Shown here: piece by piece, positions 1 through 64,000 of the stretch | How the letters are laid out: every line of letters begins with the position of its first letter | How positions within the stretch are numbered: position 1 is the first letter of the stretch | Assembly: GCA_963666365.2 (NCBI GenBank) | Contig: CAXXNF010000002.1 | Span: 1,440,001 to 1,504,000, forward strand | Reading direction: 5' to 3' | DNA from: Syntrophales bacterium | Lineage (GTDB): Bacteria; Desulfobacterota; Syntrophia; Syntrophales; UBA2210 | DNA length: 64,000 nucleotides | Made by a program: the position numbers and the translations under genes | The notes under the pieces: generated by a model | Seen by the model: only the letters and a program-made list of their open reading frames with translations | Database searches by the model: none | Told to the model about the DNA's origin: nothing

Positions 1-393
1 CATGTTGCCGGCTATCTCGAAGGGGCAGTGGATGATTTTTTTGCCCGCAAGAATGTCGGCGTCCTCACCGGGCGCTCCGAGGGGGGCTGCATGCACAGCC
101 ATGGACGCTCTCAGCAACGCATGCAATTCCTTTCTCTGTGGGCCGGTTTTGAAGATATCCGCTATATTTGCAAGGGCATCCCTGCTGGAGGGATCGATTT
201 GAAGCACCTTCATAAAATAGTGAAGTGACTGGGCAATATCCTCCCGGGCAAAGGCTGCAACACCAAGGTTATTCAGGATTCGGCAGTCGTCGGGTGCTCG
301 TTTCAACAGCGCGGCAAAGAGGGTTTCCGCCTCCTCGATACGCCCCTCCTCATACAAATACTCGCCCTGCTCGATATCTGCTTGTAAATTCAA
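1..393 (-). CDS. 5' part of a TPR-containing glycosyltransferase-like protein, truncated by the window edge and absent from the ORF track
   Basis: Manual minus-strand translation from TTG 393 (GAGGAG upstream; alternative GTG 402) is open to position 1: QGEYLYEEGRIEEAETLFAALLKRAPDDCRILNNLGVAAFAREDIAQSLHYFMKVLQIDPSSRDALANI (TPR pairs), then KKIIHCPFEIAGNM, resembling the start of a GT-B domain. Confidence 0.7.
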   Translation of the reverse strand, partial: MNLQADIEQGEYLYEEGRIEEAETLFAALLKRAPDDCRILNNLGVAAFAREDIAQSLHYFMKVLQIDPSSRDALANIADIFKTGPQRKELHALLRASMAVHAAPLGAPGEDADILAGKKIIHCPFEIAGNM

Positions 394-631
394 TGCATCC
401 ACTCCTCACCTGCCCGCGATAGGAGGCATCGAAAATGATCACGCCATCCTGTCCGCTTTCGCAGAAACTCACTCACCGGCATCTCTGCCTTCTCACGTTT
501 AGCAATTATCATGCCTGCGCATCCTTCGATCGAACGACCGGACAACTCCGGTGCCGTTTCTGGCACTGATCTTGCTTCATCAGGTTGATGGGTTTGCAAT
601 TCCACACACATCACGACATGAAAGGGCGCAC

Positions 632-2338
632 ATGGTGAGTGTACTTACCGACAGCGGACATCACAGCGAAAGAGGGCATCAAGAAAACACCGCCATCCTG
701 CTGTCCGCCTGCATGATGGTAAAAAACGAGGAGGCGATGCTTTCGGGTTGTCTCGAGAGCATCAGGGATCATGTTGATGAACTGGTCATCGTCGATACGG
801 GATCGACCGACCGCACTATGGAGATTGCCCAGGCCTTCGGCGCCCGCCTGTTTCATCACCCCTGGGAGCACAATTTCAGCCTCCATCGCAATCAGTCCAT
901 CGCTTACGCCCGGGGACGATGGATCTTCATCATCGATGCCGACGAGGTGCTGGCACCCGCGGCAGTGCGAAGCCTCAGAGACGAAATCACCCTGGCCGAT
1001 ACAAAAGGAATGGACTCGCTGGTCATGAAGGTGGAAAACATGATGTCCCAAGGGCAAGAAACCGTCTGCAATGATTCGATTCGTCTTTTTCTGAATAACG
1101 GCGCCATCCGATATGAGGGAATCGTCCACAACAATCTGACGGGATTTTCACAGCCCGGCGGCTCGCTCAACCGCATCATCCACTACGGATACGACAAAGG
1201 GCGCGGCATGGCCGAGAAGAAATTCCAGCGCACCGCCGCACTCTTAAAAAAACAGATCGCCGAAAATCCCACCTCCGCCGCCGCCCACATGTACCTCAGC
1301 TCCTCCTACGCATCGCTCGATCTGTTCGAGGAATCCCTGAAGGAAGGCATGATTGCGGTGGATCTGGTGGAATCCGAGAATATCACCAACAAAACCTATG
1401 TACGGGCCTACTACGACGTGATCCGGGCGCTGATCCTCTCAAAACGCCTCGATGAGGCGAAACGTTATTGTGCAAGGGCATGCGAGCGCTTCGGGGACCA
1501 GATCGACGTCCTGGCGGCCCGCACCATGATCGCCTTTGAAGAGAAGAACTGGGCATCCGTCCTGGACTACGGAACCCGGTACCAGGAGCACCTCAACCGC
1601 TACCGTAACGGCGCCGGCACATCCGAAATGGTACATGTGGCCACTTACGGCGATGCCTGGAAAATATACGGCTGGATGGGATCGGCGCATCTGAAGCGGG
1701 GAAACATAGATGAGGCCGAAAGGCTCTTCCGCGGCGCACTCAACTGCGCCGCCGACAGAGGCGCAGTGTCCCGTCACGCGGGACTGGCCCTGATAAGCGC
1801 GGGCCGCATCGATTCGGCCCTGCCCTATCTGGAACAGGCCTACACCCTTGCCGACGGCACACAAGACTCGAGAGTGGTAGAGGCCCTTTTCAAGATCGGA
1901 ATTCTTAAAAGGGACAGGATGCGCGCTGCAGGAATGCGTACCGAAGCCCTGGCCATGGCGGACCTTTCCCTTTCCTGGTGCATGGAACTTGCCGACTTCG
2001 CCCAGCGCTACGGCGATGCGGAAAGCGCTCTCGCTCTCTACACCGCGGTATCTGAAATGGATGAGGGACATATCGAGGCCCGACTCCAGGCGGCCCTGCT
2101 GCTCCTCGCCGAGGGACGCATCGAAGAGGTAGTCCGGCACTGCGACGAGATGCTTCGCACGCTCTCACTCCCCAGGGATGTCACCATCGCCTCCTTTGCC
2201 GACCTGGCGGCATTATTTGCCGGTATCGGAAACAACCTGAGGGGGAAGAATATTCCCGGCGACGCAATTGCCCAACGCATTTCGGCACGACTCATTGACA
2301 TCGAGAGTCAAAAGTCCCGCCATTCGGACACTCCTTAA
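632..2338 (+). CDS. GT2 glycosyltransferase with C-terminal TPRs, probably flagellin glycosylation
   Basis: SACMMVKNEE, IVDTGSTDRT, IDADE (DxD), HYGY motifs then TPR helices; adjacent to fliC. ORF track start 551; ATG 632 has a purine-rich RBS. Confidence 0.9.
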   Translation: MVSVLTDSGHHSERGHQENTAILLSACMMVKNEEAMLSGCLESIRDHVDELVIVDTGSTDRTMEIAQAFGARLFHHPWEHNFSLHRNQSIAYARGRWIFIIDADEVLAPAAVRSLRDEITLADTKGMDSLVMKVENMMSQGQETVCNDSIRLFLNNGAIRYEGIVHNNLTGFSQPGGSLNRIIHYGYDKGRGMAEKKFQRTAALLKKQIAENPTSAAAHMYLSSSYASLDLFEESLKEGMIAVDLVESENITNKTYVRAYYDVIRALILSKRLDEAKRYCARACERFGDQIDVLAARTMIAFEEKNWASVLDYGTRYQEHLNRYRNGAGTSEMVHVATYGDAWKIYGWMGSAHLKRGNIDEAERLFRGALNCAADRGAVSRHAGLALISAGRIDSALPYLEQAYTLADGTQDSRVVEALFKIGILKRDRMRAAGMRTEALAMADLSLSWCMELADFAQRYGDAESALALYTAVSEMDEGHIEARLQAALLLLAEGRIEEVVRHCDEMLRTLSLPRDVTIASFADLAALFAGIGNNLRGKNIPGDAIAQRISARLIDIESQKSRHSDTP

Positions 2339-2435
2339 TTCACGTAACCGGCTTCGTGAAAAGGGAATCTCAGAATCTCATGGACCATTCCCCTCTCTTT
2401 GACACTTCAGCACAATAGAAATGTAGTTACAACGT

Positions 2436-2456
2436 AACATAGAACATAGAACATAG
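2436..2456. repeat. Heptamer tandem repeat (AACATAG)x3
   Basis: Directly visible; same unit family as 40487-40548. Confidence 0.8.
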
Positions 2457-2522
2457 CGCACTTCCTGCAGTCCCCAAAAAGACACACCATATTACAAAAA
2501 CCATACACATCGAAAAAATGGC

Positions 2523-2550
2523 TAAAGCTATTTCTCCCTCCTGCCGATAG
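2523..2550 (+). promoter_or_regulatory. Sigma28 (FliA) promoter of fliC
   Basis: TAAA-N16-GCCGATAG upstream of flagellin. Confidence 0.85.
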
Positions 2551-2663
2551 TAGAGTCAACTTTGAGAAAGGAGGTGAACGGCGAAGGCAGGATTGAGGGA
2601 GCGTCTTTACTTACAGAAAAAAAGTAACCATTCGTTCATTACATTACTATTTAAACTACCGCA

Positions 2664-2700
2664 CGGCATGGACGCCGGCGGCGCCACACTATCAGGGAGG
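2664..2700 (+). promoter_or_regulatory. Putative CsrA-binding sites in fliC leader
   Basis: Hairpin CGGC-ATGGAC-GCCG with GGA in the loop, plus CAGGGAGG overlapping the SD; typical layout of CsrA-regulated flagellin leaders. Confidence 0.6.
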
Positions 2701-2707
2701 ATAGATC

Positions 2708-4138
2708 ATGGGTTTAAGAATTCAAAACAATATCGCGGCAATGAACGCACACCGTCAGTTGAGCGCATCCGATGCGGCTCTCTCCAAATCGCTGGAAAAA
2801 CTTTCTTCGGGCTTCCGCATCAACAAGGCCGCCGACGACGCGGCGGGGCTGGCCATCTCCCAGTCGTTCAGGGCCGACATCGCCAGCTACAAGGTGGCAA
2901 GCAGAAACACCTCCGAGGCGAACTCTCTTCTTCAGGTGGCTGAAGGTTCGCTGGATCAGATGGGAAACATCCTTACCCGTCTGAAGGAGCTGTCCACACA
3001 GGCGGCTTCCGGTAACGCCGGGTCGAATATCGACAAGATCAATGACGAAGCGAATCAGCTCATCTCCGAATTAGACAGAATCGCCACCAGCACCAACTAC
3101 GCCGGCACGGATCTGCTCACGGGCAACCTGGCGGCGGGCACCATGACGGGAACCGTGGCCGATGCCTCTCACGGTTCCGATGCCACGGCAGTCGGTGAGA
3201 GCGGCGCATGGTTCGGCGCCACCGCCACCGGTCAGCTCACCGCCGTTACCGGCATCACCGGTACGCTGGATTCATCCATTGAAAACCTGGAAGACAGCGC
3301 CAACACCTGGACCATCGCAAAAGACGGCACGGCATCGGGTCTGGTGCTCTCCAACGGCAACGGCATGCAGTTCACCGCCACCGTCAACACCGGTGAAGGG
3401 ACGATCACCGTCGCCGGCATGGGCGAAGATCAGTCCGATCTGGTCATCGCCGGGACCGTCACCGACACCACGGCTGCCGATGGCGACACCATCGCCTTCG
3501 ACAAACTCGGCATTTCCTCGGTCAGCGTCGATGCCGGCACCACGGCCCAGGCCTGGACATTCTCCACTTCCGGCAGCAACATCGTCCTCACCGGCGCCGA
3601 CGGCACCAACCAGTCCGTGGCAGCCACGGCGGGGAGCGCTGTCGACTTCACCAATCTGGGCATCTCCTTCACCCTCGACGCCGAATGGGATACCAACGAC
3701 CTCGACGGCCTGACCATCACCACGGCGGGGACTGCCGGTACGTCCCTTGACTTCCAGATCGGTTCTGAGAACGCCAGCGACAACCAGTTGAGCATCAGTC
3801 TGGACGATGTACAGGCATCCGCACTGGGTCTCACCAGTGACATGCTTTCGACACAGTCGGGCGCACAGACGGCGCTGACCACTATCGACAGCGCCATCGA
3901 CACACTGTCGTCCAGCAGAGGCGACGTGGGCGCCTATATGAACCGCCTCAGCTACGCCTCGGCCAACTTGTCCAGCATGATTGAAAACGTCCAGGCGGCG
4001 GAATCGGTGATCCGCGACGTGGATATGGCCGCGGAGATGACAAGCTTCACGAAGAACCAGATCCTGATGCAGGCCGGCACGGCCATGCTCGCCCAGGCAA
4101 ACTCCGCCCCGCAGGCGGTTCTTTCGCTCCTCGGGTAG
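2708..4138 (+). CDS. fliC: Flagellin
   Basis: N-term LRIQNNIAAMNA...LSSGFRINKAADDAAGLAIS; C-term IRDVDMAAEMTSFTKNQILMQAGTAMLAQAN. Confidence 0.99.
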   Translation: MGLRIQNNIAAMNAHRQLSASDAALSKSLEKLSSGFRINKAADDAAGLAISQSFRADIASYKVASRNTSEANSLLQVAEGSLDQMGNILTRLKELSTQAASGNAGSNIDKINDEANQLISELDRIATSTNYAGTDLLTGNLAAGTMTGTVADASHGSDATAVGESGAWFGATATGQLTAVTGITGTLDSSIENLEDSANTWTIAKDGTASGLVLSNGNGMQFTATVNTGEGTITVAGMGEDQSDLVIAGTVTDTTAADGDTIAFDKLGISSVSVDAGTTAQAWTFSTSGSNIVLTGADGTNQSVAATAGSAVDFTNLGISFTLDAEWDTNDLDGLTITTAGTAGTSLDFQIGSENASDNQLSISLDDVQASALGLTSDMLSTQSGAQTALTTIDSAIDTLSSSRGDVGAYMNRLSYASANLSSMIENVQAAESVIRDVDMAAEMTSFTKNQILMQAGTAMLAQANSAPQAVLSLLG

Positions 4139-4189
4139 GATCACAGCGGAAAGAAGGGCATCGTCTTTCCGGAACAGTCTCACCACCAG

Positions 4190-4219
4190 GGCCGCGCCTT
4201 TCCGGCGCGGCCTTTTTTT
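4190..4219 (+). terminator. Rho-independent terminator after fliC
   Basis: GGCCGCGCC-TTTCC-GGCGCGGCC followed by T7. Confidence 0.9.
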
Positions 4220-4251
4220 GGCCGGTTTTTTGCTTACCGGAGAAAATGAAT

Positions 4252-4278
4252 TAAAGATTGGGAACATTTTTCCGATAA
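4252..4278 (+). promoter_or_regulatory. Sigma28 promoter of fliD operon
   Basis: TAAA-N15-TCCGATAA. Confidence 0.8.
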
Positions 4279-4372
4279 TTATCTTAGGAAGTAAGAAAAG
4301 TAGGAAGAGCAAGAGACGTGGGAAGCGTCATTTTTTTAACCCAAAACCTATAACCCATAACCTCATCAGGGC

Positions 4373-7300
4373 ATGCGCATGTCAAGTACGAATCTCATAA
4401 GCGGTCTTTCCAGCGGTTTCGACTGGCGTTCCATGATCGATCAGCTCATTGCCATCGACAGCCGGCGCGTTACGATCGTTGAGCACAAGAAAAGCGAGTA
4501 TGAATCGAAGCTTTCAGAGTGGCAGTCCTTCAATACGAAGCTCCTCGCACTGAAAACAACGGCGGAGAATTTAAGCGATCCCGACGACTTTATGAGTTTC
4601 AGCACAAATATGACCTCCGACAGCGCCACCGTCAAGGCGTCGGACCTTATCTCGGTGACCACTTCGTCGTCGGCGGCCGTGGGCGCCTACTCCATCGTGG
4701 TCGAGGAAAAGGCCTCGGCCCAGCGGCTTTCGTCGAACGCCTTCACCAGCCTCTCCGATGCACTGGGGACGGCCTGCGCCGGCGACATCATCATCAACGG
4801 CGTCACCATCACGATCGACGCCGGCGACAGTCTTACCGATATCAGGGACAGCATCAACAATGCGAACAGTGGAAGCACCCCCAGCGGTGTGACCGCCGGC
4901 ATTGTCAGGTATGGAGAAAGCGACTACCGGCTGTCGCTGACAAGTGATGCCACCGGCGCCGATGGGATCAGCCTTTTGAACGGCAGCGCCGGCGACATAT
5001 TGAACGCCCTCGGTTTCACCGACACCTCCCGGGTCGCCAAAAATCATCTCACCGGGGGCGACAGGAGCGACTGCTTTACCAGTTCCGTGGTCGCCGTCCA
5101 GACACTCCTCGGCCTTAACGACGCACGAACCTCGTCGGAAAACGGCATCGTGATCAACGGCGCCGGCATTGCCGCAATAGATCTCGCCACGGATACCCTT
5201 ACGACGATCGCCCAGAAATTCGTTGCTGCCGGCATCGATGCATCGGTGGTCAGTGAAACGGTCGACAACGAGGTGACCTATCGCCTGTTCATCGAGGGCG
5301 GCGCCAACACCTACACCGATGAGCACAATATTCTGGAAACACTGGGCATCATACGGGGGGGGCTTTCCGATGTAATGGGCGTCGAGGGCGATATCGAGAA
5401 CACGTCGGCCGGCGAGGCAATCACCGAGGATACCCTCATCAGCGCGATCGACGGGTACACCGGCTACGCGGCCGGCGATTACCTCTACCTGAACGGCACA
5501 AGAACCGACGGGACCACGACCGGCCTCCCCGATACCAGCCTTGTGTTTTCCGATACCACCACGGTGCGAGATCTCCTCGACACCATCGATAGCCTCTTCG
5601 GCAACGTGACGGCATCGGTGACCGGCGACGGGAAGATCCGCGTGGTCGACAACGGATCGGACGACAGTACGCTGGCGGTCCGGATATCAGTCAAAAACTC
5701 CGGCGGATCGGAAGAAACCACCCTGTCCTTCGAAAGTGACGGCGACATGGGAACGGCCGCCTCTCTGAGGGCGCGGGAGGTCGTCGCGGGAGGCGACGCG
5801 TCGATTACCATAGACGGCGTGGAGGTGACCAGTTCCAACAATTCCATCACCGACGCCATCAGCGGCGTGACCATCGATCTTCTGAAAGCGGATACGGAAA
5901 CGACCGTTTCTCTTGATGTCATCAGGAATCTGAACGCCGTCAAATCCAGAATCAGCACCTTCGTCAGCAGTTACAACAGCGTCATGTCCTACATACAAGC
6001 CCAGCAGTCCTACGATACGGAAGAAAAAGCCACGGGGGGGATTCTCTTCGGCGACGGCACCCTTTCATCAGTGAAGTCGGACCTGACGACCACCCTTCTT
6101 GAGACCGTCTGGGGCGTATCGTCGGAGTTCTCCATCCTGGGCCTCGCCGGCATCAATGTTGACAAAGACGGTCTGCTTTCCGTCGATTCGGACACCCTGA
6201 CGGAATATCTGGAAACCAACTTCAACGACATAAAACTGCTCTTCGCGGCGAACGGCACTGCCACAGGTTCGGACCTGGAGTACATCTCCTCCGGCGCCGA
6301 AAGCACCGCCGGAGACTATACCGTACATATCGATCAGGCAGCCTCACAGGCGACCCGCACGGGAAGCGTCGATCTTTCAGGGGGACTTTCGGAAAATATA
6401 ACTCTTTCCATCACCGAATCGGGGAACACGGCACAGGTGGCATTGACCGCGGGGATGAGTCTTGACGAGATAATCGAGGCGATTAATACCGAAACGGACA
6501 GGAATGTGACGGAAACCCTGGTCGGCGCCGTGCGCCTCTACGAAGGAACGGGACAGAGCAGCGCCATGACCGCGCAGACCGCCTGGGACGAGGTGTATGT
6601 CGGAGGCAACTCGGCCAACCTCCATGACGGCGATGTTATCGCATTTTCAGGCACGAACCGGTCCGGTCAGTCCATCTCCGGCGCCTATGCCCTTGACGAT
6701 GCATCCTCCGATACTGTCCAGGGGTTGCTTTCGGCCATCGAATCGGCCTTCGGCGGCGCGGTAAGCGCATCTGTCGACGCGTCCGGCCGTATCGTCATCA
6801 CCGATACCTTTGAAGGGGCAAGTCGACTCAGCATCTCCTTCGACTATTCCGACGCCCATCAACTGACCTTCGGTTCCGTGGATGCCACACCGGACGCAGG
6901 GGACGGCAGCCGGGAGGGACGCTGGGCGGTCCCCGTGACCGCATCGGACGACGGCAGTGGTCACCTTGTGCTTACCCACGACTATTACGGCAGCAGCCTC
7001 GGCTTTACCCTTTCGCAGACCGGCGCGACGGATTACCGGGAAATCGCTCTCTCGGATTCAGCATTGACGACGGCAGCATCGTCGGGGCAGATACTGGCCG
7101 ATGGTTCCACGACCTGGGACGGGCTTTTCGGCGCACAGGTGGAAGAAACAGACACCATTACCATCGCCGGGACCACCCATGACGGCACGGACGTAGGACC
7201 ACAGAGCTACAGCATCTACGGTGCGGGCAGTTACAAAGATGTGGACAGCCTGCTTACGGCGATTGAAGCCGCCTTTACCGCCGCCGGAGGATCGGTGGAC

Positions 7301-7894
7301 ACCCGCATCGAAGACGGGAAAATCGTGGTGGAAGACATGGAAACGGGAGAGGGCACCCTCTCGCTGACGCTGACCTGCAACAATGAGGGGGCCACATCTG
7401 ACCTTGATCTCGGTCTTTTTGATGCAGAATCGATGGTCGCTCATGACCTGACGCTGGGGCTTACGGGAGGCGCCGCAAACGGTCTCGATGTGGTGGGCGC
7501 CATCAACGGAGACCCCGCTTCCGGGTCGGGACAGATTCTGACATCGGAATCTGGCGCAACGGAAGGCATCAGTGTGAAGTATGGGGGAACCGACGCCGAC
7601 ATCGATGCGGGAACCGTACGGCTTACCACGGGCGTTGCCGAACTCTTCAGCCGGGTGCTCAGGAATATTACCGACCCCATCGATGGGTATGTGGTCTTCA
7701 AAAAGGAGTCACTCAGCACGAGTATCGAATCTTTTGAGGACCAGATCGATCGCATGACGGAACTTCTGAACCAAAAAATGCAAACGATGATCAATCGTTT
7801 TGTCGCCATGGAACTGGCTATCAGTGAGATCCAGAGTCAAAGTTCCTGGCTTTCAAGTCAGATCTCCACGCTCTTTGACTTTAGCGGCAACTGA
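4373..7894 (+). CDS. fliD: Flagellar filament cap protein, unusually long (1173 aa)
   Basis: N-term ISGLSSGFDWRSMIDQLIAI; middle SSNNSITDAISGVTIDLL and FVSSYN; C-term RFVAMELAISEIQSQ; position between fliC and fliS. Confidence 0.95.
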   Translation: MRMSSTNLISGLSSGFDWRSMIDQLIAIDSRRVTIVEHKKSEYESKLSEWQSFNTKLLALKTTAENLSDPDDFMSFSTNMTSDSATVKASDLISVTTSSSAAVGAYSIVVEEKASAQRLSSNAFTSLSDALGTACAGDIIINGVTITIDAGDSLTDIRDSINNANSGSTPSGVTAGIVRYGESDYRLSLTSDATGADGISLLNGSAGDILNALGFTDTSRVAKNHLTGGDRSDCFTSSVVAVQTLLGLNDARTSSENGIVINGAGIAAIDLATDTLTTIAQKFVAAGIDASVVSETVDNEVTYRLFIEGGANTYTDEHNILETLGIIRGGLSDVMGVEGDIENTSAGEAITEDTLISAIDGYTGYAAGDYLYLNGTRTDGTTTGLPDTSLVFSDTTTVRDLLDTIDSLFGNVTASVTGDGKIRVVDNGSDDSTLAVRISVKNSGGSEETTLSFESDGDMGTAASLRAREVVAGGDASITIDGVEVTSSNNSITDAISGVTIDLLKADTETTVSLDVIRNLNAVKSRISTFVSSYNSVMSYIQAQQSYDTEEKATGGILFGDGTLSSVKSDLTTTLLETVWGVSSEFSILGLAGINVDKDGLLSVDSDTLTEYLETNFNDIKLLFAANGTATGSDLEYISSGAESTAGDYTVHIDQAASQATRTGSVDLSGGLSENITLSITESGNTAQVALTAGMSLDEIIEAINTETDRNVTETLVGAVRLYEGTGQSSAMTAQTAWDEVYVGGNSANLHDGDVIAFSGTNRSGQSISGAYALDDASSDTVQGLLSAIESAFGGAVSASVDASGRIVITDTFEGASRLSISFDYSDAHQLTFGSVDATPDAGDGSREGRWAVPVTASDDGSGHLVLTHDYYGSSLGFTLSQTGATDYREIALSDSALTTAASSGQILADGSTTWDGLFGAQVEETDTITIAGTTHDGTDVGPQSYSIYGAGSYKDVDSLLTAIEAAFTAAGGSVDTRIEDGKIVVEDMETGEGTLSLTLTCNNEGATSDLDLGLFDAESMVAHDLTLGLTGGAANGLDVVGAINGDPASGSGQILTSESGATEGISVKYGGTDADIDAGTVRLTTGVAELFSRVLRNITDPIDGYVVFKKESLSTSIESFEDQIDRMTELLNQKMQTMINRFVAMELAISEIQSQSSWLSSQISTLFDFSGN

Positions 7895-7972
7895 CGTAAA
7901 GAGGATATTTCTACAGGGTAATGACCGCTCTGTTAATGAATGTATCTGAGTACACAGGAAAAGGAGGCATAT

Positions 7973-8431
7973 ATGTACGGAAAAGGAGTCAATGCATACC
8001 GGCAGACGCACGTAGTCACCGCCGATCCGCAAAAGCTGATCGTCATGTGCTACGAAGGGGTGATCAAAAACCTGAGATGCGCCCGCACCGCCTATGAGTT
8101 GAATGACTACGAAACAAAGGGACAGTCCCTGACCAAGGCGCATGATATTGTGGTATTCCTCATCCAGTCGCTCGACATGGAGAAGGGGGGCGATATTGCG
8201 CGCGGACTGGATGCGCTCTACAATTACATTCTCCGCCGCACCATGGAGGGCGATCTGAAGAAGGACATGACGGTCTTCGATGAGGCAATCGGCATATTTG
8301 AAGAACTGCTGTCCTCCTGGAGAGAGATATCGTTCCCTTCGCAAAAGGGCGATCACGAAACGGTCATGCCCGTAAGAAACAAAGGAACAGGAGAGGTACG
8401 ACAGATACTCTCCGGCAGCATCGGGGCTTGA
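7973..8431 (+). CDS. fliS: Flagellin export chaperone
   Basis: AYRQTHVVTADPQKLIVMCYEG, LDMEKGGDIARGLDALYNY; AAGGAGG RBS before ATG 7973. Confidence 0.95.
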   Translation: MYGKGVNAYRQTHVVTADPQKLIVMCYEGVIKNLRCARTAYELNDYETKGQSLTKAHDIVVFLIQSLDMEKGGDIARGLDALYNYILRRTMEGDLKKDMTVFDEAIGIFEELLSSWREISFPSQKGDHETVMPVRNKGTGEVRQILSGSIGA

Positions 8432-8434
8432 CCT

Positions 8435-8890
8435 ATGGACACCATGGCTCAGAATTCCGAAAACCTCATGCATCTGATCGTCAGGAAAAGGGATTTTCTG
8501 GAAGAGTTCCTTGCCTACACGGAGCGCCTCGTAAGAAAAACAGAGATCCTCGATGTGGACGAGATTACCCACCTCATCGGCAAACGGCAACGGCTCATCT
8601 CGGCAATTGAACGCATCGACAAGCGTATCGCTATCCTGGGAGGCGCCTCGGTGTTCTCCTTCCTGCCGGATTCCCGGAAGGGGGAACTGGCAGCGCTCTT
8701 CGAATCCATGAAAACAACCGCCCTTAAGGCCACCGAACTGACGGAGGACTGCGAGGCGTCGATGAATCTTGCCCGCCGTTATTTCAGAAATGAACTGTCG
8801 CGCAGCGGCAGGAAAAAGGAGGATCTGTCGCCCTATGCAGGCGCTTCAAGGCGTGCTTCGTCGCCGCGATTCCTCGACGCAAAATTGTGA
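8435..8890 (+). CDS. FliT/FlgN-like helical flagellar chaperone
   Basis: Follows fliS; all-helical, LIGKRQRLISAIERID; ends FLDAKL. Confidence 0.6.
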   Translation: MDTMAQNSENLMHLIVRKRDFLEEFLAYTERLVRKTEILDVDEITHLIGKRQRLISAIERIDKRIAILGGASVFSFLPDSRKGELAALFESMKTTALKATELTEDCEASMNLARRYFRNELSRSGRKKEDLSPYAGASRRASSPRFLDAKL

Positions 8891-8976
8891 GTTGCCTCTG
8901 AGGATTTGATTATTCCACCCCCTTCGGCGGCAGGTCTTTTAGAACCGCGGCACATCAATTTCTTCACCGTCTCCTT

Positions 8977-10257
8977 TCAGACGCCGTCATCGGGTTCTTC
9001 TTTATCGAAAAGTTCCGGGTACAGCACCTTGCAGCAGTCCGGACAGAGGCTGTGGCTGAAATCTGCTTCCGAATGATCGCGCACATAGGCCTCAATTTGA
9101 TGCCAATAGCCGCTGTCATCCCGAATTTTTTTGCAGTGTGCGCAAATAGGAATCAATCCGCTGAGGGTTTTTACCTGTGTCAATGCATTCTGAAGATCCA
9201 CGACCAGAGCTTCTCGCTGTTCCTCCAGTTGTTTTTTGACAGTGACATCGCGGATGATGATAAGCGTTCCTGCTTCCTGTTCCCGCGCATCCATCAATCC
9301 GATGCTGCGCACATCGAGATATTGAACGGCATCCCCTCTCTCGAGCTTTTCCTGCCGCTCCTTTTCACCGTCACCGTCGTCACGTACGAGCATTTCCACC
9401 CACTGAGGGAATAGGGCGTCAAGATGCCGCCCTATCGGGGAGGATCTCTCCATTCGCATCAGTTTCAGGGCAGCGGGATTGACGTCCACGATGCATCCGG
9501 CGTCGTCCAGCACCAGCACACCGTCGTTCATTCGTTCGACAAGCATATCTCTTGCAACCGGCACCACCTGCAACAGGAGATACCGGTACAGCGCCCAGAT
9601 TATCAGGATACCCGTCACAGTAAAGATCAGTGGAGAAAGATCCAGGTTGGGAAAGGGCGACAGGTCTGTGAGATAGAGCAGATTGCCTACAAGAGGGGGC
9701 GCCATAGCGAAGACAACGATAAATGCCTGGCGGCGATAGAGTTTCCCCCTGAGCCGGAACATACGCAACAACAGCGCGGCCATAAGGACATACGCGCCAT
9801 AAATGTACACGATATGCACCCAGTACCAGATCCCTTTTTCCAGGGCCAAAACCGTTATCCCGCCACTCCTGTCCAGAGAAATTGCCCGGTAAAAAAGCCC
9901 ATGCGTTTCCGTCGTCCAGTTCAAGAGAAGGGTAATCAGAGGAATAATTAAGAGAACAACAATCATACGCCTCGTCAGCACGGCGGTATGACCGGCATAC
10001 TGCAAGGCGAAGCAGATGCCCCAAAACGGCAGGAAGGCAATGCCCAGGTATTCAAACCTCAACCAGAAGCGCATGGTCCCCAGCTCGGTTCCCGCCAGTT
10101 CCATGGCATAGCCGAATGACCATATGGCCAGGGACAACATGAACAGTGAAAAGGACTTCGCGCCTGCAGATCTGCGTCGCTGCCACACGTACCATGCGGC
10201 CACCGCGGAAATGAGCGCGGAGGTCAGTGCCATTATTATGTATACCGTTTGCTGCAC
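8977..10257 (-). CDS. HisKA_7TM-type membrane sensor + PAS + C-terminal Cys/His domain, no kinase domain
   Basis: Seven hydrophobic segments, VERMNDGVLVLDDAGCIVDVNPAA PAS, then LIPICAHCKKIRDDSGYW...FSHSLCPDC. ORF track start 10284; GTG 10257 likelier. Confidence 0.85.
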   Translation of the reverse strand: MQQTVYIIMALTSALISAVAAWYVWQRRRSAGAKSFSLFMLSLAIWSFGYAMELAGTELGTMRFWLRFEYLGIAFLPFWGICFALQYAGHTAVLTRRMIVVLLIIPLITLLLNWTTETHGLFYRAISLDRSGGITVLALEKGIWYWVHIVYIYGAYVLMAALLLRMFRLRGKLYRRQAFIVVFAMAPPLVGNLLYLTDLSPFPNLDLSPLIFTVTGILIIWALYRYLLLQVVPVARDMLVERMNDGVLVLDDAGCIVDVNPAALKLMRMERSSPIGRHLDALFPQWVEMLVRDDGDGEKERQEKLERGDAVQYLDVRSIGLMDAREQEAGTLIIIRDVTVKKQLEEQREALVVDLQNALTQVKTLSGLIPICAHCKKIRDDSGYWHQIEAYVRDHSEADFSHSLCPDCCKVLYPELFDKEEPDDGV

Positions 10258-10280
10258 CGATTTGCCTCTTTTCTTCTCCT

Positions 10281-11621
10281 TCAACCGCGCATGCGCGCCA
10301 CCACTATTTCAATCCTCTCGGAATGCAGCGCCCGATCAAGCAGGCGCCTCACCTCGGCGGCATTACGGGGGTCTTCAATCCTGCTGACAAAAGCACCCCA
10401 GCCGGACAGCACCTGTTCGAATATTCCCTCCGGAATCGGCTGACCTCCCGTCGCCATGGCGCACCCGTTTTCCACCACCAGCACCTTTAAAGGAACCCGC
10501 CGCGCCATGGCCTCGATCAGGCCCATATGGCCCGCAGCGAGAAAGGCGTAATCGCCCGTGACGGCCCAGGGTCGATCAATTCCCCCGAGATGCGCGCCGA
10601 TCGCCATGGGAAGGCTCCCCCCGTAATAGCTGCAGGCATCGACGCAGGCATAGGGAGCAAAGGCGAAGAGGCTGGAAAGTCCCGTGTCGCCGCAGACGAA
10701 GGGAATCTGCGGGCGCAGTTCCTGAAAGACATCGAAGAGCGGAACATACTGGGCAGCCGCCGACCGCCATGCGGGGGGCAGCCCCTCAGGAATGGGCGGC
10801 ATGACGGGTTTTGGGACATTTCGCCAGTCGCCTCGGGCACGCCGTGTTTCATACACCTTTTGCTGATACACGGCAAGCGGAGGGCAGAGGACATGACGCA
10901 TGGGATCCCGTTTGTAGTGAGCCCTAGGAGGCGCAAGGGGCCGTCGCATACAGACGGTATGCTTCGACATCAGTCTCGAATCAAGCAACAGGGCCACCGG
11001 GGTCCTGAGTTCCTCCGACCACAAAAAACTTTCGATGAGGGCTTGGTAAACAGTGCCGATTTCCGCTCTTTTAAAGGGAATGCCCGTCCCTTTCAGAAAC
11101 ATGCCGAGATCGAACACACTGTCGGAGTGGGCGCCCAGGGGATCATCTATCACCACGGCAACGAAACCGGCCGTCGTGCCGAGCGTCAGAGAATCGATCA
11201 CGCTGTTTGCCGCCTTTGCAAAGCCGTGGGATTTGATTATCGTCGCTGCACGCGTTCCCGCCAATGCGGCGCCGCAGGCCATGGTATAGGCCAGCTCCTC
11301 ATTGAACGCATAGGGAGGATTTTTTCCGGTGAGCCGGTGACAGGCATCGAAAAGTGCGGCAACTCCCGTGGCGGGAACGCTGGTTACTGTCCTTGCCCCG
11401 GCATCCTGAAGCCCCCAGGCGACGGCCTCGACAATGTCCACAGTCCGTACACCATCCCCTGCCTGTGTAAGCCCCGGGAATGCCTGCGGCAGGAAAAGAC
11501 CGGCAACGGCAAGACCGCTTACCTTGAGAAAGGTGCGGCGGGATTTGTCAAAATAGGTCAGTTCCGCCTCCGCCATGTAGTGTCTGTCATCGTCGCACCG
11601 ACTGTTCTCCATTGTGATCAC
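10281..11621 (-). CDS. Thiamine-diphosphate enzyme (IorA-like) with twin-arginine signal peptide
   Basis: SRRTFLK + hydrophobic stretch; FNEELA; ThDP motif GDYAFLAAG...VVENG; start codon uncertain. Confidence 0.75.
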   Translation of the reverse strand: MITMENSRCDDDRHYMAEAELTYFDKSRRTFLKVSGLAVAGLFLPQAFPGLTQAGDGVRTVDIVEAVAWGLQDAGARTVTSVPATGVAALFDACHRLTGKNPPYAFNEELAYTMACGAALAGTRAATIIKSHGFAKAANSVIDSLTLGTTAGFVAVVIDDPLGAHSDSVFDLGMFLKGTGIPFKRAEIGTVYQALIESFLWSEELRTPVALLLDSRLMSKHTVCMRRPLAPPRAHYKRDPMRHVLCPPLAVYQQKVYETRRARGDWRNVPKPVMPPIPEGLPPAWRSAAAQYVPLFDVFQELRPQIPFVCGDTGLSSLFAFAPYACVDACSYYGGSLPMAIGAHLGGIDRPWAVTGDYAFLAAGHMGLIEAMARRVPLKVLVVENGCAMATGGQPIPEGIFEQVLSGWGAFVSRIEDPRNAAEVRRLLDRALHSERIEIVVARMRG

Positions 11622-11824
11622 ACATCCTTTTTAAACCTACGGTGAGTTGCTTTCCATTATACTGCCGACCTGCCGGCATAATGGCTGCTTTTTACGAATC
11701 ATCATACATTCATTGCTTGCATAGCGCAGCAATTATTGATAAAAACGCAAAGTTTTTTTCGAATGCATACACCTATCAGTCAGCTATTACAATAGAACAA
11801 TAAAAAAATAGGAGAAGGAAAATT

Positions 11825-13006
11825 ATGAGAGATGTAGTTATTGTCAGTGGCGCCAGAACGGCAATCGGTGATTTTCAGGGATCGCTTTCCGGTCTCAATG
11901 CCGTGCAGTTGGGCATTATTGCGCTGAGCGGTGCGATCGATAAAGCAGGTATCGACAAAAACCTTATTCAGGAAGTGATCTGCGGCCATGTCAACCAGGC
12001 CGGCGCTCCCGGAAACACCGCCCGTCACATTGCCATGGGAGCGGAACTTCCCATCGAATCTTTTGCCTTTACGGTACACCAGCAGTGCGCCTCATCGATG
12101 CGCGCCGCCGAAGTGCTCTCCCAGGAAATCATGCTGGGCAAAGTCGACATCGGCGCCGTGGTCGGCGTGGAAAGCATGAGCAACGCTCCCTATCTGCTTT
12201 TCGGCGCCCGCAAGGGATATCGTCTCAACGACAGCGAGCAGATTCAGGACAGCCTGATGATCGGCGGCCTGGTGGACGTACTTCTGGGCTATCACATGGG
12301 AATCACGGCGGACAACATTGCCGATCACTATGGCATTTCCCGCAAGGAACAGGATGAGTGGGCGCTCATGAGTCATCAGCGCGCCTGTGCCGCGATTGAA
12401 AAGGGATTGTTCAACGATGAAATCATTCCCGTCGAGATCAAGGTCAGAAAGGGGACGGCCATTTTTGACAGGGATGAACATCCCCGACCCGACACCAGTC
12501 TGGAAGTGTTGAGCAAGCTCAGACCGGCCTTCAAAAAGGACGGCACGGTCACGGCGGGCAATGCGTCGGGTCTCAACGACGCCGGTTCCAGCCTGATTTT
12601 GATGGCCGCCGACAAGGCAAAAGAACTGGGCATCACCCCCATCGCCCGAGTGGTCGCGTCGGCGCCCGGTTCGGTCGAACCCCGCATTATGGGCATGGGT
12701 GTCGTTCCGGCAACGAAAAATGCCTTGAAATTCGCCAATATGAAGCTGGAAGACATCGATTACTTCGAGTTCAATGAAGCCTTTGCCGCGCAGGTGATCG
12801 GCTGCAACCGCGAGTTCAACATCGATGTGGAGAAAATCAACGCCGTCGGTTCCGGCATCAGCATGGGACACCCCGTCGGAGCGACCGGCGCCCGTCTGAT
12901 CGTCACCATGATGAACGAACTGAAACGCCAGGGGAAGAAATTCGGATGCGCCTCCCTCTGTGCAAGCGGTGGACCGGCCCACGCGTTTATCATTGAGATG
13001 CTGTAA
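11825..13006 (+). CDS. Thiolase (acetyl-CoA acyltransferase)
   Basis: QQCASS, NEAFA, GHPVGATG, LCASGG motifs. Confidence 0.97.
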   Translation: MRDVVIVSGARTAIGDFQGSLSGLNAVQLGIIALSGAIDKAGIDKNLIQEVICGHVNQAGAPGNTARHIAMGAELPIESFAFTVHQQCASSMRAAEVLSQEIMLGKVDIGAVVGVESMSNAPYLLFGARKGYRLNDSEQIQDSLMIGGLVDVLLGYHMGITADNIADHYGISRKEQDEWALMSHQRACAAIEKGLFNDEIIPVEIKVRKGTAIFDRDEHPRPDTSLEVLSKLRPAFKKDGTVTAGNASGLNDAGSSLILMAADKAKELGITPIARVVASAPGSVEPRIMGMGVVPATKNALKFANMKLEDIDYFEFNEAFAAQVIGCNREFNIDVEKINAVGSGISMGHPVGATGARLIVTMMNELKRQGKKFGCASLCASGGPAHAFIIEML

Positions 13007-13008
13007 TG

Positions 13009-13989
13009 TTACAACAGATCCGTGGCGGCATCGTCCTGCTCTGACATTTCAATCACCTTCCGGTAGGGCTTGCGGTTGACCCTCAATTGAAAAATATCCG
13101 GACGGGCGTAATGTCCTGCGATATCAAAGGCCGATTTCGCCGCCAGGATCTGTTCCGTGGAACCTTCGGCCATGAGAATTGTTTCCCCCTCGGCGGGACC
13201 GGCGATTACTTCGCCTCGTGGATCGATGATGTAACTGTCCCCCCGATAGCGGGCAGCCAGTTCCTTGTAGTCGTCAGGCACGGCATCGGGCGAATTCAAG
13301 CCGCCCACCAGGATAACATAGGCCGCCGCCTGCGAGGCAAAGGCGCGTGAAAGCAGGAGCTGGCGGGCCCACATGGGATTGGGGGGTGCCGGCGCCTTCG
13401 GCTCGGCGCCCGGCCAGGCCGCCACATGCACCTGTGTCCCCTGGGACATGAGGACATATCCGGGCAGCACCATATTGTGCTCCCAGCAGTTCAGACCGCT
13501 GATTCTTCCATAGGGCCGAGGGTATACCGTGAGGCCCGTTGCGTCACCCTCGCCCCAGATTGTCCGTTCCCGGTGTGTCGGCTTCAGTTTGCGGTGCCTG
13601 CCCAGAATCGTTCCATCACGACTTATGAACAGGAGCGTGCAGTAGACCGTACCCTGAGAATGTGCGTCGCGCTCCACCATGCCGATCACCACATCGATAC
13701 CTGCACGTTTCGCTGCACTGCATAATCGATCAGTGGTAGGACTCGGTATTTCCGCCGAATTCGTCAGGTAATCCGCTGCGGCTCTCCACTGCAATCGGTG
13801 ATCCTTACCTGATCCCCACACAAAAAAAGGATAGCCCGGAAGCCATGTTTCACCGAAAGCGGCGATGGTTGCCCCTTTCGTTCCCGCCTCCTCAATAAGA
13901 CTGCAGGCCTTCTCGGTGGAAGCCTCCAGATCGAAAAAAACCGGCGCCGCCTGGATTGCCGCCAGTCTGAACGTGTGATATCTACCCAT
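13009..13989 (-). CDS. Nitrilase (carbon-nitrogen hydrolase)
   Basis: E-K-C triad: FGETWLPGYP, HRKLKPT, NCWEH; GHYARPDIF. Confidence 0.95.
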   Translation of the reverse strand: MGRYHTFRLAAIQAAPVFFDLEASTEKACSLIEEAGTKGATIAAFGETWLPGYPFFVWGSGKDHRLQWRAAADYLTNSAEIPSPTTDRLCSAAKRAGIDVVIGMVERDAHSQGTVYCTLLFISRDGTILGRHRKLKPTHRERTIWGEGDATGLTVYPRPYGRISGLNCWEHNMVLPGYVLMSQGTQVHVAAWPGAEPKAPAPPNPMWARQLLLSRAFASQAAAYVILVGGLNSPDAVPDDYKELAARYRGDSYIIDPRGEVIAGPAEGETILMAEGSTEQILAAKSAFDIAGHYARPDIFQLRVNRKPYRKVIEMSEQDDAATDLL

Positions 13990-14056
13990 GGCAGTCTCCT
14001 CGTAAAAAATCTATTTTCGCCGTATAATTGACAGCCCGTCCCTCTCTCCGCACCCT

Positions 14057-14818
14057 TCAGCGGACGGCAACGCCTCTGCCGCGCAGATAGTCCTTCAATT
14101 CGCTGATCCCGATGATCCCGAAATGGAACACCGACGCGGCCAGCAGAATCGATGCACCCGCTTCCACCGCTGCATAAAAGTGCTCCAGTTTCCCCGCGCC
14201 GCCGGAGGCCACCACTTCGGCCGACACCGCTTCTTTAATCGCCTTGATTACCGGCAGGTCATAGCCGGTCTGCACACCGTCGCCCGCTTTGCTGGTCGGA
14301 AGAATCACCGGAACCCCGTATCCGTCGACGCGCTTTGCCCATTCGATCGCATCTGCACCGGTAGCTGTTCGCCCCCCGTCAATATATACTTCATAGCCTG
14401 AAGGCAGAGAAACATTGCGATCTACGTCGATGGCCACCGTCACCTTCTCGGCGCCCAGCTCCTTGACCATTTCTTTGATCATTTCCGGGTTTCGAAAGGC
14501 GGCGCTGCTGATCGAGACCTTGTGGGCGCCCGCGCTCAGCACCCGTTCGGCAGATTTCACATCGGAGATGCCGCCCCCGACGGTAAAGGGCACCGTCGTG
14601 ACCCGGGCGACACGGGCCACGACGTCTATCATGGTGGCCCTTCCTTCCACCGTGGCGGTAATGTCCAGAAGCGCCAGCTCGTCCGCGCCGGCGTCGCAGT
14701 AAGCGCGCGCGCATGCAACCGGATCACCGGCGTCTTTAATATCCACGAAATGAACTCCCTTGACAACGCGTCCGTTCTGCATATCCAGGCACGGCATAAT
14801 TTTAACTTCCTGACCCAT
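14057..14818 (-). CDS. hisF: Imidazole glycerol phosphate synthase cyclase subunit
   Basis: IMPCLD...GRVVKGV, GADELALLDITA, PFTVGGGI, ASGGAG, LAASVFH. Confidence 0.9.
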   Translation of the reverse strand: MGQEVKIMPCLDMQNGRVVKGVHFVDIKDAGDPVACARAYCDAGADELALLDITATVEGRATMIDVVARVARVTTVPFTVGGGISDVKSAERVLSAGAHKVSISSAAFRNPEMIKEMVKELGAEKVTVAIDVDRNVSLPSGYEVYIDGGRTATGADAIEWAKRVDGYGVPVILPTSKAGDGVQTGYDLPVIKAIKEAVSAEVVASGGAGKLEHFYAAVEAGASILLAASVFHFGIIGISELKDYLRGRGVAVR

Positions 14819-14821
14819 TCT

Positions 14822-15481
14822 TTACCTCCCTTTACAAAGTTTTTTTAAGACGTTTAGTATATATGCAGCTCCTACCGGCTGATTGTGACCTGACAGGATA
14901 AGGCGGGGCTTCAGGTCCAGATACGATTCCAATACACGCTTATACCGTAGCGGATCCGATTCAAGATCGGGCAGTATCTGATCATCATTATCACCGATGT
15001 TATCCCCCACAATAAGCATATTTTCATTTTCCACGAATATGCTTATACCATCTTCGGAATGACCTTCCGCATGAAATATGAAAATACCGTCCTCGGGAAA
15101 TATCAATTTCGAATCGATAAGCACGTTTGGCACTCTCTTCTTCACAGTTCCCCGCCGACATTCCCGATTCTCTTTCAGCATACCATCCCATTGTTGCGAA
15201 ATTTTCTCAATTATTCGTAAATGTGCCACAATGTCTGAACCAGGAAAGGACCCATTGCCCCAGATATGATCCCAGTGATAATGAGTGTTTATAACAATCG
15301 ACGGTTTTGTATCATCAATGTGCCTCATTATTGCCTCGGCGGACTCGGATCCAAATCCGGTATCGACAATGTAATTTCTCTTACGCGCACGCACCACGAA
15401 AGAATTTGTGGGACAATTCTCAATCACATATTGCCTGACCTGCGTAATACTTTTTGAGATATGATCAACGTGATATTCCAT
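14822..15481 (-). CDS. MBL-fold metallo-hydrolase
   Basis: NTHYHWDHIWGN, GHSED, VGD, SGH. Confidence 0.9.
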   Translation of the reverse strand: MEYHVDHISKSITQVRQYVIENCPTNSFVVRARKRNYIVDTGFGSESAEAIMRHIDDTKPSIVINTHYHWDHIWGNGSFPGSDIVAHLRIIEKISQQWDGMLKENRECRRGTVKKRVPNVLIDSKLIFPEDGIFIFHAEGHSEDGISIFVENENMLIVGDNIGDNDDQILPDLESDPLRYKRVLESYLDLKPRLILSGHNQPVGAAYILNVLKKLCKGR

Positions 15482-15516
15482 TAGTCCAAACTGCCATTTC
15501 TTTGATTACCTGTCTG

Positions 15517-16524
15517 CTACTGAGTATAACCCACAGTCAGATGGTAGTTCATGCGATCGTACACGAAAATGATCCGGTTGTTAAGCTCCAGGGTCGTGTA
15601 AATCTGTATAGGTGATCCGAGAATACGTCGTTTCATGGCCTGGGTCCAGATCGATTTCCGGCTGAGGGCCATGGCGTTGAGGATGCAGGGCAGGGGCGCC
15701 TCGAGGTTGCGAAACCGCTTCCCCGCATCAAGAAAATAGAGGTAATCGAAATCGCCCCCCTTCCCTCTCAGCAGGTTCTGCACCTCTCCTAGGGCCCTGT
15801 CGTGCACATCCGACATAAGGTTCAGGTGTGACAGGATATCCGGCACGATTTCCCTCACGTCCTCCATCCAGTGGCGCGAGATCTCATCCCGCTGCCGCTC
15901 GATGACCCGTGCCATCACATTGGAAAGAAATAATTTTTCTTCCTGCGGCGTCACCTCGGGCAGCTCATTCTCTTCCATGCCTGAAAAGAGCCGGCGATAG
16001 GAATCGGCGATGGCCCAGGCATCGCGATACAGGGCCAGATACCGTTCAACGGCCTTCGTATTGGATTCCCAGGCCAGCGGTGGAAGATCGTGAATGGGCA
16101 CAAACCGGGCTTCGACGGCGTCGTCCCCCGGCGCCACTTTCCCGCCTGTGCGTTTCACCTCATAGGTAATGATGGCCATACTGCCGTAAACATCATTTTC
16201 CACGGTATCGACATCGATAAGCCTGATGATCTCACCCTGCAGGCCCGCTTCCTCGCGAAGCTCCCGGAGTGCGGCATCCTGCACGTGCTCACCCGATTCG
16301 GCAAATCCGATGGGAAGGCACCACATGCCTCGGTAGGGATCGTTTCCCCTCTTTACAAGGAGAAGTTCCCGTTTGTGGTTGACGACAATGGCGCTTACGG
16401 CAGGCAGAGGATTTTCATAAAACACGGTGTCACAATGCACGCAATACTCTCTTGTTTTCCCCTCCATATGCCGTGGCGCGAGAATACCTCCGCAGTGCGC
16501 ACAGAACCGTCGCTTTTTTTTCAC
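15517..16524 (-). CDS. NUDIX hydrolase with N-terminal Zn ribbon and C-terminal helical domain
   Basis: FCAHCG...CVHC, Nudix box GFAESGEHVQDAALRELREEAGL, about 160-aa helical extension. Confidence 0.85.
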   Translation of the reverse strand: MKKKRRFCAHCGGILAPRHMEGKTREYCVHCDTVFYENPLPAVSAIVVNHKRELLLVKRGNDPYRGMWCLPIGFAESGEHVQDAALRELREEAGLQGEIIRLIDVDTVENDVYGSMAIITYEVKRTGGKVAPGDDAVEARFVPIHDLPPLAWESNTKAVERYLALYRDAWAIADSYRRLFSGMEENELPEVTPQEEKLFLSNVMARVIERQRDEISRHWMEDVREIVPDILSHLNLMSDVHDRALGEVQNLLRGKGGDFDYLYFLDAGKRFRNLEAPLPCILNAMALSRKSIWTQAMKRRILGSPIQIYTTLELNNRIIFVYDRMNYHLTVGYTQ

Positions 16525-16536
16525 GAATCACCTCTT

Positions 16537-17397
16537 TCACGGGTGCGGGTCATAACATCGAAACACACAATCATCCTTGGTAATCACTACGGCGCCCCCG
16601 GTACGGGCACGCTCGCGGACAGTGTGGTAAAACACCGACAGCACCTCTTCGCTTTTTCTCTGATCGGCTTCAAAAAGTTCCTTGAAAAGCAGGGTGCGCT
16701 TTTTCGAAAGATAGTCGATGCAATCCTCTATGTGTTCATGGGGAAAGGCAAGATCGTTTTCAAAGATGATCTTCTCTATCCCGCCGAAGTAGGGTCTCAA
16801 CTGCGCCTCCCCGTTCTCCAGGGAAAAGACCCGCAGAAGCCGGCCGATGGCAAGTTCTTTCGGGGCTTCCAGGCCCGAGGCCCTCATGGATTCTGAAATC
16901 AGCGCGGTCACTTCCTGAAGCGACGCCTCCGCATGGGTGATAGTGATAAACACGCCTCCGGGTCTGAGAATGCGTGCGATATGATCGATCAGATGGGGAA
17001 AAAAATAAAGTGAATAGCTGGCCGCTACCAGATCGAAGCGCTCCGGGGCCATCTCCCTGATGCAATCGGCGCTGCCGGCAAGAAATTCTCCCCTGTATCC
17101 CATCGACCGCACGACGGCAAGAAAGAGACGGCTGTTGGCCTTGTCGATTACGTCAACCCCGGTAATGGAGGCCTGTGCCTTCAGGCGACCGGCGAGTTTT
17201 TCCGTAAAAAAACCATAGGCACAGCCGAGATCCAGCACCGAATCCACTTCAGAGAGGTTCAGACCGTTAAGCGCGGTTTCACGAATGTCCTCCTGATTGA
17301 CCGAATACTGGAAAATCAGCTGCCGTGTTTTGATATGCTCCTGAACCGACTCGTAGGTCTTTTTAATATCGCTAAGGGAAAAGAATTTCTCGTTCAT
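16537..17397 (-). CDS. Class I SAM-dependent methyltransferase
   Basis: VLDLGCAYG, RILRPGGVF. Confidence 0.9.
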   Translation of the reverse strand: MNEKFFSLSDIKKTYESVQEHIKTRQLIFQYSVNQEDIRETALNGLNLSEVDSVLDLGCAYGFFTEKLAGRLKAQASITGVDVIDKANSRLFLAVVRSMGYRGEFLAGSADCIREMAPERFDLVAASYSLYFFPHLIDHIARILRPGGVFITITHAEASLQEVTALISESMRASGLEAPKELAIGRLLRVFSLENGEAQLRPYFGGIEKIIFENDLAFPHEHIEDCIDYLSKKRTLLFKELFEADQRKSEEVLSVFYHTVRERARTGGAVVITKDDCVFRCYDPHP

Positions 17398-17486
17398 GAC
17401 CCCGCGCTCCCTTCTTTACAGAAAAGGCGATCTCATCGGCTTCTCAACGTCCCCTGCCCCATGACGGACGGCAACGGGTCTTCACT

Positions 17487-18797
17487 CTACCTGACCGTGC
17501 GCGAAAGATACTGCGCCTCTTTCTTGCCGGTCCGCTCATCGACAAAGCGCAGCATCACCCCTCCGGCAATAAAGAGGATGGCGATGGAGGTGATGCTTAT
17601 GCGCGACGCGAAGATGCTCGAATATCCCATGGAGCGTACCACCAGCGCGGTGATGCCGAGAAACACCGGTCCTATGACAACGGAAAACTTGCCGATGAGA
17701 TTATAAAACCCGAAAAACTCGGCCGACTTTTCAACGGGAATGATCCGTGCGAAATAGGACCGGCTCAGGGCCTGAATGCCTCCCTGAACCATACCGATGA
17801 CTACCGCCAGGATGTAAAATTCGTTTTTATGCGTCATGAAGGCGGCATAGATCGTGACGGCGATATAGACAGCAATGGCAATGTAAATGGCGCGCTTTGT
17901 ACCTATTTTCCCCCCCAGATAGCCGAAGGCGACGGCCGAAGGAAACCCGACGAACTGGGTAATGAGAAGCGCCAGAATGAGGTCGTTGGTTTCGAACCCG
18001 ATGGACATGCCGTAATCGAGGGCCATTCTGATGATCGTATCGACACCGTCGATATAGAGCCAGTAGGCGATGAGAAAAAGGAAGATCATTCTCAGATGGC
18101 GGATCTCCCGGAACGTGTGCCCAAGCTGCCGCAGCCCTGCCGAAACTGCATCGAAGGCACCTGTCCTCTCCTTGGCCCCCGGTTCCTTGACAAAGAGAAA
18201 GACCGGGATGGAAAAGATCGCCCACCAGCACGCCACGGAAAGAAAGGCAAAGCGCACGGCCGCCCCGGCATCGGCAAAGCCGAAAGTGGCCGGCTTCAGC
18301 GTCATCCACACATTGAACGCGAAGAGTATGCCACCTCCCAGATACCCCAGTGAGAAGCCCAGGGCCGACACAAAATCCATGCGCCTTTCCGAGGACACCG
18401 CCGTAATCAGTGAATCGTAAAAGATATTGCCGCCGGAAAATCCCACCGTCGCCAGCACATAGACGGCGATGGCCATGCCCCAGTTCCCCCTTGTCACCAT
18501 ATACAGCGATGCCGTCATCACCACCCCGATGAAGGCGAAGAACATCAGGAATTTTTTCTTCGCTCCTCCCCGATCGGCAATGGCGCCCAGGATCGGCGCC
18601 GACAGTGCGACGACCATGCCGGCGATCGAATTCGCCATGCCCAGTTTTGCCGTACTCACGACGGTATCGGTGCCGGCGCTCCAGAATTTTTTAAAGAAAA
18701 TCGGGAAAAAGGCAGCCATAACCGTGGTGGCAAAGGCCGAGTTGGCCCAATCGTACATTGCCCATCCGAAGACGGCTTTTCGTGTATCGCGCTGCAT
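17487..18797 (-). CDS. MFS transporter, UMF1/ATG22 family
   Basis: WAMYDWANSAF, 12 TM segments, QGGIQALSRS, EFFGFY. Confidence 0.92.
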   Translation of the reverse strand: MQRDTRKAVFGWAMYDWANSAFATTVMAAFFPIFFKKFWSAGTDTVVSTAKLGMANSIAGMVVALSAPILGAIADRGGAKKKFLMFFAFIGVVMTASLYMVTRGNWGMAIAVYVLATVGFSGGNIFYDSLITAVSSERRMDFVSALGFSLGYLGGGILFAFNVWMTLKPATFGFADAGAAVRFAFLSVACWWAIFSIPVFLFVKEPGAKERTGAFDAVSAGLRQLGHTFREIRHLRMIFLFLIAYWLYIDGVDTIIRMALDYGMSIGFETNDLILALLITQFVGFPSAVAFGYLGGKIGTKRAIYIAIAVYIAVTIYAAFMTHKNEFYILAVVIGMVQGGIQALSRSYFARIIPVEKSAEFFGFYNLIGKFSVVIGPVFLGITALVVRSMGYSSIFASRISITSIAILFIAGGVMLRFVDERTGKKEAQYLSRTVR

Positions 18798-18870
18798 ACG
18801 TAGTTGTCGTTCTCCTTTACAGCGATTTCAGAAACAGATACTCCCCCCTGATGTGCCCCTGTCGCGTCCC

Positions 18871-18968
18871 TTACAGAATCACACAGCACCACCAATTTCG
18901 TCTTACCGGCGAATGCCGGCATCCAGTTTTTCACACACGTTCCGGATTCCGGGTCAAGCCCGGAATGA
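18871..18968. repeat. Palindromic GTCAT...ATCCAG/CTGGATTCC...GGAATGA repeat element, copy 1
   Basis: GTCTTACCGGCGAATGCCGGCATCCAG ... CCGGATTCCGGGTCAAGCCCGGAATGA; shares a TTACAGAA..ACCA.CAATTT leader with 36107-36219. Confidence 0.7.
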
Positions 18969-19032
18969 AAGAGAAGGAATTATGCAAGGTCTCCTGTCAT
19001 ACCGACGGCAGGCTCGTATCAAAAAAACACGC

Positions 19033-19725
19033 TTAATGTCCCAGCCAGTGCAGTGCCCTCTCGACAATCCGTGAGTGGATCTCATCGGACGTGGTCTCCA
19101 TACACCGAGGCGTATGAAACGAATGGTCCGCCCCTTCGATTACCTCCAGATCCCATGATGCAGTCAGACACCCCAGCACTTCCTTAAGAACTCCAAGATC
19201 GCAGAGCGAATCCCGGGTTCCGGCAAAAAATAGCATGGGAATGCGAATGCGATAAAGGTGCGCGTCCCGCCTTTGCTCCCTTTTGCCAGGCGGATGAAGA
19301 GGATATCCGAACAATATGAGCCGCTCGGCCTCAAGCATGCCCTCCGCCGCCATTTCGGTGGCGACGCGCCCCCCCATGGACTTGCCGCCGGCAATGATCC
19401 TGTCGATCCTGCAGGCCGGGTCTTCCCTCAGGTAGCGACAGACACTCCGCCACGTGTCCATCAGCCGGATCTGCGAGTCGGGCGCCTTCTTCCCCCGTTC
19501 CCGATAGGGAAAATTGAATCGAATCGAAAGATAGCCTGCCCGGGCGAATCCCTCCGACAGGGCGACAATCAGCGGACTGTGCATATCGTTTCCCGCACCG
19601 TGGGCCACGGCAAAGGCAGATCCCACCCCCACCTTGAAATGCTCGGGTACGGCAAGCAAGGCCGACACGGGATCTCCCTTTTCAAGCGGAATCATGGCGC
19701 TTCGCGTAGTAAATTTCATATCCAT
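19033..19725 (-). CDS. Alpha/beta hydrolase (KANL3/Tex30-like)
   Basis: HGAG, GKSMGGR, GYPLHPPG, GTRD, ADHSF. Confidence 0.9.
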   Translation of the reverse strand: MDMKFTTRSAMIPLEKGDPVSALLAVPEHFKVGVGSAFAVAHGAGNDMHSPLIVALSEGFARAGYLSIRFNFPYRERGKKAPDSQIRLMDTWRSVCRYLREDPACRIDRIIAGGKSMGGRVATEMAAEGMLEAERLILFGYPLHPPGKREQRRDAHLYRIRIPMLFFAGTRDSLCDLGVLKEVLGCLTASWDLEVIEGADHSFHTPRCMETTSDEIHSRIVERALHWLGH

Positions 19726-19911
19726 GTCGCCCCTCCGTCATCAACGCCATACAAAAGGTTTGAACCATTTATTAAGGAGTGCCGATGCGAATCGCCCCTT
19801 CACAGTGCCCGCATGAACGGCCCCGCAAAGAAGCACCGTGGTCAACAGAATCTCAGAAACCAGGGGAAAAGTCAAACCGTTTGCTGCTCATTGATGTGTT
19901 ATGTGACTTCC

Positions 19912-20928
19912 CTACGCCCGATGGAGATCCAGGCCCATTTTTGCAAAGATCGGCGTCAGGAGCTCCATCGCCCGCCGTTGATGCGCCTTGACCGCCTCCT
20001 GGAAGCGGAACCAGTCGGTCTGTTCTTTGTCGATCCCCTCTTTCCAGAAATAGCGGTCCTTGATGAACGAAAATGATGAAGCGATTCCATGGTTCGCATC
20101 CTTCAGCCCCCGCACCTCGCAGTCAAGGGCTTCATCAAGCCAGCGATCCCGGTCGAAATCTCCAAGCCATGTGGCCTGATGCCGATAGGCATCCGCACGC
20201 AACGACGCACTCCGGTTGAAAAATCCCGAGGTCGATTTTCCCATGATCGTCCTGAGCGAGTTATTAAGCGTATCCCAAGAAACAGGAATTTCCTTTCCCT
20301 TCGTCTCGTTAAAGCGTCGGTATTTCTCGTAGAGCCTCACCGACGCCTGCAGGAAGCGCTCGTTGTTGTCCACATCTTCATTCACCAGACGGCAGTCCTT
20401 CCAGCGGTGGGCCACCCAGTCAGGATGATGTTCCCCATCGGCATGACCGATGTCGGGTTTGGGGTCAAGCCCCATATTGTTGAAGTAATCGTACCATCCG
20501 ACAAAATTCTGGTGGGCCCAGGTATCGGCATACATGTGCGAGGCAACGCCGATGCGATGCAGGCGAAAATCGTCGGCGGACCTGAATGCCTCGTCCATAA
20601 GCTTGTTCGCATACTCATTGTCGGGGGTGGTGTTGAGCAGATGCATCTTGCCGTCACGCCGGCAGGCTTCATCAGAGAAAGGATCGCCCGGCATGAAATG
20701 AAAAACGGGATAGATGCGCATCAGCGTACGCTTGGGCTTCAGGATATTCATCGTCTGTGAGATATACACGGTATAGACATCCTCCGTTCTACGATCTTCA
20801 ATGCAAAAGCCGACATCGTTCTCGTCGACATACTCTGAGGCGAAGGCGATGATCCGCGCCTCTGCCTCCGTAAAACCGGCAGCATGGGCCACAATCCCCG
20901 TGATGTAATAATGAAACTCAGTATCCAT
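19912..20928 (-). CDS. DUF6765-like conserved protein, possible metal-dependent hydrolase
   Basis: MDTEFHYYIT...AAGF, SEYVD, FHFMPG, HMYADTWAHQNF; AAAGGAGGAG RBS before ATG 20928. Confidence 0.65.
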   Translation of the reverse strand: MDTEFHYYITGIVAHAAGFTEAEARIIAFASEYVDENDVGFCIEDRRTEDVYTVYISQTMNILKPKRTLMRIYPVFHFMPGDPFSDEACRRDGKMHLLNTTPDNEYANKLMDEAFRSADDFRLHRIGVASHMYADTWAHQNFVGWYDYFNNMGLDPKPDIGHADGEHHPDWVAHRWKDCRLVNEDVDNNERFLQASVRLYEKYRRFNETKGKEIPVSWDTLNNSLRTIMGKSTSGFFNRSASLRADAYRHQATWLGDFDRDRWLDEALDCEVRGLKDANHGIASSFSFIKDRYFWKEGIDKEQTDWFRFQEAVKAHQRRAMELLTPIFAKMGLDLHRA

Positions 20929-21206
20929 CAACACACTCCTCCTTTGGACAGTAATCGGCCGTTGCCGACGCAAACGGCGCTTCTCTTTCCTGTGCACGGT
21001 CTGAAGGCGTGCAGTTCAGTGTCGGTGAGGCTTATGTATACTGGTATCGGTCACGAAGTTGATGCCGGGGGTCCAAGTCGGCGGCGGATGCGGAATAGTG
21101 CCGCCATTCTAATTTGATTTTTCTTTTATGGCAATGAAATGTTATTATTGCCGCGCACTATTAAGGCACAGGCTTTTTTTTATTACCACAAAAAGAGGAG
21201 GCATCT

Positions 21207-22001
21207 ATGCGTACAATTAAAATATCTTTAATTATTTCGGCATATTTATGCAGCATCATGTTATTCCTGCCCTTTTCCGCCGGAGCTGACGACGGCAGGG
21301 ACGCTCCTTCCGCAAAAGTCTGCCGGGCCATCCAGGACCGCCTCGACGATCTGACGAATACCATCGATCGCCTTTCCGTCGCTATGGCGGGAAAGCCCCT
21401 TCAAGGCGAAGAGACGCAGCGGCTTCTGTTGCAGACCTACGAATCGGATCGGGCATTCTTTTCCGTAGTCACGATTGATCGGAATCTAACACTGGCCGCC
21501 GTGGCGCCTGAGTGTTTTCATCGTGCCATCGGGCAGAGAACAGGAAGCCCGCAGTCGGTAAAAAAGGCTTTCGAAAGCGGCCGCGTAGAATTGAGCGACT
21601 CCTTTACCGCCGCAGAGGGATTCTCTTCCTGCGCTCTCAACAAGGCTATCAAAAGGGGACAGGGGCTGGTATCAGCCACCTTCAATCCCTCCGATGTCTT
21701 CGCAAATGCCATCCCCGCCGAGTTCAAACTGGCCGTCTTCATCCTGAGAGCAGAGGACGGGGTGATGGAATTCAGCAATCATGCGGAAAACATGAACCGA
21801 TCCGTGCTGAGCGACCCGAAATTCGACAGACACTATGCGGATTTTCAACGGCTCTGCCGCAGCATTCTCAAAGAAAAGAAGGGAACCGGCGCCTATCACT
21901 ACAAAAAATTTCCCACCACCGACATCGTATTGAAAACCTGCTCATGGGATACGGTCGCCTGCGGCCGGCGCTTCTGGCGGGTGGTCCAGTTTCACGAATA
22001 G
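21207..22001 (+). CDS. Secreted stand-alone Cache-like domain protein
   Basis: Signal peptide ending SAGA; LSDSFTAAEG and GTGAYHY...W.V PDC/Cache-like pattern; GAGGAGG RBS. Confidence 0.55.
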   Translation: MRTIKISLIISAYLCSIMLFLPFSAGADDGRDAPSAKVCRAIQDRLDDLTNTIDRLSVAMAGKPLQGEETQRLLLQTYESDRAFFSVVTIDRNLTLAAVAPECFHRAIGQRTGSPQSVKKAFESGRVELSDSFTAAEGFSSCALNKAIKRGQGLVSATFNPSDVFANAIPAEFKLAVFILRAEDGVMEFSNHAENMNRSVLSDPKFDRHYADFQRLCRSILKEKKGTGAYHYKKFPTTDIVLKTCSWDTVACGRRFWRVVQFHE

Positions 22002-22106
22002 GGACACTTCCCTATTTAAAAGCGTTTAGAACATTTAGACAACAACGATCTCAACGTTACTAACGTTACTAACAATCCTAACGTTTAAGCAGGGGGAGTG
22101 TCCCTG
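21997..22106. repeat. REPIN-like element A (inverted REP pair around a 9-mer array)
   Basis: AATAGGGACACTTCCCTATT ... degenerate CAGGGGGAGTGTCCCTG; interior AACGTTACT-type units; homologous to 62107-62245 in reverse. Confidence 0.8.
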
Positions 22107-22123
22107 TGATGAAAGGAACATCC

Positions 22124-22573
22124 ATGCACCAGGGCTTCTATTTTGAAGAGTTTTCATTGGGAGACACGTTCAGAACCGAAGGAAGAACTGTCACCGAATC
22201 GGATCTGGTCGAGTTCGTCACCCGGCACACCTACAGCGAACCCCTTTTTATGGACCGGGAGTACATCGAGAAGGAAACCCAATTTGAAGGGCCCATCGCG
22301 CCTGCCCTCATGACCGTGTCCATGGCCGACGGGCTTTCAATCCTCTCGGGCATTATCCACAAGACGGGAATGGCCTTTCTCTGGATGGAAATGGACGTAA
22401 AGGCCCCCGTCTTCATCGGGGACACCATCCACGTCGAGATAGAGGTCATTGAGAAACGGGAAACCCAAAAACCGGATCGCGGTATCATCAACTTCCGCCA
22501 CCGCGTACTGAACCAGAAAGGGGAACTGGTGATGGAATACTGCGTAAAAAGAATGATCCGCCGCAAAAAATAG
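22124..22573 (+). CDS. MaoC-like hotdog dehydratase
   Basis: YFEEFSLG, RTVTESD, PLFMDREY, PVFIGDTI, NQKGELV. Confidence 0.9.
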   Translation: MHQGFYFEEFSLGDTFRTEGRTVTESDLVEFVTRHTYSEPLFMDREYIEKETQFEGPIAPALMTVSMADGLSILSGIIHKTGMAFLWMEMDVKAPVFIGDTIHVEIEVIEKRETQKPDRGIINFRHRVLNQKGELVMEYCVKRMIRRKK

Positions 22574-22662
22574 GGACACTTCCCTATTTTTGGTCCGTAA
22601 AAAGCTGATATAAAAAAGGAAATATGGATCTCCCGCAAAATAAATAGGGAAGTGTCCCTATT
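22569..22662. repeat. REPIN-like element B (94 bp)
   Basis: Perfect 20-bp terminal inverted repeats AATAGGGACACTTCCCTATT / AATAGGGAAGTGTCCCTATT. Confidence 0.9.
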
Positions 22663-24959
22663 TATCGAAGGCCGGCTACGTCCTGCAGGATGTAGACAAT
22701 ATCCGCCAGGCCGACTTTTCCATCGCCGTTCACGTCGCCGGCGGGAGAGGGCCTCTCTGCCGATATCCCCACAATATACTTGAACGCCAAGAGGGCATCC
22801 CCCAGTTCGAGGCGAAGATTCCCGTTTACATCGCCCCGCGGAGGCGAGAAGACCACGATGCCCGCATCGACAACCCCCAGACCTCCGGAGAAATAAATCA
22901 CCCCTTTAGCGTCAACGGTCATTTGGGTCTCGTCAAGTGTGGTCACCGGTTCAGGCGCGCCGGTAAGATCCACATCCGCCGGCACCCTGCTGTTGGCAAA
23001 GCGCAGATGCCTTCGATCGAAGGCACTGGTATCGGTCATGGTCGCCCAGGTGTTGCTGTCAGGCACATATCTCTGCTTTGCCGCATTCCAGATGTCGCCG
23101 TTATCGTCCTGATATATTCGGTACCCGCCTGAATAGCCGAATGCATCCTGGTTCTTGAACTGAAACCACTGAGGGTCTCCCCCCTCCGGGTCCTTTTTCA
23201 TCAGGGCGATCCCATTCCAGGTCATGAACCACACATTGCCGCTATCGTCCATAAGCACACCGTCAACCCGATAATCGGGAAAGCGTTCCGTATCGGACGA
23301 GTCATACCAGATCCACGAACTGTTGCCGGGATCGAGGTAATAGACGCCAAAGGCGCCGTGAAACCATTTTCCGTCTTCCGGGTCTGCATAGGCGCCGTAA
23401 TAATAGTAACTGGTATATGAGGCTTCCGGCAGATCGATCCACTGCTCGGCATTGACGTCATAGGCTGCGGGGGGGGCGTTCTGGGGAGCAAAATAGATCC
23501 GGTTTTTCGAATCCACGGTCACCCCGGCAAAGCCAAAGCTGCCGAACGATCCGCCTCCTGTCTGGCGAAATTGCTGCCAGGTTCCGTCCGATTTGAGCCG
23601 TGCGATACTGGGATCGTCATAGGCAGGAAACCAGACGCCGCCGCTTCTGTCGGCGGCAATGAAATCGTACCGGTTGCTGGTGAGGGTGGTACTGTCTTCC
23701 CGAAAAGTGTGGTGGGCGATCTGTGCAAGCTGCGGTTGTCCCTGATCGTTCACCGGAAGGTAGTGCACCCCCGTTCCGTTCCCCGTGATGCCGGGCGTAT
23801 AGGCCGTGGTGAACCAGAGCCCGTCTTCTGTTGCCGCCATGCCCGGAATCTGTTCGCTCTGCAATCCCAGATCGGCCGCCCGGTAACGGAACCACTGGCC
23901 GCTCTCCGCCCCTGGAACGTACCGCAGCAGCCCGCCATTCTGGCTGTAAAACCCCCCGAACCAGACCGATCCGTCGCCGGAGGCCTCGATGCTGCTCACT
24001 CTACTGTCGGACATTCCTATTTCCGCGTTCAAATCGTACTTAATCCATTCACCTGCGGCAGTGCAGCAATAGATCCCGTATGACACATAGCTTCCGGAGC
24101 CGACCCATATGTTGCCCCCGGCATCTTCCTCGATGTAGGACAGGGGGCTCGCACCAGGCACATCGGGATCTTCTGTGTCATTGTACACGTAGACCGTGTT
24201 GACAAGACTGGTCCCCATGGCGAGCCCGTATCCATCGGTCACCCAGTAGCGCCCCCGGCTGTCGATGAGGGCATCGCTGATAAAATAGTTGTTGTAGGGA
24301 AGGTATACTTGGCGGCTTTCGGCCACGGAAAGCGACGAGTCGATGCGAATGATCCCCCGGGCCGAAATAAGCAGTACGTCCTGCGTACCGCCCCCTTTTT
24401 CGATCAGGCGGATGCGATGCACGCTGTCCACGTTGGTCGTGTCGGTGCCCGGTGACAGATCGCTCGTATCCTGCATGGTAAAGGTCAGCATCGATCCGTC
24501 AGGCTTCTCGCACAGGACCTGACGATTTGCGAGGCCGTACCAGACATTTCCCTGCGCATCCTTCAGAGCGCATCGCACTGCGGTAACCAGCTCCGGCTTT
24601 TCCACCACCGTAAGGTAGTCCTTGCCTACGGCGTTATTCCTTTGACTGTTCGTGATGTACCGGAATGTGCCCGCAGGATCGTCCGGTGCGTGGTACCACA
24701 CGCCGGGATCGTACTCGCTCCCCTCGACAGCGCTCACCCATAGCCCACCCTCGGCATCGACCGTCACATCGCTGGGCCGGTAGGGTACATTATTGGTGCG
24801 AAGTCGGTACCAGCCTTCGAACTGCACGGGTTGTGCATGGGCACTCTGTAGGCCTGTCCCGACCCCCATGAATAGGCTCAGGCAGATCAAGGCACAAGAA
24901 ACAACCCTTCTCGTCACTGTCCCCCGGCCACAACAGCGCTTTTCAATGAAATACTGCAT
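22662..24959 (-). CDS. Secreted beta-propeller (two-component-regulator-propeller-like) protein with C-terminal dockerin-like domain
   Basis: Signal peptide ...SAHA; repeated D.xG.xW blades; two GDVNG..(L/V)GL.D dockerin-like repeats ending YILQDVAGLR. Confidence 0.8.
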   Translation of the reverse strand: MQYFIEKRCCGRGTVTRRVVSCALICLSLFMGVGTGLQSAHAQPVQFEGWYRLRTNNVPYRPSDVTVDAEGGLWVSAVEGSEYDPGVWYHAPDDPAGTFRYITNSQRNNAVGKDYLTVVEKPELVTAVRCALKDAQGNVWYGLANRQVLCEKPDGSMLTFTMQDTSDLSPGTDTTNVDSVHRIRLIEKGGGTQDVLLISARGIIRIDSSLSVAESRQVYLPYNNYFISDALIDSRGRYWVTDGYGLAMGTSLVNTVYVYNDTEDPDVPGASPLSYIEEDAGGNIWVGSGSYVSYGIYCCTAAGEWIKYDLNAEIGMSDSRVSSIEASGDGSVWFGGFYSQNGGLLRYVPGAESGQWFRYRAADLGLQSEQIPGMAATEDGLWFTTAYTPGITGNGTGVHYLPVNDQGQPQLAQIAHHTFREDSTTLTSNRYDFIAADRSGGVWFPAYDDPSIARLKSDGTWQQFRQTGGGSFGSFGFAGVTVDSKNRIYFAPQNAPPAAYDVNAEQWIDLPEASYTSYYYYGAYADPEDGKWFHGAFGVYYLDPGNSSWIWYDSSDTERFPDYRVDGVLMDDSGNVWFMTWNGIALMKKDPEGGDPQWFQFKNQDAFGYSGGYRIYQDDNGDIWNAAKQRYVPDSNTWATMTDTSAFDRRHLRFANSRVPADVDLTGAPEPVTTLDETQMTVDAKGVIYFSGGLGVVDAGIVVFSPPRGDVNGNLRLELGDALLAFKYIVGISAERPSPAGDVNGDGKVGLADIVYILQDVAGLR

Positions 24960-25067
24960 GGCGACCCCCACTTTTTATACGGTGTAAGTTACCAAAAAAA
25001 CTTTTACATTTCGACAATTACCTGTTTAAATATGGTGATGATATTGTGAGAAGTCAAGAAGAAAAAA

Positions 25068-25161
25068 AATAGGGACACTTCCCTATTTTTTTCGCAGGAG
25101 ATCCGAATTTCCTTATTTATATCATAGTCTTACAAACCAAAAATAGGGAAGTGTCCCTATT
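25068..25161. repeat. REPIN-like element C (94 bp), inverted homolog of B
   Basis: Same 20-bp TIRs; interior GCAGGAGATCCGAATTTCCTTATTTATATCA matches the reverse complement of the B interior. Confidence 0.9.
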
Positions 25162-26014
25162 TCAGGTATGAGGCGAGGGCGTCGGCGTAATAAAGGGCGT
25201 CCTCGTATCCCTGGTCGTAGGCCCCATAGAGCTTTTGCTGGTTGCGTTCAATGCGTCCCGCCGCGACTGGCCGCCTCGGTCTGATGACGAATACTTCGTT
25301 CCGTTCTTCCATTTCTTCGATTACGTCCATTGTCTCATTGTAACGGATGAATCGCGTTGCCACGTTTTTGCAGAGACCGGGGAATCGTCCGTACCGTAGG
25401 CGGGTGATTTTTTCGGCAAGGGGCGATCTCTTTTTGCGGTAGCCCCTGGGCCGGGTAAGCACGAGTACATGCCTTGTGTTCCCGTCATCGATGCTTTTCC
25501 TTATGGGGACGGAATCCGCCAGACCTCCGTCCATCAAAACCCTGCCGTCGTAACGGACCGGATGCGCCAGGAAGGGAAGACTGCTCGATGCCTGAAGGAC
25601 CGTCATATAATCGAGTCCGAGTCCGTCTTTTTCATAGTAGAGGGCCTCTCCCGTGCGGCAGTCCGACACCACGGTCACGCACCGCTGGTCGCTCGTAAAA
25701 AAGGCCCCGAAATCAAAGGGTACCAGTGAGTAGGGGATCGTATGGAAGATAAAGTGCATGCCGAAAAGCTCGCCCCTGAAGAGAAGCCGCAGATAGCTGA
25801 AATACCGCCGGTCGTTGACGTAACGAATATTGACGATGCGGTTTCTCCCCTGCTGGCGCGATACATAACTCGCCGCATTGCAGGCGCCCATGGAAACGCC
25901 GATGACATAGGGAAAATAGAGATTGTTCTCCATGAAATAGTGGAGCACTCCCGATGTGAACACCCCTCGAAGTCCCCCTCCTTCCAGAATCAGTGCCGTT
26001 CTCTGCAGGTCCAT
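25157..26014 (-). CDS. Patatin-family phospholipase
   Basis: GGGLRG, GVSMG, DGG. Confidence 0.93.
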   Translation of the reverse strand: MDLQRTALILEGGGLRGVFTSGVLHYFMENNLYFPYVIGVSMGACNAASYVSRQQGRNRIVNIRYVNDRRYFSYLRLLFRGELFGMHFIFHTIPYSLVPFDFGAFFTSDQRCVTVVSDCRTGEALYYEKDGLGLDYMTVLQASSSLPFLAHPVRYDGRVLMDGGLADSVPIRKSIDDGNTRHVLVLTRPRGYRKKRSPLAEKITRLRYGRFPGLCKNVATRFIRYNETMDVIEEMEERNEVFVIRPRRPVAAGRIERNQQKLYGAYDQGYEDALYYADALASYLK

Positions 26015-26031
26015 GCCCGTTCTCTCTCATT

Positions 26032-27639
26032 TTAATTATATTCCCTGGTCTTGAGAAAGGTCACATCGGGCCAGGCTTCCATGCAGCGGTCGAGCCGCCA
26101 TTCGCTGGTGGCAAGATAGGCAAGATGTCCCTCTCCATCAAGGGCAACCATGGTGGTGTTGTCCGCCTCGAACTCCTTGAGACGGGTTCGATCACGGCAG
26201 TCGACCCATCGGGCCATCACGTACCGCACCGGTTCGTACACCGTTTCGGCCCCGTATTCGGCCTTCAGGCGTTCCGCAGTCACATCAAACTGAAGGGCAC
26301 CGACGGCCCCCACTATGTAATCGCTGTTGCCCAGAAGACGAAACACCTGAACGGCCCCTTCCTCGGCAAGCTGTACCAGGCCTTTTTGAAGTTGCTTCGT
26401 CTTCATGGGATTTTTCAGGCGGATTTTTCGAAAATGCTCCGGTGCGAAACTGGGAATACCGGTAAATTTCATGGCTTCCCCTTCGGTGAAGGTATCGCCT
26501 ATCTTTATGGTGCCGTGATTGTGAATGCCGATGATATCCCCGGGATATGCCTCGTCCACGTTGGTCCGGTCCTGGGACATGAAGATCGTGGCATTTGCAA
26601 TGGTAATTTCCTTCCCGATCCGGTGGTGGACCACCTTCATCCCCCGGCTGAAGGTTCCCGAGCAGACCCGCAGAAAGGCGATGCGATCACGATGGGCGGG
26701 ATCCATGTTCGCCTGAATTTTGAAGACAAATCCCGAAAAGGCCTCTTCGTGGGGCGACACGGTTCTCGTCAGGGTGGCTCTCTCCATCGGCCCGGGCGCC
26801 ATCTCCACAAAGGCATCGAGCAGTTCCCGCACTCCGAAATTATTGACGGCGCTCCCGAAAAACAGAGGGGTTTGATTGCCTTTCAGATACTGTGCGATCT
26901 CAAAGGGGTTTGTGGCCCCTTCCAGAAGCGCCATATCGCTCCTCAGCTCATCAGCCTGACTGCCCAGCAACTGATCGAGGCGAGGGTCGGCAAGATCCTT
27001 TATCCTGATACCCTCACGGGGGTGGGTATTTTCTCCGGGCGTAAAAATATGCATCTCCCGAAGATACCGGTTGTAAACTCCCTTGAAGGCCTTTCCCATA
27101 CCCACGGGCCATGAAAGGGGAACGCATTCAATCTGCAGTTTGTCTTCAATGTCGGCGATAAGATCCAGCGGGAAAAGACCGTCCCGGTCCAGTTTATTGA
27201 TAAAGGTGATAATGGGGGTATTGCGCATGCGGCAGACTTCCATGAGCTTTTCCGTTTGAGGTTCCACCCCCTTGCCGCTGTCGATTACCATGAGGGCGCT
27301 GTCGACGGCGGTGAGCACCCGGTAGGTGTCTTCCGAAAAATCCTGGTGGCCCGGCGTGTCGAGCAGGTTGATCTCATAGTTCCGGTAATTGAATTTCATT
27401 ACCGAACTGGTCACCGAGATGCCCCGCTCCTTTTCTATGCTCATCCAGTCGCTGGTCGCATGCCGGGCGGCCTTTCGCGCCCTTACGGCGCCAGCCTGCT
27501 GAATGGCGCCGCCGAAGAGCAGCAGCTTTTCGGTCAATGTCGTTTTCCCGGCATCGGGATGGCTGATAATCCCGAAGGTGCGCCGCCGGCTCACTTCGCT
27601 CTGGTGGTGCCTGTTCACGTACACAATCCCCATACACAA
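26032..27639 (-). CDS. prfC: Peptide chain release factor 3
   Basis: [35 protein letters not shown]; start may be GTG 27618. Confidence 0.98.
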
Positions 27640-27817
27640 TAATCTTCTCTATGCTCTTCCCGACAGCAGAAACGGTGACACAGGGAAAGCGCGCTTTTTC
27701 GAGGCACGCGCACACGGATGCAGTCGGAAAAAGAAAAGAGCCCTTACCATACCAGGCGAGAATTGTATAGACATTTTTCATGCGCGGTCAGGGTATCCCC
27801 CTTATATCCGCGTCACT

Positions 27818-28387
27818 TCACAGGAATTCCAGTCGATACTGCCGAAGCTCCTGTCGAAGTTTCACCACATCGCCCACATACTGCTCCAGCTCCCGCCAGA
27901 ACTCGACCCCGTGATGCTTCAGACGGGTGTGCACCAGTTCATGGAGGATAACATAATCGACAAGCCGTCCAGGCAGGCGCGCCAGCTTCTCGTTGAGACT
28001 GATAGTATTCCTCGCCGAACAACTTCCCCACCGGGTTTTCTGCGTGCGGATCGTCACCGCGCCATAGTGAAATCCATGCATCCCTGCGAGCGCAGTGAGT
28101 CGCTTGCGCAGCAGCGCCTTCGCCGCATCCCCCGACATCACTTTACACTCCGCCGCACGCGCTTCGCCGCACCTTCGCACCAGGCACGACTTCCGGCGTT
28201 GCCGGTCGATCCAGTCCGTTTTTTCCCGCAGAAAACGTTCCGCCTGACGGATCGAACCCTTCGGAGGAATGGTCACCCTCACCTCTCCCGTCACCGTCAC
28301 CGAAATAGAGAGGCGCCGCGCCCGGGCGCTCTTTCGGAGCCGCACCACGCCTATTTCCGGAATATTCACTATCGTTGATTCTTTCAT
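27818..28387 (-). CDS. YgjP/DUF45 (SprT/M48-like) metallopeptidase-fold protein
   Basis: QKTRWGSCS, DYVILHELVH, HHGVEFW. Confidence 0.9.
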   Translation of the reverse strand: MKESTIVNIPEIGVVRLRKSARARRLSISVTVTGEVRVTIPPKGSIRQAERFLREKTDWIDRQRRKSCLVRRCGEARAAECKVMSGDAAKALLRKRLTALAGMHGFHYGAVTIRTQKTRWGSCSARNTISLNEKLARLPGRLVDYVILHELVHTRLKHHGVEFWRELEQYVGDVVKLRQELRQYRLEFL

Positions 28388-28488
28388 ACTCGCTTCCGGT
28401 GGGGAATTGTGCCATAAAATTATTTTTTAGGGAACACATAAAAAAGAACAAATTTTCGCGCAGAGTCGCAGGGACCAAACAGATTTAT

Positions 28489-28566
28489 CCCGTGAAATGC
28501 GAAGCCTATTTCACCGGGACCAAACAGACCAGACAGACCAAACAGACCAGACAGACCAGACAGACC
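28489..28566. repeat. Palindrome CCCGTGAAAT...ATTTCACCGGG followed by 5 copies of 9-mer ACCA(A/G)ACAG
   Basis: Directly visible; 9-mer identical to the array at 39503-39646. Confidence 0.85.
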
Positions 28567-28640
28567 TTGACGGCATCGTCAATTCGTGTCACATTCCCAA
28601 GCATTGCCTTATACATGCCACAAGACGGGGCCTTTTCACA

Positions 28641-28991
28641 ATGGACGTGGGACCACGGATAAAGAGGGAACTGCACACGGTTGAAACCATGATCGGCATC
28701 AGTTGCCGTGACTGGCATCACCCCGATGAAGGCACCCTGTGCGATGAATGCCGCATCCTGCTTACCTATGCAACGACCCGGTTGACGCGATGCCCCTTTC
28801 AGGAAGACAAGACGACCTGCGCTCAATGCCCCGTGCACTGTTACAAGAAAGACATGCGGGAAAAAATGCGGACCGTCATGCGCTATGCCGGCCCAAAGAT
28901 GCTCTTCCGCCACCCGCTGATGGCGGCGCGTCACATGCTCGATGGCCTGAGGAAAGAACCGGTTTCGAAAATAGAGCCGCCGGAGTATTGA
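28641..28991 (+). CDS. YgbA / nitrous oxide-stimulated promoter family protein
   Basis: RIKRE..TV..MI, LCDEC, CPFQEDKTTCAQCPVHCY, VMRYAGPKMLFRHP. Confidence 0.9.
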   Translation: MDVGPRIKRELHTVETMIGISCRDWHHPDEGTLCDECRILLTYATTRLTRCPFQEDKTTCAQCPVHCYKKDMREKMRTVMRYAGPKMLFRHPLMAARHMLDGLRKEPVSKIEPPEY

Positions 28992-29083
28992 CAATGTCGT
29001 AAAAAACTGCTCTATGCCGACCGGTCGGCATTATAATGGAACGTAACTCATATTTACGTGAGCAGCGTACCGAAAAAACCAGG

Positions 29084-29262
29084 GTTTCGCGCAGAGGCGC
29101 AGGGGCGCTGAGGAAAAGAAAAAAGAAAAAATAAATAGGCTTTCTCTGCGAGCTCAGCGGCTCTGCGGGAAAACAAAAAAACATGCTCGCGCAGGGGCGC
29201 AGAGAACGCAGGTTATTTATAAGATATAACAAGGCTTTCTTAGCGAGCTCCGCGTCTGCGGC
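29084..29262. repeat. Cluster of CGCAG(A/G)G-type palindromic intergenic repeats
   Basis: TTTCGCGCAGAGGCGCAGGGGCGCTGAG pairs with CTCTGCGAGCTCAGCGGCTCTGCGGGAAA; second looser pair 29186-29262; fragment also at 28454-28473. Confidence 0.7.
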
Positions 29263-29297
29263 AGCAAATGAAACAGTCGCTTAATAGTCAAATCGGC

Positions 29298-30464
29298 ATG
29301 AAAAATACGGTCCCCATTATTCTCACATGTCTGGTCCTGATCGCCTGTGCACCTGCGGAGATAGTGCAGGTGACGCGCAGTGCCATTACGGGCGACGCCG
29401 CTTCCGCCGGTCGGCTGGTTGCCCGAAAAGCGGTACGCTATGCCCTGGCGCCTGAAAGGCTCAACAGGGATCTGGAGCGCATGCAAAAAGTGATCGATGC
29501 CTTCAGAAAAGCCGTGGGCGAAGGCTGGGGAAAGGATGAAGCCAGGGAGCCTTCCCCCCGTGAATATGTGAAATATATCCAGAATTACCGCTCACGGGCA
29601 ACTGTTGATTTCACCCACGGGCTTATCACGGTGGAAACCATAGATGAAACGGCGCCGCTGGCAAGCCTGAAAAAGGCCATCGTCACCACGCTTCTGACGC
29701 CGGACGACCCGAGAGCGGTCGACCTCTACTCGGCCCGTTCCGTGACGCTGGGGGAAACGCCCTTTCTGCTGGGCGAGGTCAAGGATTTTGACGGTGAAGA
29801 TATCCGGTGGGCATGGCGGGCGGAGCGCTTCGCCGAGGGACTGATCAAGCGAAACCTCACGCAGAGGACCGTCACGGTCGAAAAGGCGAATCGCACCGTG
29901 TACCGGGTGACGATACCCATGGTCACCGACCACCAGGATGTGCGCATCCGGAAGTATCGCCCCCTCGTGGAGCGGTATGCCGCAGCATACATGCTGGACA
30001 GAAACCTCGTCTATGCCATTATTCACACGGAAAGTGGGTTCAATCCCTATGCGATAAGCCGATCCCAGGCCCTGGGACTCATGCAGATCATGCCTTCGAC
30101 GGCGGGAAGAGACGTCCACCGCCTCTTAGAGGGCCTGGACGGCATTCCTTCAAGGGAATTTCTTCTCAATGCAGCGCACAACATTGAATACGGATGCGCC
30201 TATCTGCGCATCCTCATCTCACGCCATCTCAAGGGAATAGACGATCCTCTGTCGCTGGAGTACTGCACAATCGCCGCCTACAATGCCGGCGCGGGCGAGG
30301 TGCTTCGCACCTTCGACGCCGATCGTAACCGCGCCCCCTTCGTGATCAATGGACTTGCCCCTCTTGAGGTCTACACCCGCATCACCGACGAAATTCCCAA
30401 GGAAGAGGCCCGCCGGTACCTGTCAAAAGTGCTGAACGCGAAAAAGGATTTTGTAAATTTCTGA
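29298..30464 (+). CDS. mltC: Membrane-bound lytic murein transglycosylase C-like lipoprotein
   Basis: Lipobox LIAC; YVKY...YRSRATVDF N-domain; SLT motifs TESGFNPYA, GLMQI, AYNAG. Confidence 0.9.
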   Translation: MKNTVPIILTCLVLIACAPAEIVQVTRSAITGDAASAGRLVARKAVRYALAPERLNRDLERMQKVIDAFRKAVGEGWGKDEAREPSPREYVKYIQNYRSRATVDFTHGLITVETIDETAPLASLKKAIVTTLLTPDDPRAVDLYSARSVTLGETPFLLGEVKDFDGEDIRWAWRAERFAEGLIKRNLTQRTVTVEKANRTVYRVTIPMVTDHQDVRIRKYRPLVERYAAAYMLDRNLVYAIIHTESGFNPYAISRSQALGLMQIMPSTAGRDVHRLLEGLDGIPSREFLLNAAHNIEYGCAYLRILISRHLKGIDDPLSLEYCTIAAYNAGAGEVLRTFDADRNRAPFVINGLAPLEVYTRITDEIPKEEARRYLSKVLNAKKDFVNF

Positions 30465-30485
30465 CCGAAGGCGCCGTGCGTCGCG

Positions 30486-31196
30486 CTATATTCCCTCTAT
30501 CAGCAATCGGGCCAGTTCGTCCGGACGGGAGAGCATCACGTCATGATCCGCATCGATTTCCTGAAGATCCCCACCGAGCTTTGTCGAAAGCGACAGGCAG
30601 AGATCCCTGGGAAATGTCCTGTCACGGGAACAGAGAATATACCGCCGACGGACCGCGATATCCCGTGCCGACAGCCGCGCCGGCTCAAGATAAGGCGCAA
30701 AGGGCTGCGGAGTGAGCAGTTTGAAATACCGGCGGGCCTCCTTTTCGGGCAGGTCGGTAAAGAAACGGGCATAGGCATCGGCGAAGGCAACGCTGATGGT
30801 CCTGTCGTGTGACTGATCGGCCATGTCGAAGTAGCTTGACCGGCGGCTTTCCGGAATGAGATCGATCGCGGCCTCACCCTGGTCAAGGACGAGGGCGGCA
30901 AGAAAGACCACCTCCGTGACTGTCTCGGCGTTATCACGGGCCACTTCGGGAAGGAGCATACCGGCGATTGAATGCCCTACCAGAACGAGACTGTCAAAAT
31001 CCCGCGACTTGAGGAAGCGGTTTGCCGCCGCCGCATAGGCATCGAAGGTCACCGTAAAGCGTGGAGTAGGATCATCGCCGTGCCCGGGAAGGTCGAAGGC
31101 AAACCCCCTGTGTCCCCGTTTTTCGAGTTCGCTGATCAAAGGATTCCAGCACCACGCACCATGCAACCCTCCGTGAATGAAAACGAAGTCCGCCAT
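30486..31196 (-). CDS. Alpha/beta hydrolase (methylesterase-like)
   Basis: FVFIHGGLHGAWCW, GHSIAG, DHDVMLS. Confidence 0.92.
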   Translation of the reverse strand: MADFVFIHGGLHGAWCWNPLISELEKRGHRGFAFDLPGHGDDPTPRFTVTFDAYAAAANRFLKSRDFDSLVLVGHSIAGMLLPEVARDNAETVTEVVFLAALVLDQGEAAIDLIPESRRSSYFDMADQSHDRTISVAFADAYARFFTDLPEKEARRYFKLLTPQPFAPYLEPARLSARDIAVRRRYILCSRDRTFPRDLCLSLSTKLGGDLQEIDADHDVMLSRPDELARLLIEGI

Positions 31197-31227
31197 AGCA
31201 TCATTATCCTTTCTCTACTGAATATCG

Positions 31228-32085
31228 TTATTCCGCATTCAGAAATTTCCTGATTTCACTGTCACGCGCTTCATTTGGTTGAAAAATTATTGAATAATGG
31301 TCCGTTCCCGTCACGGTGCAGAGGCGCGAATCGGGAATCGCCTCTAACATGGGAACTACAGTTTCGTCGGCAAGGAGTAGATCTTTCGGGCTGAGAAGCC
31401 CCCGATCAGCCCTCAGAATCAATGTGGGACAGAGGACCTGTGAGTAAAATGTGTTGAAATCGACCGTTCGTACATTGGTCGACTCTTCAACAACCATTTC
31501 AGCGGTATGTCGTGTCCTTACCCCCCCGTCGACCGCTTCTATTTCATAGCGGAAATAATTCTCGATGGCCTCCGACCAGGGATGGAAAAAAGGTGATGCC
31601 TTCATGGGCGCCAGGTAGTGCTCCATGGAAGGAAACACCTTTCCCAAACGATCCAGGCTTGTCTGTATCGCTTTTGTAAAGTGTTCGCCATGGTCGGAAG
31701 GCAGCGTTCCGCCGCCATCGATAAGAATGAGTCGCTCTACTCTGTCGGAATGACGGGCGGCAAAGACAAGCGAAATAAAGGCGCCCAGCGAATGACCCAT
31801 CATGACCACGCGATTGATTTCCAGTGCATCGAGCACATTCAGGATGTCCCGCACATGATGATCCATTGAATATCCTGTGTCCGGCTTATCCGACAATCCC
31901 CGTCCACGGAGATCCATCGCGATAATTCGGTAATCCGGCACGAGCGATTCGGCAATCACATCCCAGCATCGACAATTGGCGGTCAATCCATGCACACAGA
32001 AAATCTCCCGGCCCCTCTCCCCTCTCAGGGCAATTGATAGAGCGATCCCCTCTCCGGGAACGTTCCTCATAATCGGTTCTTTCAC
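31228..32085 (-). CDS. Alpha/beta hydrolase
   Basis: HGLTAN, DLRGRG, GHSLG, TDHY; GGAGGAGG-like RBS before GTG 32085. Confidence 0.92.
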   Translation of the reverse strand: MKEPIMRNVPGEGIALSIALRGERGREIFCVHGLTANCRCWDVIAESLVPDYRIIAMDLRGRGLSDKPDTGYSMDHHVRDILNVLDALEINRVVMMGHSLGAFISLVFAARHSDRVERLILIDGGGTLPSDHGEHFTKAIQTSLDRLGKVFPSMEHYLAPMKASPFFHPWSEAIENYFRYEIEAVDGGVRTRHTAEMVVEESTNVRTVDFNTFYSQVLCPTLILRADRGLLSPKDLLLADETVVPMLEAIPDSRLCTVTGTDHYSIIFQPNEARDSEIRKFLNAE

Positions 32086-32196
32086 AGCGCCTCCTTCCAT
32101 TATCAGCAGAAAAAGCAGCACCACTATCTCAAGAAACCCACGCCAGCCAATCCTGAATACACCGGGATGCCCCGTCTCCTCATGGCTCAGCAGCCA

Positions 32197-32709
32197 CTAT
32201 GCGCTCATATCGCCGTTTCCTGCATTATCCTGACAGGCCTTCTCCTTCTTGCGCTCTTCGAGCCGCATCTTTCTTCTGGCGACTGCCTCCCGGTTGCGGC
32301 GAATTTCTTCTTCCGTTTCGAGGATCAGCGGAGGTATTTCCCTGGGCTTTCCCCCCCGATCGAGGGCCACCATGGTCAGGTAGGCCGATGCGGTATGATG
32401 GACGTCTCCGGTCACCAGGTTCTCCGATTCCACGCGCACACCCACCTCCATGGAGGTGTTCCCCACCATATTCAGCCCTGCCCTAAGCGTGAGAAGATCA
32501 CCGATGAACACGGGATAATGGAAATCAAGGCGGTCAATCGATGCCGTGACCACATTTGCCTTGGCGTGTCGCACGCCCACTGCGCCGGCGGCCGTATCGA
32601 TCAGCCTCATGATAACGCCGCCGTGGACGTTACCGGCGGGATTGGCATCGTGGGGATTCATCATCTGCGCCATCACGACGCTGCTGTCGCTTACTCGCTT
32701 CCCTTTCAT
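32197..32709 (-). CDS. Acyl-CoA thioesterase (YciA-type hotdog)
   Basis: DANPAGNVHGG, VVTAS, GNTSMEVGV. Confidence 0.93.
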   Translation of the reverse strand: MKGKRVSDSSVVMAQMMNPHDANPAGNVHGGVIMRLIDTAAGAVGVRHAKANVVTASIDRLDFHYPVFIGDLLTLRAGLNMVGNTSMEVGVRVESENLVTGDVHHTASAYLTMVALDRGGKPREIPPLILETEEEIRRNREAVARRKMRLEERKKEKACQDNAGNGDMSA

Positions 32710-32848
32710 TGCGGCCTCCTTTGTTTACCTGCCTCAATGCAGTTCTTATATCATTTTTATTGCCCTCAGCGTCAGAAAATTTTTATTTTGACAAAAGTAC
32801 CGTCATAATTTACTGAGCATACGACACATGAGGAAAGGAGGAAACAAA

Positions 32849-33766
32849 ATGGCAGTGCCGAAACCGAAATGGCTTGAAGCGCTCTTTCCCTGGGAACTGA
32901 AGCAGCTTCAGGTGAACGGACGCACAATGTCTTATATAGACGAGGGCGATCCGGAAGGACAGCCGGTCCTTTTGCTCTCCGGCAATCCCACCTGGGGATT
33001 TCTCTACCGTGATTTTGTTCCCGTTCTGACAAAGGCAGGGTATCGCGCCATCGCCCCCGACTGGATCGGCGCCGGCTACTCCGATCATCCGCGGATCGAC
33101 AGTGCGCTCACCTTTGCGCACCACATCGCCGATCTCGTGTCCCTGCTGGATCAGCTCGACCTCAGGCGCTATGTCATCGTCGGTCAGGATTGGGGAGGCG
33201 GCCAGGGAATCGGCGCCGCCCTGCAGCGGATTGAACGCCTTGCCGCCCTCGTGATCATGAATACCCTCGCCTTCACCTATCTGGGGAAGTTTCACAGTTC
33301 CCCCTGGCCCTGGACCACCTGGCACTCGCCGCTTGTCGGCCAATATCTGCAAAAAATCGCCAAGGTGCTTTCTCATGCCGGCCCCGCCGCCATTTCCGCA
33401 CGGGGCATGACGAAGGAAGAGGCGAGGGCCTATCATCACGTCTTCGATGAAAAGGATTCGGATCACGTGGTGCTCACATGGCCCCGCACCATTCCCATGC
33501 GCAGAGGCGACAGGGGATGGCAGGACATGAAGGTCCTGGAAGACCGCGCCGGCGAACTCGCCCATGTACCGACGATTCTTCTCTGGGCGCCGGAAGACGA
33601 AGTCTTCCCTATAGAATATGCCTATAAACTGAAGGAGTATCTGCCCCACGCCGAAGGTCCCATCGAATTCACGGGGGCGCGCCATTTCCTGCAGGATGAC
33701 CGGGGCGCCGACCTGGCAGCGGCGATCGTCGAATTTCTTGACCGCCAGAAGGAGGTGCATCCATGA
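32849..33766 (+). CDS. Haloalkane dehalogenase-like alpha/beta hydrolase 1
   Basis: GNPTWGFLYR, nucleophile QDWGG, HFLQDD; AGGAGG RBS before ATG 32849. Confidence 0.8.
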   Translation: MAVPKPKWLEALFPWELKQLQVNGRTMSYIDEGDPEGQPVLLLSGNPTWGFLYRDFVPVLTKAGYRAIAPDWIGAGYSDHPRIDSALTFAHHIADLVSLLDQLDLRRYVIVGQDWGGGQGIGAALQRIERLAALVIMNTLAFTYLGKFHSSPWPWTTWHSPLVGQYLQKIAKVLSHAGPAAISARGMTKEEARAYHHVFDEKDSDHVVLTWPRTIPMRRGDRGWQDMKVLEDRAGELAHVPTILLWAPEDEVFPIEYAYKLKEYLPHAEGPIEFTGARHFLQDDRGADLAAAIVEFLDRQKEVHP

Positions 33767-35025
33767 ACTTCATCACACCGGATCAGGAAGAACTGCGCTA
33801 TTTGAGACCGGACCCGCTTCTCTGGGAGCAGGAACTGGATATAAAACCCAACACCGCCACGGCGCTGGAGCAAATCCTGGGGAAAAGGGCCGGCAGGTCC
33901 TATTGGCGATCGAAGCACGGCCATCTCTACGCAGTGGAGCTTGCCGACCTGGGACGGGACCGCCCCTCCATGGCCACGATTTTCGGCCACTGGGACCGTT
34001 TCGAACCGCGACCGCCGGAACATGAAATCAATCAGGATATCCTCGATTTTCTCCTCTGGTTCGCTGCAAATACAGGAGCGGCCGACCCGAAAATTGTGGA
34101 CAAACTGGCGCGCATCGGCGCTAATGCCCGTCTCCTTACCTGGCCCGAGGGATCGGTGCTGAGAACCCCGGAGGAACGCTTTCATGCTCTCCCGGACTTT
34201 CCCTACGAACCGCACTATATGGAAATCGAGGACCTTCGCATGGCCTACGTGGAATGCGGCACAGGCGACCCGATTCTGATGCTTCACGGGGAACCGACCT
34301 GGGGATTTCTTTATCGCAGAATGATGCCCGCCCTGTCGAAACTGGGAAAAACCGTGGTTCCCGACCTGATCGGATTTGGCCGTTCCGACAAGCCAACGCT
34401 GACCAACGCCTACACCTACAAGTCCCATGTCAGGTGGATGCGCCGGTTTATCGAGCTGCTGGATCTGACCAACATCACGCTTGTCTGCCAGGACTGGGGA
34501 GGATCGATCGGGCTGCGGGTACTTTCTGAAATTCCGGAACGGTTCAAGGCCCTTGTGGCCATGAATACGGGAATTACCCCGGGAGTAATGTCGCATCAGG
34601 CCTTTGACAGCTGGCGCTTTTTCTCCCAGCGGGCCTGGGAATTGGACCTTCCCGCACTGATGAAGCTGACGCTCCAGAAGCGGACACTGACCGATGCGGA
34701 GGCGGCAGCCTATGCGGCCCCCTTCCCTTCCCGCGAATACCAGACCTGCGCCCTTCTGTTTCCGCGCCTGGTACCGATCAGGCCGGATCAACCTGGTGCA
34801 TACGATAACCGCCGTGCCATCGAAGCATTGAAAACGCTTGAGCTGCCCGTGTTTCTTCTCTGGGGAGGCGCCGATGCCATCACCAGGCCCAGCGAGTCCT
34901 ATTTGAGAACAATATTCAGGAATGTGGCGCCTCCGAAAGCGATAGAGGGAGCGGGGCACTTCATACAGGAAGAGGCAGGCGAAGAGGCGGCGGAGCATAT
35001 CGCCGCCTGGATGCACACACTGTAG
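33763..35025 (+). CDS. Haloalkane dehalogenase with about 130-aa unrecognised N-terminal extension
   Basis: VLRTPEERF..LPDFPYEPHY, HGEPTW, DLIGFGRSDKP, CQDWGG, GHFIQEE. Confidence 0.85.
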   Translation: MNFITPDQEELRYLRPDPLLWEQELDIKPNTATALEQILGKRAGRSYWRSKHGHLYAVELADLGRDRPSMATIFGHWDRFEPRPPEHEINQDILDFLLWFAANTGAADPKIVDKLARIGANARLLTWPEGSVLRTPEERFHALPDFPYEPHYMEIEDLRMAYVECGTGDPILMLHGEPTWGFLYRRMMPALSKLGKTVVPDLIGFGRSDKPTLTNAYTYKSHVRWMRRFIELLDLTNITLVCQDWGGSIGLRVLSEIPERFKALVAMNTGITPGVMSHQAFDSWRFFSQRAWELDLPALMKLTLQKRTLTDAEAAAYAAPFPSREYQTCALLFPRLVPIRPDQPGAYDNRRAIEALKTLELPVFLLWGGADAITRPSESYLRTIFRNVAPPKAIEGAGHFIQEEAGEEAAEHIAAWMHTL

Positions 35026-35051
35026 CCATTTGCAGATAAGGAACGATACCC

Positions 35052-35402
35052 ATGCATGAACTTCCCATCACTGAAAGCATATTGAACATCGTCCTGAAGC
35101 ATGCCCGGGCGAACGGAGTGAGCAAAATCGTGACGGTCCATCTGCAGGTTGGCAAGCTCAGCGACCTTGAAGACGAATGGATTCAGCGCTACTTCGACTA
35201 CCTCAGCAAGGGCACTCAGGCCGAGGGGGCACAGCTCAAGATAGAACGGACACCGGTGGTGGTGCGCTGCATCGCCTGCGAGGAGTCCTATGAGGCGGAT
35301 GTACACAACCTCAAGGATCTGACCTGCCCCTCCTGCGGAGAAAAAGGCGTGACGCTGGTGTCGGGACGGGAGTATTATATAAAGAACATGGAGGTGCTGT
35401 AA
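35052..35402 (+). CDS. hypA: Nickel metallochaperone HypA
   Basis: MHELPI, CIAC, CPSC, SGRE. Confidence 0.96.
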   Translation: MHELPITESILNIVLKHARANGVSKIVTVHLQVGKLSDLEDEWIQRYFDYLSKGTQAEGAQLKIERTPVVVRCIACEESYEADVHNLKDLTCPSCGEKGVTLVSGREYYIKNMEVL

Positions 35403-36070
35403 TGGACGAGATCAGACTTATAGAGGTGAAAGAAGATATCCTCTCCGACAACAATGCAAAGGCCGAAGAGGTGCGCACCCGGCTTCAGGCTGCCGAGACG
35501 ATGCTTCTCAATCTGATGTCATCGCCCGGCTCTGGAAAGACAAGCCTGATCCTTCGCACTCTTGAAGGCCTGCAAGAGGCACTAACGATCGGGGTGATCG
35601 AAGCCGATATCGATTCCGTAGTTGACGCGGAAAAGGTGTCCGCCCGGGGGGTTCCCGCGATTCAGCTTCGCACGGGAGGATTCTGCCATCTTGACGCCAC
35701 CATGGTCACCCAGGGCCTCGATGCCATGGAACCCGAAAAATTCGATCTTCTCATCATCGAGAACGTGGGGAACCTCGTCTGTCCGGCGGAATTCGACACG
35801 GGCGCCCACAGAAACGTCATGATCCTGAGCGTTCCCGAGGGAGACGACAAGCCCCTCAAATACCCCCTCATGTTTACCATCTGCGACTGCCTGCTTGTCA
35901 ATAAGATAGACTATCTCTCCCTGAGCGACTTCGATATGGCCGCATTGAAGGAACGCGTCCTCGCCCTCAATCCGGACATAACGATTATAGAAATCTCCTG
36001 CAAAACCGGCGAGGGGATCGACAGATGGACAGGATGGTTGAAGCAGGAAGTGGCCGACTTTAGAAAATGA
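35402..36070 (+). CDS. hypB: Nickel-insertion GTPase HypB
   Basis: SSPGSGKT, CHLDA, ENVGNLVCPAEFD, EGDDKPLKYP, NKID. Confidence 0.97.
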   Translation: MDEIRLIEVKEDILSDNNAKAEEVRTRLQAAETMLLNLMSSPGSGKTSLILRTLEGLQEALTIGVIEADIDSVVDAEKVSARGVPAIQLRTGGFCHLDATMVTQGLDAMEPEKFDLLIIENVGNLVCPAEFDTGAHRNVMILSVPEGDDKPLKYPLMFTICDCLLVNKIDYLSLSDFDMAALKERVLALNPDITIIEISCKTGEGIDRWTGWLKQEVADFRK

Positions 36071-36106
36071 CGGGTTCGCCAAAAGTCCATATGCAGCCTG
36101 AGGCCT

Positions 36107-36219
36107 TTACAGAACCTCATAAAACCATCAATTTTGTCATACCGGCAGATCCCGGATCAAGTCCGGGAGGTATCCAGTCTTTCAATTACTTTCTGGATTC
36201 CGGCATACGCCGGAATGAC
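36107..36219. repeat. Palindromic repeat element, copy 2, between convergent genes
   Basis: GTCATACCGGC...GGTATCCAG ... CTGGATTCCGGCATACGCCGGAATGAC. Confidence 0.75.
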
Positions 36220-36246
36220 GGCGCTGTCTCCGGGAATCCGGGTTTC

Positions 36247-36660
36247 TCAGGTTGTCAGCGTTTCCTCAATCAGATCCTCATTGGAAATTCCGGACGAAAA
36301 GTGCCACTGAGCGATCTTCCACTCACCATGCTCCTTCCGAAAGACGGCAGTCAACCGGACCGGAATTTCCGAGCCGTCGGGCGTTTTGACCGAGGGGCGA
36401 CCCGCTATCCAACCGATCGAACCTTCACTATAGGCGAGGGGAGTGTCCGCCAGAATCTGAAATCCTCCCGTTTCACTCAATTGGGCATTGAAGGCCCCCA
36501 TAATCACGGAATAACCGGGCCACCATTCCGCCGGGTCACTGCCAATCGCCAGCACACCGTCCTCTTGCGAAAACTGCTGTTCAAAGAAAGAATAATCGCC
36601 CTTTGATATGGCCTCGCAGATTTTAAAGTAAAGTTCTTTCAGCTCTGTCGATTGTTCCAT
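36247..36660 (-). CDS. SnoaL/NTF2-like protein
   Basis: IGSDPAEWW, RLTAVFRKEHGEWKIAQWHFS. Confidence 0.85.
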   Translation of the reverse strand: MEQSTELKELYFKICEAISKGDYSFFEQQFSQEDGVLAIGSDPAEWWPGYSVIMGAFNAQLSETGGFQILADTPLAYSEGSIGWIAGRPSVKTPDGSEIPVRLTAVFRKEHGEWKIAQWHFSSGISNEDLIEETLTT

Positions 36661-36686
36661 TGTAAGTTTCTCCTCAAGTGGATCTA

Positions 36687-37802
36687 TTACAACATTCCCA
36701 TTCTCATCAAATCTTCCACGTTGACATGCTTCGATTCATCGATGCGCTGCCCCTCGCGAATCCGCTCCAGAAGAAATTCCTTCTGCTCGGGAAACTGATA
36801 CCCCTCGTAATCCTGGGTAAAGAGCAGCCCGCCCCGCTGATCCCGCCAGGAGTTCATGGCGTGGTCGAAGCAGACCTTGGAGGTTACCTCGAGGCCCCGG
36901 ATCATCACCTCCAGTTCTTCGAGACGCTCTCTCGGTGAGGAAAGGTGCAACTTCCCCTCTGCGTAATCCCTGTAGATAGGCGTTCCGGGATGGGGCACGA
37001 AGGGACGGGAGCGTATGTAGCTTGGGTTGATGGCGGACAGCACCCGGGCCGTATTCTCGGCATGCTGACGCCAGCGTTCCCGTCCTCCCAGATCGGGCAT
37101 CCAGTATTCGGACAGTTGAAATCCCGCCGCCATTGCCTTCTGCCCCCCTTCGATCTGCTCGGCGCCGGTCACCCCTTTTCGCACGATCGCAAGAAGTTCG
37201 TCATCACCCGTTTCAAGTCCCACATGGAGGCGATCGAGACCGGCCGTTCGTATGGCCTTCAGATCCTCGAGCTTTCTCTGGGCAAGGGTCTTCGAGCGGG
37301 CATAGGTGGTCACCCGGGTAAGCGACGGCAGCTGTTCACGGAGATAGGCGAGGACTTCGATAAATTCAGGGGGGCGCATGATAATGCTGTTGGCGTCCTG
37401 GAGAAAGGCCGTTCGCCCGCCTGAGTAGATCCAGTTGAACACCCCCGCAAAGCAGTAGTTGCTGTCCAGCGACGAATCGGCTTGCAGAACCGCCATTGCC
37501 ACGTCTCGCGTAATTTTTCCGCTCAAGCCCAGCTTCCAGGAAATCGCCGTAAGCTCATCTTTAATTGCCTTTACCGCGTCGATATCGGCCTTGATATCCT
37601 CCACCGGCCGGTAGACGAATTTTTCATTTTTGTACATGCTGCAGAAGGTGCACTTGTTCCAGGGACAATTTTCGGTAAACCTGAGAAGCAGGGAAAAACT
37701 CCCCCCTTCGCTGGGCGGACGGTACATCCCCACCTTGTACGAAAGCGACCTCAGTCTCCCGATGCGCTCTCCCATTTCATTACTGCCTACAATAAACGCC
37801 AT
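36687..37802 (-). CDS. Radical SAM protein
   Basis: YRPPSE, CPWNKCTFC (CxxxCxxC), GLETGDDE. Confidence 0.93.
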   Translation of the reverse strand: MAFIVGSNEMGERIGRLRSLSYKVGMYRPPSEGGSFSLLLRFTENCPWNKCTFCSMYKNEKFVYRPVEDIKADIDAVKAIKDELTAISWKLGLSGKITRDVAMAVLQADSSLDSNYCFAGVFNWIYSGGRTAFLQDANSIIMRPPEFIEVLAYLREQLPSLTRVTTYARSKTLAQRKLEDLKAIRTAGLDRLHVGLETGDDELLAIVRKGVTGAEQIEGGQKAMAAGFQLSEYWMPDLGGRERWRQHAENTARVLSAINPSYIRSRPFVPHPGTPIYRDYAEGKLHLSSPRERLEELEVMIRGLEVTSKVCFDHAMNSWRDQRGGLLFTQDYEGYQFPEQKEFLLERIREGQRIDESKHVNVEDLMRMGML

Positions 37803-37832
37803 GAATCACTACCCTCTCGTGTAATTGTTTCT

Positions 37833-37861
37833 AATCTAATATCGAACCGCCTCTTTGTCAA
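37833..37861 (-). promoter_or_regulatory. Sigma70-type promoter for radical SAM gene
   Basis: TTGACA-N17-TAGATT on the minus strand. Confidence 0.6.
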
Positions 37862-37876
37862 AAGTTCACGGACAGA

Positions 37877-39295
37877 CTATCGCCCGCAGTACCTCTGAAA
37901 ATGGGCAAGCGCACGGATCGCCCGTTCAAAGGACGGATAAGCGGGAATTCCTGCACGGCAGAAGCGGCTTCGAAGGGCAGACCCCTGGGCATTCAGCTCG
38001 GCATCACCACCATCATAATCTATGGTACATACTGTCGGTTTTTTTCTCCTGTGCGTCCTGATGAACTCGGAAATCTGCGGCACGGTATCGGGGATTTCAG
38101 GACTGTGAAAGGCGATGCGGGGAATGAGACGATCGACGATCACCATGTGAATGCCGGGATCGCGATAGGCGATATCCAGAAGTTCGCAGAGCCGGTCCGC
38201 ATTGGTAAAGGACTCCCAGAAATCGAGCGGGTTTCCGGCAATGCTTCCCGCTACGGGCACAATAGGCCGGATCTTTTTCATGCTCTCATCCGCAAGCGCG
38301 GGAACAGCCAGGCCATCGTGTACGGCGAGATCGGAAAATATCACACTGTTCCCCCCGCCGCCGCCTATTATGAAGAGTCCCGTGCCTTCGGTTCGGGGAA
38401 GACAGGAAAAGGCCACGATCGCATCGGCCCACTCGTCTATGGTGGATACAGGCGTCACTCCCGTCTGGGCAAAGAAGGCATTCCATAGCTTCAGATCGCC
38501 CGCCATACCCCCCGTGTGCGAGGCCGCCGTCGACGCCCCTTCTCTGGATTGGCCCCCCTTCAGAAGCACGATGGGCTTTCGCGGTACGATATCCCCGGCG
38601 AGCCGCATCAGACGCCTTCCATCGCGCACGCTTTCCAGGTACATGGCGATGAGCTCTATGTCATCATCGTCCCCCATGAACTTCAGGTATTCGGGACTGT
38701 CGAGCACGGTCGCATTGCCGATACTGGCCGCCTTGCTGACCCCCACACCGAGCGATGTCACAAACTCGGTGAGGCGCTGCGTGATTCCCCCGCTTTGTGA
38801 GATAATGCCAAGCCTCCCGTCGAGCCCCGGCGTGGCCCCCCAGGCGGTAAGCCCCGTCGAGGGGCAGTAGGGTCCCATGCAATTCGGTCCCATAATGAGC
38901 AGGTTTCCTTCCCGTGCAATGGCGGCGATCTCTTCTTCGAGCCTTCTTCCCTCCTCCGTGCCGATCTCCGAAAATCCCGCCGTAAGGATATGGACAAACC
39001 TGATAGAGAGCCGGCAGCATTCTTTCAGCACGGCGGGGACACGCGCCGCCTTGACACTGACGACGACAAGCTCGGGGACCTCCGGCAGCGATGTCAGATC
39101 GGGGTAAACCCTGATGCCCAGCACCTCCGTCATCTTCGGGTGTATCGGGTACAGAGCACCCCTGTAGCCCCACTCAAGAAAGCGGCGCAGAAAGCTCAAT
39201 CCCCCCAGGGCGGCACCTTCGCGGGATACGCCGACAATCGCGATACCTTTCGGCTTGAAAAAACCGGTCAGATCGGCACTGTATTCCTGTTCCAT
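37877..39295 (-). CDS. NDP-forming acyl-CoA synthetase alpha-type subunit (CoA-binding; no ATP-grasp domain)
   Basis: FFKPKGIAIVGVS, GPNCMG, SQSGG, phospho-His ASHTG, GNPLD. Confidence 0.9.
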   Translation of the reverse strand: MEQEYSADLTGFFKPKGIAIVGVSREGAALGGLSFLRRFLEWGYRGALYPIHPKMTEVLGIRVYPDLTSLPEVPELVVVSVKAARVPAVLKECCRLSIRFVHILTAGFSEIGTEEGRRLEEEIAAIAREGNLLIMGPNCMGPYCPSTGLTAWGATPGLDGRLGIISQSGGITQRLTEFVTSLGVGVSKAASIGNATVLDSPEYLKFMGDDDDIELIAMYLESVRDGRRLMRLAGDIVPRKPIVLLKGGQSREGASTAASHTGGMAGDLKLWNAFFAQTGVTPVSTIDEWADAIVAFSCLPRTEGTGLFIIGGGGGNSVIFSDLAVHDGLAVPALADESMKKIRPIVPVAGSIAGNPLDFWESFTNADRLCELLDIAYRDPGIHMVIVDRLIPRIAFHSPEIPDTVPQISEFIRTHRRKKPTVCTIDYDGGDAELNAQGSALRSRFCRAGIPAYPSFERAIRALAHFQRYCGR

Positions 39296-39409
39296 CCTGT
39301 TTCGTCCCTTTCCGTCCGCTGAAGCGGCGACCCTTCAATGACATCTGCCGACACTGTCCATGCCGTACAAACAAAGTAAAAACGCTTTGCATCACACGAA
39401 AGTAGGCGT

Positions 39410-39438
39410 ACTATAGGAGAAAGCATTCCGGCTGTCAA
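39410..39438 (-). promoter_or_regulatory. Sigma70-type promoter for acyl-CoA synthetase
   Basis: TTGACA-N17-TATAGT on the minus strand. Confidence 0.7.
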
Positions 39439-39502
39439 CCAAAAGACAGGAGGAAGCAGCGTGAAGAATTTTGATCTTTTCCATTTCATGCATATATTAT
39501 TT

Positions 39503-39646
39503 ACCAAACAGACCAAAAGGACCAAACAGACCAGACAGACCAAAAGGACCAAACAGACCAAACAGACCAAACAGACCAGACAGACCAAAAGGACCAAACA
39601 GACCAAACAGACCAGATAGACCAAAAGGACCAAAAGGACCAAACGG
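39503..39646. repeat. 16-unit 9-mer tandem array ACCA(A/G)A(C/A)(A/G)G
   Basis: Units ACCAAACAG / ACCAAAAGG / ACCAGACAG; last unit runs into the GGAGGAG RBS of the next gene. Confidence 0.95.
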
Positions 39647-39657
39647 AGGAGTAGTCA

Positions 39658-40488
39658 ATGGCGGCACGCAAAAAAACAAAAAAACTTGAAAGCAGTGATT
39701 TCACCATCGCAAAGGAGCCTTTTTACCTGCCGCAGGCCAATGAAATCGCACTCTTTGAAACGGCCTATGCCAATAAACTGCCCGTACTGCTCAACGGCCC
39801 CACGGGAAGCGGAAAGACGCGACTGGTAGAACACATGACATGGCGGCTCGGGCTTTCACTCTATACCGTTGCCTGTCACGACGACCTGAGCGCCAATGAC
39901 CTGACGGGACGGTATATCATCAAAGGGGATGAGGTTGAGTGGATCGACGGACCCCTCCTGATGGCCGTCCGTGACGGCGGGATCGCCTACCTCGACGAAG
40001 TGGTGGAAGCCCGCAAGGATGTCACCGTGGTGATCCACCCCCTGACGGACCACCGGCGCTATCTGCCCGTGGAAAAGCGGGGGAAAATATTCCGTGCGCC
40101 CGAGGAGTTCATGCTGGTCATCAGTTATAACCCGAACTACCAGAGCGTGCTGAAAGAGCTGAAGCCCAGCACCAGGCAGCGCTTCGTGTCGATCAATCTG
40201 GGATGGCCCGTGGAAGCGCTTGAAATAAAGATTGTGAGCCAGGAGGCGGGGGTCGATGAGGAAACGTCTACACGGCTGGTAAAGGCGGCGAACAGAATAC
40301 GCAACCTTGTTCATCAGGGCCTTGAAGAAGGGGTGTCCACCAGGGAACTTGTTTATGCCGGTATGCTCATACGAAGCGGCCTCACCCCGGGAGACTCCTT
40401 GCGCGCCACCATGATCGAGCCGCTCACCTATGACAGCGACCTCAAGAAAAGCATCGAAGAGGTGCTGAAAAACTACTTCAGCTTTTGA
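39658..40488 (+). CDS. CbbQ/NirQ/NorQ-family MoxR AAA+ ATPase
   Basis: GPTGSGKTRLVEHM, CHDDL, LDEVVEARKD, SYNP, LKPSTRQRF, STRELVYA. Confidence 0.95.
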   Translation: MAARKKTKKLESSDFTIAKEPFYLPQANEIALFETAYANKLPVLLNGPTGSGKTRLVEHMTWRLGLSLYTVACHDDLSANDLTGRYIIKGDEVEWIDGPLLMAVRDGGIAYLDEVVEARKDVTVVIHPLTDHRRYLPVEKRGKIFRAPEEFMLVISYNPNYQSVLKELKPSTRQRFVSINLGWPVEALEIKIVSQEAGVDEETSTRLVKAANRIRNLVHQGLEEGVSTRELVYAGMLIRSGLTPGDSLRATMIEPLTYDSDLKKSIEEVLKNYFSF

Positions 40489-40548
40489 ACCTTGAACATA
40501 GAACCTTGAACGTAGAACATAGAACATAGAACGTAGAACGTAGAACGC
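40487..40548. repeat. Heptamer array GAAC(C/A/G)T(T/A), about 9 units
   Basis: GAACCTT GAACATA GAACCTT GAACGTA GAACATA ... in the intergenic gap. Confidence 0.9.
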
Positions 40549-40564
40549 AGTACAGGTTTTTGAA

Positions 40565-43500
40565 ATGACATCAGACACTACATTTAAAGACGGCTTCGGC
40601 AGGCCGGGCAGAGGGCGGCACATCGATGAACATTATGAAGCCGAGGTGATTGCCCGATTCGGCGAAACGCTGGCGCCGCTTATCGATCGTTTCGGATACG
40701 AAGGAATCGAGTCGATCGGACTGCTTGTGGGAAGAATTACCCAGGAGGATGCCCCGGCGGCCCTGGAGCTGCTGGAGCAGAGCCCCGCCATTGTGGAGGC
40801 GCTCATGAAACAGGGGGAGCAGCTGGTGCTGCAGGTCTACGGACTGGGCAACCAGATTGCCCCCTACGGTTCCCGTCTCGCCGTCACGTTTATGGTAGTG
40901 AGTCCCCGAATCATGGAGAAAGGGGACTTCGACACACTGGCCCGGGTTGCCGGCCTTGCCGCAGAAACCGCCCGCACCGACGCACATACGGCCCGGGCGC
41001 TGCTCGAACAAAGCCCCGGCCTTATCGAGGCAATCGGGGTCGCCGGTCTTGAGCGCGTGGCACGGTACGGCATGGCCCTGGCCCGGTCGAGCTGGATGCA
41101 GGCAGTCAAAGAAGTTGAAAAGAGCCTTTCCCGCAGCGACGCACTGGTCCGCGAAGGCGGACTGCCCTTCGCCCATGCCGTCTACCACCTGGCGTCGAAG
41201 ATTGCTGAGATAAACTGGACCCATGCCGTCGATCTTATCGAGAAAAGTCCCGCCATTGCCCGCTCATTTGCTCCCTTCGGTGACGCCGCCTATATCGCCG
41301 ATATGTATGAACAGGCAGGCAGGGCTGTTCATTTCGGTTCGAAACTGCCCCTGGCCCTTCTGGAAGAAACGCCGGCTATTCTGGACCGAATCGGGAAAGA
41401 GGCCTGCGACGCTCTCTGGGAATCGGCCCTTGTCATCGCATCGGGCGCGCCGGACGAGGCGGCGGCGCTCATACAACAGAGCCCTCATCTCATAGACAGG
41501 CTGCGCCCACATATGAGCATCGCCCGGGTGATCCGCATATACGGCCTTGGAAATGACCTGGCGACACAGGGGGCAACTATCGCCCGGCAATTCGTCGCTC
41601 AATGCGCGGCACTGGCGGATCGGCTCTCCTTCGACGACATGAAGGAACTCCAGGCGGTGACCGCGCGTATCGGCAGTCAAAGCATTGCCGCAGCGGAAAC
41701 GTTTCTCGAAAGAGCGCCCGATCTTATCGATCGGGTGGGCATGGAAGACATGGAGAAAGTGGCGGATCTGGCCATAGAAGTCAGTCGGATAAGCTGGGAA
41801 ACGGCGTCGCGGCTCCTGGCTCAAAGCCCCGCCATCATCGAACGGCTCGGGCTGGAAGGTTTCACTACTATCGGCCGTTTCTCCGCCCTGCTTTCGCGTG
41901 AAAGCTGGACATCGGCGGTGCATCTGCTTGAAAAATGCCCTGCCGTTGTCGACGGTCTTCTCGCGCTCGGCGGTGGCCCCTTAATTACCCGCGTATGCGA
42001 TCTCGGAGAAAGAATCGCCGATTACAATGCACGATTGTCCGTAAGCCTCATCGATCGAAGTCCCCATATCATCGGCAAAATCGGATTCACCGGCCTCGAA
42101 AAACTGGAAGACCTCGCCCACAGCATCGGAAAGGAAAGCTGGACCACGGCGGTCAGCCTCATTGAAGAAAGTTCCGCCATCATTGAGCGGGTCGGATTCG
42201 AAGGATTAGAAGTCATTGCCGCGGTGGCCCGCAGAATTTCCCGGGACAATCACTACGGGGCTGTCAGTCTCATAGAGAAGAGTCCCGACCTTATCGACAG
42301 GCTCTGCACTTTTGGAGACGCCACGCAGGCGCTTCGCGTCTACGCCCTTGCAGAAAAGGCCGCATCATCGAGCTGGCGAACAGCGGCCACCCTGCTCGAA
42401 AAGAGCCCTCTCTTGATCTCAATGATCGGATATGAGGGACTTGAAAAATTATCACTGCTGATAACGGAAGTGGCGGAACGGAATAAAAAAATATCGACCC
42501 GCATCCTCGACCTTAGTCCCGCCATCATCGACAAAATAGGGTATGAAGGCCTGGAGGCCGTCTGCGGTCTTGTCACGTCGCTTTCACGAGAGGAATGGAC
42601 CACGGCCATGTCCGTCATTGAAAAAAGTCCTGATCTGATTGAAAAGCTCGCCTCCTTCGGGGACCGGAACGTTCCGAAGCAGACCTTCCAGCTCGCCGCC
42701 GCCGCCGCCGTGACGAGCCGGCCCGTGGCACTGAGGCTTCTTGAAAAGAGTTATGAGCTTATCAACCTGGCAGGCATTGAAGGATTCGGCAAGATCGCGG
42801 CACACGTGGTAACCGTGGCCGGGGAAGACGAGGAAAAGGCGCTTTCGTTCCTTCGCGCCGATTCGATTGAATTTGCCGACTTTATGGAGCACATTCCCAA
42901 GGGATTGGAATTGAAAGAGGTGCGGCCCCTGCTGTCGACCTATCTCCGGGCGCTTCTCGGACGGCGGGTGGAAATCGCCGAGGCCGACACAGTATCCACC
43001 GACGGCATAAAGATCTATCTCCCCCGCAGAGTCAAGGAATTTCGGGAAAACGAGCACAATTTCACCTTCTACAAGGTGATCACCACCCATCAGGAGGCAC
43101 ATCTCGAATACGGAAGCTTCGAATTCGATTACCGCCGCATCGAGGACTGCGCGGCCGCCGTCACAGCCCGGTACGGCGCCAGGGAAGAAACGGAAGGAAG
43201 TGATGTTGAACGGTTCTTCGCCCTCTTTCCCGAACCGGACCTTGCCGCCGATCTGTTCAACATGGCTGAAGATTTTCGCATAGAATCGCGGCTGAAGCGG
43301 GAATACCCCGCCCTGGGCAAGGAAATTGCGCGGATGAACCGGCATGGGCTTTCCAAGCGTTCGTCGCTTAAAAAAATGACTAACCAGAAGCAGCGGGCGG
43401 TGGAAATGGTCGGCCGCACATTGAGCGCCGGCAGCGCCTTTGACGACAGAGAAGATCCCACATTCACCGCCTGGACCGAAGCCGTTGCAGGGGCGGAACC

Positions 43501-44977
43501 GCTGACCCGGCCCGACGCCGATGTGCACGACACCGCCCGCATCACCGCAGAACTGTATTGCATCATTGATCAGGCCTTTGAAGAAGTCTACCGGCCGGTC
43601 AGGCCCCTGTCGAAGCCGATCGACCAGAATACGGTGGCACAGAACATCGGCAGTTTCGGAAAGACATCACAACATATCGAAGACAGGCTGCAGGGGAATC
43701 AGCCCCCGTCCCCGCGCGGCCGCCAGCAGGAAGCGGTGGAAGCCGAGAGCGCGTCGGAAAATGATACGACGCCCACCGACAGCCGCCCCCAGGGACAGCA
43801 GATCAGAGAGGCATCCCACCGGACCGGCGAAAGCCAGCGCACCTATCAAAGCGCATCGCCGGGCGGCAAGCAGGAATCGGGGGATGCCGACGACGCCCAC
43901 GAAAAAACCGAGTCCGCCGGCGGCTCGATGAAGTACGACTCCACCGACAAGATAGAACGGCTCCTGCGCTCCGCCTATCGGGAACGGGGAATTACCCCGA
44001 AGGAAATCGAACGAAGGATGGAATCGCTTCATCCGAATGAGATCTATCTGTTTCTCCATAATCTGGAGGCCTCGCTCAAGAAAAAAACGGAACTGGAACG
44101 TGAGCGGGGCACCACGCTCTATGCCGAATGGGGCGATGACATCAACGAGTATCGTGCCAACTGGTCGAGAATCAGGGAACAGTTGCACAAAAGCACGACC
44201 CTCGACTTCTACCGTGACGCGACGGACCGTCACGCGGGACTTCTCAAAAAAATCAGGCGCGAATTCCAGATGTTGAAACCGGAGGGGTTCAGCAGGCTGA
44301 AACGGCAGTATGACGGTGACGAGATCGATCTGGATGCGGTGGTCGAATATCTGGTGGATCGGAAGGTGGGACTGTCACCGTCGGAAAAGAATTACACACT
44401 GATCCGCAAAAAGCGCCGTGATATCGCCGTGGCCTTTCTTATCGATATGAGCCGCAGCACCAAGGGATCCACCATTGAAAAGGAGAAGGAATCGCTCATC
44501 ATCATGTCCGAGGCCCTCCACGAAGTGGGCGATGCCTTCGCCGTGTACGGATTCTCCGGCGACAACCGCGACAACGTGGATTTTTATCTCATCAAGGATT
44601 TTGACGAACCCTACAAAGATCGCGTGAAAAAGCGGATCTGCGCCATAGAGGACCGCTTCGAAAACCGCGACGGCACGGCGATCCGCCACACCATCAACAA
44701 GCTGCGGCGACGCCCCGAACGGACGAAGATGATCATTCTTCTGAGCGACGGCAAACCGGTGGACAAGGAATACGCGGGAACCTACGCCATCGAGGACACC
44801 CGCATGGCCCTTAAGGAGGCGCAGCGCTTCGGCATCAAAACTTTCTGCATCACCGTCGACAAAAGCGCCGCCGACTACCTGCCGCGCATGTACAGTCACA
44901 GCAGCTGGACCGTCATCGACGACGTGGTGAAACTCCCCGAGAAGATCACGCGCATCTATCGGATGCTGACCACATAA
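40565..44977 (+). CDS. NorD/CbbO-like VWA adaptor with long N-terminal helical repeat region
   Basis: C-terminal YAEW, GDEIDLDA, MIDAS DMSRST, RDGTAIRH, LSDGKP; about 770 aa of A..LLEKSP.II..IG.EGLE repeats. Confidence 0.9.
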   Translation: MTSDTTFKDGFGRPGRGRHIDEHYEAEVIARFGETLAPLIDRFGYEGIESIGLLVGRITQEDAPAALELLEQSPAIVEALMKQGEQLVLQVYGLGNQIAPYGSRLAVTFMVVSPRIMEKGDFDTLARVAGLAAETARTDAHTARALLEQSPGLIEAIGVAGLERVARYGMALARSSWMQAVKEVEKSLSRSDALVREGGLPFAHAVYHLASKIAEINWTHAVDLIEKSPAIARSFAPFGDAAYIADMYEQAGRAVHFGSKLPLALLEETPAILDRIGKEACDALWESALVIASGAPDEAAALIQQSPHLIDRLRPHMSIARVIRIYGLGNDLATQGATIARQFVAQCAALADRLSFDDMKELQAVTARIGSQSIAAAETFLERAPDLIDRVGMEDMEKVADLAIEVSRISWETASRLLAQSPAIIERLGLEGFTTIGRFSALLSRESWTSAVHLLEKCPAVVDGLLALGGGPLITRVCDLGERIADYNARLSVSLIDRSPHIIGKIGFTGLEKLEDLAHSIGKESWTTAVSLIEESSAIIERVGFEGLEVIAAVARRISRDNHYGAVSLIEKSPDLIDRLCTFGDATQALRVYALAEKAASSSWRTAATLLEKSPLLISMIGYEGLEKLSLLITEVAERNKKISTRILDLSPAIIDKIGYEGLEAVCGLVTSLSREEWTTAMSVIEKSPDLIEKLASFGDRNVPKQTFQLAAAAAVTSRPVALRLLEKSYELINLAGIEGFGKIAAHVVTVAGEDEEKALSFLRADSIEFADFMEHIPKGLELKEVRPLLSTYLRALLGRRVEIAEADTVSTDGIKIYLPRRVKEFRENEHNFTFYKVITTHQEAHLEYGSFEFDYRRIEDCAAAVTARYGAREETEGSDVERFFALFPEPDLAADLFNMAEDFRIESRLKREYPALGKEIARMNRHGLSKRSSLKKMTNQKQRAVEMVGRTLSAGSAFDDREDPTFTAWTEAVAGAEPLTRPDADVHDTARITAELYCIIDQAFEEVYRPVRPLSKPIDQNTVAQNIGSFGKTSQHIEDRLQGNQPPSPRGRQQEAVEAESASENDTTPTDSRPQGQQIREASHRTGESQRTYQSASPGGKQESGDADDAHEKTESAGGSMKYDSTDKIERLLRSAYRERGITPKEIERRMESLHPNEIYLFLHNLEASLKKKTELERERGTTLYAEWGDDINEYRANWSRIREQLHKSTTLDFYRDATDRHAGLLKKIRREFQMLKPEGFSRLKRQYDGDEIDLDAVVEYLVDRKVGLSPSEKNYTLIRKKRRDIAVAFLIDMSRSTKGSTIEKEKESLIIMSEALHEVGDAFAVYGFSGDNRDNVDFYLIKDFDEPYKDRVKKRICAIEDRFENRDGTAIRHTINKLRRRPERTKMIILLSDGKPVDKEYAGTYAIEDTRMALKEAQRFGIKTFCITVDKSAADYLPRMYSHSSWTVIDDVVKLPEKITRIYRMLTT

Positions 44978-45089
44978 CCCCGATGATTTCATTGAAGAAT
45001 AATTTTTTGTAACCCTGTTTTTTCTTGATATTCCCTCAATTTGTGATATTCTCAATTTTTAAATGATTACAAACTTAAAGGCACTGCAT

Positions 45090-45479
45090 ATGGACAAGAA
45101 GTCGCACAAAACAGCGCAGAGAGCAGCCATTCTGGAGTATTTACGGGGGAACACCGATCATCCGTCGGCCGCCCATATCTATGAAGCGGTTTCCAGGCAG
45201 CTCAGTGCGATATCGCTCACGACCGTATATAACACGCTGATGCATCTCGAAAGGAAGGGCCTGGTACAGGAAGTGCCTTCCTGCGGCAGTGCAGGGAAAC
45301 GATTCGATCCCAACGCGGCGCCTCACGATCATCTCATCTGCCGATCCTGCAACGCTATTTTCAATCTGGATCCTTCTCTTCGTCCGCCGATCGGCGCCGA
45401 GCATCTGCATGGATTCGATCCGAAGGATATCGTCATCACTGTGTACGGTCTCTGTCCGGACTGCAGTGGAACTGAATGA
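45090..45479 (+). CDS. Fur/PerR-family transcriptional regulator
   Basis: TAQRAAIL, HPSA, SLTTVYNTL, HDHLICRSC, GLCPDC; start 45063 or 45090. Confidence 0.93.
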   Translation: MDKKSHKTAQRAAILEYLRGNTDHPSAAHIYEAVSRQLSAISLTTVYNTLMHLERKGLVQEVPSCGSAGKRFDPNAAPHDHLICRSCNAIFNLDPSLRPPIGAEHLHGFDPKDIVITVYGLCPDCSGTE

Positions 45480-45596
45480 TAAACAGGGAATACAGAGCCC
45501 TTATTGTATGAACAACTGCGTACCGACTGACCATTCGATCGCGTTTTTTTCTTACAGGATAGAGCAATGTGCATACCTGTATGGAGGGGGGCCCAC

Positions 45597-48500
45597 ATGA
45601 ACAGACGCCCCTTCGGCGCTGCAAGAGCCTCAGTTGTCAAGACGGACCGCACACTGTCGATTCTCTGCGGGGGAGTCGATGCAGGCGATGATGCCCCCCC
45701 GCGGCGAACGTTGAAGCCGGGCATTCTTTTCTCTCTCCTGCTGGCGCTTTCGCTTTTACTCGCCCCCGCCACCCTTCATGCCGCCTATGTCAAACGGTAC
45801 ACGACGATCGCCAACGGCGCCATGACCTTCACGGGAAACGCCCTGGGGTTGAGCAAGGCAAGCAACTCCGACCGACCGGGCACAAACGGCTCAATCGGCA
45901 CATTCAGCACTACGGACACCTCGTTACGGGACAATAGCTACTGGCCCTACGGCACAACCGACAACTGGCAGGACAATTCCTCGTCCGCTCTGCTGACTAT
46001 GCCCGGCGGAAGCACGGTCCTCTATGCGGAGCTGATATGGGGAGGAAGCTACAATTACGGCGGCAGCAACGTGAGCTCCTCCCTGAACAACGCCGTCTCA
46101 CTTACCACGCCGCTGGGCGCATTCAGTATCAGCCCCTCATCCTCGACGGCGACTACGCTTACCGGCGACTACTACTATGTCCGATCCGCCGATGTCACCA
46201 GCTACGTCAAGGGCGCCGGCGCCGGCCTGTATACCGTGGGCGGCGTCCCCGGCACTCAGGAACGTAACGAAAACAACGCCAACGCCGCAGGATGGACGCT
46301 TGCCGTGGTGTACAAGAATACCGCCCTTCCCGCGAGAAACATGACCATCTTCGTGGGAGGAGAACTGACCAGCTCCTCTCAGACCACCACATCGTCCGTA
46401 AGCGGCTTCTGCACTCCGCAGTCGGGAACAATCAACGCCCGCATGATGGTGTCGGCTATTGAAGGCGATTCTAATCTGACGGGCGACCAGATGCGGTTCG
46501 GACCATCGACGGGAACGCTTTCTGCCGTATCGGGACCCAACAATCCTATCAACAACTTTTTCTCGTCCCAGATCAACAGCGACGACGGCACGCTGGACAC
46601 ATCCGGAACCTTCGGCACCCTTAACCACACACCCGGCTCAAACAGCAGCGGTCGCCGCCAGGGCTGGGACATCACCAACGTAGACGTTTCATCGCGGATG
46701 CAGAACAGCCAGAGCACCGCCTTCGCCCGGGGCACCACGAGTGGCGATCGGTATGTCATCACCACGATCGGCCTTCAGATCGATGTGGGACAGCCTGTGT
46801 TTCCCACTGCAGTGATGACCGTCGACAAACCCGTCACCTTTGTGGGAGACACGGTAACCTACACGACAACCCTCGACAATTCTGCGGGATCCGCCGATGC
46901 GCTGAATGTGGTTTTCACCGATTCGCCGCCTCCGGGCATGTCCTTCGTCACTGGCAGCGTCACAGTCAACGGCGTGCCTCAGCCGGGTGCGAACCCCGCC
47001 CTGGGCATTCCTCTCGGCGCCATCGCCGCAGGGAGCGTCGTGACGATCTCCTATCAGAAACAGGTCGATGCCGTCCCTTTGCCGCCTGCGCCCGCCGAAT
47101 ACGCCAACAACGCAACCTGGACCTACCAGTACGAAAGCTGCCCCAGTTTTCCCCTGAATAACGGGACGCTCTCCACTGCGCCGAATGTCATCAGTGTGGT
47201 GCCGCGCCTTGAACCGACAAAATCCGCCGATCCTCCCGGCGCCGTCCTGCCCGGCGGCGCCGTCACCTACACCATTACCATCCCCAATACGGGAACGGCG
47301 CCCACAGCCGGGACGACGCTCGCCGATCCTATTCCCACAGGAACCGCCTATGTGCCGGGAAGCACCACCATGAACGGAACACCGGTGGCCGATACGGCGG
47401 GACAAATGCCCTTTGCCGCGGCGCGCCTGGTGAACAGCCCCGGAGAACCGGCGGGACAGGTCAACATTGGAGAAGCCGCCGTGATTTCTTTTCAGGTGAC
47501 CATCAACCCAGATCCGCCACTGATCATTACCAACATCGCCACCATCGATCCCGACGGCGCCGGTCCCTCGCCTGCCATCGAAGTGCCCCTGACAAACCCG
47601 CCGGTACAGGCCGACCTCGCCGTGGCCATCACCGACAACCAGACGGAAGCCGTAGCGGGAGCACCGATTGCCTACGAGGTGACCGTCACGAATAACGGGC
47701 CTGATCGGGTAATCAGTTGCAATCTTTCGGTCCCCCTGCCCGACGCGATCATCAATGCCGCCTATTCAGCGAATGCAGGCGCCTACAACAGCCAGACGGG
47801 GGCATGGACGGGATTATCCCTGAACGCCGGACAAAGCGCCGTCCTCACCGTCAGCGGAAATGTCGCTCCTTCGGCCCTTTCGCCGCTTACGGTTACCGCA
47901 ACGGTCTCGCCTTCTCCGGGCGTCCAGGATGCGGCAAGCGGCAACAACTCGGCCTCCGACACCGACACGATCCTGTACCGGGCCGATCTCGCCGTGACGA
48001 AAACGGACGGCAAGGAGAGCGTCATTCCGGGAGAAACCATCACCTACACGATTACCGTCACCAACAACGGCCCAAGCCATGTCGAAGCCGTGACCCTTGT
48101 CGACACCCTGCCGGCACTGTTTCAAAGCCCCCTCTTCAATCCATCGGAGGGGGTCTACAACGAGGAAACGGGCCTCTGGTCCGGAATATCGCTTGAACCG
48201 GGAAGCAGCGTCACCCTCTCCCTGACGGGTATGGTGGATGAATCGCTCACAGGCGACCTTGTCAATACCGTCACCGTCACGCCGCCCGAGGACGTCGTCG
48301 ACCCGGAGAACGGCAATAACACGGCCGTCGACACGAATACGAGCAGCCCGCTTATGTCGCTTCATAAATATGTCGATCGGACGAACGCCGCGCCGGGCGA
48401 AAGTCTGCTTTACACGGTCCACTACCGTAATATCGGAGGAAGCCTGGCACAAAACGTTATTATTATAGATACCATCCCGCCCTACACACGCTATAAAGCG

Positions 48501-48701
48501 GGAACCCTCAAACGAGGTACGGCCAATTCCACCTACGGCGATCCCGCCAACCTGACCTTTACCGATGCAGTCGACGGCGACAAGGGCGAGGTGAGCGGCG
48601 CCAGCATTATTTTCAAGATCGATACCGTAGCGGCAAATGACGGCGCCGACGGCACCGGCGCCGATGAGGGAAAGGTGTATTTCGAGGTGATAATCGATTG
48701 A
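45597..48701 (+). CDS. Secreted multi-DUF11 adhesin with N-terminal DUF3344-like head (putative tip)
   Basis: Signal peptide ...LHA; YAELIWGG and GWTLAVVY head motifs; five DUF11-type repeats (GD/E.ITYT.T..N.G...D.LP); ends YFEVIID. Confidence 0.8.
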   Translation: MNRRPFGAARASVVKTDRTLSILCGGVDAGDDAPPRRTLKPGILFSLLLALSLLLAPATLHAAYVKRYTTIANGAMTFTGNALGLSKASNSDRPGTNGSIGTFSTTDTSLRDNSYWPYGTTDNWQDNSSSALLTMPGGSTVLYAELIWGGSYNYGGSNVSSSLNNAVSLTTPLGAFSISPSSSTATTLTGDYYYVRSADVTSYVKGAGAGLYTVGGVPGTQERNENNANAAGWTLAVVYKNTALPARNMTIFVGGELTSSSQTTTSSVSGFCTPQSGTINARMMVSAIEGDSNLTGDQMRFGPSTGTLSAVSGPNNPINNFFSSQINSDDGTLDTSGTFGTLNHTPGSNSSGRRQGWDITNVDVSSRMQNSQSTAFARGTTSGDRYVITTIGLQIDVGQPVFPTAVMTVDKPVTFVGDTVTYTTTLDNSAGSADALNVVFTDSPPPGMSFVTGSVTVNGVPQPGANPALGIPLGAIAAGSVVTISYQKQVDAVPLPPAPAEYANNATWTYQYESCPSFPLNNGTLSTAPNVISVVPRLEPTKSADPPGAVLPGGAVTYTITIPNTGTAPTAGTTLADPIPTGTAYVPGSTTMNGTPVADTAGQMPFAAARLVNSPGEPAGQVNIGEAAVISFQVTINPDPPLIITNIATIDPDGAGPSPAIEVPLTNPPVQADLAVAITDNQTEAVAGAPIAYEVTVTNNGPDRVISCNLSVPLPDAIINAAYSANAGAYNSQTGAWTGLSLNAGQSAVLTVSGNVAPSALSPLTVTATVSPSPGVQDAASGNNSASDTDTILYRADLAVTKTDGKESVIPGETITYTITVTNNGPSHVEAVTLVDTLPALFQSPLFNPSEGVYNEETGLWSGISLEPGSSVTLSLTGMVDESLTGDLVNTVTVTPPEDVVDPENGNNTAVDTNTSSPLMSLHKYVDRTNAAPGESLLYTVHYRNIGGSLAQNVIIIDTIPPYTRYKAGTLKRGTANSTYGDPANLTFTDAVDGDKGEVSGASIIFKIDTVAANDGADGTGADEGKVYFEVIID

Positions 48702-48717
48702 GCAAGGGGTGTAATGC

Positions 48718-49236
48718 ATGAATACCACAAATTTATTTCCAAGAGCGGCGCTCCTCTGCGCGTCTTTTCTCCTGTGCTTCCTTTCGGGAAGTCCTGCCTG
48801 GTCACAGGACGAAGCCAGGCTCGTTCTGAAGACGGAAGCAGCCAAGGAGATCAGGGTGAAAGAAGGAGCTGTCTGGGTCGTAAAGTACGAGCCGGTAACC
48901 GTGACAAAGCCGGGGGACATCCTGCGGTATACGGTTGCCTATCACAACGAGGGAAACGCTCCGGCAGTGGGCGCCCGTATCGTGGATCCGGTCCCGAAAG
49001 GAACCGTCTATATCATGGGAAGCGCCGCCGGCGCCGGGACGGCGATCCGATTCAGCATCGACGGCGGGGCGACCTGGCAGGCGCCCCCGGTGATGCATGT
49101 GGTGCGGAAACCCGACGGAAGCGAGAAAAAAGAGCCGGCCCCGCCGGAACTCTTCACCCATATCAGGTGGTCCCTGACGGGAGAGGTGCCCGCCGGCGGT
49201 TCCGGCAGTGTGCATTTCAAGGTCACCGTGCAGTAA
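48718..49236 (+). CDS. Small secreted single DUF11-like domain protein
   Basis: Signal peptide ...AWS; PGDILRYTVAYHNEG, DPVPKGTVY, FSIDGG, ends FKVTVQ. Confidence 0.8.
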   Translation: MNTTNLFPRAALLCASFLLCFLSGSPAWSQDEARLVLKTEAAKEIRVKEGAVWVVKYEPVTVTKPGDILRYTVAYHNEGNAPAVGARIVDPVPKGTVYIMGSAAGAGTAIRFSIDGGATWQAPPVMHVVRKPDGSEKKEPAPPELFTHIRWSLTGEVPAGGSGSVHFKVTVQ

Positions 49237-49308
49237 AAGGTGGAAATCGTATGAGATTTCCATTGGATATACATTAGTTAACATTACATGAAGGGGAGGT
49301 AACAAGTC

Positions 49309-51057
49309 ATGCGTAGAATTCTCTTAACCATGGTTGTTGTTGCAGCGGCCCTCACACTGTGCTGGTCACAGGCGGAGGCCGCGGGAACTCCGGTCAACAC
49401 ATCCATCACCAACCAGGCCTATGCCGATTACAAGGACGCCAACGGCAACGACCGGCCGCGGGTCACCTCGAACACGGTCACCACCGTGGTCAGCCAGGTG
49501 GCCTCCGTCTCGAGTACTCCGGCGACGGCCTCACACAACGGCATCGCAGGCACCGATGTGGAATATCCGGCGGAGATCTGCAATAAGGGGAACGGGTCAG
49601 ACACGATCACCCTGGCAGCGGTAAACGACCAGGGATGGACTGTCACGATCTATCCCGATCTCAACGGAAACGGCGTGTGGGATTCGGGCACCGAAGGCAC
49701 GCCTGTGGCAAATACGGGATCGCTGGCCGCCGATCAGTGCTATAAAGTGATCGTAATGGTGTCCGTACCGGCAGGGACGGCAAACGGGACCATCGGCACG
49801 ACCACGCTCACCGCCACATCCACCTATAACGGTACCGTATCCGACACGTCCGTCTTTACGACTAACGCCCAGTCGGCGGTGCTCACACTTATAAAATCGG
49901 GCACGCCGGCCAATCCGAAACCGGGCGATACCATTACCTACGCGATCACCGGCAGCAACAGCGGCGGCACCGCTTACAGCGTCCGCGTCATCGACGCCAT
50001 TCCCGCCAACACCACCTACGTGACGGGGAGTATGAAGGCCGGTCCCGTGGGGGGCGAGTACGCCACTGCCTATGCAATGACGGATGCGAACGATTCGGAA
50101 AATCTGACCTACACGGTGGGGGCCGACACGGCGATCGCCAATGCCTACTATGATTCGGGCGCAACACAGATTCAGCTCGACTGGTCCCAGTGCCCTCCGG
50201 CGGGGGTCTTCTACTTCCAGGTAAAGGTAAACAGCGACGTCGCCTCGGGGACGGGCATCACCAATACGGCCACGGCCTCTTACGGCCTGCTCGACAACGG
50301 ACTGCGCCCCTACACCGAATCGACCAACGGCGCCACAGTCACCGTGGCCACCCTGCCGGGTGTTGATCTCTATTCCGACGGAACCGGCACGGGCGATCCC
50401 GGCGACCAGATGGTCTACCCCTTTACCGTCAAAAATACAGGAAACGCCACCGACACCTTCGATTTCACCTACACCTCGTCGGCGGGGTGGACCTGGGTTA
50501 TCTGGCGGGATGTGGACGGCAACGGCATTCCCGGCACCGATGGCGATGTTGCCGTCACCGATTCGGGCGATCTGGCTGCCGGGGCAACGGGGTCGTTCCT
50601 GGCCGTCGCCACCATACCGGCCGGCCAGGCTGACGGGACCGTCGACACCGTGGTCGTTACCGGTAAATCCCGCATCGACACGGGCGTAAGCGACACGGCC
50701 ACCTTCGCCACCACCGTCACGGCGCCGGTGCTGACCATCACCAAGACCGTGTCCCCCACGGGGAATCAGCCTCCGGGGACGGTGCTCACCTACCAGGCGA
50801 CGGTCACGAATGTCGGCACGGGCGTGGCTACAAGCATCATCATTGCCGACATGGTGCCCCAGTACACCACCTATGTGGCGGGCTCCATCAAAACAGGGGG
50901 CACGGCAGGCTCGCTTGTCGCACGGACCGACGCCTCCGACGGCGACGGCGGCCGCTACGACGCGGGGACCAACGCCGTCACGGCGGGAGGAGCGGGCGTG
51001 CTGAGCCTGGGGGCCGGCGGCACCTGGGTGCTGGAGTTCAAGGTGACCATCGACTAA
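49309..51057 (+). CDS. Secreted DUF11/Ig tandem protein (putative major pilin)
   Basis: GGGGAGGT RBS; signal peptide ...AEA; AGTPVNTSITNQA start; internal duplication; ends FKVTID. Confidence 0.8.
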   Translation: MRRILLTMVVVAAALTLCWSQAEAAGTPVNTSITNQAYADYKDANGNDRPRVTSNTVTTVVSQVASVSSTPATASHNGIAGTDVEYPAEICNKGNGSDTITLAAVNDQGWTVTIYPDLNGNGVWDSGTEGTPVANTGSLAADQCYKVIVMVSVPAGTANGTIGTTTLTATSTYNGTVSDTSVFTTNAQSAVLTLIKSGTPANPKPGDTITYAITGSNSGGTAYSVRVIDAIPANTTYVTGSMKAGPVGGEYATAYAMTDANDSENLTYTVGADTAIANAYYDSGATQIQLDWSQCPPAGVFYFQVKVNSDVASGTGITNTATASYGLLDNGLRPYTESTNGATVTVATLPGVDLYSDGTGTGDPGDQMVYPFTVKNTGNATDTFDFTYTSSAGWTWVIWRDVDGNGIPGTDGDVAVTDSGDLAAGATGSFLAVATIPAGQADGTVDTVVVTGKSRIDTGVSDTATFATTVTAPVLTITKTVSPTGNQPPGTVLTYQATVTNVGTGVATSIIIADMVPQYTTYVAGSIKTGGTAGSLVARTDASDGDGGRYDAGTNAVTAGGAGVLSLGAGGTWVLEFKVTID

Positions 51058-51090
51058 GGGGCCGACAAGGCCGGTGAGAGAGAAGACGCT

Positions 51091-54000
51091 GTGACGAAGA
51101 AGATGCGGCGGAATACTACGCATTTTGTCCTTTACTGGTGCATACTGATGGTGTGCCTGTGGCACGCCTGCACCGGAGGGACACCTGCGTACGCCGCATC
51201 GCCTCCCGTCGGCACCGCCATCACGAACCGCGCCACCGTCGCGTACCACGACGCCAACGGGAACCTGCTGCCCGAGGCAAGCGCCACCGTGTCCACCATC
51301 GTTTCCGGCGCACCGGTGCTTGCCGTCACGAAAACTGCAAGCGCCGATATCGTCAGCGCCGGCGATTTACTGACCTACACCATCACCTGTGAAAACAGGG
51401 GGAATGCCGACGCCCTTTCGACGGTCGTCGTCGATCATCTGCCCGCGGAAGTGATTTTCCTCAGCGCATCGACCGGCGGCGCCTACAGCTCAGGACCGCC
51501 GGCAGGCGGCAGCGTCGCATGGAATCCGGGAACCCTCGCGGCCGGTGAACGCATTTCCCTCTGGGTCGAGGTACGGGTAAAGGCGGGTCTCGCCGTCGGT
51601 ACGATGATAGACAATACCGCCGACATCACCTCGGCCGAGGGCGCATCGGCGGCGGCGGCACAGTCCGCACGCGTGGGGTTCGCACCGAATCTTTCCATCA
51701 CAAAATCCGCTGTACAGGGCACGGTCACACCGGGAGGGACAATCACCTATACCATCGACTACAAAAACAGCGGGAATCAGACCGCATCCTTCGTTTCCAT
51801 CGGCGACACGCTTCCCGCCGGTACCACCTATGTTGACGGTTCTTCCACGGCAGACGTCACGGTCAAGGGCGGTCTGCTCTCATGGTCCATCGGATCGATA
51901 CCGGCCGGTGTGCAGGGGTCGGTCACTTTTCAGGTAACGATATCACCGGCGGCCTCTGAAGGCGACATGGTGCGGAACACGGCCGCGCTGACCAGCAAGG
52001 AAGGGGGCACCATTTCGTCAAATACGGTCGCCACCGCCGTGGTCGCATCTCCTCCGCTGATTGTGGCTAAAACGGGAGTCCCCGATCCGGTGCGGGCAGG
52101 AGATACCATTACCTATACCATCGTGGTGACAAACGGCGCGTCGACTCCCGTGACGGGACTTCTCATCACCGATCCACTGCCGGCACATACCGCCTTCGTC
52201 AGCGCCGACGCGGGAGGCGTCCTCAGCGGCGACAGCGTCGTCTGGTCCGCGGGAACACTCGCGGGAGGGGCGTCAACGACGGTCAGACTGGTGGTGCAGG
52301 CGCTGCCGTTCAGCGATCCCAATCCCGTCATTGCCAACAGGGTCTCGGCAGCGGCCAACGAGGCGCTTCTGCAGACGGCCTCGACCACGACCTCCGTCAT
52401 CTGCCGCACTCCGGCGGCGATACGCTTTCTTGATGCAGCATCGACGCCCACGAACCGGTATTCCGTGGGTGACATGATCTGCATGGAAGTGTCCGATCCC
52501 GATCAGAACCGCGATCCCCTCACGGCGGAGACGGTCACGGTCCGCATCACGACATCCGGCACCGGCGACGCGGAAACGATCATCCTCACGGAAACAGACA
52601 TCAATACGGGCGTATTCCACTCATGTCTGCCTTCCGATACCGGACCCACCGTTCAGCAGAACGGCATCCTCACCGTAGCTTCCGACATCACCGTCACGGT
52701 AGCCTACGAAGATCCGCTGGATGCCCTCTGCGGATACCAGGCGGAATCGACGGCCGATGTCCTGATCGACCCCTTCGGCGTCGTCTTCAATTCCATCACC
52801 GGGCTTCCCGTGGCCGACGCCACGGTCACCCTGATTGACGATGCCACGGGACTGGCGGCGGCGCTTCCGCTCAACCCGAAAACCGGCGCAGTTCAGCCCA
52901 ACCCGGTGGTCACAAAGGCGGACGGCGCCTTCCAGTTTGAATACGTCAGCCCGGGAACCTATCATTTTACCGTCGGCACGCCTGCAGGCTACCTGTGGCC
53001 CTCGGCCGTGCCCAATACGGAGCTGCGCCTGTCCTGGCCCGCTTTCGTCATCGACGACAACGGCTCCAAGGGTGAATCCTTCACCCTGACCGCCGCCTCT
53101 CCGCCGCTCAACATCGATCTGCCCCTGGATCCTCCCGGCGGATCCTTCGTGGTTGAAAAAACGGCGGACAAGAGCGCTGCATCCGTAGGCGATCTGGTAC
53201 AGTACACGGTGACGGTCTCGAACAACGGCGCCTCTCCTATCGGATCGATTGCCGTCCATGATGCCATGCCGCACGGCGTTCGGTATCTGAACGGCTCATC
53301 GCGCCTCGGCGGGGTGAAGATCGCCGACCCGGTTCCCACCGCCGGAAGAACGGTCATATGGAACATTCCCGCACTTGCACCGGGGGATGCGGCGGCGATT
53401 ACCTTCAGGGCCCTTGTCGGTCCCGACAGTCATCGGGGCACGGGACGAAATACGGCATGGGCCTCGGGAACGACCGTGGGCGCCGCGGTGTCTTCCAGCA
53501 TTGCCACCCACGACCTGAAAATCACCGAGGGGGTATTCACCTCCAGGGCGATCATCATCGGCAAGGTCTTTATCGACAGCGACGGAAACGGCCTTCAGAC
53601 AAACGACGCGGTCAGCGCCGAAACGACATCCGGCGGCGGCGCCACAGAACAATGCCATAACGAACCGGGCATTCCCGGCGTGGTCCTCTACCTGGAAGAC
53701 GGCACCCGGGTGATCACGGATCAGCACGGCAAATTCTCCATCCCGGGCGTTGCGCCGGGCACGCACGTTCTGCGGGTCGATACATCGTCACTGCCGGAAG
53801 GGGTCGAGCTTACGGCCTCATCGGGAAGATCCATGGGAGACGGCACGTCGCAGTTTATCTCTATAGGCTACGGCAGTCTCTTTAAAGCGAATTTCACGGC
53901 CCGCATGCGGGAGGGAACAGATTTCACCGCACTGCGGATTCAAAAACAGACGATCCTGAAGCCGGACCGCCCAACGGGCGCATCGGGCCGTTCCGGCGCC

Positions 54001-54294
54001 CCGGCTTCGATCACGCAGGCGCCGGAGCCCGTCGAAACAGGGACGGTTCTTACCGACACGCCGGCGGCCGCCGGCGCGAAGGCGGTGCATTCGGAAGAGA
54101 GTCCCGCTCCTCACACCACACCTCCCCTTGAGGAGCGCATTCTCACCATGTCGAAGGAACTCGCCTTCGTCAGCCCCGTCGACGGCGCTATCATCGCCGG
54201 CGATTCCACCGCCGTGGTGATCAAGGCGCCGGCAGGATCGACGCCCGCCCTTTCCGTCAACGGGCGCACCATCGGCAATGATAAAATCGGTTAA
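51091..54294 (+). CDS. N-terminal half of large DUF11/SdrD-B-like surface protein (frameshifted)
   Basis: Signal peptide ...AYA; four DUF11 repeats; DPFGVVFNS...G.PV domain; IIGKVFIDSDGNG...EPGIPGVVLYLEDGT; stops mid-domain at IGNDKIG*. Confidence 0.8.
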   Translation: MTKKMRRNTTHFVLYWCILMVCLWHACTGGTPAYAASPPVGTAITNRATVAYHDANGNLLPEASATVSTIVSGAPVLAVTKTASADIVSAGDLLTYTITCENRGNADALSTVVVDHLPAEVIFLSASTGGAYSSGPPAGGSVAWNPGTLAAGERISLWVEVRVKAGLAVGTMIDNTADITSAEGASAAAAQSARVGFAPNLSITKSAVQGTVTPGGTITYTIDYKNSGNQTASFVSIGDTLPAGTTYVDGSSTADVTVKGGLLSWSIGSIPAGVQGSVTFQVTISPAASEGDMVRNTAALTSKEGGTISSNTVATAVVASPPLIVAKTGVPDPVRAGDTITYTIVVTNGASTPVTGLLITDPLPAHTAFVSADAGGVLSGDSVVWSAGTLAGGASTTVRLVVQALPFSDPNPVIANRVSAAANEALLQTASTTTSVICRTPAAIRFLDAASTPTNRYSVGDMICMEVSDPDQNRDPLTAETVTVRITTSGTGDAETIILTETDINTGVFHSCLPSDTGPTVQQNGILTVASDITVTVAYEDPLDALCGYQAESTADVLIDPFGVVFNSITGLPVADATVTLIDDATGLAAALPLNPKTGAVQPNPVVTKADGAFQFEYVSPGTYHFTVGTPAGYLWPSAVPNTELRLSWPAFVIDDNGSKGESFTLTAASPPLNIDLPLDPPGGSFVVEKTADKSAASVGDLVQYTVTVSNNGASPIGSIAVHDAMPHGVRYLNGSSRLGGVKIADPVPTAGRTVIWNIPALAPGDAAAITFRALVGPDSHRGTGRNTAWASGTTVGAAVSSSIATHDLKITEGVFTSRAIIIGKVFIDSDGNGLQTNDAVSAETTSGGGATEQCHNEPGIPGVVLYLEDGTRVITDQHGKFSIPGVAPGTHVLRVDTSSLPEGVELTASSGRSMGDGTSQFISIGYGSLFKANFTARMREGTDFTALRIQKQTILKPDRPTGASGRSGAPASITQAPEPVETGTVLTDTPAAAGAKAVHSEESPAPHTTPPLEERILTMSKELAFVSPVDGAIIAGDSTAVVIKAPAGSTPALSVNGRTIGNDKIG

Positions 54295-57220
54295 AACGGT
54301 GACCCATAGTAAAGGAAAGGTTGCCCTCTTCGAATACATAGGGGTGCCTCTCGATCCCGGCGCTCCCAATGTGCTGACCGTCTCCGTGACGGATCCCTTC
54401 GGGAACAGGCGAGGCAGCGCGTCCGTCACCGTCGAGACCGTCGGCGAGGCGGATCGCATTCTTCTGTCGGCGGATCGCGAAGAGGCGCCCGCCGACGGTA
54501 ATGCGACGATTGAGGTCACCGTCTCAATCGTCGACCGGAAAGGGCATCCCGTCCCCTACGCGGCGCCGGTCACGGTAATCGTCACCCCGGGAGAAATCAT
54601 TACCGAAGACGCCGATCCTTCGACAGAGGAAGTGCAGATTGCCTGCACAAAAGGAACCGCCCGATTTAGCGTTCGGGCACCCCGCACCTCCGGCGAAGGG
54701 AACATCAATGTCTACGCCGATGCGCTGGAAGGAAGAATGAATGTCTTCTTCTTCCCCTACCTGCGCGACCTCTTTGCCGTCGGTATCGGAGAAATCACCA
54801 TCGGCCACGGCTCGACACGAGGCGATTTCGGCTACCTCAAAGACGGCAAGTGGTTCGATGATGATCTCTACGGCGGCGCCCGGGGCGCCTTCTTCCTGAA
54901 GGGAAACATTTATAAGGACTATCTGCTCACCGCCTCCTTCGATTCAGAAAAGGAAGAGGAGGACGAACTCTTCCGCCAGTCCGACACCGACATTGAGTCT
55001 GAGGACAAGTATCCTATTTACGGGGACGAGAGCACCCTGGGCTATGAAGCTATGTCGAAGGACAAGCTCTACGTCAAGGTGGAAAAAGGTCGGTCGTCGC
55101 TGCTCTACGGCGATTATCAGACGAATCTCAACGACACGGCGCTCGCCTCATACCAGCGATCGTTCAATGGACTGAAGCTCGACCTCAACACGGATCGCTT
55201 CAAACTGCGCGCCTTCGGCAGCGAAACCGATCAGACCCAGGTCGTGGACGCCCTGCCGGGACGCGGCATTTCGGGATATTATTATCTAACCCACCGGCCG
55301 GTCATCTCCGGGTCGGAACGGGTCGTCATCGAGGTGCGGGACCGGCTGCGCCCCGACCGCGTCCTCTCCCGCGAAACCCGTGCACGCGGCAGCGACTACG
55401 ACATCGATTACGATGCAGGAACCATTCTGTTCAAGGAACCGATCCCCATACGGGACAGCGACTACAACCCCGTCTATGTCACAATCAGCTATGAAGCGGA
55501 AACGGGGGGAGAAGACTATTACATTTACGGCGGGCGAGGCGCCTTCAAGGTTCTGCCCTGGCTCGAAGTGGGCGCCACAGGCATCGTGGAAGAGCAGGCC
55601 GCCGGCGATTATACGCTTTTCGGCGGAGACGTCACGTTGACGCTTCCGGGCAATACGACGGTAAAGGCCGAATACGCCGAAACGCGGGCACTGTTCGACA
55701 TATCGAATGCCATGGTAAGGAAATCCGGCGGCGGCTGGTCCTTTGAGCTCGAATCATCGCCGATAGACCGGCTTGTCCTGTCCGGCTACTATAAGAATCT
55801 GGACGACTATTTCCAGAACATCTCCGCCACCGATGCACCGCGGGGCGTCGAAAAATACGGATTCGACGGCCGCTTTGCACTGACCGACCGCATCGAATTG
55901 AAGGGAACCTTCTTTGATGAAAAGGACAAACTGAATCATTCAAGCCACAGTTATGCCTCACTGGGAGCCCAGGCCCGGCTGGGGAAAACAAAAATCACCG
56001 CGGAACTTTCAAGGGAAACCTCCGACGATCAGTACATACCGGCCACGAGCGATTCGACGAGAAGCCCCTTCGACATGAGCGAGGAATCGCCGCGTGAACT
56101 CACGGCCGCCGGCGTCGCCCTTGAAACGGAGCTTCGCCCGAACCTGTCCCTTACCGTGGGGCACAAGCGCAACATAAAGGACGAAAACCTCCACACCTCC
56201 CAGGTAGGGCTCAACTATCAGATCAGCGAGCTCAATCGCCTCTATGTGAGGGAGGAGTACCAGAAGTACAGTGAACGGACCGAGCTGAGAACCCTCTTCG
56301 GCGTGGAATCGAAGGTCATCAAAAACACCGTCGCCTTCAATGAATACCGCCTGGTGGACGGATCGGACAGTTCCCGCAATCAGCAGGCCATCGGCCTTCG
56401 GAACAAATTCCTCCTGGCCGATCATCTGACGGGAAACCTTTCCGTCGAATACCTGAGCACCCTCTCGGGAGAGGCGAAGGAGAGCGAACCGGACGCCTTT
56501 GCCCTGGCCACGGGACTGGAATATCTCCCCCGGGATGATTTCAAGGTAACGGGACGTTTCGAACACAGAAACGAACTCTCCGGCGACGGCATCGACAGCT
56601 ATCTGGGCGAATTAGGGCTTCTGCTGAAAATCACGCCCAGCTACTCGCTGCTGGCCAAGGAACGGTTTTTTTATGAAACAAGCGGCATAACGGGCGCCCA
56701 CACCAGCTCACGCACCATGGTGGGACTTGCCTGGCGGCCCCTCTGCGACGACCGGTTCAACGGCCTTGCGAAAGCGGAATACAAGGTCGACGACAACGGC
56801 ACGATTGATCCGGATTATAAAACCACGGCCTTCATTCTATCTACAGAAGGTGTCTACCAGGTAAACAGCCGGCTCCAGCTTTCGGCCAAATACGCGGGGA
56901 AACTGTCGCGCGACAGCGAGTATTCCTCCTACACGGACCTCCTTTCGGCACGGATCATCTACGACGTGACGGACCGCATCGACCTCGGGGCCGAGTACAG
57001 AGTGCTGACAAGCCATAAAATCGGAAGCACCCTTCAGGGAGGAAATCTGGAAGTCGGCTATCGGGTGGTCAAGAACCTCTGGGTCTCCCTGGGCTATTCC
57101 TTCGACGACTTCGATGCCGATCTCATCGGCGACGACTACCAGGGAAGAGGGCCCTATGTAAAACTCCGCTTCAAGTTCAGCGAAGACTCCATAAAAAACC
57201 TCTTCAAAAAGAAAAAATGA
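54278..57220 (+). CDS. C-terminal half: Ig domains + large outer-membrane beta-barrel
   Basis: No signal peptide or RBS; PADG invasin-like Ig; GAFFLKG, YPIYGDES; long run of amphipathic strands ending YVKLRFKF + tail; joins the upstream ORF if one T is removed. Confidence 0.8.
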   Translation: MIKSVKTVTHSKGKVALFEYIGVPLDPGAPNVLTVSVTDPFGNRRGSASVTVETVGEADRILLSADREEAPADGNATIEVTVSIVDRKGHPVPYAAPVTVIVTPGEIITEDADPSTEEVQIACTKGTARFSVRAPRTSGEGNINVYADALEGRMNVFFFPYLRDLFAVGIGEITIGHGSTRGDFGYLKDGKWFDDDLYGGARGAFFLKGNIYKDYLLTASFDSEKEEEDELFRQSDTDIESEDKYPIYGDESTLGYEAMSKDKLYVKVEKGRSSLLYGDYQTNLNDTALASYQRSFNGLKLDLNTDRFKLRAFGSETDQTQVVDALPGRGISGYYYLTHRPVISGSERVVIEVRDRLRPDRVLSRETRARGSDYDIDYDAGTILFKEPIPIRDSDYNPVYVTISYEAETGGEDYYIYGGRGAFKVLPWLEVGATGIVEEQAAGDYTLFGGDVTLTLPGNTTVKAEYAETRALFDISNAMVRKSGGGWSFELESSPIDRLVLSGYYKNLDDYFQNISATDAPRGVEKYGFDGRFALTDRIELKGTFFDEKDKLNHSSHSYASLGAQARLGKTKITAELSRETSDDQYIPATSDSTRSPFDMSEESPRELTAAGVALETELRPNLSLTVGHKRNIKDENLHTSQVGLNYQISELNRLYVREEYQKYSERTELRTLFGVESKVIKNTVAFNEYRLVDGSDSSRNQQAIGLRNKFLLADHLTGNLSVEYLSTLSGEAKESEPDAFALATGLEYLPRDDFKVTGRFEHRNELSGDGIDSYLGELGLLLKITPSYSLLAKERFFYETSGITGAHTSSRTMVGLAWRPLCDDRFNGLAKAEYKVDDNGTIDPDYKTTAFILSTEGVYQVNSRLQLSAKYAGKLSRDSEYSSYTDLLSARIIYDVTDRIDLGAEYRVLTSHKIGSTLQGGNLEVGYRVVKNLWVSLGYSFDDFDADLIGDDYQGRGPYVKLRFKFSEDSIKNLFKKKK

Positions 57221-57298
57221 CGCCTGGAGACCTGACATAATTCCCTCAATCCTGACGTCACGACGCATGCAAAGAGACCTTTTGTGGCCAAAATCTTC

Positions 57299-57327
57299 TT
57301 GACACACAAGAGACGGCTTAATAAACT
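57299..57327 (+). promoter_or_regulatory. Sigma70-type promoter for the saposin-like gene
   Basis: TTGACA-N17-TAAACT. Confidence 0.7.
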
Positions 57328-57377
57328 TCGGCTCACAAAAAGGAAGTTCTTATCAATTCAATTTAAAAGGAGATCCC

Positions 57378-57710
57378 ATGCGAAAACGGTTGTTCCTTCT
57401 CTTTGCGGTGATCGCTCTGTTGCCGGCCGGTCTCTCCCAGGGGCGGCTCGCCTTGGAACCCTGCAGCGCTTACGCGGACCTGAACTGCGCGGTCTGTGAG
57501 TGGGTGATGGCCGAGGTGGACAAGTGCCCAGGGGCGACCAGGGAACAGATCGCGCAGTGCCTCGACCGCTCCTGCGCCTTCCTCCCGTACAGCGTCAGGA
57601 CCCTCTGCGATTCCTTCGTGAAGACCAAGGGCCCGCAGTGCGTGGACCTCCTGGTCGCGAAGGTCCCACCGGAACAGATCTGCACCTCGGTGGGCTCCTG
57701 CACCAAATAG
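57378..57710 (+). CDS. Secreted saposin-like (SapB-type) protein
   Basis: AAAAGGAGA RBS; signal peptide; C37-x2-C40...C66-x2-LP...C77-x2-FV...GP...P-x2-IC102-x5-C108 saposin spacing. Confidence 0.8.
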   Translation: MRKRLFLLFAVIALLPAGLSQGRLALEPCSAYADLNCAVCEWVMAEVDKCPGATREQIAQCLDRSCAFLPYSVRTLCDSFVKTKGPQCVDLLVAKVPPEQICTSVGSCTK

Positions 57711-57777
57711 GGCCCATCTCCTCTTTACCGGCCCTCCGGATGAAGGCAAGAGGGAAAAGCCAAATTACAGTTTATTT

Positions 57778-57814
57778 TCTCCGAAAAGTACAATATATCG
57801 ATACTTACTGGAGA
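57778..57814. promoter_or_regulatory. Imperfect inverted repeat, candidate AbiEi operator
   Basis: TCTCCGAAAAGTA-N11-TACTTACTGGAGA (10/13 pairing) directly before the antitoxin. Confidence 0.5.
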
Positions 57815-57818
57815 CACT

Positions 57819-58418
57819 ATGCCGAAGGATCATGCCACCCTGATGCACGAAATGCGGGATTACGCCTCGCCGAAGGCGCGTCTGACGCGGATGATCAAGT
57901 CGGGCGAGCTAATCCAGGTGCGCAGGGGGATATTTCTGGAGAAAAAAGAAACAGGATATTCCCTCAAAAGTCTCGCGTCAATCATCTACGGCCCCTCCTA
58001 TATCTCCTTTGAATACGCCCTGGGCCATTACAGGCTGATCCCGGAACGGGTTCAGGCCGTCACCTCGGCGGTGTACAACAAAAACAAGAATCGCCGCTTC
58101 CATACTCCCCTGGGCGATTTTTACTACTATTATCTTCCGGCTAAGGTCTTCCCCTATGGTGTCGTCCTGGGAGAGGAAAACGGCCAGCGCTATCTGATGG
58201 CCACGCCGGAAAAGGCGCTTTGCGACAGTCTCTACAAAACGCGGGGCATCGGCAGCGTGAAGGCCCTCAAGGCTCTGTTCTTTGAGGACTGGCGAATGGA
58301 ACGAGAGGCTGTCCTTTCCCTGGACCGGGAGAGCATTCTTTTTTTGGCCCCCCTGTACAGAAAGCAGATTTTCCCGCTGCTTCTGAATTGGTTGGAGGAC
58401 GAGGCGAATGATGCATAG
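57819..58418 (+). CDS. AbiEi-family type IV antitoxin
   Basis: wHTH LIQVRRGIF, PSYISFEYAL..Y.LIPE, ATPEKALCD. Confidence 0.88.
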   Translation: MPKDHATLMHEMRDYASPKARLTRMIKSGELIQVRRGIFLEKKETGYSLKSLASIIYGPSYISFEYALGHYRLIPERVQAVTSAVYNKNKNRRFHTPLGDFYYYYLPAKVFPYGVVLGEENGQRYLMATPEKALCDSLYKTRGIGSVKALKALFFEDWRMEREAVLSLDRESILFLAPLYRKQIFPLLLNWLEDEANDA

Positions 58419-59298
58419 CGCACTGCAGGACATGCTCAAGGCCTACGATTGCCGCACGGCGGATGACTACCGCCACGCGCTCAATGAAACCGTCCAGGAA
58501 ATCGCTCTATTAGGGCTTTATCGCGGAGGTTTTTTCACCAAAGCGGCCTTCTACGGTGAAACGGCCCTCCGCATTTTCTACGGCCTCGATCGTTTTTCAG
58601 AAGACCTGGATTTTTCGTTGCTGAAAAGCGACCCGTCCTTTGATCTGTCCTCCTTTACACAGGTGTTGCAGGATGAACTGGGCGCTTACGGTCTGGAGAT
58701 GACGGTTCAGAAAAAGATCAAACGCAACGATTCTCCCGTTCAATCGGCCTTCATCAAAGGAGGCACGCAAATGCATCTGCTGACGATCGCATCGGTTCAA
58801 CCGCCCGTGTCCGGCATCAACCCCAAGGAACAACTCCGGATCAAGTGTGAAGTGGATACCGAACCACCAGGCGGCGCAACCTTCGAAATGAAATATCAAC
58901 TGCGCCCGGTGCCTTATTCTGTGCGCCTTTACTCGCCCTCATCGCTTTTCGCCGGGAAAGTCCACGCACTGCTCTGCCGGTCGTGGAAAAGGAGGGTCAA
59001 GGGACGCGACTTTTACGATTATGTCTGGTTTTTGTCCCGATCGATTCCGGTGAGCCTCGCTCATCTGGCGGAGCGGATGAGGCAGACGGGACACCTTTCA
59101 GCCAATGCGGTCCTCAGTGAAGAGGCCCTCAGGGATTGTTTGAGAAAACGCTTTGCAGTCGTTGATTTCGATCAGGTGCGAAAAGACGTGCTGCCCTTCA
59201 TCAAAAATGCCGAGGCCGTCCATCTCTGGTCGGCAGATTTTTTCTCTCGGATTACGGATGAACACCTTCACACCGAAGGGGCCAAAGCCGATGTCTGA
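58408..59298 (+). CDS. AbiEii-family nucleotidyltransferase toxin
   Basis: AFYGETALRIFYGLDRFSEDLDF, LFAGKVHA, RVKGRDFYD; overlaps the antitoxin stop. Confidence 0.9.
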   Translation: MMHSALQDMLKAYDCRTADDYRHALNETVQEIALLGLYRGGFFTKAAFYGETALRIFYGLDRFSEDLDFSLLKSDPSFDLSSFTQVLQDELGAYGLEMTVQKKIKRNDSPVQSAFIKGGTQMHLLTIASVQPPVSGINPKEQLRIKCEVDTEPPGGATFEMKYQLRPVPYSVRLYSPSSLFAGKVHALLCRSWKRRVKGRDFYDYVWFLSRSIPVSLAHLAERMRQTGHLSANAVLSEEALRDCLRKRFAVVDFDQVRKDVLPFIKNAEAVHLWSADFFSRITDEHLHTEGAKADV

Positions 59299-59391
59299 CT
59301 CGGAAAAATTATCCCGTCCGGGATCCCCACCCTTCAAGTTGTTTTGTTCTGCGGCGGACTGGTGCAAGAAGATAAAAATGCACTCACCCTT

Positions 59392-61914
59392 TCACTCCGG
59401 TCTCATTCCCACCAGCTGCTGCAGGATGTAAATCGCCTCTCCCAATCCCTGTGGGCCGCTGCCGCCGTTGCCGCATGGACCGGCGACCGCGAGCAGGGCG
59501 GTGGCCGTGCCTGTCTGGGACGCCCCGTCGGTGACGGTGAGCGTCACATCATAGAATCCCGGCTGCAGATCCGTCAGATCCGGTGTTGCCCCCGTTGCCG
59601 TCCTGTTGTAAGCGGCATTTGTGCGGTGGGTCAGTGTCCACTGATAGGATATGATGTTCCCCTGTGAGGCGCTGCCATCCAGGTGCGCACTGTCGAACAC
59701 CACGAGATCCGGACCCGCATTGGCCGCCGTCTGCAGATGAAAGGCGGCGGTAACCGTCGTGGCCGCATTCAGCGTGACCGTGCACGTTCCCGTCCCTCCA
59801 CAGCCCCCGCCGCTCCAGCCGGAAAAGACGGCGCCGGGGGCGGCAGCCGCCGTGAGGGTTACCGTCGTTCCCGCATCGAAGGAGGCCGTGCAGATGTCAC
59901 CGCAGGCGATCCCTGCCGGCACGCTGGTGACCGTGCCGGCGCCGTCGCCGGATTTGACGATGGTCAGGGTCACCTTTGCGGGAGGGGCCGCCGCCGTCGA
60001 ATAGAGTTCAGCTGTTCCGCCCGGATCTCCTCCCACGATAAGGATGTCATATTCCGGGGAAAGACCGGGCAGGTAGGTGGCGGTATGAAAGAGCCGGGGG
60101 GTGGTCATCTGCGCCGTGGTCACGGTGAAATCGTCCGTCGATAAATCGAGTATCTCCATTGTCGCATTCAACGGGCAGCCTCCGCTGACAAGGAGCCGTC
60201 CGTCCGTGAGCTGCGTCACCTCAGCGCCGAACCGCCCGTGATTGAGGGTCCCGTAGGCCGAGAAGGTTCCCGTCAGGGGGTTGTAAATTTCCGTTGACGT
60301 CAGAACAGTTCCCGGGTTGTTCATTTCCGTAAGGCCGCCGCCGAAGACGATCTGAAAATTGCCGGCCATTGTTCTGGCCGCCGCCATCGATCCCGTGGCG
60401 GAGAATGTGCCCGTCGCGGCATCGTAGATTTCGGCGCCGGCAAGTGCACCGGCGCCATTGCTTCCTCCGGCAAGGAGGACCTTCGTTTCACTCAACGGCG
60501 TCGCCCGGTGGTAGACCCGCCCGGTGACCATGGTCCCTGTGGGGGTGAACACTCCCGATGCCGCGTCATAGAGATCGGCCGTGTTGGTGACACTCACTGT
60601 CGTTTCCGTCATTGCGCTGGCGCCGCCGGCAAAAAGGATCTTCATTCCTTTGGAGATCGGATCCATAATGGCCGTTGCCGTGTACAGCTGCCGGGGCGTG
60701 CTCATCTTTGAGGCCAGCAGCGTAAAGACGCCCGTGGCCGGGTCGTAGAGCTCGGCGCTGTCGATGTTGGTGGAAATGCCGTCCAGGGCATGAAATCCGC
60801 CGGCGACGAGTACCCTTCCGTCGAGCAGCAGAGTCGCCGTATGTCCCATGCGGGGAACATGCATGGATCCCGTCAGTGTAAAGGTCCGTGTCGCCGGATC
60901 GTACAGTTCCGCCGTGGCCGTAGCACCTGCCGGACCTGTCCCGTTGTGGCCGCCTGCAATAAGCACCTTGCCGTTCAGCAATCGTAGGGCCGTGTGGTAC
61001 CCGCCCCGCGGGGTCTGGGTAGCGCCCAGCGGAATGACGGATCGGGGAAGGGGGGGCGCAAGCTGATGAACGGCAAATCCGTTCTTTCCCGATCCGAGAC
61101 TGACGAATGCCATGCGGGGCACGCCCGCTGTGGCATTTGCGGCAGCATTGATAGAGATCTCGCCGCTTCCCGTACCGGCGGCAATGCCGTTGATGGAAAG
61201 CCATTCCACTCCCGGTTGAACCGCGGCGCTCCAGGCGCAGTCTTCAGAAGAGGCTGTAATGTGCAGGGTCGCGTCACCCCCTTCGGGACCGAGATAGACG
61301 CTTATGGGGTTTGCGCTGCCCGCCCTGGCCACCACAAAGGTGCAGTCTTCCGATGCGGCCGCCGGTGCAAATACGATGTCATCTATCGTAAAGTCGCCGA
61401 AATTCTCCTTTGCGATCTCGATTTTGGTAATTGCCGTCGCCGTGGAAGGAAGGGTGATAGAGGCGGCAACGGTACCGCTGAAAGTGGGAAGGGGCCCGAG
61501 CGATACCGGTGTTGAAATCTCGCCGTTCATGGGGTTGGCCAGCGTGGTGCGCACCGGCGTCCCGCTGTCAAGATAGGTAAGGTACACGGCAACCGTGCGC
61601 CATCCATCGTCGGGGGTTCCCGATTTCACCAGCTTCATGGAAAAGGTGTAGGATTTCCCCCCCACGCCGGTGATGCTCAGATTCTGGTAGATGATCGTTC
61701 CCGTGTACCCGCCGGAGGGTGGGTGAAGATTCACCGCGCCGTCCACGAGCGGCCAGGGGGGCGGCTCCGTGGGCACGACCACCCAGCCCAGGATACCCGC
61801 CGAAAAATCCCCGTTGGCAATCAGGTTTTGCGCCCGGAGCTCACGCGATGTCACAGACAACAAAAAACACACGCACACCAGCACCCAAACCGCCTTGGTC
61901 GCATTGCGCACCAT
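59392..61914 (-). CDS. Secreted multidomain surface protein: CBM-like, BACON, Kelch propeller, InlB-B-repeat-like, PKD, dockerin-like tail
   Basis: Signal peptide; NLIANGDF; R..HTAT.L.DG.VL.AGG / AELYDPATG Kelch repeats; GTVTSVPAGIACG...FSGWSGG.C; ANAGPD...YQW; ends EAIYILQQLVGMRPE. Confidence 0.85.
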   Translation of the reverse strand: MVRNATKAVWVLVCVCFLLSVTSRELRAQNLIANGDFSAGILGWVVVPTEPPPWPLVDGAVNLHPPSGGYTGTIIYQNLSITGVGGKSYTFSMKLVKSGTPDDGWRTVAVYLTYLDSGTPVRTTLANPMNGEISTPVSLGPLPTFSGTVAASITLPSTATAITKIEIAKENFGDFTIDDIVFAPAAASEDCTFVVARAGSANPISVYLGPEGGDATLHITASSEDCAWSAAVQPGVEWLSINGIAAGTGSGEISINAAANATAGVPRMAFVSLGSGKNGFAVHQLAPPLPRSVIPLGATQTPRGGYHTALRLLNGKVLIAGGHNGTGPAGATATAELYDPATRTFTLTGSMHVPRMGHTATLLLDGRVLVAGGFHALDGISTNIDSAELYDPATGVFTLLASKMSTPRQLYTATAIMDPISKGMKILFAGGASAMTETTVSVTNTADLYDAASGVFTPTGTMVTGRVYHRATPLSETKVLLAGGSNGAGALAGAEIYDAATGTFSATGSMAAARTMAGNFQIVFGGGLTEMNNPGTVLTSTEIYNPLTGTFSAYGTLNHGRFGAEVTQLTDGRLLVSGGCPLNATMEILDLSTDDFTVTTAQMTTPRLFHTATYLPGLSPEYDILIVGGDPGGTAELYSTAAAPPAKVTLTIVKSGDGAGTVTSVPAGIACGDICTASFDAGTTVTLTAAAAPGAVFSGWSGGGCGGTGTCTVTLNAATTVTAAFHLQTAANAGPDLVVFDSAHLDGSASQGNIISYQWTLTHRTNAAYNRTATGATPDLTDLQPGFYDVTLTVTDGASQTGTATALLAVAGPCGNGGSGPQGLGEAIYILQQLVGMRPE

Positions 61915-62106
61915 AGAGTCCTCCTTGATTCTCACTTCACAAAAAAAAACATCTACCTATATTGACATGGAAAAACGCCGGTTCGGAAGAACCGGCAACA
62001 GATACGGAATGACAATGGCTGAAATTATCTTCGAGACCTTTCCCAAAGTCAAATGCTTTTTATACGAGGCTTTTTTTGGTACTGTGAAATGCATCACATG
62101 CTAATA

Positions 62107-62245
62107 AATAGGGACACTTCCCTCTTTAATCGTTAGGATCGTTAGTAGCGTTATGAACGTTGAGATCGTTATTGTCAAAACGTTCCTAACGTTTCTAACG
62201 TTCTAAACGCTCTCAACGGTTTTTAAAGAGGGAAGTGTCCCTATT
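62107..62245. repeat. REPIN-like element D with internal 9-mer array
   Basis: AATAGGGACACTTCCCTCTT ... AAGAGGGAAGTGTCCCTATT; interior is the reverse-complement homolog of element A. Confidence 0.88.
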
Positions 62246-62246
62246 C

Positions 62247-63065
62247 TCAAGGCCCGTCGATGCCTACGCCTTTGAGCCTGGCCAGAGAGTCGGTCAGAAA
62301 GGCGATGTCCTCCCGTCGGTCGATGATGCTTCCGTGCTGGGGGGCGATCATCGAGGCGCCCACCCCGCCGATCACTTCCATCGCATGGTGCAGCGCCTTT
62401 TCCGAGGGCATGACGTTGCGGTGGAAGGTCAGCAGATCGGTCATGGGGCAGTAGGGCTTCCCGTAGACACAAGGACCGCCGCTGTCGTAGTCGTCACAGG
62501 CGCGGCACTGTTCGTCCAGCCTCAGGAAAAGATCCCACTGCTGCGAGTAGCTCCCAAAAAGGTCGCTGGTGAAGAGCGTCTCCGTCCGGGGATCCCAGGT
62601 AATTAAACTCCCGGCAGTGTGGGCGAAGGGGGTACTGAAAAAGCGCAGTTCCCGGCCGTTGAAAGAAAAGACCATTCCCTGATCGTCCAGGGACCGGAAA
62701 AGCCCCCGCTTTTCCCGCTCCAGATAGAAACTCAAAAAGAAGTTGTTTGCCCGATCGGAGAGGATCGTAAGCGCCTTGTGTGCGCAGAGGTCGACCATGT
62801 TGGCCATGGAGCCGCAGAGATCCGGATCGGCGTGCTGATAGATGAGGGCCACAATCTGCTCCGGCGCGATCCCGGTCTGGAGGATCTTGCGCATGACCAC
62901 AGGGAAATCGGCGCGACTGCCCGCATCGATGAGCACGGCCTTGTCCCCTTCAACGATCAGGTAGGGATTGCAGTGAAAATTGCTGTAGGCATCGTGAAAA
63001 CCCACCCAGTGAATCCCCGGCGCAATCTCCACCGGCCGGTTATAGCGCTTCTGTTCCACTGTCAT
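62247..63065 (-). CDS. ODP-like (oxygen-binding di-iron) MBL-fold sensor
   Basis: CNPYLI, LIDAGS, QHADPDLCGS, PFAHTAGS, LFTSDLFG, FHRNVMPS, IAPQHG; no flavodoxin domain. Confidence 0.8.
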   Translation of the reverse strand: MTVEQKRYNRPVEIAPGIHWVGFHDAYSNFHCNPYLIVEGDKAVLIDAGSRADFPVVMRKILQTGIAPEQIVALIYQHADPDLCGSMANMVDLCAHKALTILSDRANNFFLSFYLEREKRGLFRSLDDQGMVFSFNGRELRFFSTPFAHTAGSLITWDPRTETLFTSDLFGSYSQQWDLFLRLDEQCRACDDYDSGGPCVYGKPYCPMTDLLTFHRNVMPSEKALHHAMEVIGGVGASMIAPQHGSIIDRREDIAFLTDSLARLKGVGIDGP

Positions 63066-63852
63066 GGCGTTCCCCCAGGACAAAATAGGCCTTCATCAGG
63101 CCCCTGTGTTTAAGGGGGATTTCTCCCCGCTCCTCGAAAAAAAACCGTTCACGGGTCAGGACATAGGTCTCGTGCGAGCAGTTCACCCGTCCCGGCGCCC
63201 CGGCGGTCTCGAAACGGGAGGCGATATTGACGCTGTCGCCGAAGATATCGAACTGCATGCGCTCTTCTCCCACCACGCCCGCCATCACCGTGCCCGTATG
63301 GATCCCGATCCGGGATTCGAGTTTCAGATCGCCCCGCGTGCTGAAAGCCTTGAGTTGTTTCTGCATGGCCAGCCCCGCCTGAAGGGCCAGCGAGGGATGA
63401 TCGGGATCGGGCCGCGGGGCGCCAAAAACCGCCATGTAGGCGTCGCCGATGGTCTTGACCTTCGTGCCCCGAAAGCGGTGTATCAGTGTGTCCGCGGCTC
63501 TGACCACCATGTCAAGCATCTCGATCAGCTTTTCGCCCGAGAGCTGCGCTGCCAGTTGGGTAAAGTCGCAGATGTCGGCAAAGAGAATCGTACAGTGGCA
63601 GGCGCGGGGGGCAAAGCTCCCGGACTCCTTGATCTCCTCGGCCACCTCGGCGGGCAGGGTGTTTTTCAGCAGTTCGTCGACCTGCTTTTCCAGGACAACG
63701 TATTGCCGGATCAGCTCTTTGAGAAGACGCTGCTGGATGCCGCTGTCCTGAATGGTGGCAACGGACTGAAAATAGTCCACCAGGACCGACTCCGTCTGTC
63801 CGTTTCTCCGCCGCTCCTCCTGAGGCAGTTCTGTCGATGATTCATTGGGCAC
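63040..63852 (-). CDS. Class III adenylate cyclase (soluble)
   Basis: LLKNTLP, ILFADICDFT, KVKTIGDAYM, FDIFGDSVNIASR; K/D specificity pair indicates ATP; start GTG 63852 (ORF track 63948). Confidence 0.92.
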   Translation of the reverse strand: MPNESSTELPQEERRRNGQTESVLVDYFQSVATIQDSGIQQRLLKELIRQYVVLEKQVDELLKNTLPAEVAEEIKESGSFAPRACHCTILFADICDFTQLAAQLSGEKLIEMLDMVVRAADTLIHRFRGTKVKTIGDAYMAVFGAPRPDPDHPSLALQAGLAMQKQLKAFSTRGDLKLESRIGIHTGTVMAGVVGEERMQFDIFGDSVNIASRFETAGAPGRVNCSHETYVLTRERFFFEERGEIPLKHRGLMKAYFVLGERHDSGTEAL

Positions 63853-64000
63853 TCGGCTATTTCCCTTCCCTTTCTTGACCCTGACGTTCAGTTGTGATTC
63901 TAACCCGTGGTCGCGGGAAACGCAAAGGAAAACAGGACAAATTTTCACAGGGTGTTTCGCAATGGACCGGCCGCAGTACAGTTCTTAGAGCATGGTCCCC

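Follow-up and report, generated by a model that had tools for sequence, protein, structure and literature searches.

How could secreted proteins of a bacterium with two membranes be joined head to tail into a surface fibre by means of their own domains? The question is raised by four adjacent genes of a Syntrophales bacterium (sulfate-reducer-type), which lie on contig CAXXNF010000002.1 within the window, the 64,000-nucleotide stretch of DNA analysed here. They encode a putative tip protein, a small protein, a putative pilin and a putative anchor.

45567..48701, plus strand: tip protein, 1044 aa from the first ATG (the gene caller starts at 45597, giving 1034 aa)
48718..49236, plus strand: small secreted protein, 172 aa, one truncated CLIPPER domain
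49309..51057, plus strand: pilin, 582 aa (ORF, Pfam, internal duplication)
51091..54294, plus strand: N-terminal part of the anchor, 1067 aa (ORF, Pfam/NCBIfam, relatives fused to a barrel)
54221..57220, plus strand: open frame of the C-terminal part of the anchor, with a 980-aa ORF from an ATG at 54278-57220 (ORF, model)

Each of these proteins either is missing the two final strands of an Ig-like domain or carries them in surplus, and they therefore probably plug into one another. We consider it probable that the operon encodes a surface fibre assembled head to tail by completion of split CLIPPER (DUF11) domains, probably locked by isopeptide bonds and anchored by an outer-membrane barrel.

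Domain families and split termini

The Pfam matches of the operon proteins are confined to DUF11-related and other Ig families. DUF11 (PF01345, cut-off 24.6 bits) is found in the tip (219.6 bits, E 9.9e-66), the pilin (43.9 bits, E 3.3e-11) and the anchor ORF that starts at 51091 (214.0 bits, E 5.6e-64). The 172-aa protein scores 23.4 bits, under this cut-off, and passes with NCBIfam TIGR01451 (37.5 versus 24); NCBIfam RrgB_K2N_iso_D2 also matches among the operon proteins. A first-pass annotation had assigned these domains to the CnaB type. According to the available part of the CLIPPER structure paper (PMC12617251), however, DUF11/CLIPPER domains are CnaA-like, with a bond between the first strand and the penultimate one; in crystal structure 9IFR it links K715 to N806 with D748. 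A family profile aligns K196 and D229 of the pilin with the Lys/Asp region of 9IFR (E 0.0011) and also reaches the sortase pilin EbpB among PDB sequences, where a phmmer search with the single pilin sequence gives no match.

Three of the proteins stop immediately after the F strand of a CLIPPER domain: the tip ends in KVYFEVIID, the 172-aa protein in SVHFKVTVQ and the pilin in WVLEFKVTID. Of the 114 positions of the DUF11 profile, only those in the first half are covered by the last domain of the pilin (2-57) and by the 172-aa protein (11-57). Two proteins begin with donor-type strands after the signal peptide, AGTPVNTSITNQAYADYKDANGN in the pilin and (A)ASPPVGTAITNRATVAYHDANGN in the anchor. 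The strings on which the first-pass annotation had built its proposal, from three acceptor ends and two donor starts, are all present in the ORFs.

48342..48698, plus strand: last CLIPPER domain of the tip, residues ~926-1044, with Lys934 and Asp968; acceptor only
49381..49494, plus strand: pilin donor hairpin, residues 25-62, AGTPVNTSITNQAYADYKDANGNDRPRVTSNTVTTVVS; Asn35 codon at 49411-49413
50716..51054, plus strand: pilin acceptor domain, residues 470-582; Lys479 at 50743-50745, Asp514 at 50848-50850
51196..51309, plus strand: anchor donor hairpin, residues 36-73; Asn46 at 51226-51228

The tip consists of a signal peptide, a head of ~340 aa (residues 72-412) and five DUF11/CLIPPER domains (five Pfam stretches). 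A triad scan detects no N-terminal donor hairpin in this protein, and its last CLIPPER domain is missing the Asn as well as the two strands that would close it. The head domain is conserved; it matches no Pfam family (best E 0.1) and no PDB sequence. The 172-aa protein is likewise acceptor only, with Lys43 in a conserved ..KE[IV] motif and Asp90 in DP[IV]P. Its acceptor-type end had been recognized before, with no role given to the protein; it is possibly a cap or an alternative tip. Small proteins of the clade with pilins of ~900 aa have no Asp at this position, and six of eight have no F-strand end. Both Lys and Asp are absent from the small protein of one locus (L020).

A signal peptide, the donor hairpin, an Ig domain, a complete CLIPPER domain, a second Ig domain and the truncated CLIPPER domain follow one another in the pilin. 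Its complete internal domain, FYFQVKVNSDVASGTGITNTATASY, carries the triad K196/D229/N319. All CLIPPER domains of the anchor similarly have an Asn of their own (K81/D115/N175 and others), which leaves this protein as a donor only. Internal CLIPPER domains thus have the whole triad in one chain; in the tip, the 172-aa protein and the pilin, the terminal domain has Lys and Asp, and its Asn strand is absent from the chain. The roles first suggested for the tip (acceptor only), the pilin (donor and acceptor) and the barrel protein (donor only) hold both in the triad scan and across loci. Since donor and Asn strand are both absent from the tip and from the 172-aa protein, and the donor of the anchor is in surplus, the stoichiometry of the operon can be satisfied only in trans.

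The two halves of the pilin align with each other (34% identity over 283 residues, E 3e-29). Both end on an F strand, and the N-terminal TSITNQAYADY falls on the internal TGITNTATASY. Judged from this self-alignment, the pilin is an internal duplication of a unit composed of hairpin, Ig domain and a CLIPPER domain minus its last two strands. Because the hairpin aligns with the internal closing hairpin, the junction between subunits would copy the junction within a subunit. Across loci, pilins are 337-409, 578-658 or 874-1124 aa long, which corresponds to about one, two and three repeat units, respectively.

Proposed assembly mechanism

In the proposed mechanism, the acceptor would be a terminal CLIPPER domain that retains the first-strand Lys and the catalytic Asp and is missing its last two strands. 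The donor would provide exactly those two strands directly after the signal-peptide cleavage site, with the Asn on the penultimate strand. The donor hairpin of one subunit would enter the open domain of the previous subunit, such that Lys, Asp and Asn adjoin as in an intact CLIPPER domain and an autocatalytic Lys-Asn isopeptide bond probably forms. The outcome would be a covalent chain made without a sortase. Its distal end would be occupied by the tip or by the 172-aa protein as an acceptor-only cap, and n copies of the 582-aa pilin, donor and acceptor at once, would make up the shaft. At the base, the N-terminal donor hairpin of the ~2040-aa anchor would close the chain, and an Ig stalk would lead from there to the outer-membrane barrel. 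Among the conserved components, only the barrel belongs to the outer membrane, and it may therefore double as the export pore. We infer the covalent bond, the polymer length, the polarity of growth and the export route of this scheme from in silico evidence. An acceptor domain minus two of its nine strands should need stabilizing before assembly, and no chaperone is evident.

The anchor and its split gene

The N-terminal part of the anchor consists of a signal peptide, the surplus donor hairpin, complete CLIPPER domains and then SdrD_B/CarboxypepD_reg-like Ig domains. The frameshift and the features of its C-terminal part are as follows.

54291..54292, plus strand: frameshift, one extra base (comparison with intact relatives)
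54440..54757, plus strand: Big_1/invasin-type Ig domain, residues 55-160 of the 980-aa ORF, adjoining the barrel
54773..57178, plus strand: predicted giant outer-membrane beta-barrel, residues 166-967 (AlphaFold2 model)

Pfam Big_1 and Invasin_D3 both score under their cut-offs in the barrel-side Ig domain, which superimposes on invasin, intimin and GH2 Ig domains with structural Z of 12-15 and rmsd of ~2 A. The AlphaFold2 model of the 980-aa ORF (pLDDT 83.3, pTM 0.77) contains a barrel of ~800 residues with roughly 35-40 strands by DSSP and a beta-rich insert at about residues 264-390. Foldseek and VIA-align give low scores of similar size for SlpA, MtrB, LptD, FimD, SprA, TonB-dependent receptors and porins. 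The alignment with FimD (Z 14.0, 353 residues, rmsd 8.5) ranks among the best of these and is no better than those with SprA or porins. These structure searches point to no specific family and exclude no barrel family.

The barrel protein had been taken for a single ORF at this locus. Its donor start and its barrel stand, but the gene is split into two ORFs by one base, at GG(T)TAAAAC (54291/54292), that is extra relative to two intact relatives. Relatives of the anchor are single proteins of ~2000 aa, and the joined anchor would measure ~2040 aa. The frameshift may mean that the system is inactive here, or it may be an assembly error. Were the operon a decaying remnant in this genome, with a broken anchor, no fibre would be rooted or exported. 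Such decay is possible though somewhat doubtful: the extra base does split the gene, but the other genes are intact and the two parts of the anchor gene remain uninterrupted for 1067 and 980 codons. Moreover, contigs from sequencing run X1 end and begin exactly at 54291/54292 with word depths of 2.7 and 4.2, and breaks at the site with low depth are also compatible with an ambiguity in sequencing or assembly, or with a polymorphism. X1 is the only run that contains the stretch; runs X8 and X9 of the same sample gave no contigs over it, and no RNA run covering it was found.

Gene order and distribution

The order tip, small protein, pilin and anchor that the first-pass annotation had singled out is conserved, recurring in genomes and metagenomes. 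Among 95 barrel-containing loci, 72 are informative. A pilin with donor and acceptor lies directly upstream of the anchor in 46 of these 72, and a small protein precedes the pilin in 37 of the 46. Nineteen of the 72 encode a tip and an anchor only, and seven have other arrangements.

The pilin family is patchy: in a sample of 401 genomes from the phylum, eight carry it, counting the genome to which the window belongs. A metagenome scan yields at least 565 relatives of the barrel. By source label, relatives come from Syntrophales, Desulfobacterales, Lentisphaerae, Latescibacteria and Betaproteobacteria; the cultured Desulfatibacillum aliphaticivorans is one of the carriers so labelled.

The genome that contains the window is 94% complete and has Omp85, which marks the host as a diderm. 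As had been proposed for the operon, searches of this genome find no sortase (PF04203), no usher (PF00577) and no PapD-type chaperone (PF00345, PapD_N); positive controls were recovered in each case, for the usher in E. coli.

The 19 tip-and-anchor loci, where nothing can polymerize, favour an alternative in which the same complementation joins subunits 1:1 or into very short chains, giving a modular fibrillar adhesin, with a tip or cap and one or a few pilins as extension modules on the stalk of the anchor, and no many-subunit pilus. The anchor stalk already comprises about 1000 residues of Ig domains, and pilins of about one, two or three units resemble length tuning by gene and not by copy number. 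Nevertheless, such short chains seem rather unlikely. The donor and acceptor of the pilin fit each other in prediction (see below) and the sequence sets no limit on n. The presence of a cap gene next to that of the tip is also easier to understand if chains have to be terminated.

Conservation and covariation of the triad residues

The donor Asn35 and the acceptor Lys479 and Asp514 are invariant in 87 aligned pilin relatives (42-82% identity, mean column identity 45%), in agreement with the conservation foreseen for the donor Asn and the acceptor Lys. In a set of 120 pilin relatives, all have the N-terminal hairpin with the Asn and 118 have the F-strand end. A donor is detectable in 105 of 120 anchor relatives, with Asn in 99, Ser in five and Asp in one. 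Within the locus set, Asn is present in 47 of 47 pilin donors and in all 35 anchor donors detected by HMM. The HMM leaves the Lys column unaligned in 14 of the 47 pilins, 13 of which, all but L097, were checked by MAFFT.

A two-gene variant found in Geomonas, Geomesophilobacter and metagenomic relatives departs from this pattern. In its tip, the Lys column is occupied by Glu and the Asp column by Ser, Ala or Asn; in its anchor donor, the Asn column is occupied by His. Lys and Asp in the tip and Asn in the anchor are therefore all replaced, on two different polypeptides. This covariation most likely reflects a single evolutionary event in one clade. Two other loci break the triad on one side: the pilin acceptor of L108 has Thr/Asn with donors that are still Asn, and the anchor donor of L093 is Ser with pilin Lys and Asp retained.

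The two-gene clade presumably works with Glu, Ser and His in place of the triad, and one could argue that strand complementation is noncovalent throughout, with Lys, Asp and Asn kept for packing or folding. Chaperone-usher, type V and TasA fibres are stable with no covalent links (PMC9715654, in the part available), and some of the small proteins described above have no Asp. We regard a noncovalent fibre as quite unlikely. The triad formed in trans by N35, K479 and D514 is invariant in the 87 sequences, whereas K196 and N319 of the intramolecular triad are 'nearly invariant'. In addition, the residues occupy the same positions as those of the solved 9IFR bond, and in the two-gene clade all three residues have been exchanged.

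Structure models of the pilin

The hairpin had been expected to insert into the C-terminal domain of a neighbour. In a predicted complex of pilin residues 345-582 with pilin residues 25-190, ipSAE is 0.85 in three runs, compared to 0.01 for the best of three controls. In the calibration of the tool, 116 of its 157 solved complexes reached this mark, as did 2 of the 215 mismatched pairs. Contacts agree to at least 99% between the runs, and the pLDDT of the partner is at least 92. Donor residues 33-47 and 52-64 face acceptor residues 471-481, 485-499, 505-515 and 575-582, and Asn35, Lys479 and Asp514 all lie inside these interface stretches. The N-terminal hairpin is thus predicted to complete the open C-terminal pilin domain. 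Because the complex was folded from cut fragments, this score reports the fit of hairpin to open domain and is not proof of pairing in trans. The prediction may merely re-create an intact CnaA-like domain that is familiar to the model. Together with the split termini, their conservation and the synteny, this predicted fit makes up the in silico evidence for the fibre.

The monomer model of the pilin places the N-terminal hairpin confidently (block pLDDT 77-94), and its sole stretch below 50 is a hinge at mature residues 162-167. That the pilin closes in cis, as a looped monomeric surface protein beside which the other proteins are independent adhesins, is very improbable. A confident hairpin with a single low-confidence hinge is how a fold-back would look, and the model of the archaeal TafA subunit includes a 'closed' monomer (PMC11821415, part available). 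But neither the tip nor the 172-aa protein has a donor, no open acceptor is present in the anchor, the residues replaced in the two-gene variant sit on two proteins, and the duplication puts the partner domain of the hairpin opposite the rest of the chain across the first Ig domain. A closed form could still be a transient storage state before exchange.

Relationship to known fibres

The CLIPPER domains of fibrillar adhesins belong to the same domain family, have the same Lys/Asp/Asn triad and likewise form tandem stalks in Gram-negative surface proteins. Their bond lies within one chain, whereas here Lys and Asp are on one polypeptide and Asn with the last two strands is on another. The available part of that work (PMC12617251) mentions no split or intermolecular CLIPPER domain.

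Mechanistic precedents are found outside this domain family. Clostridium perfringens BsaA, of the TasA family, polymerizes by 'donor-strand exchange and lock', and its N35A, K74A and E56A variants lose oligomers (PMC11580942, a preprint, in the part available). Like the operon proteins, it combines an N-terminal donor strand carrying Asn with an acceptor Lys and an acidic residue, and it is sortase-free. BsaA differs in its TasA-like fold, its Gram-positive host, its SipW signal peptidase and its type IV pili-linked secretion, and it is described there with no tip, cap or barrel anchor. A TasA/camelysin-like fold is not indicated for the operon proteins: Pfam gives no such match, and a PDB fold search with the pilin model returns generic tandem-Ig proteins (PrgB, integrin alpha legs, antigen I/II) at TM 0.2-0.3, a result that is silent on cis versus trans pairing. 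The threads of Sulfolobus acidocaldarius (Saci_0406) similarly combine donor-strand complementation with a proposed intermolecular isopeptide and no known sortase. Their bond runs from an N-terminal alpha-amine (Asp24) to Asn57 of subunit n+2, and they are archaeal, with no Pfam domain and no outer membrane (PMC9715654, in the portion available). The first-pass annotation knew of no characterized system with this architecture. A description of this split-CLIPPER pilus was indeed not found in the literature searched, but the principle of strand exchange with an isopeptide lock has, as far as the available parts of these two papers go, precedents in BsaA and the archaeal threads.

In chaperone-usher pili (Fim, Pap), too, an N-terminal extension completes the incomplete Ig fold of the previous subunit. 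The parallels extend to a donor-less tip adhesin, a shaft of subunits with both donor and acceptor, a final subunit with which the chain stops, and a large barrel in the outer membrane. Ushers are 24-strand barrels. In the present system two strands would be donated and not one, with a probable covalent lock, and the barrel is far larger and fused to the last subunit. Strand donation here is indicated by the complex prediction, the termini and the duplication. Sortase pili of Gram-positive bacteria (EbpB, RrgB) share Ig pilins of the CnaA/CnaB type and would also share Lys-Asn isopeptides and a covalent shaft with tip and base. Here the host is instead a diderm and the link would be made by the chemistry of the domain itself; because the proteins end on the F strand, they have no LPXTG-type sorting signal.

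In SpyTag/SpyCatcher, an engineered split of CnaB2 (PMC6539128), a domain minus its last strand captures a strand peptide and spontaneously forms an isopeptide. That pair is man-made, has the CnaB fold and uses Lys-Asp, in contrast to the natural CnaA-like split proposed here for polymerizing. Type V pili of Bacteroidota (FimA, Mfa1) resemble the operon in Ig-like strand exchange, a diderm host and a terminating anchor subunit. In type V pili, the precursors are lipoproteins, exchange is triggered by a protease and the donor is C-terminal; here the donor is N-terminal, the operon has no protease gene, and the signal peptides examined have Ala-X-Ala-type cleavage sites that lack a lipobox Cys. 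Type Va autotransporters are alike only in the order of passenger and barrel, as no PF03797 match is present and the model has about 35-40 strands versus 12.

A broader reading and its implications

A more speculative extension, which we advance tentatively, is a diderm pilus pathway in which a natural CnaA-type split polymerizes and one protein serves as usher, terminator and anchor. Polymerization would be covalent, in the manner of SpyTag/SpyCatcher, with no chaperone, usher homologue or sortase. The barrel of about 35-40 strands would pass folded and already cross-linked subunits, with folding and bond formation acting as a ratchet in the ATP-free periplasm. Finally, the anchor hairpin would plug the last pilin and the stalk of the anchor would follow through the pore, such that covalent links running without a break from the tip down to the membrane root the fibre. 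The 172-aa protein would act as a specialized cap and determine the number of chain starts or ends.

If the split-CLIPPER fibre is real, diderms in several phyla have a way of making covalently joined surface fibres that none of the known pilus classes covers, and whether self-made isopeptides join Gram-negative pilus subunits becomes directly testable. Hairpin 25-62 and domain 470-582 would then be a second, natural and orthogonal tag/catcher pair, and the pilin a self-polymerizing covalent protein material. It would then also have to be explained how one barrel protein could both export a fibre and root it. The two-gene variant, with its triad replaced, amounts to a built-in comparison of covalent and noncovalent assembly.

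Genomic surroundings

The flanking genes encode a VWA protein, a Fur-family regulator, a saposin-like protein, AbiEi/AbiEii and a Kelch/PKD protein, and they appear to be unrelated to assembly. A promoter/terminator scan of the locus is uninformative, with eight sites compared to 4.8 expected.

Gene organization and the split anchor gene

The operon consists of five open reading frames (ORFs) in the same orientation between positions 45567 and 57220 of the window.

Start 45567 (gene caller's start 45597), + strand: tip protein, 1044 aa
45780-46802, + strand: head domain of the tip, ~340 aa, residues 72-412
Second ORF of the operon, + strand: small protein, 172 aa
Third ORF of the operon, + strand: pilin, 582 aa
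51091-54294, + strand: N-terminal part of the anchor, 1067 aa
54278-57220, + strand: C-terminal part of the anchor, 980 aa, in a different reading frame, open from 54221

DUF11/TIGR01451 repeats are found by Pfam and NCBIfam in the first four ORFs. By the same profiles, the fifth encodes a Big_1/invasin-kind Ig domain followed by ~800 residues whose sole match is weak and porin-like. Relatives of this 980-aa protein are single proteins of ~2000 residues that carry DUF11 repeats N-terminally, and their consensus is continuous across the ORF junction. At GG(T)TAAAAC, 54291/54292, the window contains one base that is missing from two intact relatives (92% and 70% nucleotide identity). A frameshift has thus divided a single anchor gene into the fourth and fifth ORFs. 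The barrel protein described in the first-pass annotation is therefore not a single ORF in the window.

In X1, the sole sequencing run containing the stretch, two contigs end and begin precisely at the frameshift base, 54291/54292, with low word depths (2.7 and 4.2). Such a break suggests that the reads branch or are ambiguous at this homopolymer-like site. The extra base may be an assembly error or a real mutation, and the window's copy of the anchor may be broken.

Chains out of register with their domains

DUF11 (PF01345) has been renamed CLIPPER. According to PMC12617251, structure 9IFR adopts a nine-strand CnaA-like fold, in which an isopeptide bond joins Lys715 of the first strand to Asn806 of the penultimate strand, with Asp748 adjacent; Table S2 of that paper covers DUF11 domains without the bond. 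The pilin family profile aligns to 9IFR across its Lys196/Asp229 region (E 0.0011), and its entire internal domain, including the Asn strand, aligns to the sortase pilin EbpB. Because the fold is CnaA-like, the CnaB label originally proposed is wrong. The accompanying claim that the terminal domains lack their 'last two strands' is exact, because the bond described for 9IFR joins the first strand to the penultimate one, where the Asn resides.

All sequence strings on which that claim was built occur in the ORFs. The tip, small protein and pilin end in YFEVIID, HFKVTVQ and EFKVTID, respectively, with the stop directly after the F strand, and only the first half of the Pfam DUF11 profile is matched in the small protein and in the last domain of the pilin. 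Past Ala-X-Ala-type cleavage sites, the pilin begins with ...ITNQAYADYKDANGN... and the anchor with ...ITNRATVAYHDANGN.... When the chains are scanned for the three triad elements (Lys strand, Asp motif, Asn strand), full triads appear in internal CLIPPER domains. The three terminal domains of the tip, small protein and pilin have Lys and Asp and lack Asn. The pilin and the anchor each have a surplus Asn hairpin at the N terminus, although every domain of the anchor already contains an Asn. These results confirm that the domains are split at the protein termini. The terminal domains belong to the CLIPPER family but do not carry its defining triad within one chain.

The two halves of the pilin are 34% identical across 283 residues (E 3e-29). 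Its N-terminal hairpin aligns with the hairpin that closes the complete internal CLIPPER domain, and an F strand terminates both halves, so the limits of the chain do not coincide with those of its domains. Each repeat starts with the final two strands of a CLIPPER domain, continues through an Ig domain and ends with a CLIPPER domain that lacks these two strands.

Conservation of donor and acceptor residues

A database search found 418 pilin relatives, of which the best 120 were examined; the cultured Desulfatibacillum aliphaticivorans is among the source labels. The donor hairpin carries Asn in all 120, and 118 have the F-strand end; the other two appear truncated or frameshifted. In an alignment of 87 relatives (42-82% identity, mean column identity 45%), the residues proposed to form the triad between chains, Asn35, Lys479 and Asp514, are invariant. 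In the internal triad, only Asp229 is invariant, with Lys196 and Asn319 nearly so.

An anchor donor hairpin is detectable within the first 150 residues of 105 out of 120 relatives (99 Asn, 5 Ser, 1 Asp). The remaining 15 comprise six with a visible Asn motif missed by the model, four with His, two with Ser, two that lack the N terminus, and one (P0226) whose divergent motif has no Asn. Among the matches listed for the collected loci, Asn is found in 47/47 pilin donors and in 35/35 HMM-detected anchor donors. Pilin acceptors there have Lys/Asp in 32 cases and Thr/Asn in one; the Lys column is unaligned in 14, and MAFFT makes the Lys visible in all 13 of these that were included.

Predicted fit within and between chains

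Complex prediction with pilin residues 345-582 and 25-190, using the 87-row alignment for each, gives an ipSAE of 0.85 in 3/3 runs versus 0.01 for the best of three controls. In calibration of the tool, this mark is reached in 116/157 solved complexes and 2/215 mismatched pairs. Runs share at least 99% of contacts, and partner pLDDT is at least 92. The predicted interface joins donor segments 33-47 and 52-64 to acceptor segments 471-481, 485-499 and 505-515, and all three triad residues lie inside it. The model thus supports binding of the hairpin to the open pilin domain, although it may be no more than the reconstruction of a known fold.

Made with cut chains, this prediction cannot distinguish donation in cis from donation in trans. 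In the model of the monomer (pLDDT 88.3, pTM 0.59), the position of the hairpin is confident and a single hinge, which links the first Ig domain to the internal CLIPPER, falls below 50; this is the appearance expected of a pilin hairpin folded back on its own chain. Three arguments for trans donation are independent of any model. The tip and the small protein are acceptors that lack a donor, and the anchor is a donor that lacks an acceptor. Given the internal duplication, the receiving domain should lie beyond the first Ig domain, away from the remainder of the chain. Finally, in a two-gene variant of the system, three residues on two polypeptides have changed together.

This variant, found in Geomonas, Geomesophilobacter and metagenomic relatives, has one gene for an acceptor-only protein (435-600 aa) and, after it, one for the anchor. 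Its tip has Glu in the Lys column and Ser, Ala or Asn in the Asp column, and the anchor hairpin has His in the Asn column. This covariation probably reflects one evolutionary event. Judged by its sequences, the two-gene form appears to be a counterpart that occurs naturally in cultured bacteria and is either non-covalent or bonded in another way. The Geomonas and Geomesophilobacter loci (L022-L029, at ~8400-16000 in each), as well as L062-L072, encode an anchor with an OmpA domain. Exceptions to the covariation are a pilin acceptor with Thr/Asn where the donors have Asn (L108), an anchor donor with Ser where the pilin has Lys/Asp (L093), and a small protein that lacks both Lys and Asp (L020).

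Distribution and gene order

Pilin relatives occur in 8/401 sampled genomes of the phylum (7/255 genera), counting the window's own, and the family is therefore patchy. The order tip-small protein-pilin-anchor is found, as far as the contig reaches, in five genomes; two genomes of one genus have the order pilin-anchor-tip. Scanning metagenomes with a single peptide pattern from the barrel yielded at least 591 stretches and at least 565 confirmed relatives, from which 80 loci were kept.

Among the matches listed, 95 loci have a barrel match, 23 of which are cut or have no upstream sequence. The other 72 comprise 46 with a donor-acceptor pilin directly upstream of the anchor, 19 with tip and anchor only, and seven that are different or fragmentary. 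A small protein precedes the pilin in 37 of these 46, and the tip lies further upstream in 20 and downstream in 12. Pilins in the listed loci fall into size classes of about 340-410, 580-660 and 870-1120 aa.

The small protein and the tip head

The small protein amounts to a single truncated CLIPPER domain, in which an inserted hairpin follows the first strand. Both Lys and Asp are retained in 5/6 genome copies and in 22/34 distinct copies overall. Most copies that lack Asp come from the clade whose pilins are ~900 aa long; 6/8 copies there also lack the F-strand end. Small ORFs with neither this end nor the catalytic Asp lie upstream of the ~900-aa pilin in L075, L082, L086, L094, L097, L100 and L109. 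The role of the protein may differ in that clade, for example, as a non-covalent binder. In the window's clade, a donor hairpin would be taken up irreversibly, from which we infer a role as a cap or as a second, minimal kind of tip, and not as a chaperone that is recycled.

The tip head domain has no match in Pfam or among PDB sequences. It is 54-85% identical in the best 120 of 725 matching proteins, which include 'tandem-95 repeat' and Ig-like proteins of Priestia megaterium and Paenibacillus, as well as proteins labelled Armatimonadota and Burkholderiales. By these matches, it appears to be an unusually conserved, unnamed module common to several phyla.

Relation to known systems

The predicted fibre resembles chaperone-usher pili in logic and polarity, and sortase pili in its domains and in its covalent shaft, which is predicted here. 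In PMC11580942 on BsaA and PMC9715654 on archaeal threads, strand donation is likewise joined with an isopeptide bond, which here is a prediction. The system is a member of none of these four classes. Assignment to chaperone-usher pili is rejected for lack of an usher and a chaperone, to sortase pili for lack of a sortase and sorting signal, and to BsaA/TasA fibres for lack of the TasA fold; type V pili are rejected for lack of a lipoprotein precursor. Searches of open-access PubMed Central and bioRxiv found neither a CLIPPER domain described as split or intermolecular nor an account of this operon.

The first-pass interpretation, a sortase-free, donor-strand, isopeptide-crosslinked pilus in a diderm bacterium, is supported in silico once the CnaB label and the unsplit barrel protein are corrected. 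The covalent bond and the polymer are predictions, and export through the barrel is a possible route.

The predicted anchor barrel and flanking genes

The predicted fold of the 980-aa anchor part (pLDDT 83.3, pTM 0.77) has an Ig domain at residues 55-160 and a beta-barrel at ~166-967. The barrel model has 32 long strands past residue 398 and three ahead of residue 222, with residues 264-390 forming a beta-rich insert; 35-40 strands are estimated. In structure searches, matches are confined to large barrels of diverse types with similar scores, such as FimD (Z 14.0, 353 residues) and SprA (Z 14.0, 609 residues), and also SlpA, MtrB, LptD, TonB-dependent receptors and porins. Some distant anchor relatives have an added C-terminal OmpA domain, which would place this end of the chain in the periplasm and the N-terminal stalk outside.

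In line with the original claim of no sortase and no PapC/PapD homolog, sortase, usher and PapD_N profiles have no match in the 94% complete genome, with positive controls, and Omp85 is present. The flanking genes appear unrelated to assembly. The barrel is consequently the sole conserved outer-membrane part and the sole candidate pore. Subunits may pass through it, and growth may occur at the base of the fibre, as it does in chaperone-usher pili, or at its tip.

Upstream of the operon is a gene for a 1470-aa protein (40565-44977, + strand) with ~35-40-residue repeats, recognized by eye, and a C-terminal VWA domain. Downstream, on the opposite strand, is one for a secreted Kelch-propeller/PKD protein (59392-61935, - strand). 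Neither is conserved beside the system in the other loci. A saposin-like domain (SapB_2, E 2.2e-06), of a type uncommon in bacteria, is present in a 110-aa secreted protein (57378-57710, + strand). An AbiEi-like antitoxin and AbiEii nucleotidyltransferase toxin pair (57819-59298, + strand) lies just downstream of the operon. Directly upstream, on the same strand, is a Fur-family regulator gene (PF01475, E 2.3e-22; 45063-45479, + strand), which could tie expression of the fibre to metal or peroxide status.

What the first reader, a model, noticed from the sequence alone, without database searches (positions are those of the whole stretch)
57299..57710. Bacterial secreted protein with the eukaryotic saposin six-cysteine signature
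Seen: CAVCEWVMAEVDK...TREQIAQCLDRSCAFLPYSVRTLCDSFVKTKGPQCVDLLVAKVPPEQICTSVGSC matches the saposin-B pattern C-x2-C...T..EI...L...C..LP......C..FV...GP.....L.....P..IC...G.C. It has a signal peptide, a strong RBS, its own TTGACA-17-TAAACT promoter, no intron and G/C-ending codons like its neighbours. Extra Cys at 50, 61, 88 (and 29) could add a disulfide. Known: disulfide-bonded saposin-like proteins (saposins, NK-lysin, granulysin, amoebapores) are lipid-binding or membrane-lytic and regarded as essentially eukaryotic; bacterial look-alikes such as AS-48 share only the fold. Inference: a eukaryote-to-bacterium transfer or an unrecognised bacterial family, acting as antimicrobial, lipid carrier or lipase cofactor. 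It sits in an accessory position beside an AbiE module.
Basis: partly seen in the sequence, partly recalled or inferred. Interest (0 to 1): 0.85.

Follow-up and report, generated by a model that had tools for sequence, protein, structure and literature searches.

The report
Eukaryote-type saposin gene in a bacterium
An anaerobic sediment-type bacterium carries one small, export-tagged gene for a true saposin, a lipid-binding protein otherwise found in eukaryotes, on a roughly 500-base insert that a near-identical environmental strain lacks; whether it works in this host is untested.

Summary
Window 57378-57710 (+) encodes a 110-aa protein: a Sec-type signal peptide followed by one canonical saposin B-type domain. 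Evidence for the domain: Pfam SapB_2 above its cutoff, human saposins D and C at E about 1e-9, and an AF2 model (pLDDT 89.8) that superposes on them at 1.5-1.8 A.

The domain is 36-46% identical to prosaposin domains of marine invertebrates and protists. No supported sister lineage was found.

It was not found in:
- 330 other genomes of the host's order;
- 400 other genomes of its phylum;
- about 800 genomes of two other phyla;
- 72,556 plasmids and 50,697 phage records.

The locus is not an assembly artefact. Independent contigs from two runs of one sample span it with no differences. A 95-99% identical sediment-metagenome contig joins the two flanking genes without a 508-bp segment that holds the promoter, RBS and ORF.

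GC3 is 0.86 against a genome mean of 0.62.

Best reading: a horizontally acquired, ultimately eukaryotic, strain-specific saposin, probably a lipid-binding or membrane-active exported protein.

Open puzzle: the protein has 10 cysteines, and four of them sit where none of 1418 eukaryotic domains has one, yet the host shows no DsbA, DsbB or VKOR.

Function and expression are untested.

The parts
57227..57734 (.). Strain-specific 508-bp segment holding promoter, RBS, the whole ORF and 24 nt after the stop. A 95-99% identical metagenome contig lacks it.
   Evidence: X3 record 4 (387 nt, depth 5) matches 57038-57226 and 57770-57927 and skips 57227-57769, with 40 letters between. By eye, letters 7-40 of that stretch align with window 57735-57769 (about 27 of 35 identical), so the true gap is 57227-57734. 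DNA homology with same-genus genome G001 stops at 57217.
57299..57327 (+). Sigma-70-like promoter TTGACA-17-TAAACT
   Evidence: 10 of 12 matches. Its -35 hexamer plus spacer shares 16 of 16 nt with a second site in the genome, upstream of a lipoprotein-like ORF.
57367..57372 (+). Shine-Dalgarno AAGGAG, 5 nt before the ATG
   Evidence: Read
57378..57710 (+). ORF of 110 aa (stop included): signal peptide plus a single saposin domain
   Evidence: Single copy in the genome.
57378..57443 (+). Predicted Sec signal peptide (residues 1-22). N-region MRKR, hydrophobic core LFLLFAVIALLPA, then GLSQG. No lipobox.
   Evidence: Reading of the translation. No signal-peptide predictor was available, so this is inference.
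57483..57704 (+). Saposin B-type domain (residues 36-109). Canonical Cys at 37, 40, 66, 77, 102, 108. Extra Cys at 50, 61, 88, plus C29 upstream of the domain.
   Evidence: (E=4.3e-28 to the domain model)
54278..57220 (+). Left flank: a 980-aa surface protein (Big_1/invasin-like N-terminus; the rest is guessed to be an outer-membrane barrel). It is the last gene of a DUF11 surface-protein operon and is conserved in relatives.
   Evidence: (75% aa identity in G001, 55% in G014)
57819..59298 (+). Right flank: AbiEi (57819-58418) and AbiEii (58408-59298), a toxin-antitoxin / abortive-infection pair

Best explanation
This is a genuine single-domain saposin (SAPLIP) gene of ultimately eukaryotic origin. 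It has been fitted with bacterial expression and export signals and lies on a 508-bp strain-specific insert, between a conserved surface-protein operon and an AbiE module, in a Syntrophaceae-like deltaproteobacterium.

Shown:
- the domain identity;
- the predicted saposin fold;
- the chromosomal location;
- the accessory status;
- the atypical codon composition.

Inferred mechanism:
- The precursor is exported by Sec and cleaved near residue 22.
- The roughly 88-aa mature protein folds into the closed four-helix saposin bundle, held by C37-C108, C40-C102 and C66-C77. The four extra cysteines may add up to two further bonds.
- Like saposins C and D, it opens to bind or extract lipids.
- Because it is slightly acidic rather than cationic, I favour a lipid-binding or lipid-solubilising role over a lytic one. 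It would act in the envelope or outside the cell, for instance on hydrophobic substrates or foreign membranes.
For: Domain and fold:
- SapB_2 scores above its cutoff.
- Human saposins D and C score E=1.5e-9 to 4e-9 over the whole domain.
- The domain is 36-44% identical to 15 eukaryotic domains, with all six Cys columns invariant.
- The AF2 model built on that alignment has pLDDT 89.8. Foldseek gives saposin D 3bqq TMq 0.85 at rmsd 1.8 A, and saposin C 2gtg TMq 0.85 at rmsd 1.5 A. The single-sequence model gave the same top hits.

Eukaryotic kinship:
- 1056 representative proteins match at E<=1e-3. The 149 non-self proteins listed all have 3-29 saposin repeats.
- Every named hit is a eukaryote: molluscs, echinoderms, cnidarians, hemichordates, tunicates, insects, sharks, Paratrimastix and two unnamed protists.

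Rarity in prokaryotes:
- 0 of 40 relatives.
- 0 of 330 other genomes of the order.
- 0 of 400 other genomes of the phylum with PF03489.
- 0 of 401 and 0 of 401 genomes in two other phyla, with a positive control on the own genome at E=4.3e-28.
- No tblastn hit in plasmids or phages.

Real locus:
- It lies inside a 2.47-Mb contig.
- Logan contigs of 7933 nt and 3304 nt, from two runs of one sample, cover it with 0 differences.
- The segment occurs only once in the genome.

Accessory and foreign:
- An empty-site contig exists in an independent sediment metagenome.
- Synteny with G001 breaks exactly at the stop codon of the left-flank gene.
- GC3 of 0.864 lies in the top 0.8% of windows.

Bacterial adaptation:
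- It has a promoter, an RBS and a signal peptide.
- It lacks the N-x-S/T sequon that 806 of 1418 eukaryotic domains carry in the helix 1-2 loop.

Charge: mature pI 5.25, charge -1.3.
Against: - No expression data: no RNA run is listed for this organism.
- Only one sequence exists, so selection cannot be measured.
- The host genome (94% complete) gives no hit to DSBA, DsbB, VKOR or Thioredoxin_4, while the control genomes do.
- In a crude census, exported-like proteins hold less Cys than cytoplasmic-like ones (0.96% vs 1.53%) and show no even-number bias (144 even, 168 odd). The disulfide-locked fold may therefore not form in this host.
- The donor is unresolved. In both trees the query sits in a polytomy with no supported clade, and the Paratrimastix domains are nearest only by path length.
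- The whole-collection scans of genome, viral and metagenome contigs used two narrow peptide patterns, so they exclude only close relatives.
- The roughly 900 weaker hits could not be inspected and could include single-domain bacterial proteins.
- SapB_1 and PF20825 are below their cutoffs.
- The direction of the indel (gain here or loss in the metagenome strain) is inferred, not shown.
Confidence: 0.6

Rival explanations
1. Neutral passenger. The gene was picked up recently (for example by transformation and recombination through the flanks) and is not functional in this host, because an anaerobe without a Dsb system cannot oxidise its ten cysteines.
For: - No DsbA, DsbB, VKOR or Thioredoxin_4 was found.
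- Exported-like proteins are Cys-poor and show no even-number bias (crude).
- Passages of PMC12453122 state that obligate anaerobes tend to exclude cysteines from exported proteins.
- The gene is a singleton, missing from a 95-99% identical strain.
- GC3 has not drifted toward the host's value.
Against: - The frame is intact and carries a near-consensus promoter, a strong RBS and a well-formed signal peptide.
- All six canonical cysteines are kept.
- CAI is at the 79th percentile of host long ORFs.
- Four added cysteines look more like adaptation than decay.
Confidence: 0.2
2. Membrane-permeabilising weapon. It would act as an amoebapore- or NK-lysin-like pore former, secreted against competing bacteria or grazing protists.
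For: - The fold also matches NK-lysin (TMq 0.80) and granulysin (TMq 0.81).
- It has an export signal.
- It lies in an accessory position next to a defence module.
Against: - Sequence similarity is to lysosomal saposins D and C at 1e-9. NK-lysin, granulysin and amoebapore do not appear among the 26 sequence hits at E<=10.
- The mature charge is -1.3. Cationic lysins are strongly positive; that figure is recalled, not tested here.
- No immunity gene or dedicated exporter lies beside it.
- There is no PADLOC hit.
Confidence: 0.15
3. Member of an unrecognised native bacterial saposin family, old in bacteria and merely undersampled, rather than a transfer from eukaryotes.
For: - It has bacterial promoter, RBS and signal peptide, so it has been in bacteria for some time.
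- High GC3 suggests an earlier high-GC bacterial host.
- The roughly 900 unlisted hits were not inspected.
- The collection scans were pattern-limited.
Against: - There were 0 matches in about 1,570 other prokaryotic genomes searched with HMMs.
- There were 0 matches in plasmids and phages by tblastn.
- The word-indexed search of 5.8 billion proteins in the 41-139 aa range returned only the protein itself and 7 other proteins; the 6 read are fragments of prosaposin-type domains, 2 of them from a shark.
- At 36-46% identity it lies inside eukaryotic domain diversity rather than outside it.
Confidence: 0.1
4. Assembly chimera or eukaryotic contamination joined to bacterial DNA.
For: The sequence looks eukaryotic, and an empty-site allele exists elsewhere.
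Against: - Contigs assembled independently from two runs span both junctions with 0 differences.
- No repeat in the genome could mislead an assembler.
- The ORF lies 157 nt and 108 nt from bacterial genes inside a 2.47-Mb contig.
- It has bacterial signals and no intron.
Confidence: 0.03

Closest known systems
Human saposins D and C (prosaposin-derived sphingolipid activator proteins; PDB 2r0r, 3bqq, 2gtg, 2qyp)
   Same: - Best sequence matches among solved structures, at E=1.5e-9 to 4e-9 and 29-32% identity.
- Same six-cysteine pattern.
- Same predicted closed four-helix bundle, TMq 0.85 at rmsd 1.5-1.8 A.
- Mildly acidic (the saposin value is recalled).
   Different: - A stand-alone gene with a bacterial signal peptide, not cut out of a four-domain precursor.
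- No SapA domains.
- No N-glycosylation sequon.
- The helix 1-2 loop is 2 residues shorter.
- Four extra cysteines.
- A non-lysosomal, probably neutral-pH and anoxic setting.
Multi-domain prosaposin-like proteins of marine invertebrates and protists (e.g. Haliotis, Dendronephthya, Paramuricea, Paratrimastix pyriformis)
   Same: These hold the closest individual domains, at 42-46% identity and 66-73 bits. Paratrimastix domains share the N-terminal CAVCEWV motif and are nearest by path in both trees.
   Different: They carry 3-29 tandem domains per protein. No clade joining the query to any of them has support. None of their domains has Cys at the query's positions 50, 61 or 88 (0 of 1418).
Saposin-fold bacteriocins (AS-48, lacticin Q and other circular or leaderless bacteriocins)
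   Same: Small bacterial helical membrane-active proteins with a saposin-like topology.
   Different: - They contain no cysteines or disulfides (PMC6072434, passages read).
- They show no sequence similarity to the query.
- AS-48 appears only at rank 43, E=3.4, TMq 0.20.
- They are cationic and are not Sec-signal proteins (recalled).
Lytic SAPLIPs: NK-lysin, granulysin, amoebapore A, caenopores
   Same: Single-domain secreted SAPLIPs with three disulfides. The fold matches at TMq 0.71-0.81.
   Different: Only 17-23% identity in the structural alignments. NK-lysin, granulysin and amoebapore are absent from the 26 sequence hits at E<=10; only caenopore-5 (2js9) appears, at E=0.0077. The query is not cationic.
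Stand-alone secreted saposin-like proteins of giant viruses
   Same: Single saposin domain behind a signal peptide, outside cellular eukaryotes.
   Different: No sequence link was found: 0 relatives among 95 pattern matches in viral contigs and no look-alike window. That scan used narrow patterns, so the link remains open.

Membership tests
Saposin B-type domain / SAPLIP (Pfam SapB_1 PF05184 + SapB_2 PF03489) | Six cysteines in the pattern C-x2-C ... C ... C ... C-x5-C | tested here: met
   C37, C40, C66, C77, C102 and C108 occupy the invariant columns. Those columns are Cys in 1401-1417 of 1418 eukaryotic domains.
Saposin B-type domain / SAPLIP (Pfam SapB_1 PF05184 + SapB_2 PF03489) | C-terminal half scores above Pfam's SapB_2 gathering threshold | tested here: met
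   28.2 bits against 21, E=2.2e-6, residues 76-108
Saposin B-type domain / SAPLIP (Pfam SapB_1 PF05184 + SapB_2 PF03489) | N-terminal half scores above Pfam's SapB_1 gathering threshold | tested here: not met
   14.7 bits against 25.2, with only residues 36-49 aligned. Full-length alignments to saposins C and D, and to my domain model, do cover this half. The shortfall follows the 2-residue deletion and the C50 substitution in the loop.
Saposin B-type domain / SAPLIP (Pfam SapB_1 PF05184 + SapB_2 PF03489) | Compact four/five-helix saposin fold | tested here: met
   Predicted only. pLDDT 89.8, helices at domain residues 2-14, 21-34, 37-59 and 64-70. TMq 0.85 to saposins D and C.
Saposin B-type domain / SAPLIP (Pfam SapB_1 PF05184 + SapB_2 PF03489) | Disulfide connectivity C1-C6, C2-C5, C3-C4 actually formed | not testable with these tools
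   Model coordinates cannot be read here. The host lacks detectable Dsb or VKOR enzymes. Disulfide mapping by mass spectrometry is needed.
Saposin B-type domain / SAPLIP (Pfam SapB_1 PF05184 + SapB_2 PF03489) | Binds lipids or membranes | not testable with these tools
   Needs liposome or lipid-binding assays.
Prosaposin (multi-domain precursor) | Several tandem saposin B domains flanked by SapA domains | tested here: not met
   One domain in 110 aa and no SapA hit. One copy in the genome.
Saposin-fold bacteriocins (AS-48 type, leaderless type) | Cysteine-free, with no Sec signal peptide | tested here: not met
   10 cysteines. A signal peptide is read. AS-48 is at rank 43, E=3.4. The cysteine-free property comes from passages of PMC6072434.
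Cationic lytic SAPLIPs (NK-lysin / granulysin) | Strong net positive charge of the mature peptide | tested here: not met
   The mature protein has charge -1.3 and pI 5.25. The family's charge is recalled, not computed here.
AbiE toxin-antitoxin module (as a possible third component) | Travels together with AbiEi and AbiEii | tested here: not met
   The empty-site contig joins the left-flank gene to AbiEi without the saposin gene. No PADLOC model hits it.

The most novel reading that the evidence does not exclude
This would be the first functional disulfide-type saposin of a bacterium. In this reading, a eukaryotic lysosomal or innate-immune lipid-handling module was captured and re-tooled with a Sec signal, a lost glycosylation site and four new cysteines. 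A strictly anaerobic syntroph then uses it as a secreted lipid-extracting factor, either to mobilise hydrophobic substrates or to attack the membranes of protist grazers or competitors. Its oxidation in a Dsb-less host would point to an unknown route of disulfide formation, or to a new use of the extra cysteines such as metal binding.
Probability: 0.3. Interest if true: 0.8.

Novelty: new member of a known kind. Interest (0 to 1): 0.6.

Why it matters
Saposin-like proteins with the three-disulfide signature are treated as a eukaryotic invention. The known bacterial look-alikes share only the fold and carry no cysteines (PMC6072434, passages).

A clear-cut, sequence-level saposin inside a bacterial chromosome, with a filled and an empty allele found in nature, is a clean and rare example of eukaryote-to-bacterium gene flow for a membrane-active module.

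It offers a small, easily expressed test protein. It also poses a sharp question: how does a 10-cysteine exported protein fold in an anaerobe without Dsb or VKOR?

If it proves functional, it could reveal a bacterial use of saposin chemistry in lipid scavenging or in antagonism. It would also be a natural saposin scaffold with extra cross-links, of interest for saposin-lipid nanoparticle work.

Tried and rejected
Searches that found nothing or could not run:
- NCBIfam gave no family. PADLOC gave none. PHROGs gave only a 0.035 hit to the signal peptide.
- The protein atlas could not be reached, then did not hold the sequence.
- The 16-sequence alignment A1 was too variable for the search for related loci. 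A 3-sequence alignment, A2, was used instead.
- With A2's two narrow peptide patterns, genome contigs gave 54 pattern matches and 0 relatives, and viral contigs gave 95 matches and 0 relatives.
- Metagenome contigs gave 120 pattern matches and 1 relative. That is L015, an intronless 607-aa prosaposin-type ORF with SapA-like ends, which is eukaryotic and not bacterial.
- No look-alike was found in other windows of this scan, and there are no notes on this genome.

Expression: no RNA holder is listed for this stretch.

Metagenome runs:
- X4 (landfill) gave only a 165-nt contig with 21-27-nt sides. That is too short to interpret.
- The small shares of the stretch held by runs X3-X9 are not used as habitat evidence, apart from the one laid X3 contig.

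Origin of the insert:
- Flanking direct or inverted repeats: only short matches consistent with chance, none bracketing 57227/57734.
- Integron cassette idea: by eye there is no attC-like site after the stop and no integrase nearby. The upstream genes are a surface-protein operon. This was not tested with a model.
- Donor lineage: FastTree on 320 domains and IQ-TREE on 86 rows gave no supported clade containing the query. The bootstrap had not settled, at correlation 0.857.

Genome sampling: (phylum of G438) listed the same genomes. It adds nothing independent and is not counted.

Literature: searches for a prior report of a bacterial disulfide-type saposin listed none, judged from titles and the starts of abstracts only. 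PMC3551896 reports PCR products 91-100% identical to human surfactant protein genes in S. aureus and P. aeruginosa (passages). That is a different claim and not comparable with this diverged chromosomal gene.

Positions of the extra disulfides could not be assessed, because model coordinates are not readable.
Full report
THE OBSERVATION

- Pfam places its C-terminal half in SapB_2 above the curated cutoff (28.2 against 21 bits, E=2.2e-6). SapB_1 (14.7 against 25.2) and the whole-domain Saposin family PF20825 (21.9 against 27) stay below their cutoffs.
- NCBIfam has nothing.
- Against all PDB sequences, the best matches are human saposin D (2r0r, E=1.5e-9) and saposin C (2z9a, 2qyp, 2gtg, about 2e-9). 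They cover residues 33-109. Weaker matches are surfactant protein B, saposin A, caenopore-5, the plant-specific insert and acyloxyacyl hydrolase.
- The promoter-like TTGACA-17-TAAACT lies at 57299-57327.
- AAGGAG lies 5 nt before the ATG.
- The N-terminus reads as a Sec signal peptide: MRKR, a 13-residue hydrophobic core, then GLSQG, with no lipobox. This is inference from reading the sequence.

FOLD

The single-sequence AF2 model was mediocre (pLDDT 67.9). Even so, its top Foldseek hits were saposins C, D and A, with 2gtg at TMt 0.87 and rmsd 1.5 A.

With a 16-row alignment of the domain (A1) the model reached pLDDT 89.8 and pTM 0.75, with four helices. It superposes on saposin D 3bqq (E=9.3e-4, TMq 0.85, rmsd 1.8 A) and saposin C 2gtg (TMq 0.85, rmsd 1.5 A). 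NK-lysin and granulysin follow at TMq 0.80-0.81 but only 17-20% identity.

WHAT IT RESEMBLES

An exhaustive phmmer search over 1.84 billion representative proteins found 1056 proteins at E<=1e-3. The 150 listed are the query itself plus 149 proteins of 261-3236 aa, each with 3-29 matched stretches. These are multi-domain prosaposin-type proteins.

Source names were available for part of them through a word-indexed search, and all were eukaryotes:
- molluscs (Haliotis, Lymnaea, Dreissena);
- echinoderms and cnidarians (Dendronephthya, Paramuricea, Clytia, Nematostella);
- hemichordates, tunicates, insects and sharks;
- the protist Paratrimastix pyriformis and two unnamed protists.

At the level of single domains there is a plateau at 42-46% identity and 66-73 bits across these groups.

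In a FastTree of 320 domains and an IQ-TREE of 86 rows, the query sits in an unresolved polytomy. No supported clade contains it. Paratrimastix domains are nearest by path. Its end branch (0.91) is longer than the median (0.37), and the bootstrap had not settled. The gene therefore lies inside eukaryotic saposin diversity, but the donor cannot be named.

WHAT IS PECULIAR TO IT

I compared it with 1418 unique eukaryotic domains taken from those hits.
- The six canonical columns are Cys in 1401-1417 of them.
- The query's extra Cys positions 50, 61 and 88 are Cys in 0 of 1418. Position 88 is I, L or V in 1340, and position 61 is mostly A, V, L or F.
- 1370 domains have exactly six Cys and only one has eight. 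The query has nine in the domain plus C29.
- Its helix 1-2 loop has 12 residues, against 14 in 1342 of 1418.
- It lacks the N-x-S/T sequon that 806 of 1418 carry there.
- The mature protein has pI 5.25 and charge -1.3.

IS IT REALLY BACTERIAL AND REALLY THERE?

The window is positions 1,440,001-1,504,000 of a 2.47-Mb contig, in a 4.0-Mb genome of 2 contigs that is 94% complete.

The neighbours are plainly bacterial:
- upstream, a Fur-family gene, three DUF11-repeat surface proteins and a 980-aa Big_1/invasin-like protein;
- downstream, AbiEi and AbiEii (PADLOC 5.7e-59 and 3.3e-106);
- beyond those, a convergent Kelch/PKD protein.

By MutS similarity the nearest titled genomes are a 'Deltaproteobacteria bacterium' (74%), a 'Syntrophaceae bacterium' (65%) and a Desulfuromonadales MAG (59%).

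Contigs assembled independently from two public runs of one sample cover 56600-58600 with no differences. One is a 7933-nt contig spanning the whole stretch. The other is a 3304-nt contig from 56666 on. These runs may be the source of the assembly, so they test the assembly rather than the biology. The 601-nt stretch around the gene occurs once in the genome.

ACCESSORY STATUS

A 387-nt contig (depth 5) from an independent sediment metagenome matches 57038-57226 with 9 differences and 57770-57927 with 2 differences. It skips the 543 nt between them and has 40 letters in their place. By eye, letters 7-40 of that stretch are homologous to window 57735-57769, at about 27 of 35 positions. So this close relative lacks 57227-57734. 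That is 508 nt holding the promoter, the RBS, the ORF and 24 nt after the stop, and it has 6 letters there instead. No repeats bracket the segment.

In the same-genus genome G001, DNA homology (73%) ends at 57217, the last sense codon of the 980-aa gene. That gene is followed convergently by mutS, whereas in this genome mutS lies 545 kb away. In G014 a different gene follows.

The gene's GC3 is 0.864. Long ORFs average 0.61-0.62, and the five neighbours range from 0.63 to 0.73. Only 56 of 6813 windows of 110 codons reach that value. CAI is unremarkable, at the 79th percentile.

HOW RARE IS IT IN PROKARYOTES?

HMM-level searches:
- 0 of 40 relatives with the protein.
- 0 of 400 other genomes of the phylum with PF03489, and 0 of 14 control genomes.
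- 0 of 330 other genomes of the order with the A1 model, including 37 of the family.
- 0 of 401 genomes in the phylum of a 'Myxococcales'-titled genome.
- 0 of 401 genomes in the phylum of a 'Planctomycetota'-titled genome.
- 0 of 5 named handles.
- The own genome served as positive control, at E=4.3e-28.
- re-sampled the genomes and is not counted.

tblastn found nothing in 72,556 plasmids or 50,697 phage records.

The word-indexed 5.8-billion-protein search returned only the protein itself at near length. With A1 it returned the protein itself plus seven other proteins. The six I read are fragments of prosaposin-type domains, two of them named for a shark.

The whole-collection scans of genome, viral and metagenome contigs used two narrow peptide patterns. 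They can exclude only close relatives. The single metagenome hit is a eukaryotic 607-aa prosaposin-type ORF.

These are samples and pattern searches. The gene was 'not found in those searched', which is not the same as absent from bacteria.

THE REDOX PUZZLE

The genome gives no hit to DSBA, DsbB, VKOR or Thioredoxin_4, while 3-9 of the 14 control genomes ring for each family.

I ran a crude census with greedy ORF calls and a home-made signal-peptide rule. Exported-like proteins hold 0.96% Cys against 1.53% in cytoplasmic-like ones, and there is no even-number bias (144 even against 168 odd).

This is the pattern described for obligate anaerobes that avoid structural disulfides (PMC12453122, passages read; it cites Dutton et al. 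2008, which I did not read).

A 10-Cys exported protein, at 11% Cys in its mature form, is therefore out of place in this host. How or whether it oxidises is open.

INTERPRETATION

Shown:
- a sequence-level saposin domain;
- a predicted saposin fold;
- a bacterial chromosomal location;
- strain-specific presence;
- foreign composition;
- bacterial expression and export signals.

Inferred:
- The ultimate source is a eukaryote. There was probably an intermediate period in other, higher-GC bacteria, since the promoter, the RBS and the signal peptide are already bacterial and GC3 is far above the host's.
- The gene arrived here by recombination through the flanks, rather than being lost in the metagenome strain.
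- The protein is Sec-exported and cleaved near residue 22.
- It has a saposin C/D-like lipid-binding or lipid-extracting activity rather than cationic pore formation.

The passenger reading (no function in this host) is the main rival on function, at about 0.2. The native-family reading is the main rival on origin, at about 0.1.

PRIOR KNOWLEDGE

Six full-text searches listed no report of a disulfide-type saposin domain encoded in a bacterial genome, judged from titles and the starts of abstracts. Databases such as InterPro could not be consulted and may list scattered bacterial entries.

Earlier notes of this scan describe stand-alone secreted saposin-like proteins in giant viruses and phiKZ. 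I found no sequence link to them.

VERDICT

This is a real and well-delimited case of a eukaryote-type saposin in a bacterium. It is a new member of a known protein kind in an unexpected host, with unusual extra cysteines and an unresolved folding problem. Function and expression are untested. Interest 0.6.

Noticed in passing
window 57299-57314 and G000:C2:2169673-2169732: The saposin promoter's -35 hexamer and the first part of its spacer (16 of 16 nt; 75% over 60 nt, E=0.001) recur upstream of a lipoprotein-like ORF elsewhere in the genome. This hints at a shared promoter type or regulator.
   Followed up: partly
whole genome G000: No hit to DSBA, DsbB, VKOR or Thioredoxin_4. A crude census shows Cys-poor exported proteins with no even-Cys bias. 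Two other small exported-like ORFs are even more Cys-dense (12 Cys in 86-91 aa, at C1:36273-36596 and C2:360254-360754). I did not examine them.
   Followed up: partly
window 45567-57220: This looks like an operon: three DUF11-repeat surface proteins (1044, 582 and 1067 aa), a 187-aa ORF with no family, and a 980-aa protein with a Big_1/invasin-like N-terminus. It is conserved in G001 (73% DNA identity) and G014 (55% aa identity). Function unknown.
   Followed up: no
window 57217-57221 versus G001:C20:1-1102: Synteny breaks exactly at the stop codon of the 980-aa gene. In G001, mutS converges 22 nt downstream. In this genome, mutS lies 545 kb away.
   Followed up: partly
G001:C20:1099-4023: The G001 orthologue of the 980-aa gene is reported with one in-frame TAG inside a 2055-aa open frame. 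It may be a frame read through from the upstream gene or a sequencing issue.
   Followed up: no
window 40565-44977 and 59392-61935: Two large predicted secreted proteins flank the region: a 1470-aa protein with a C-terminal VWA domain, and an 847-aa Kelch-propeller / PKD / InlB-B-repeat protein on the minus strand. The Kelch protein has only weak partial matches in relatives.
   Followed up: no
The genome search: Asking for the 'phylum of' two genomes whose record titles say Planctomycetota and Actinomycetes returned the same list of genomes. One of the titles disagrees with the taxonomy the tool uses.
   Followed up: no
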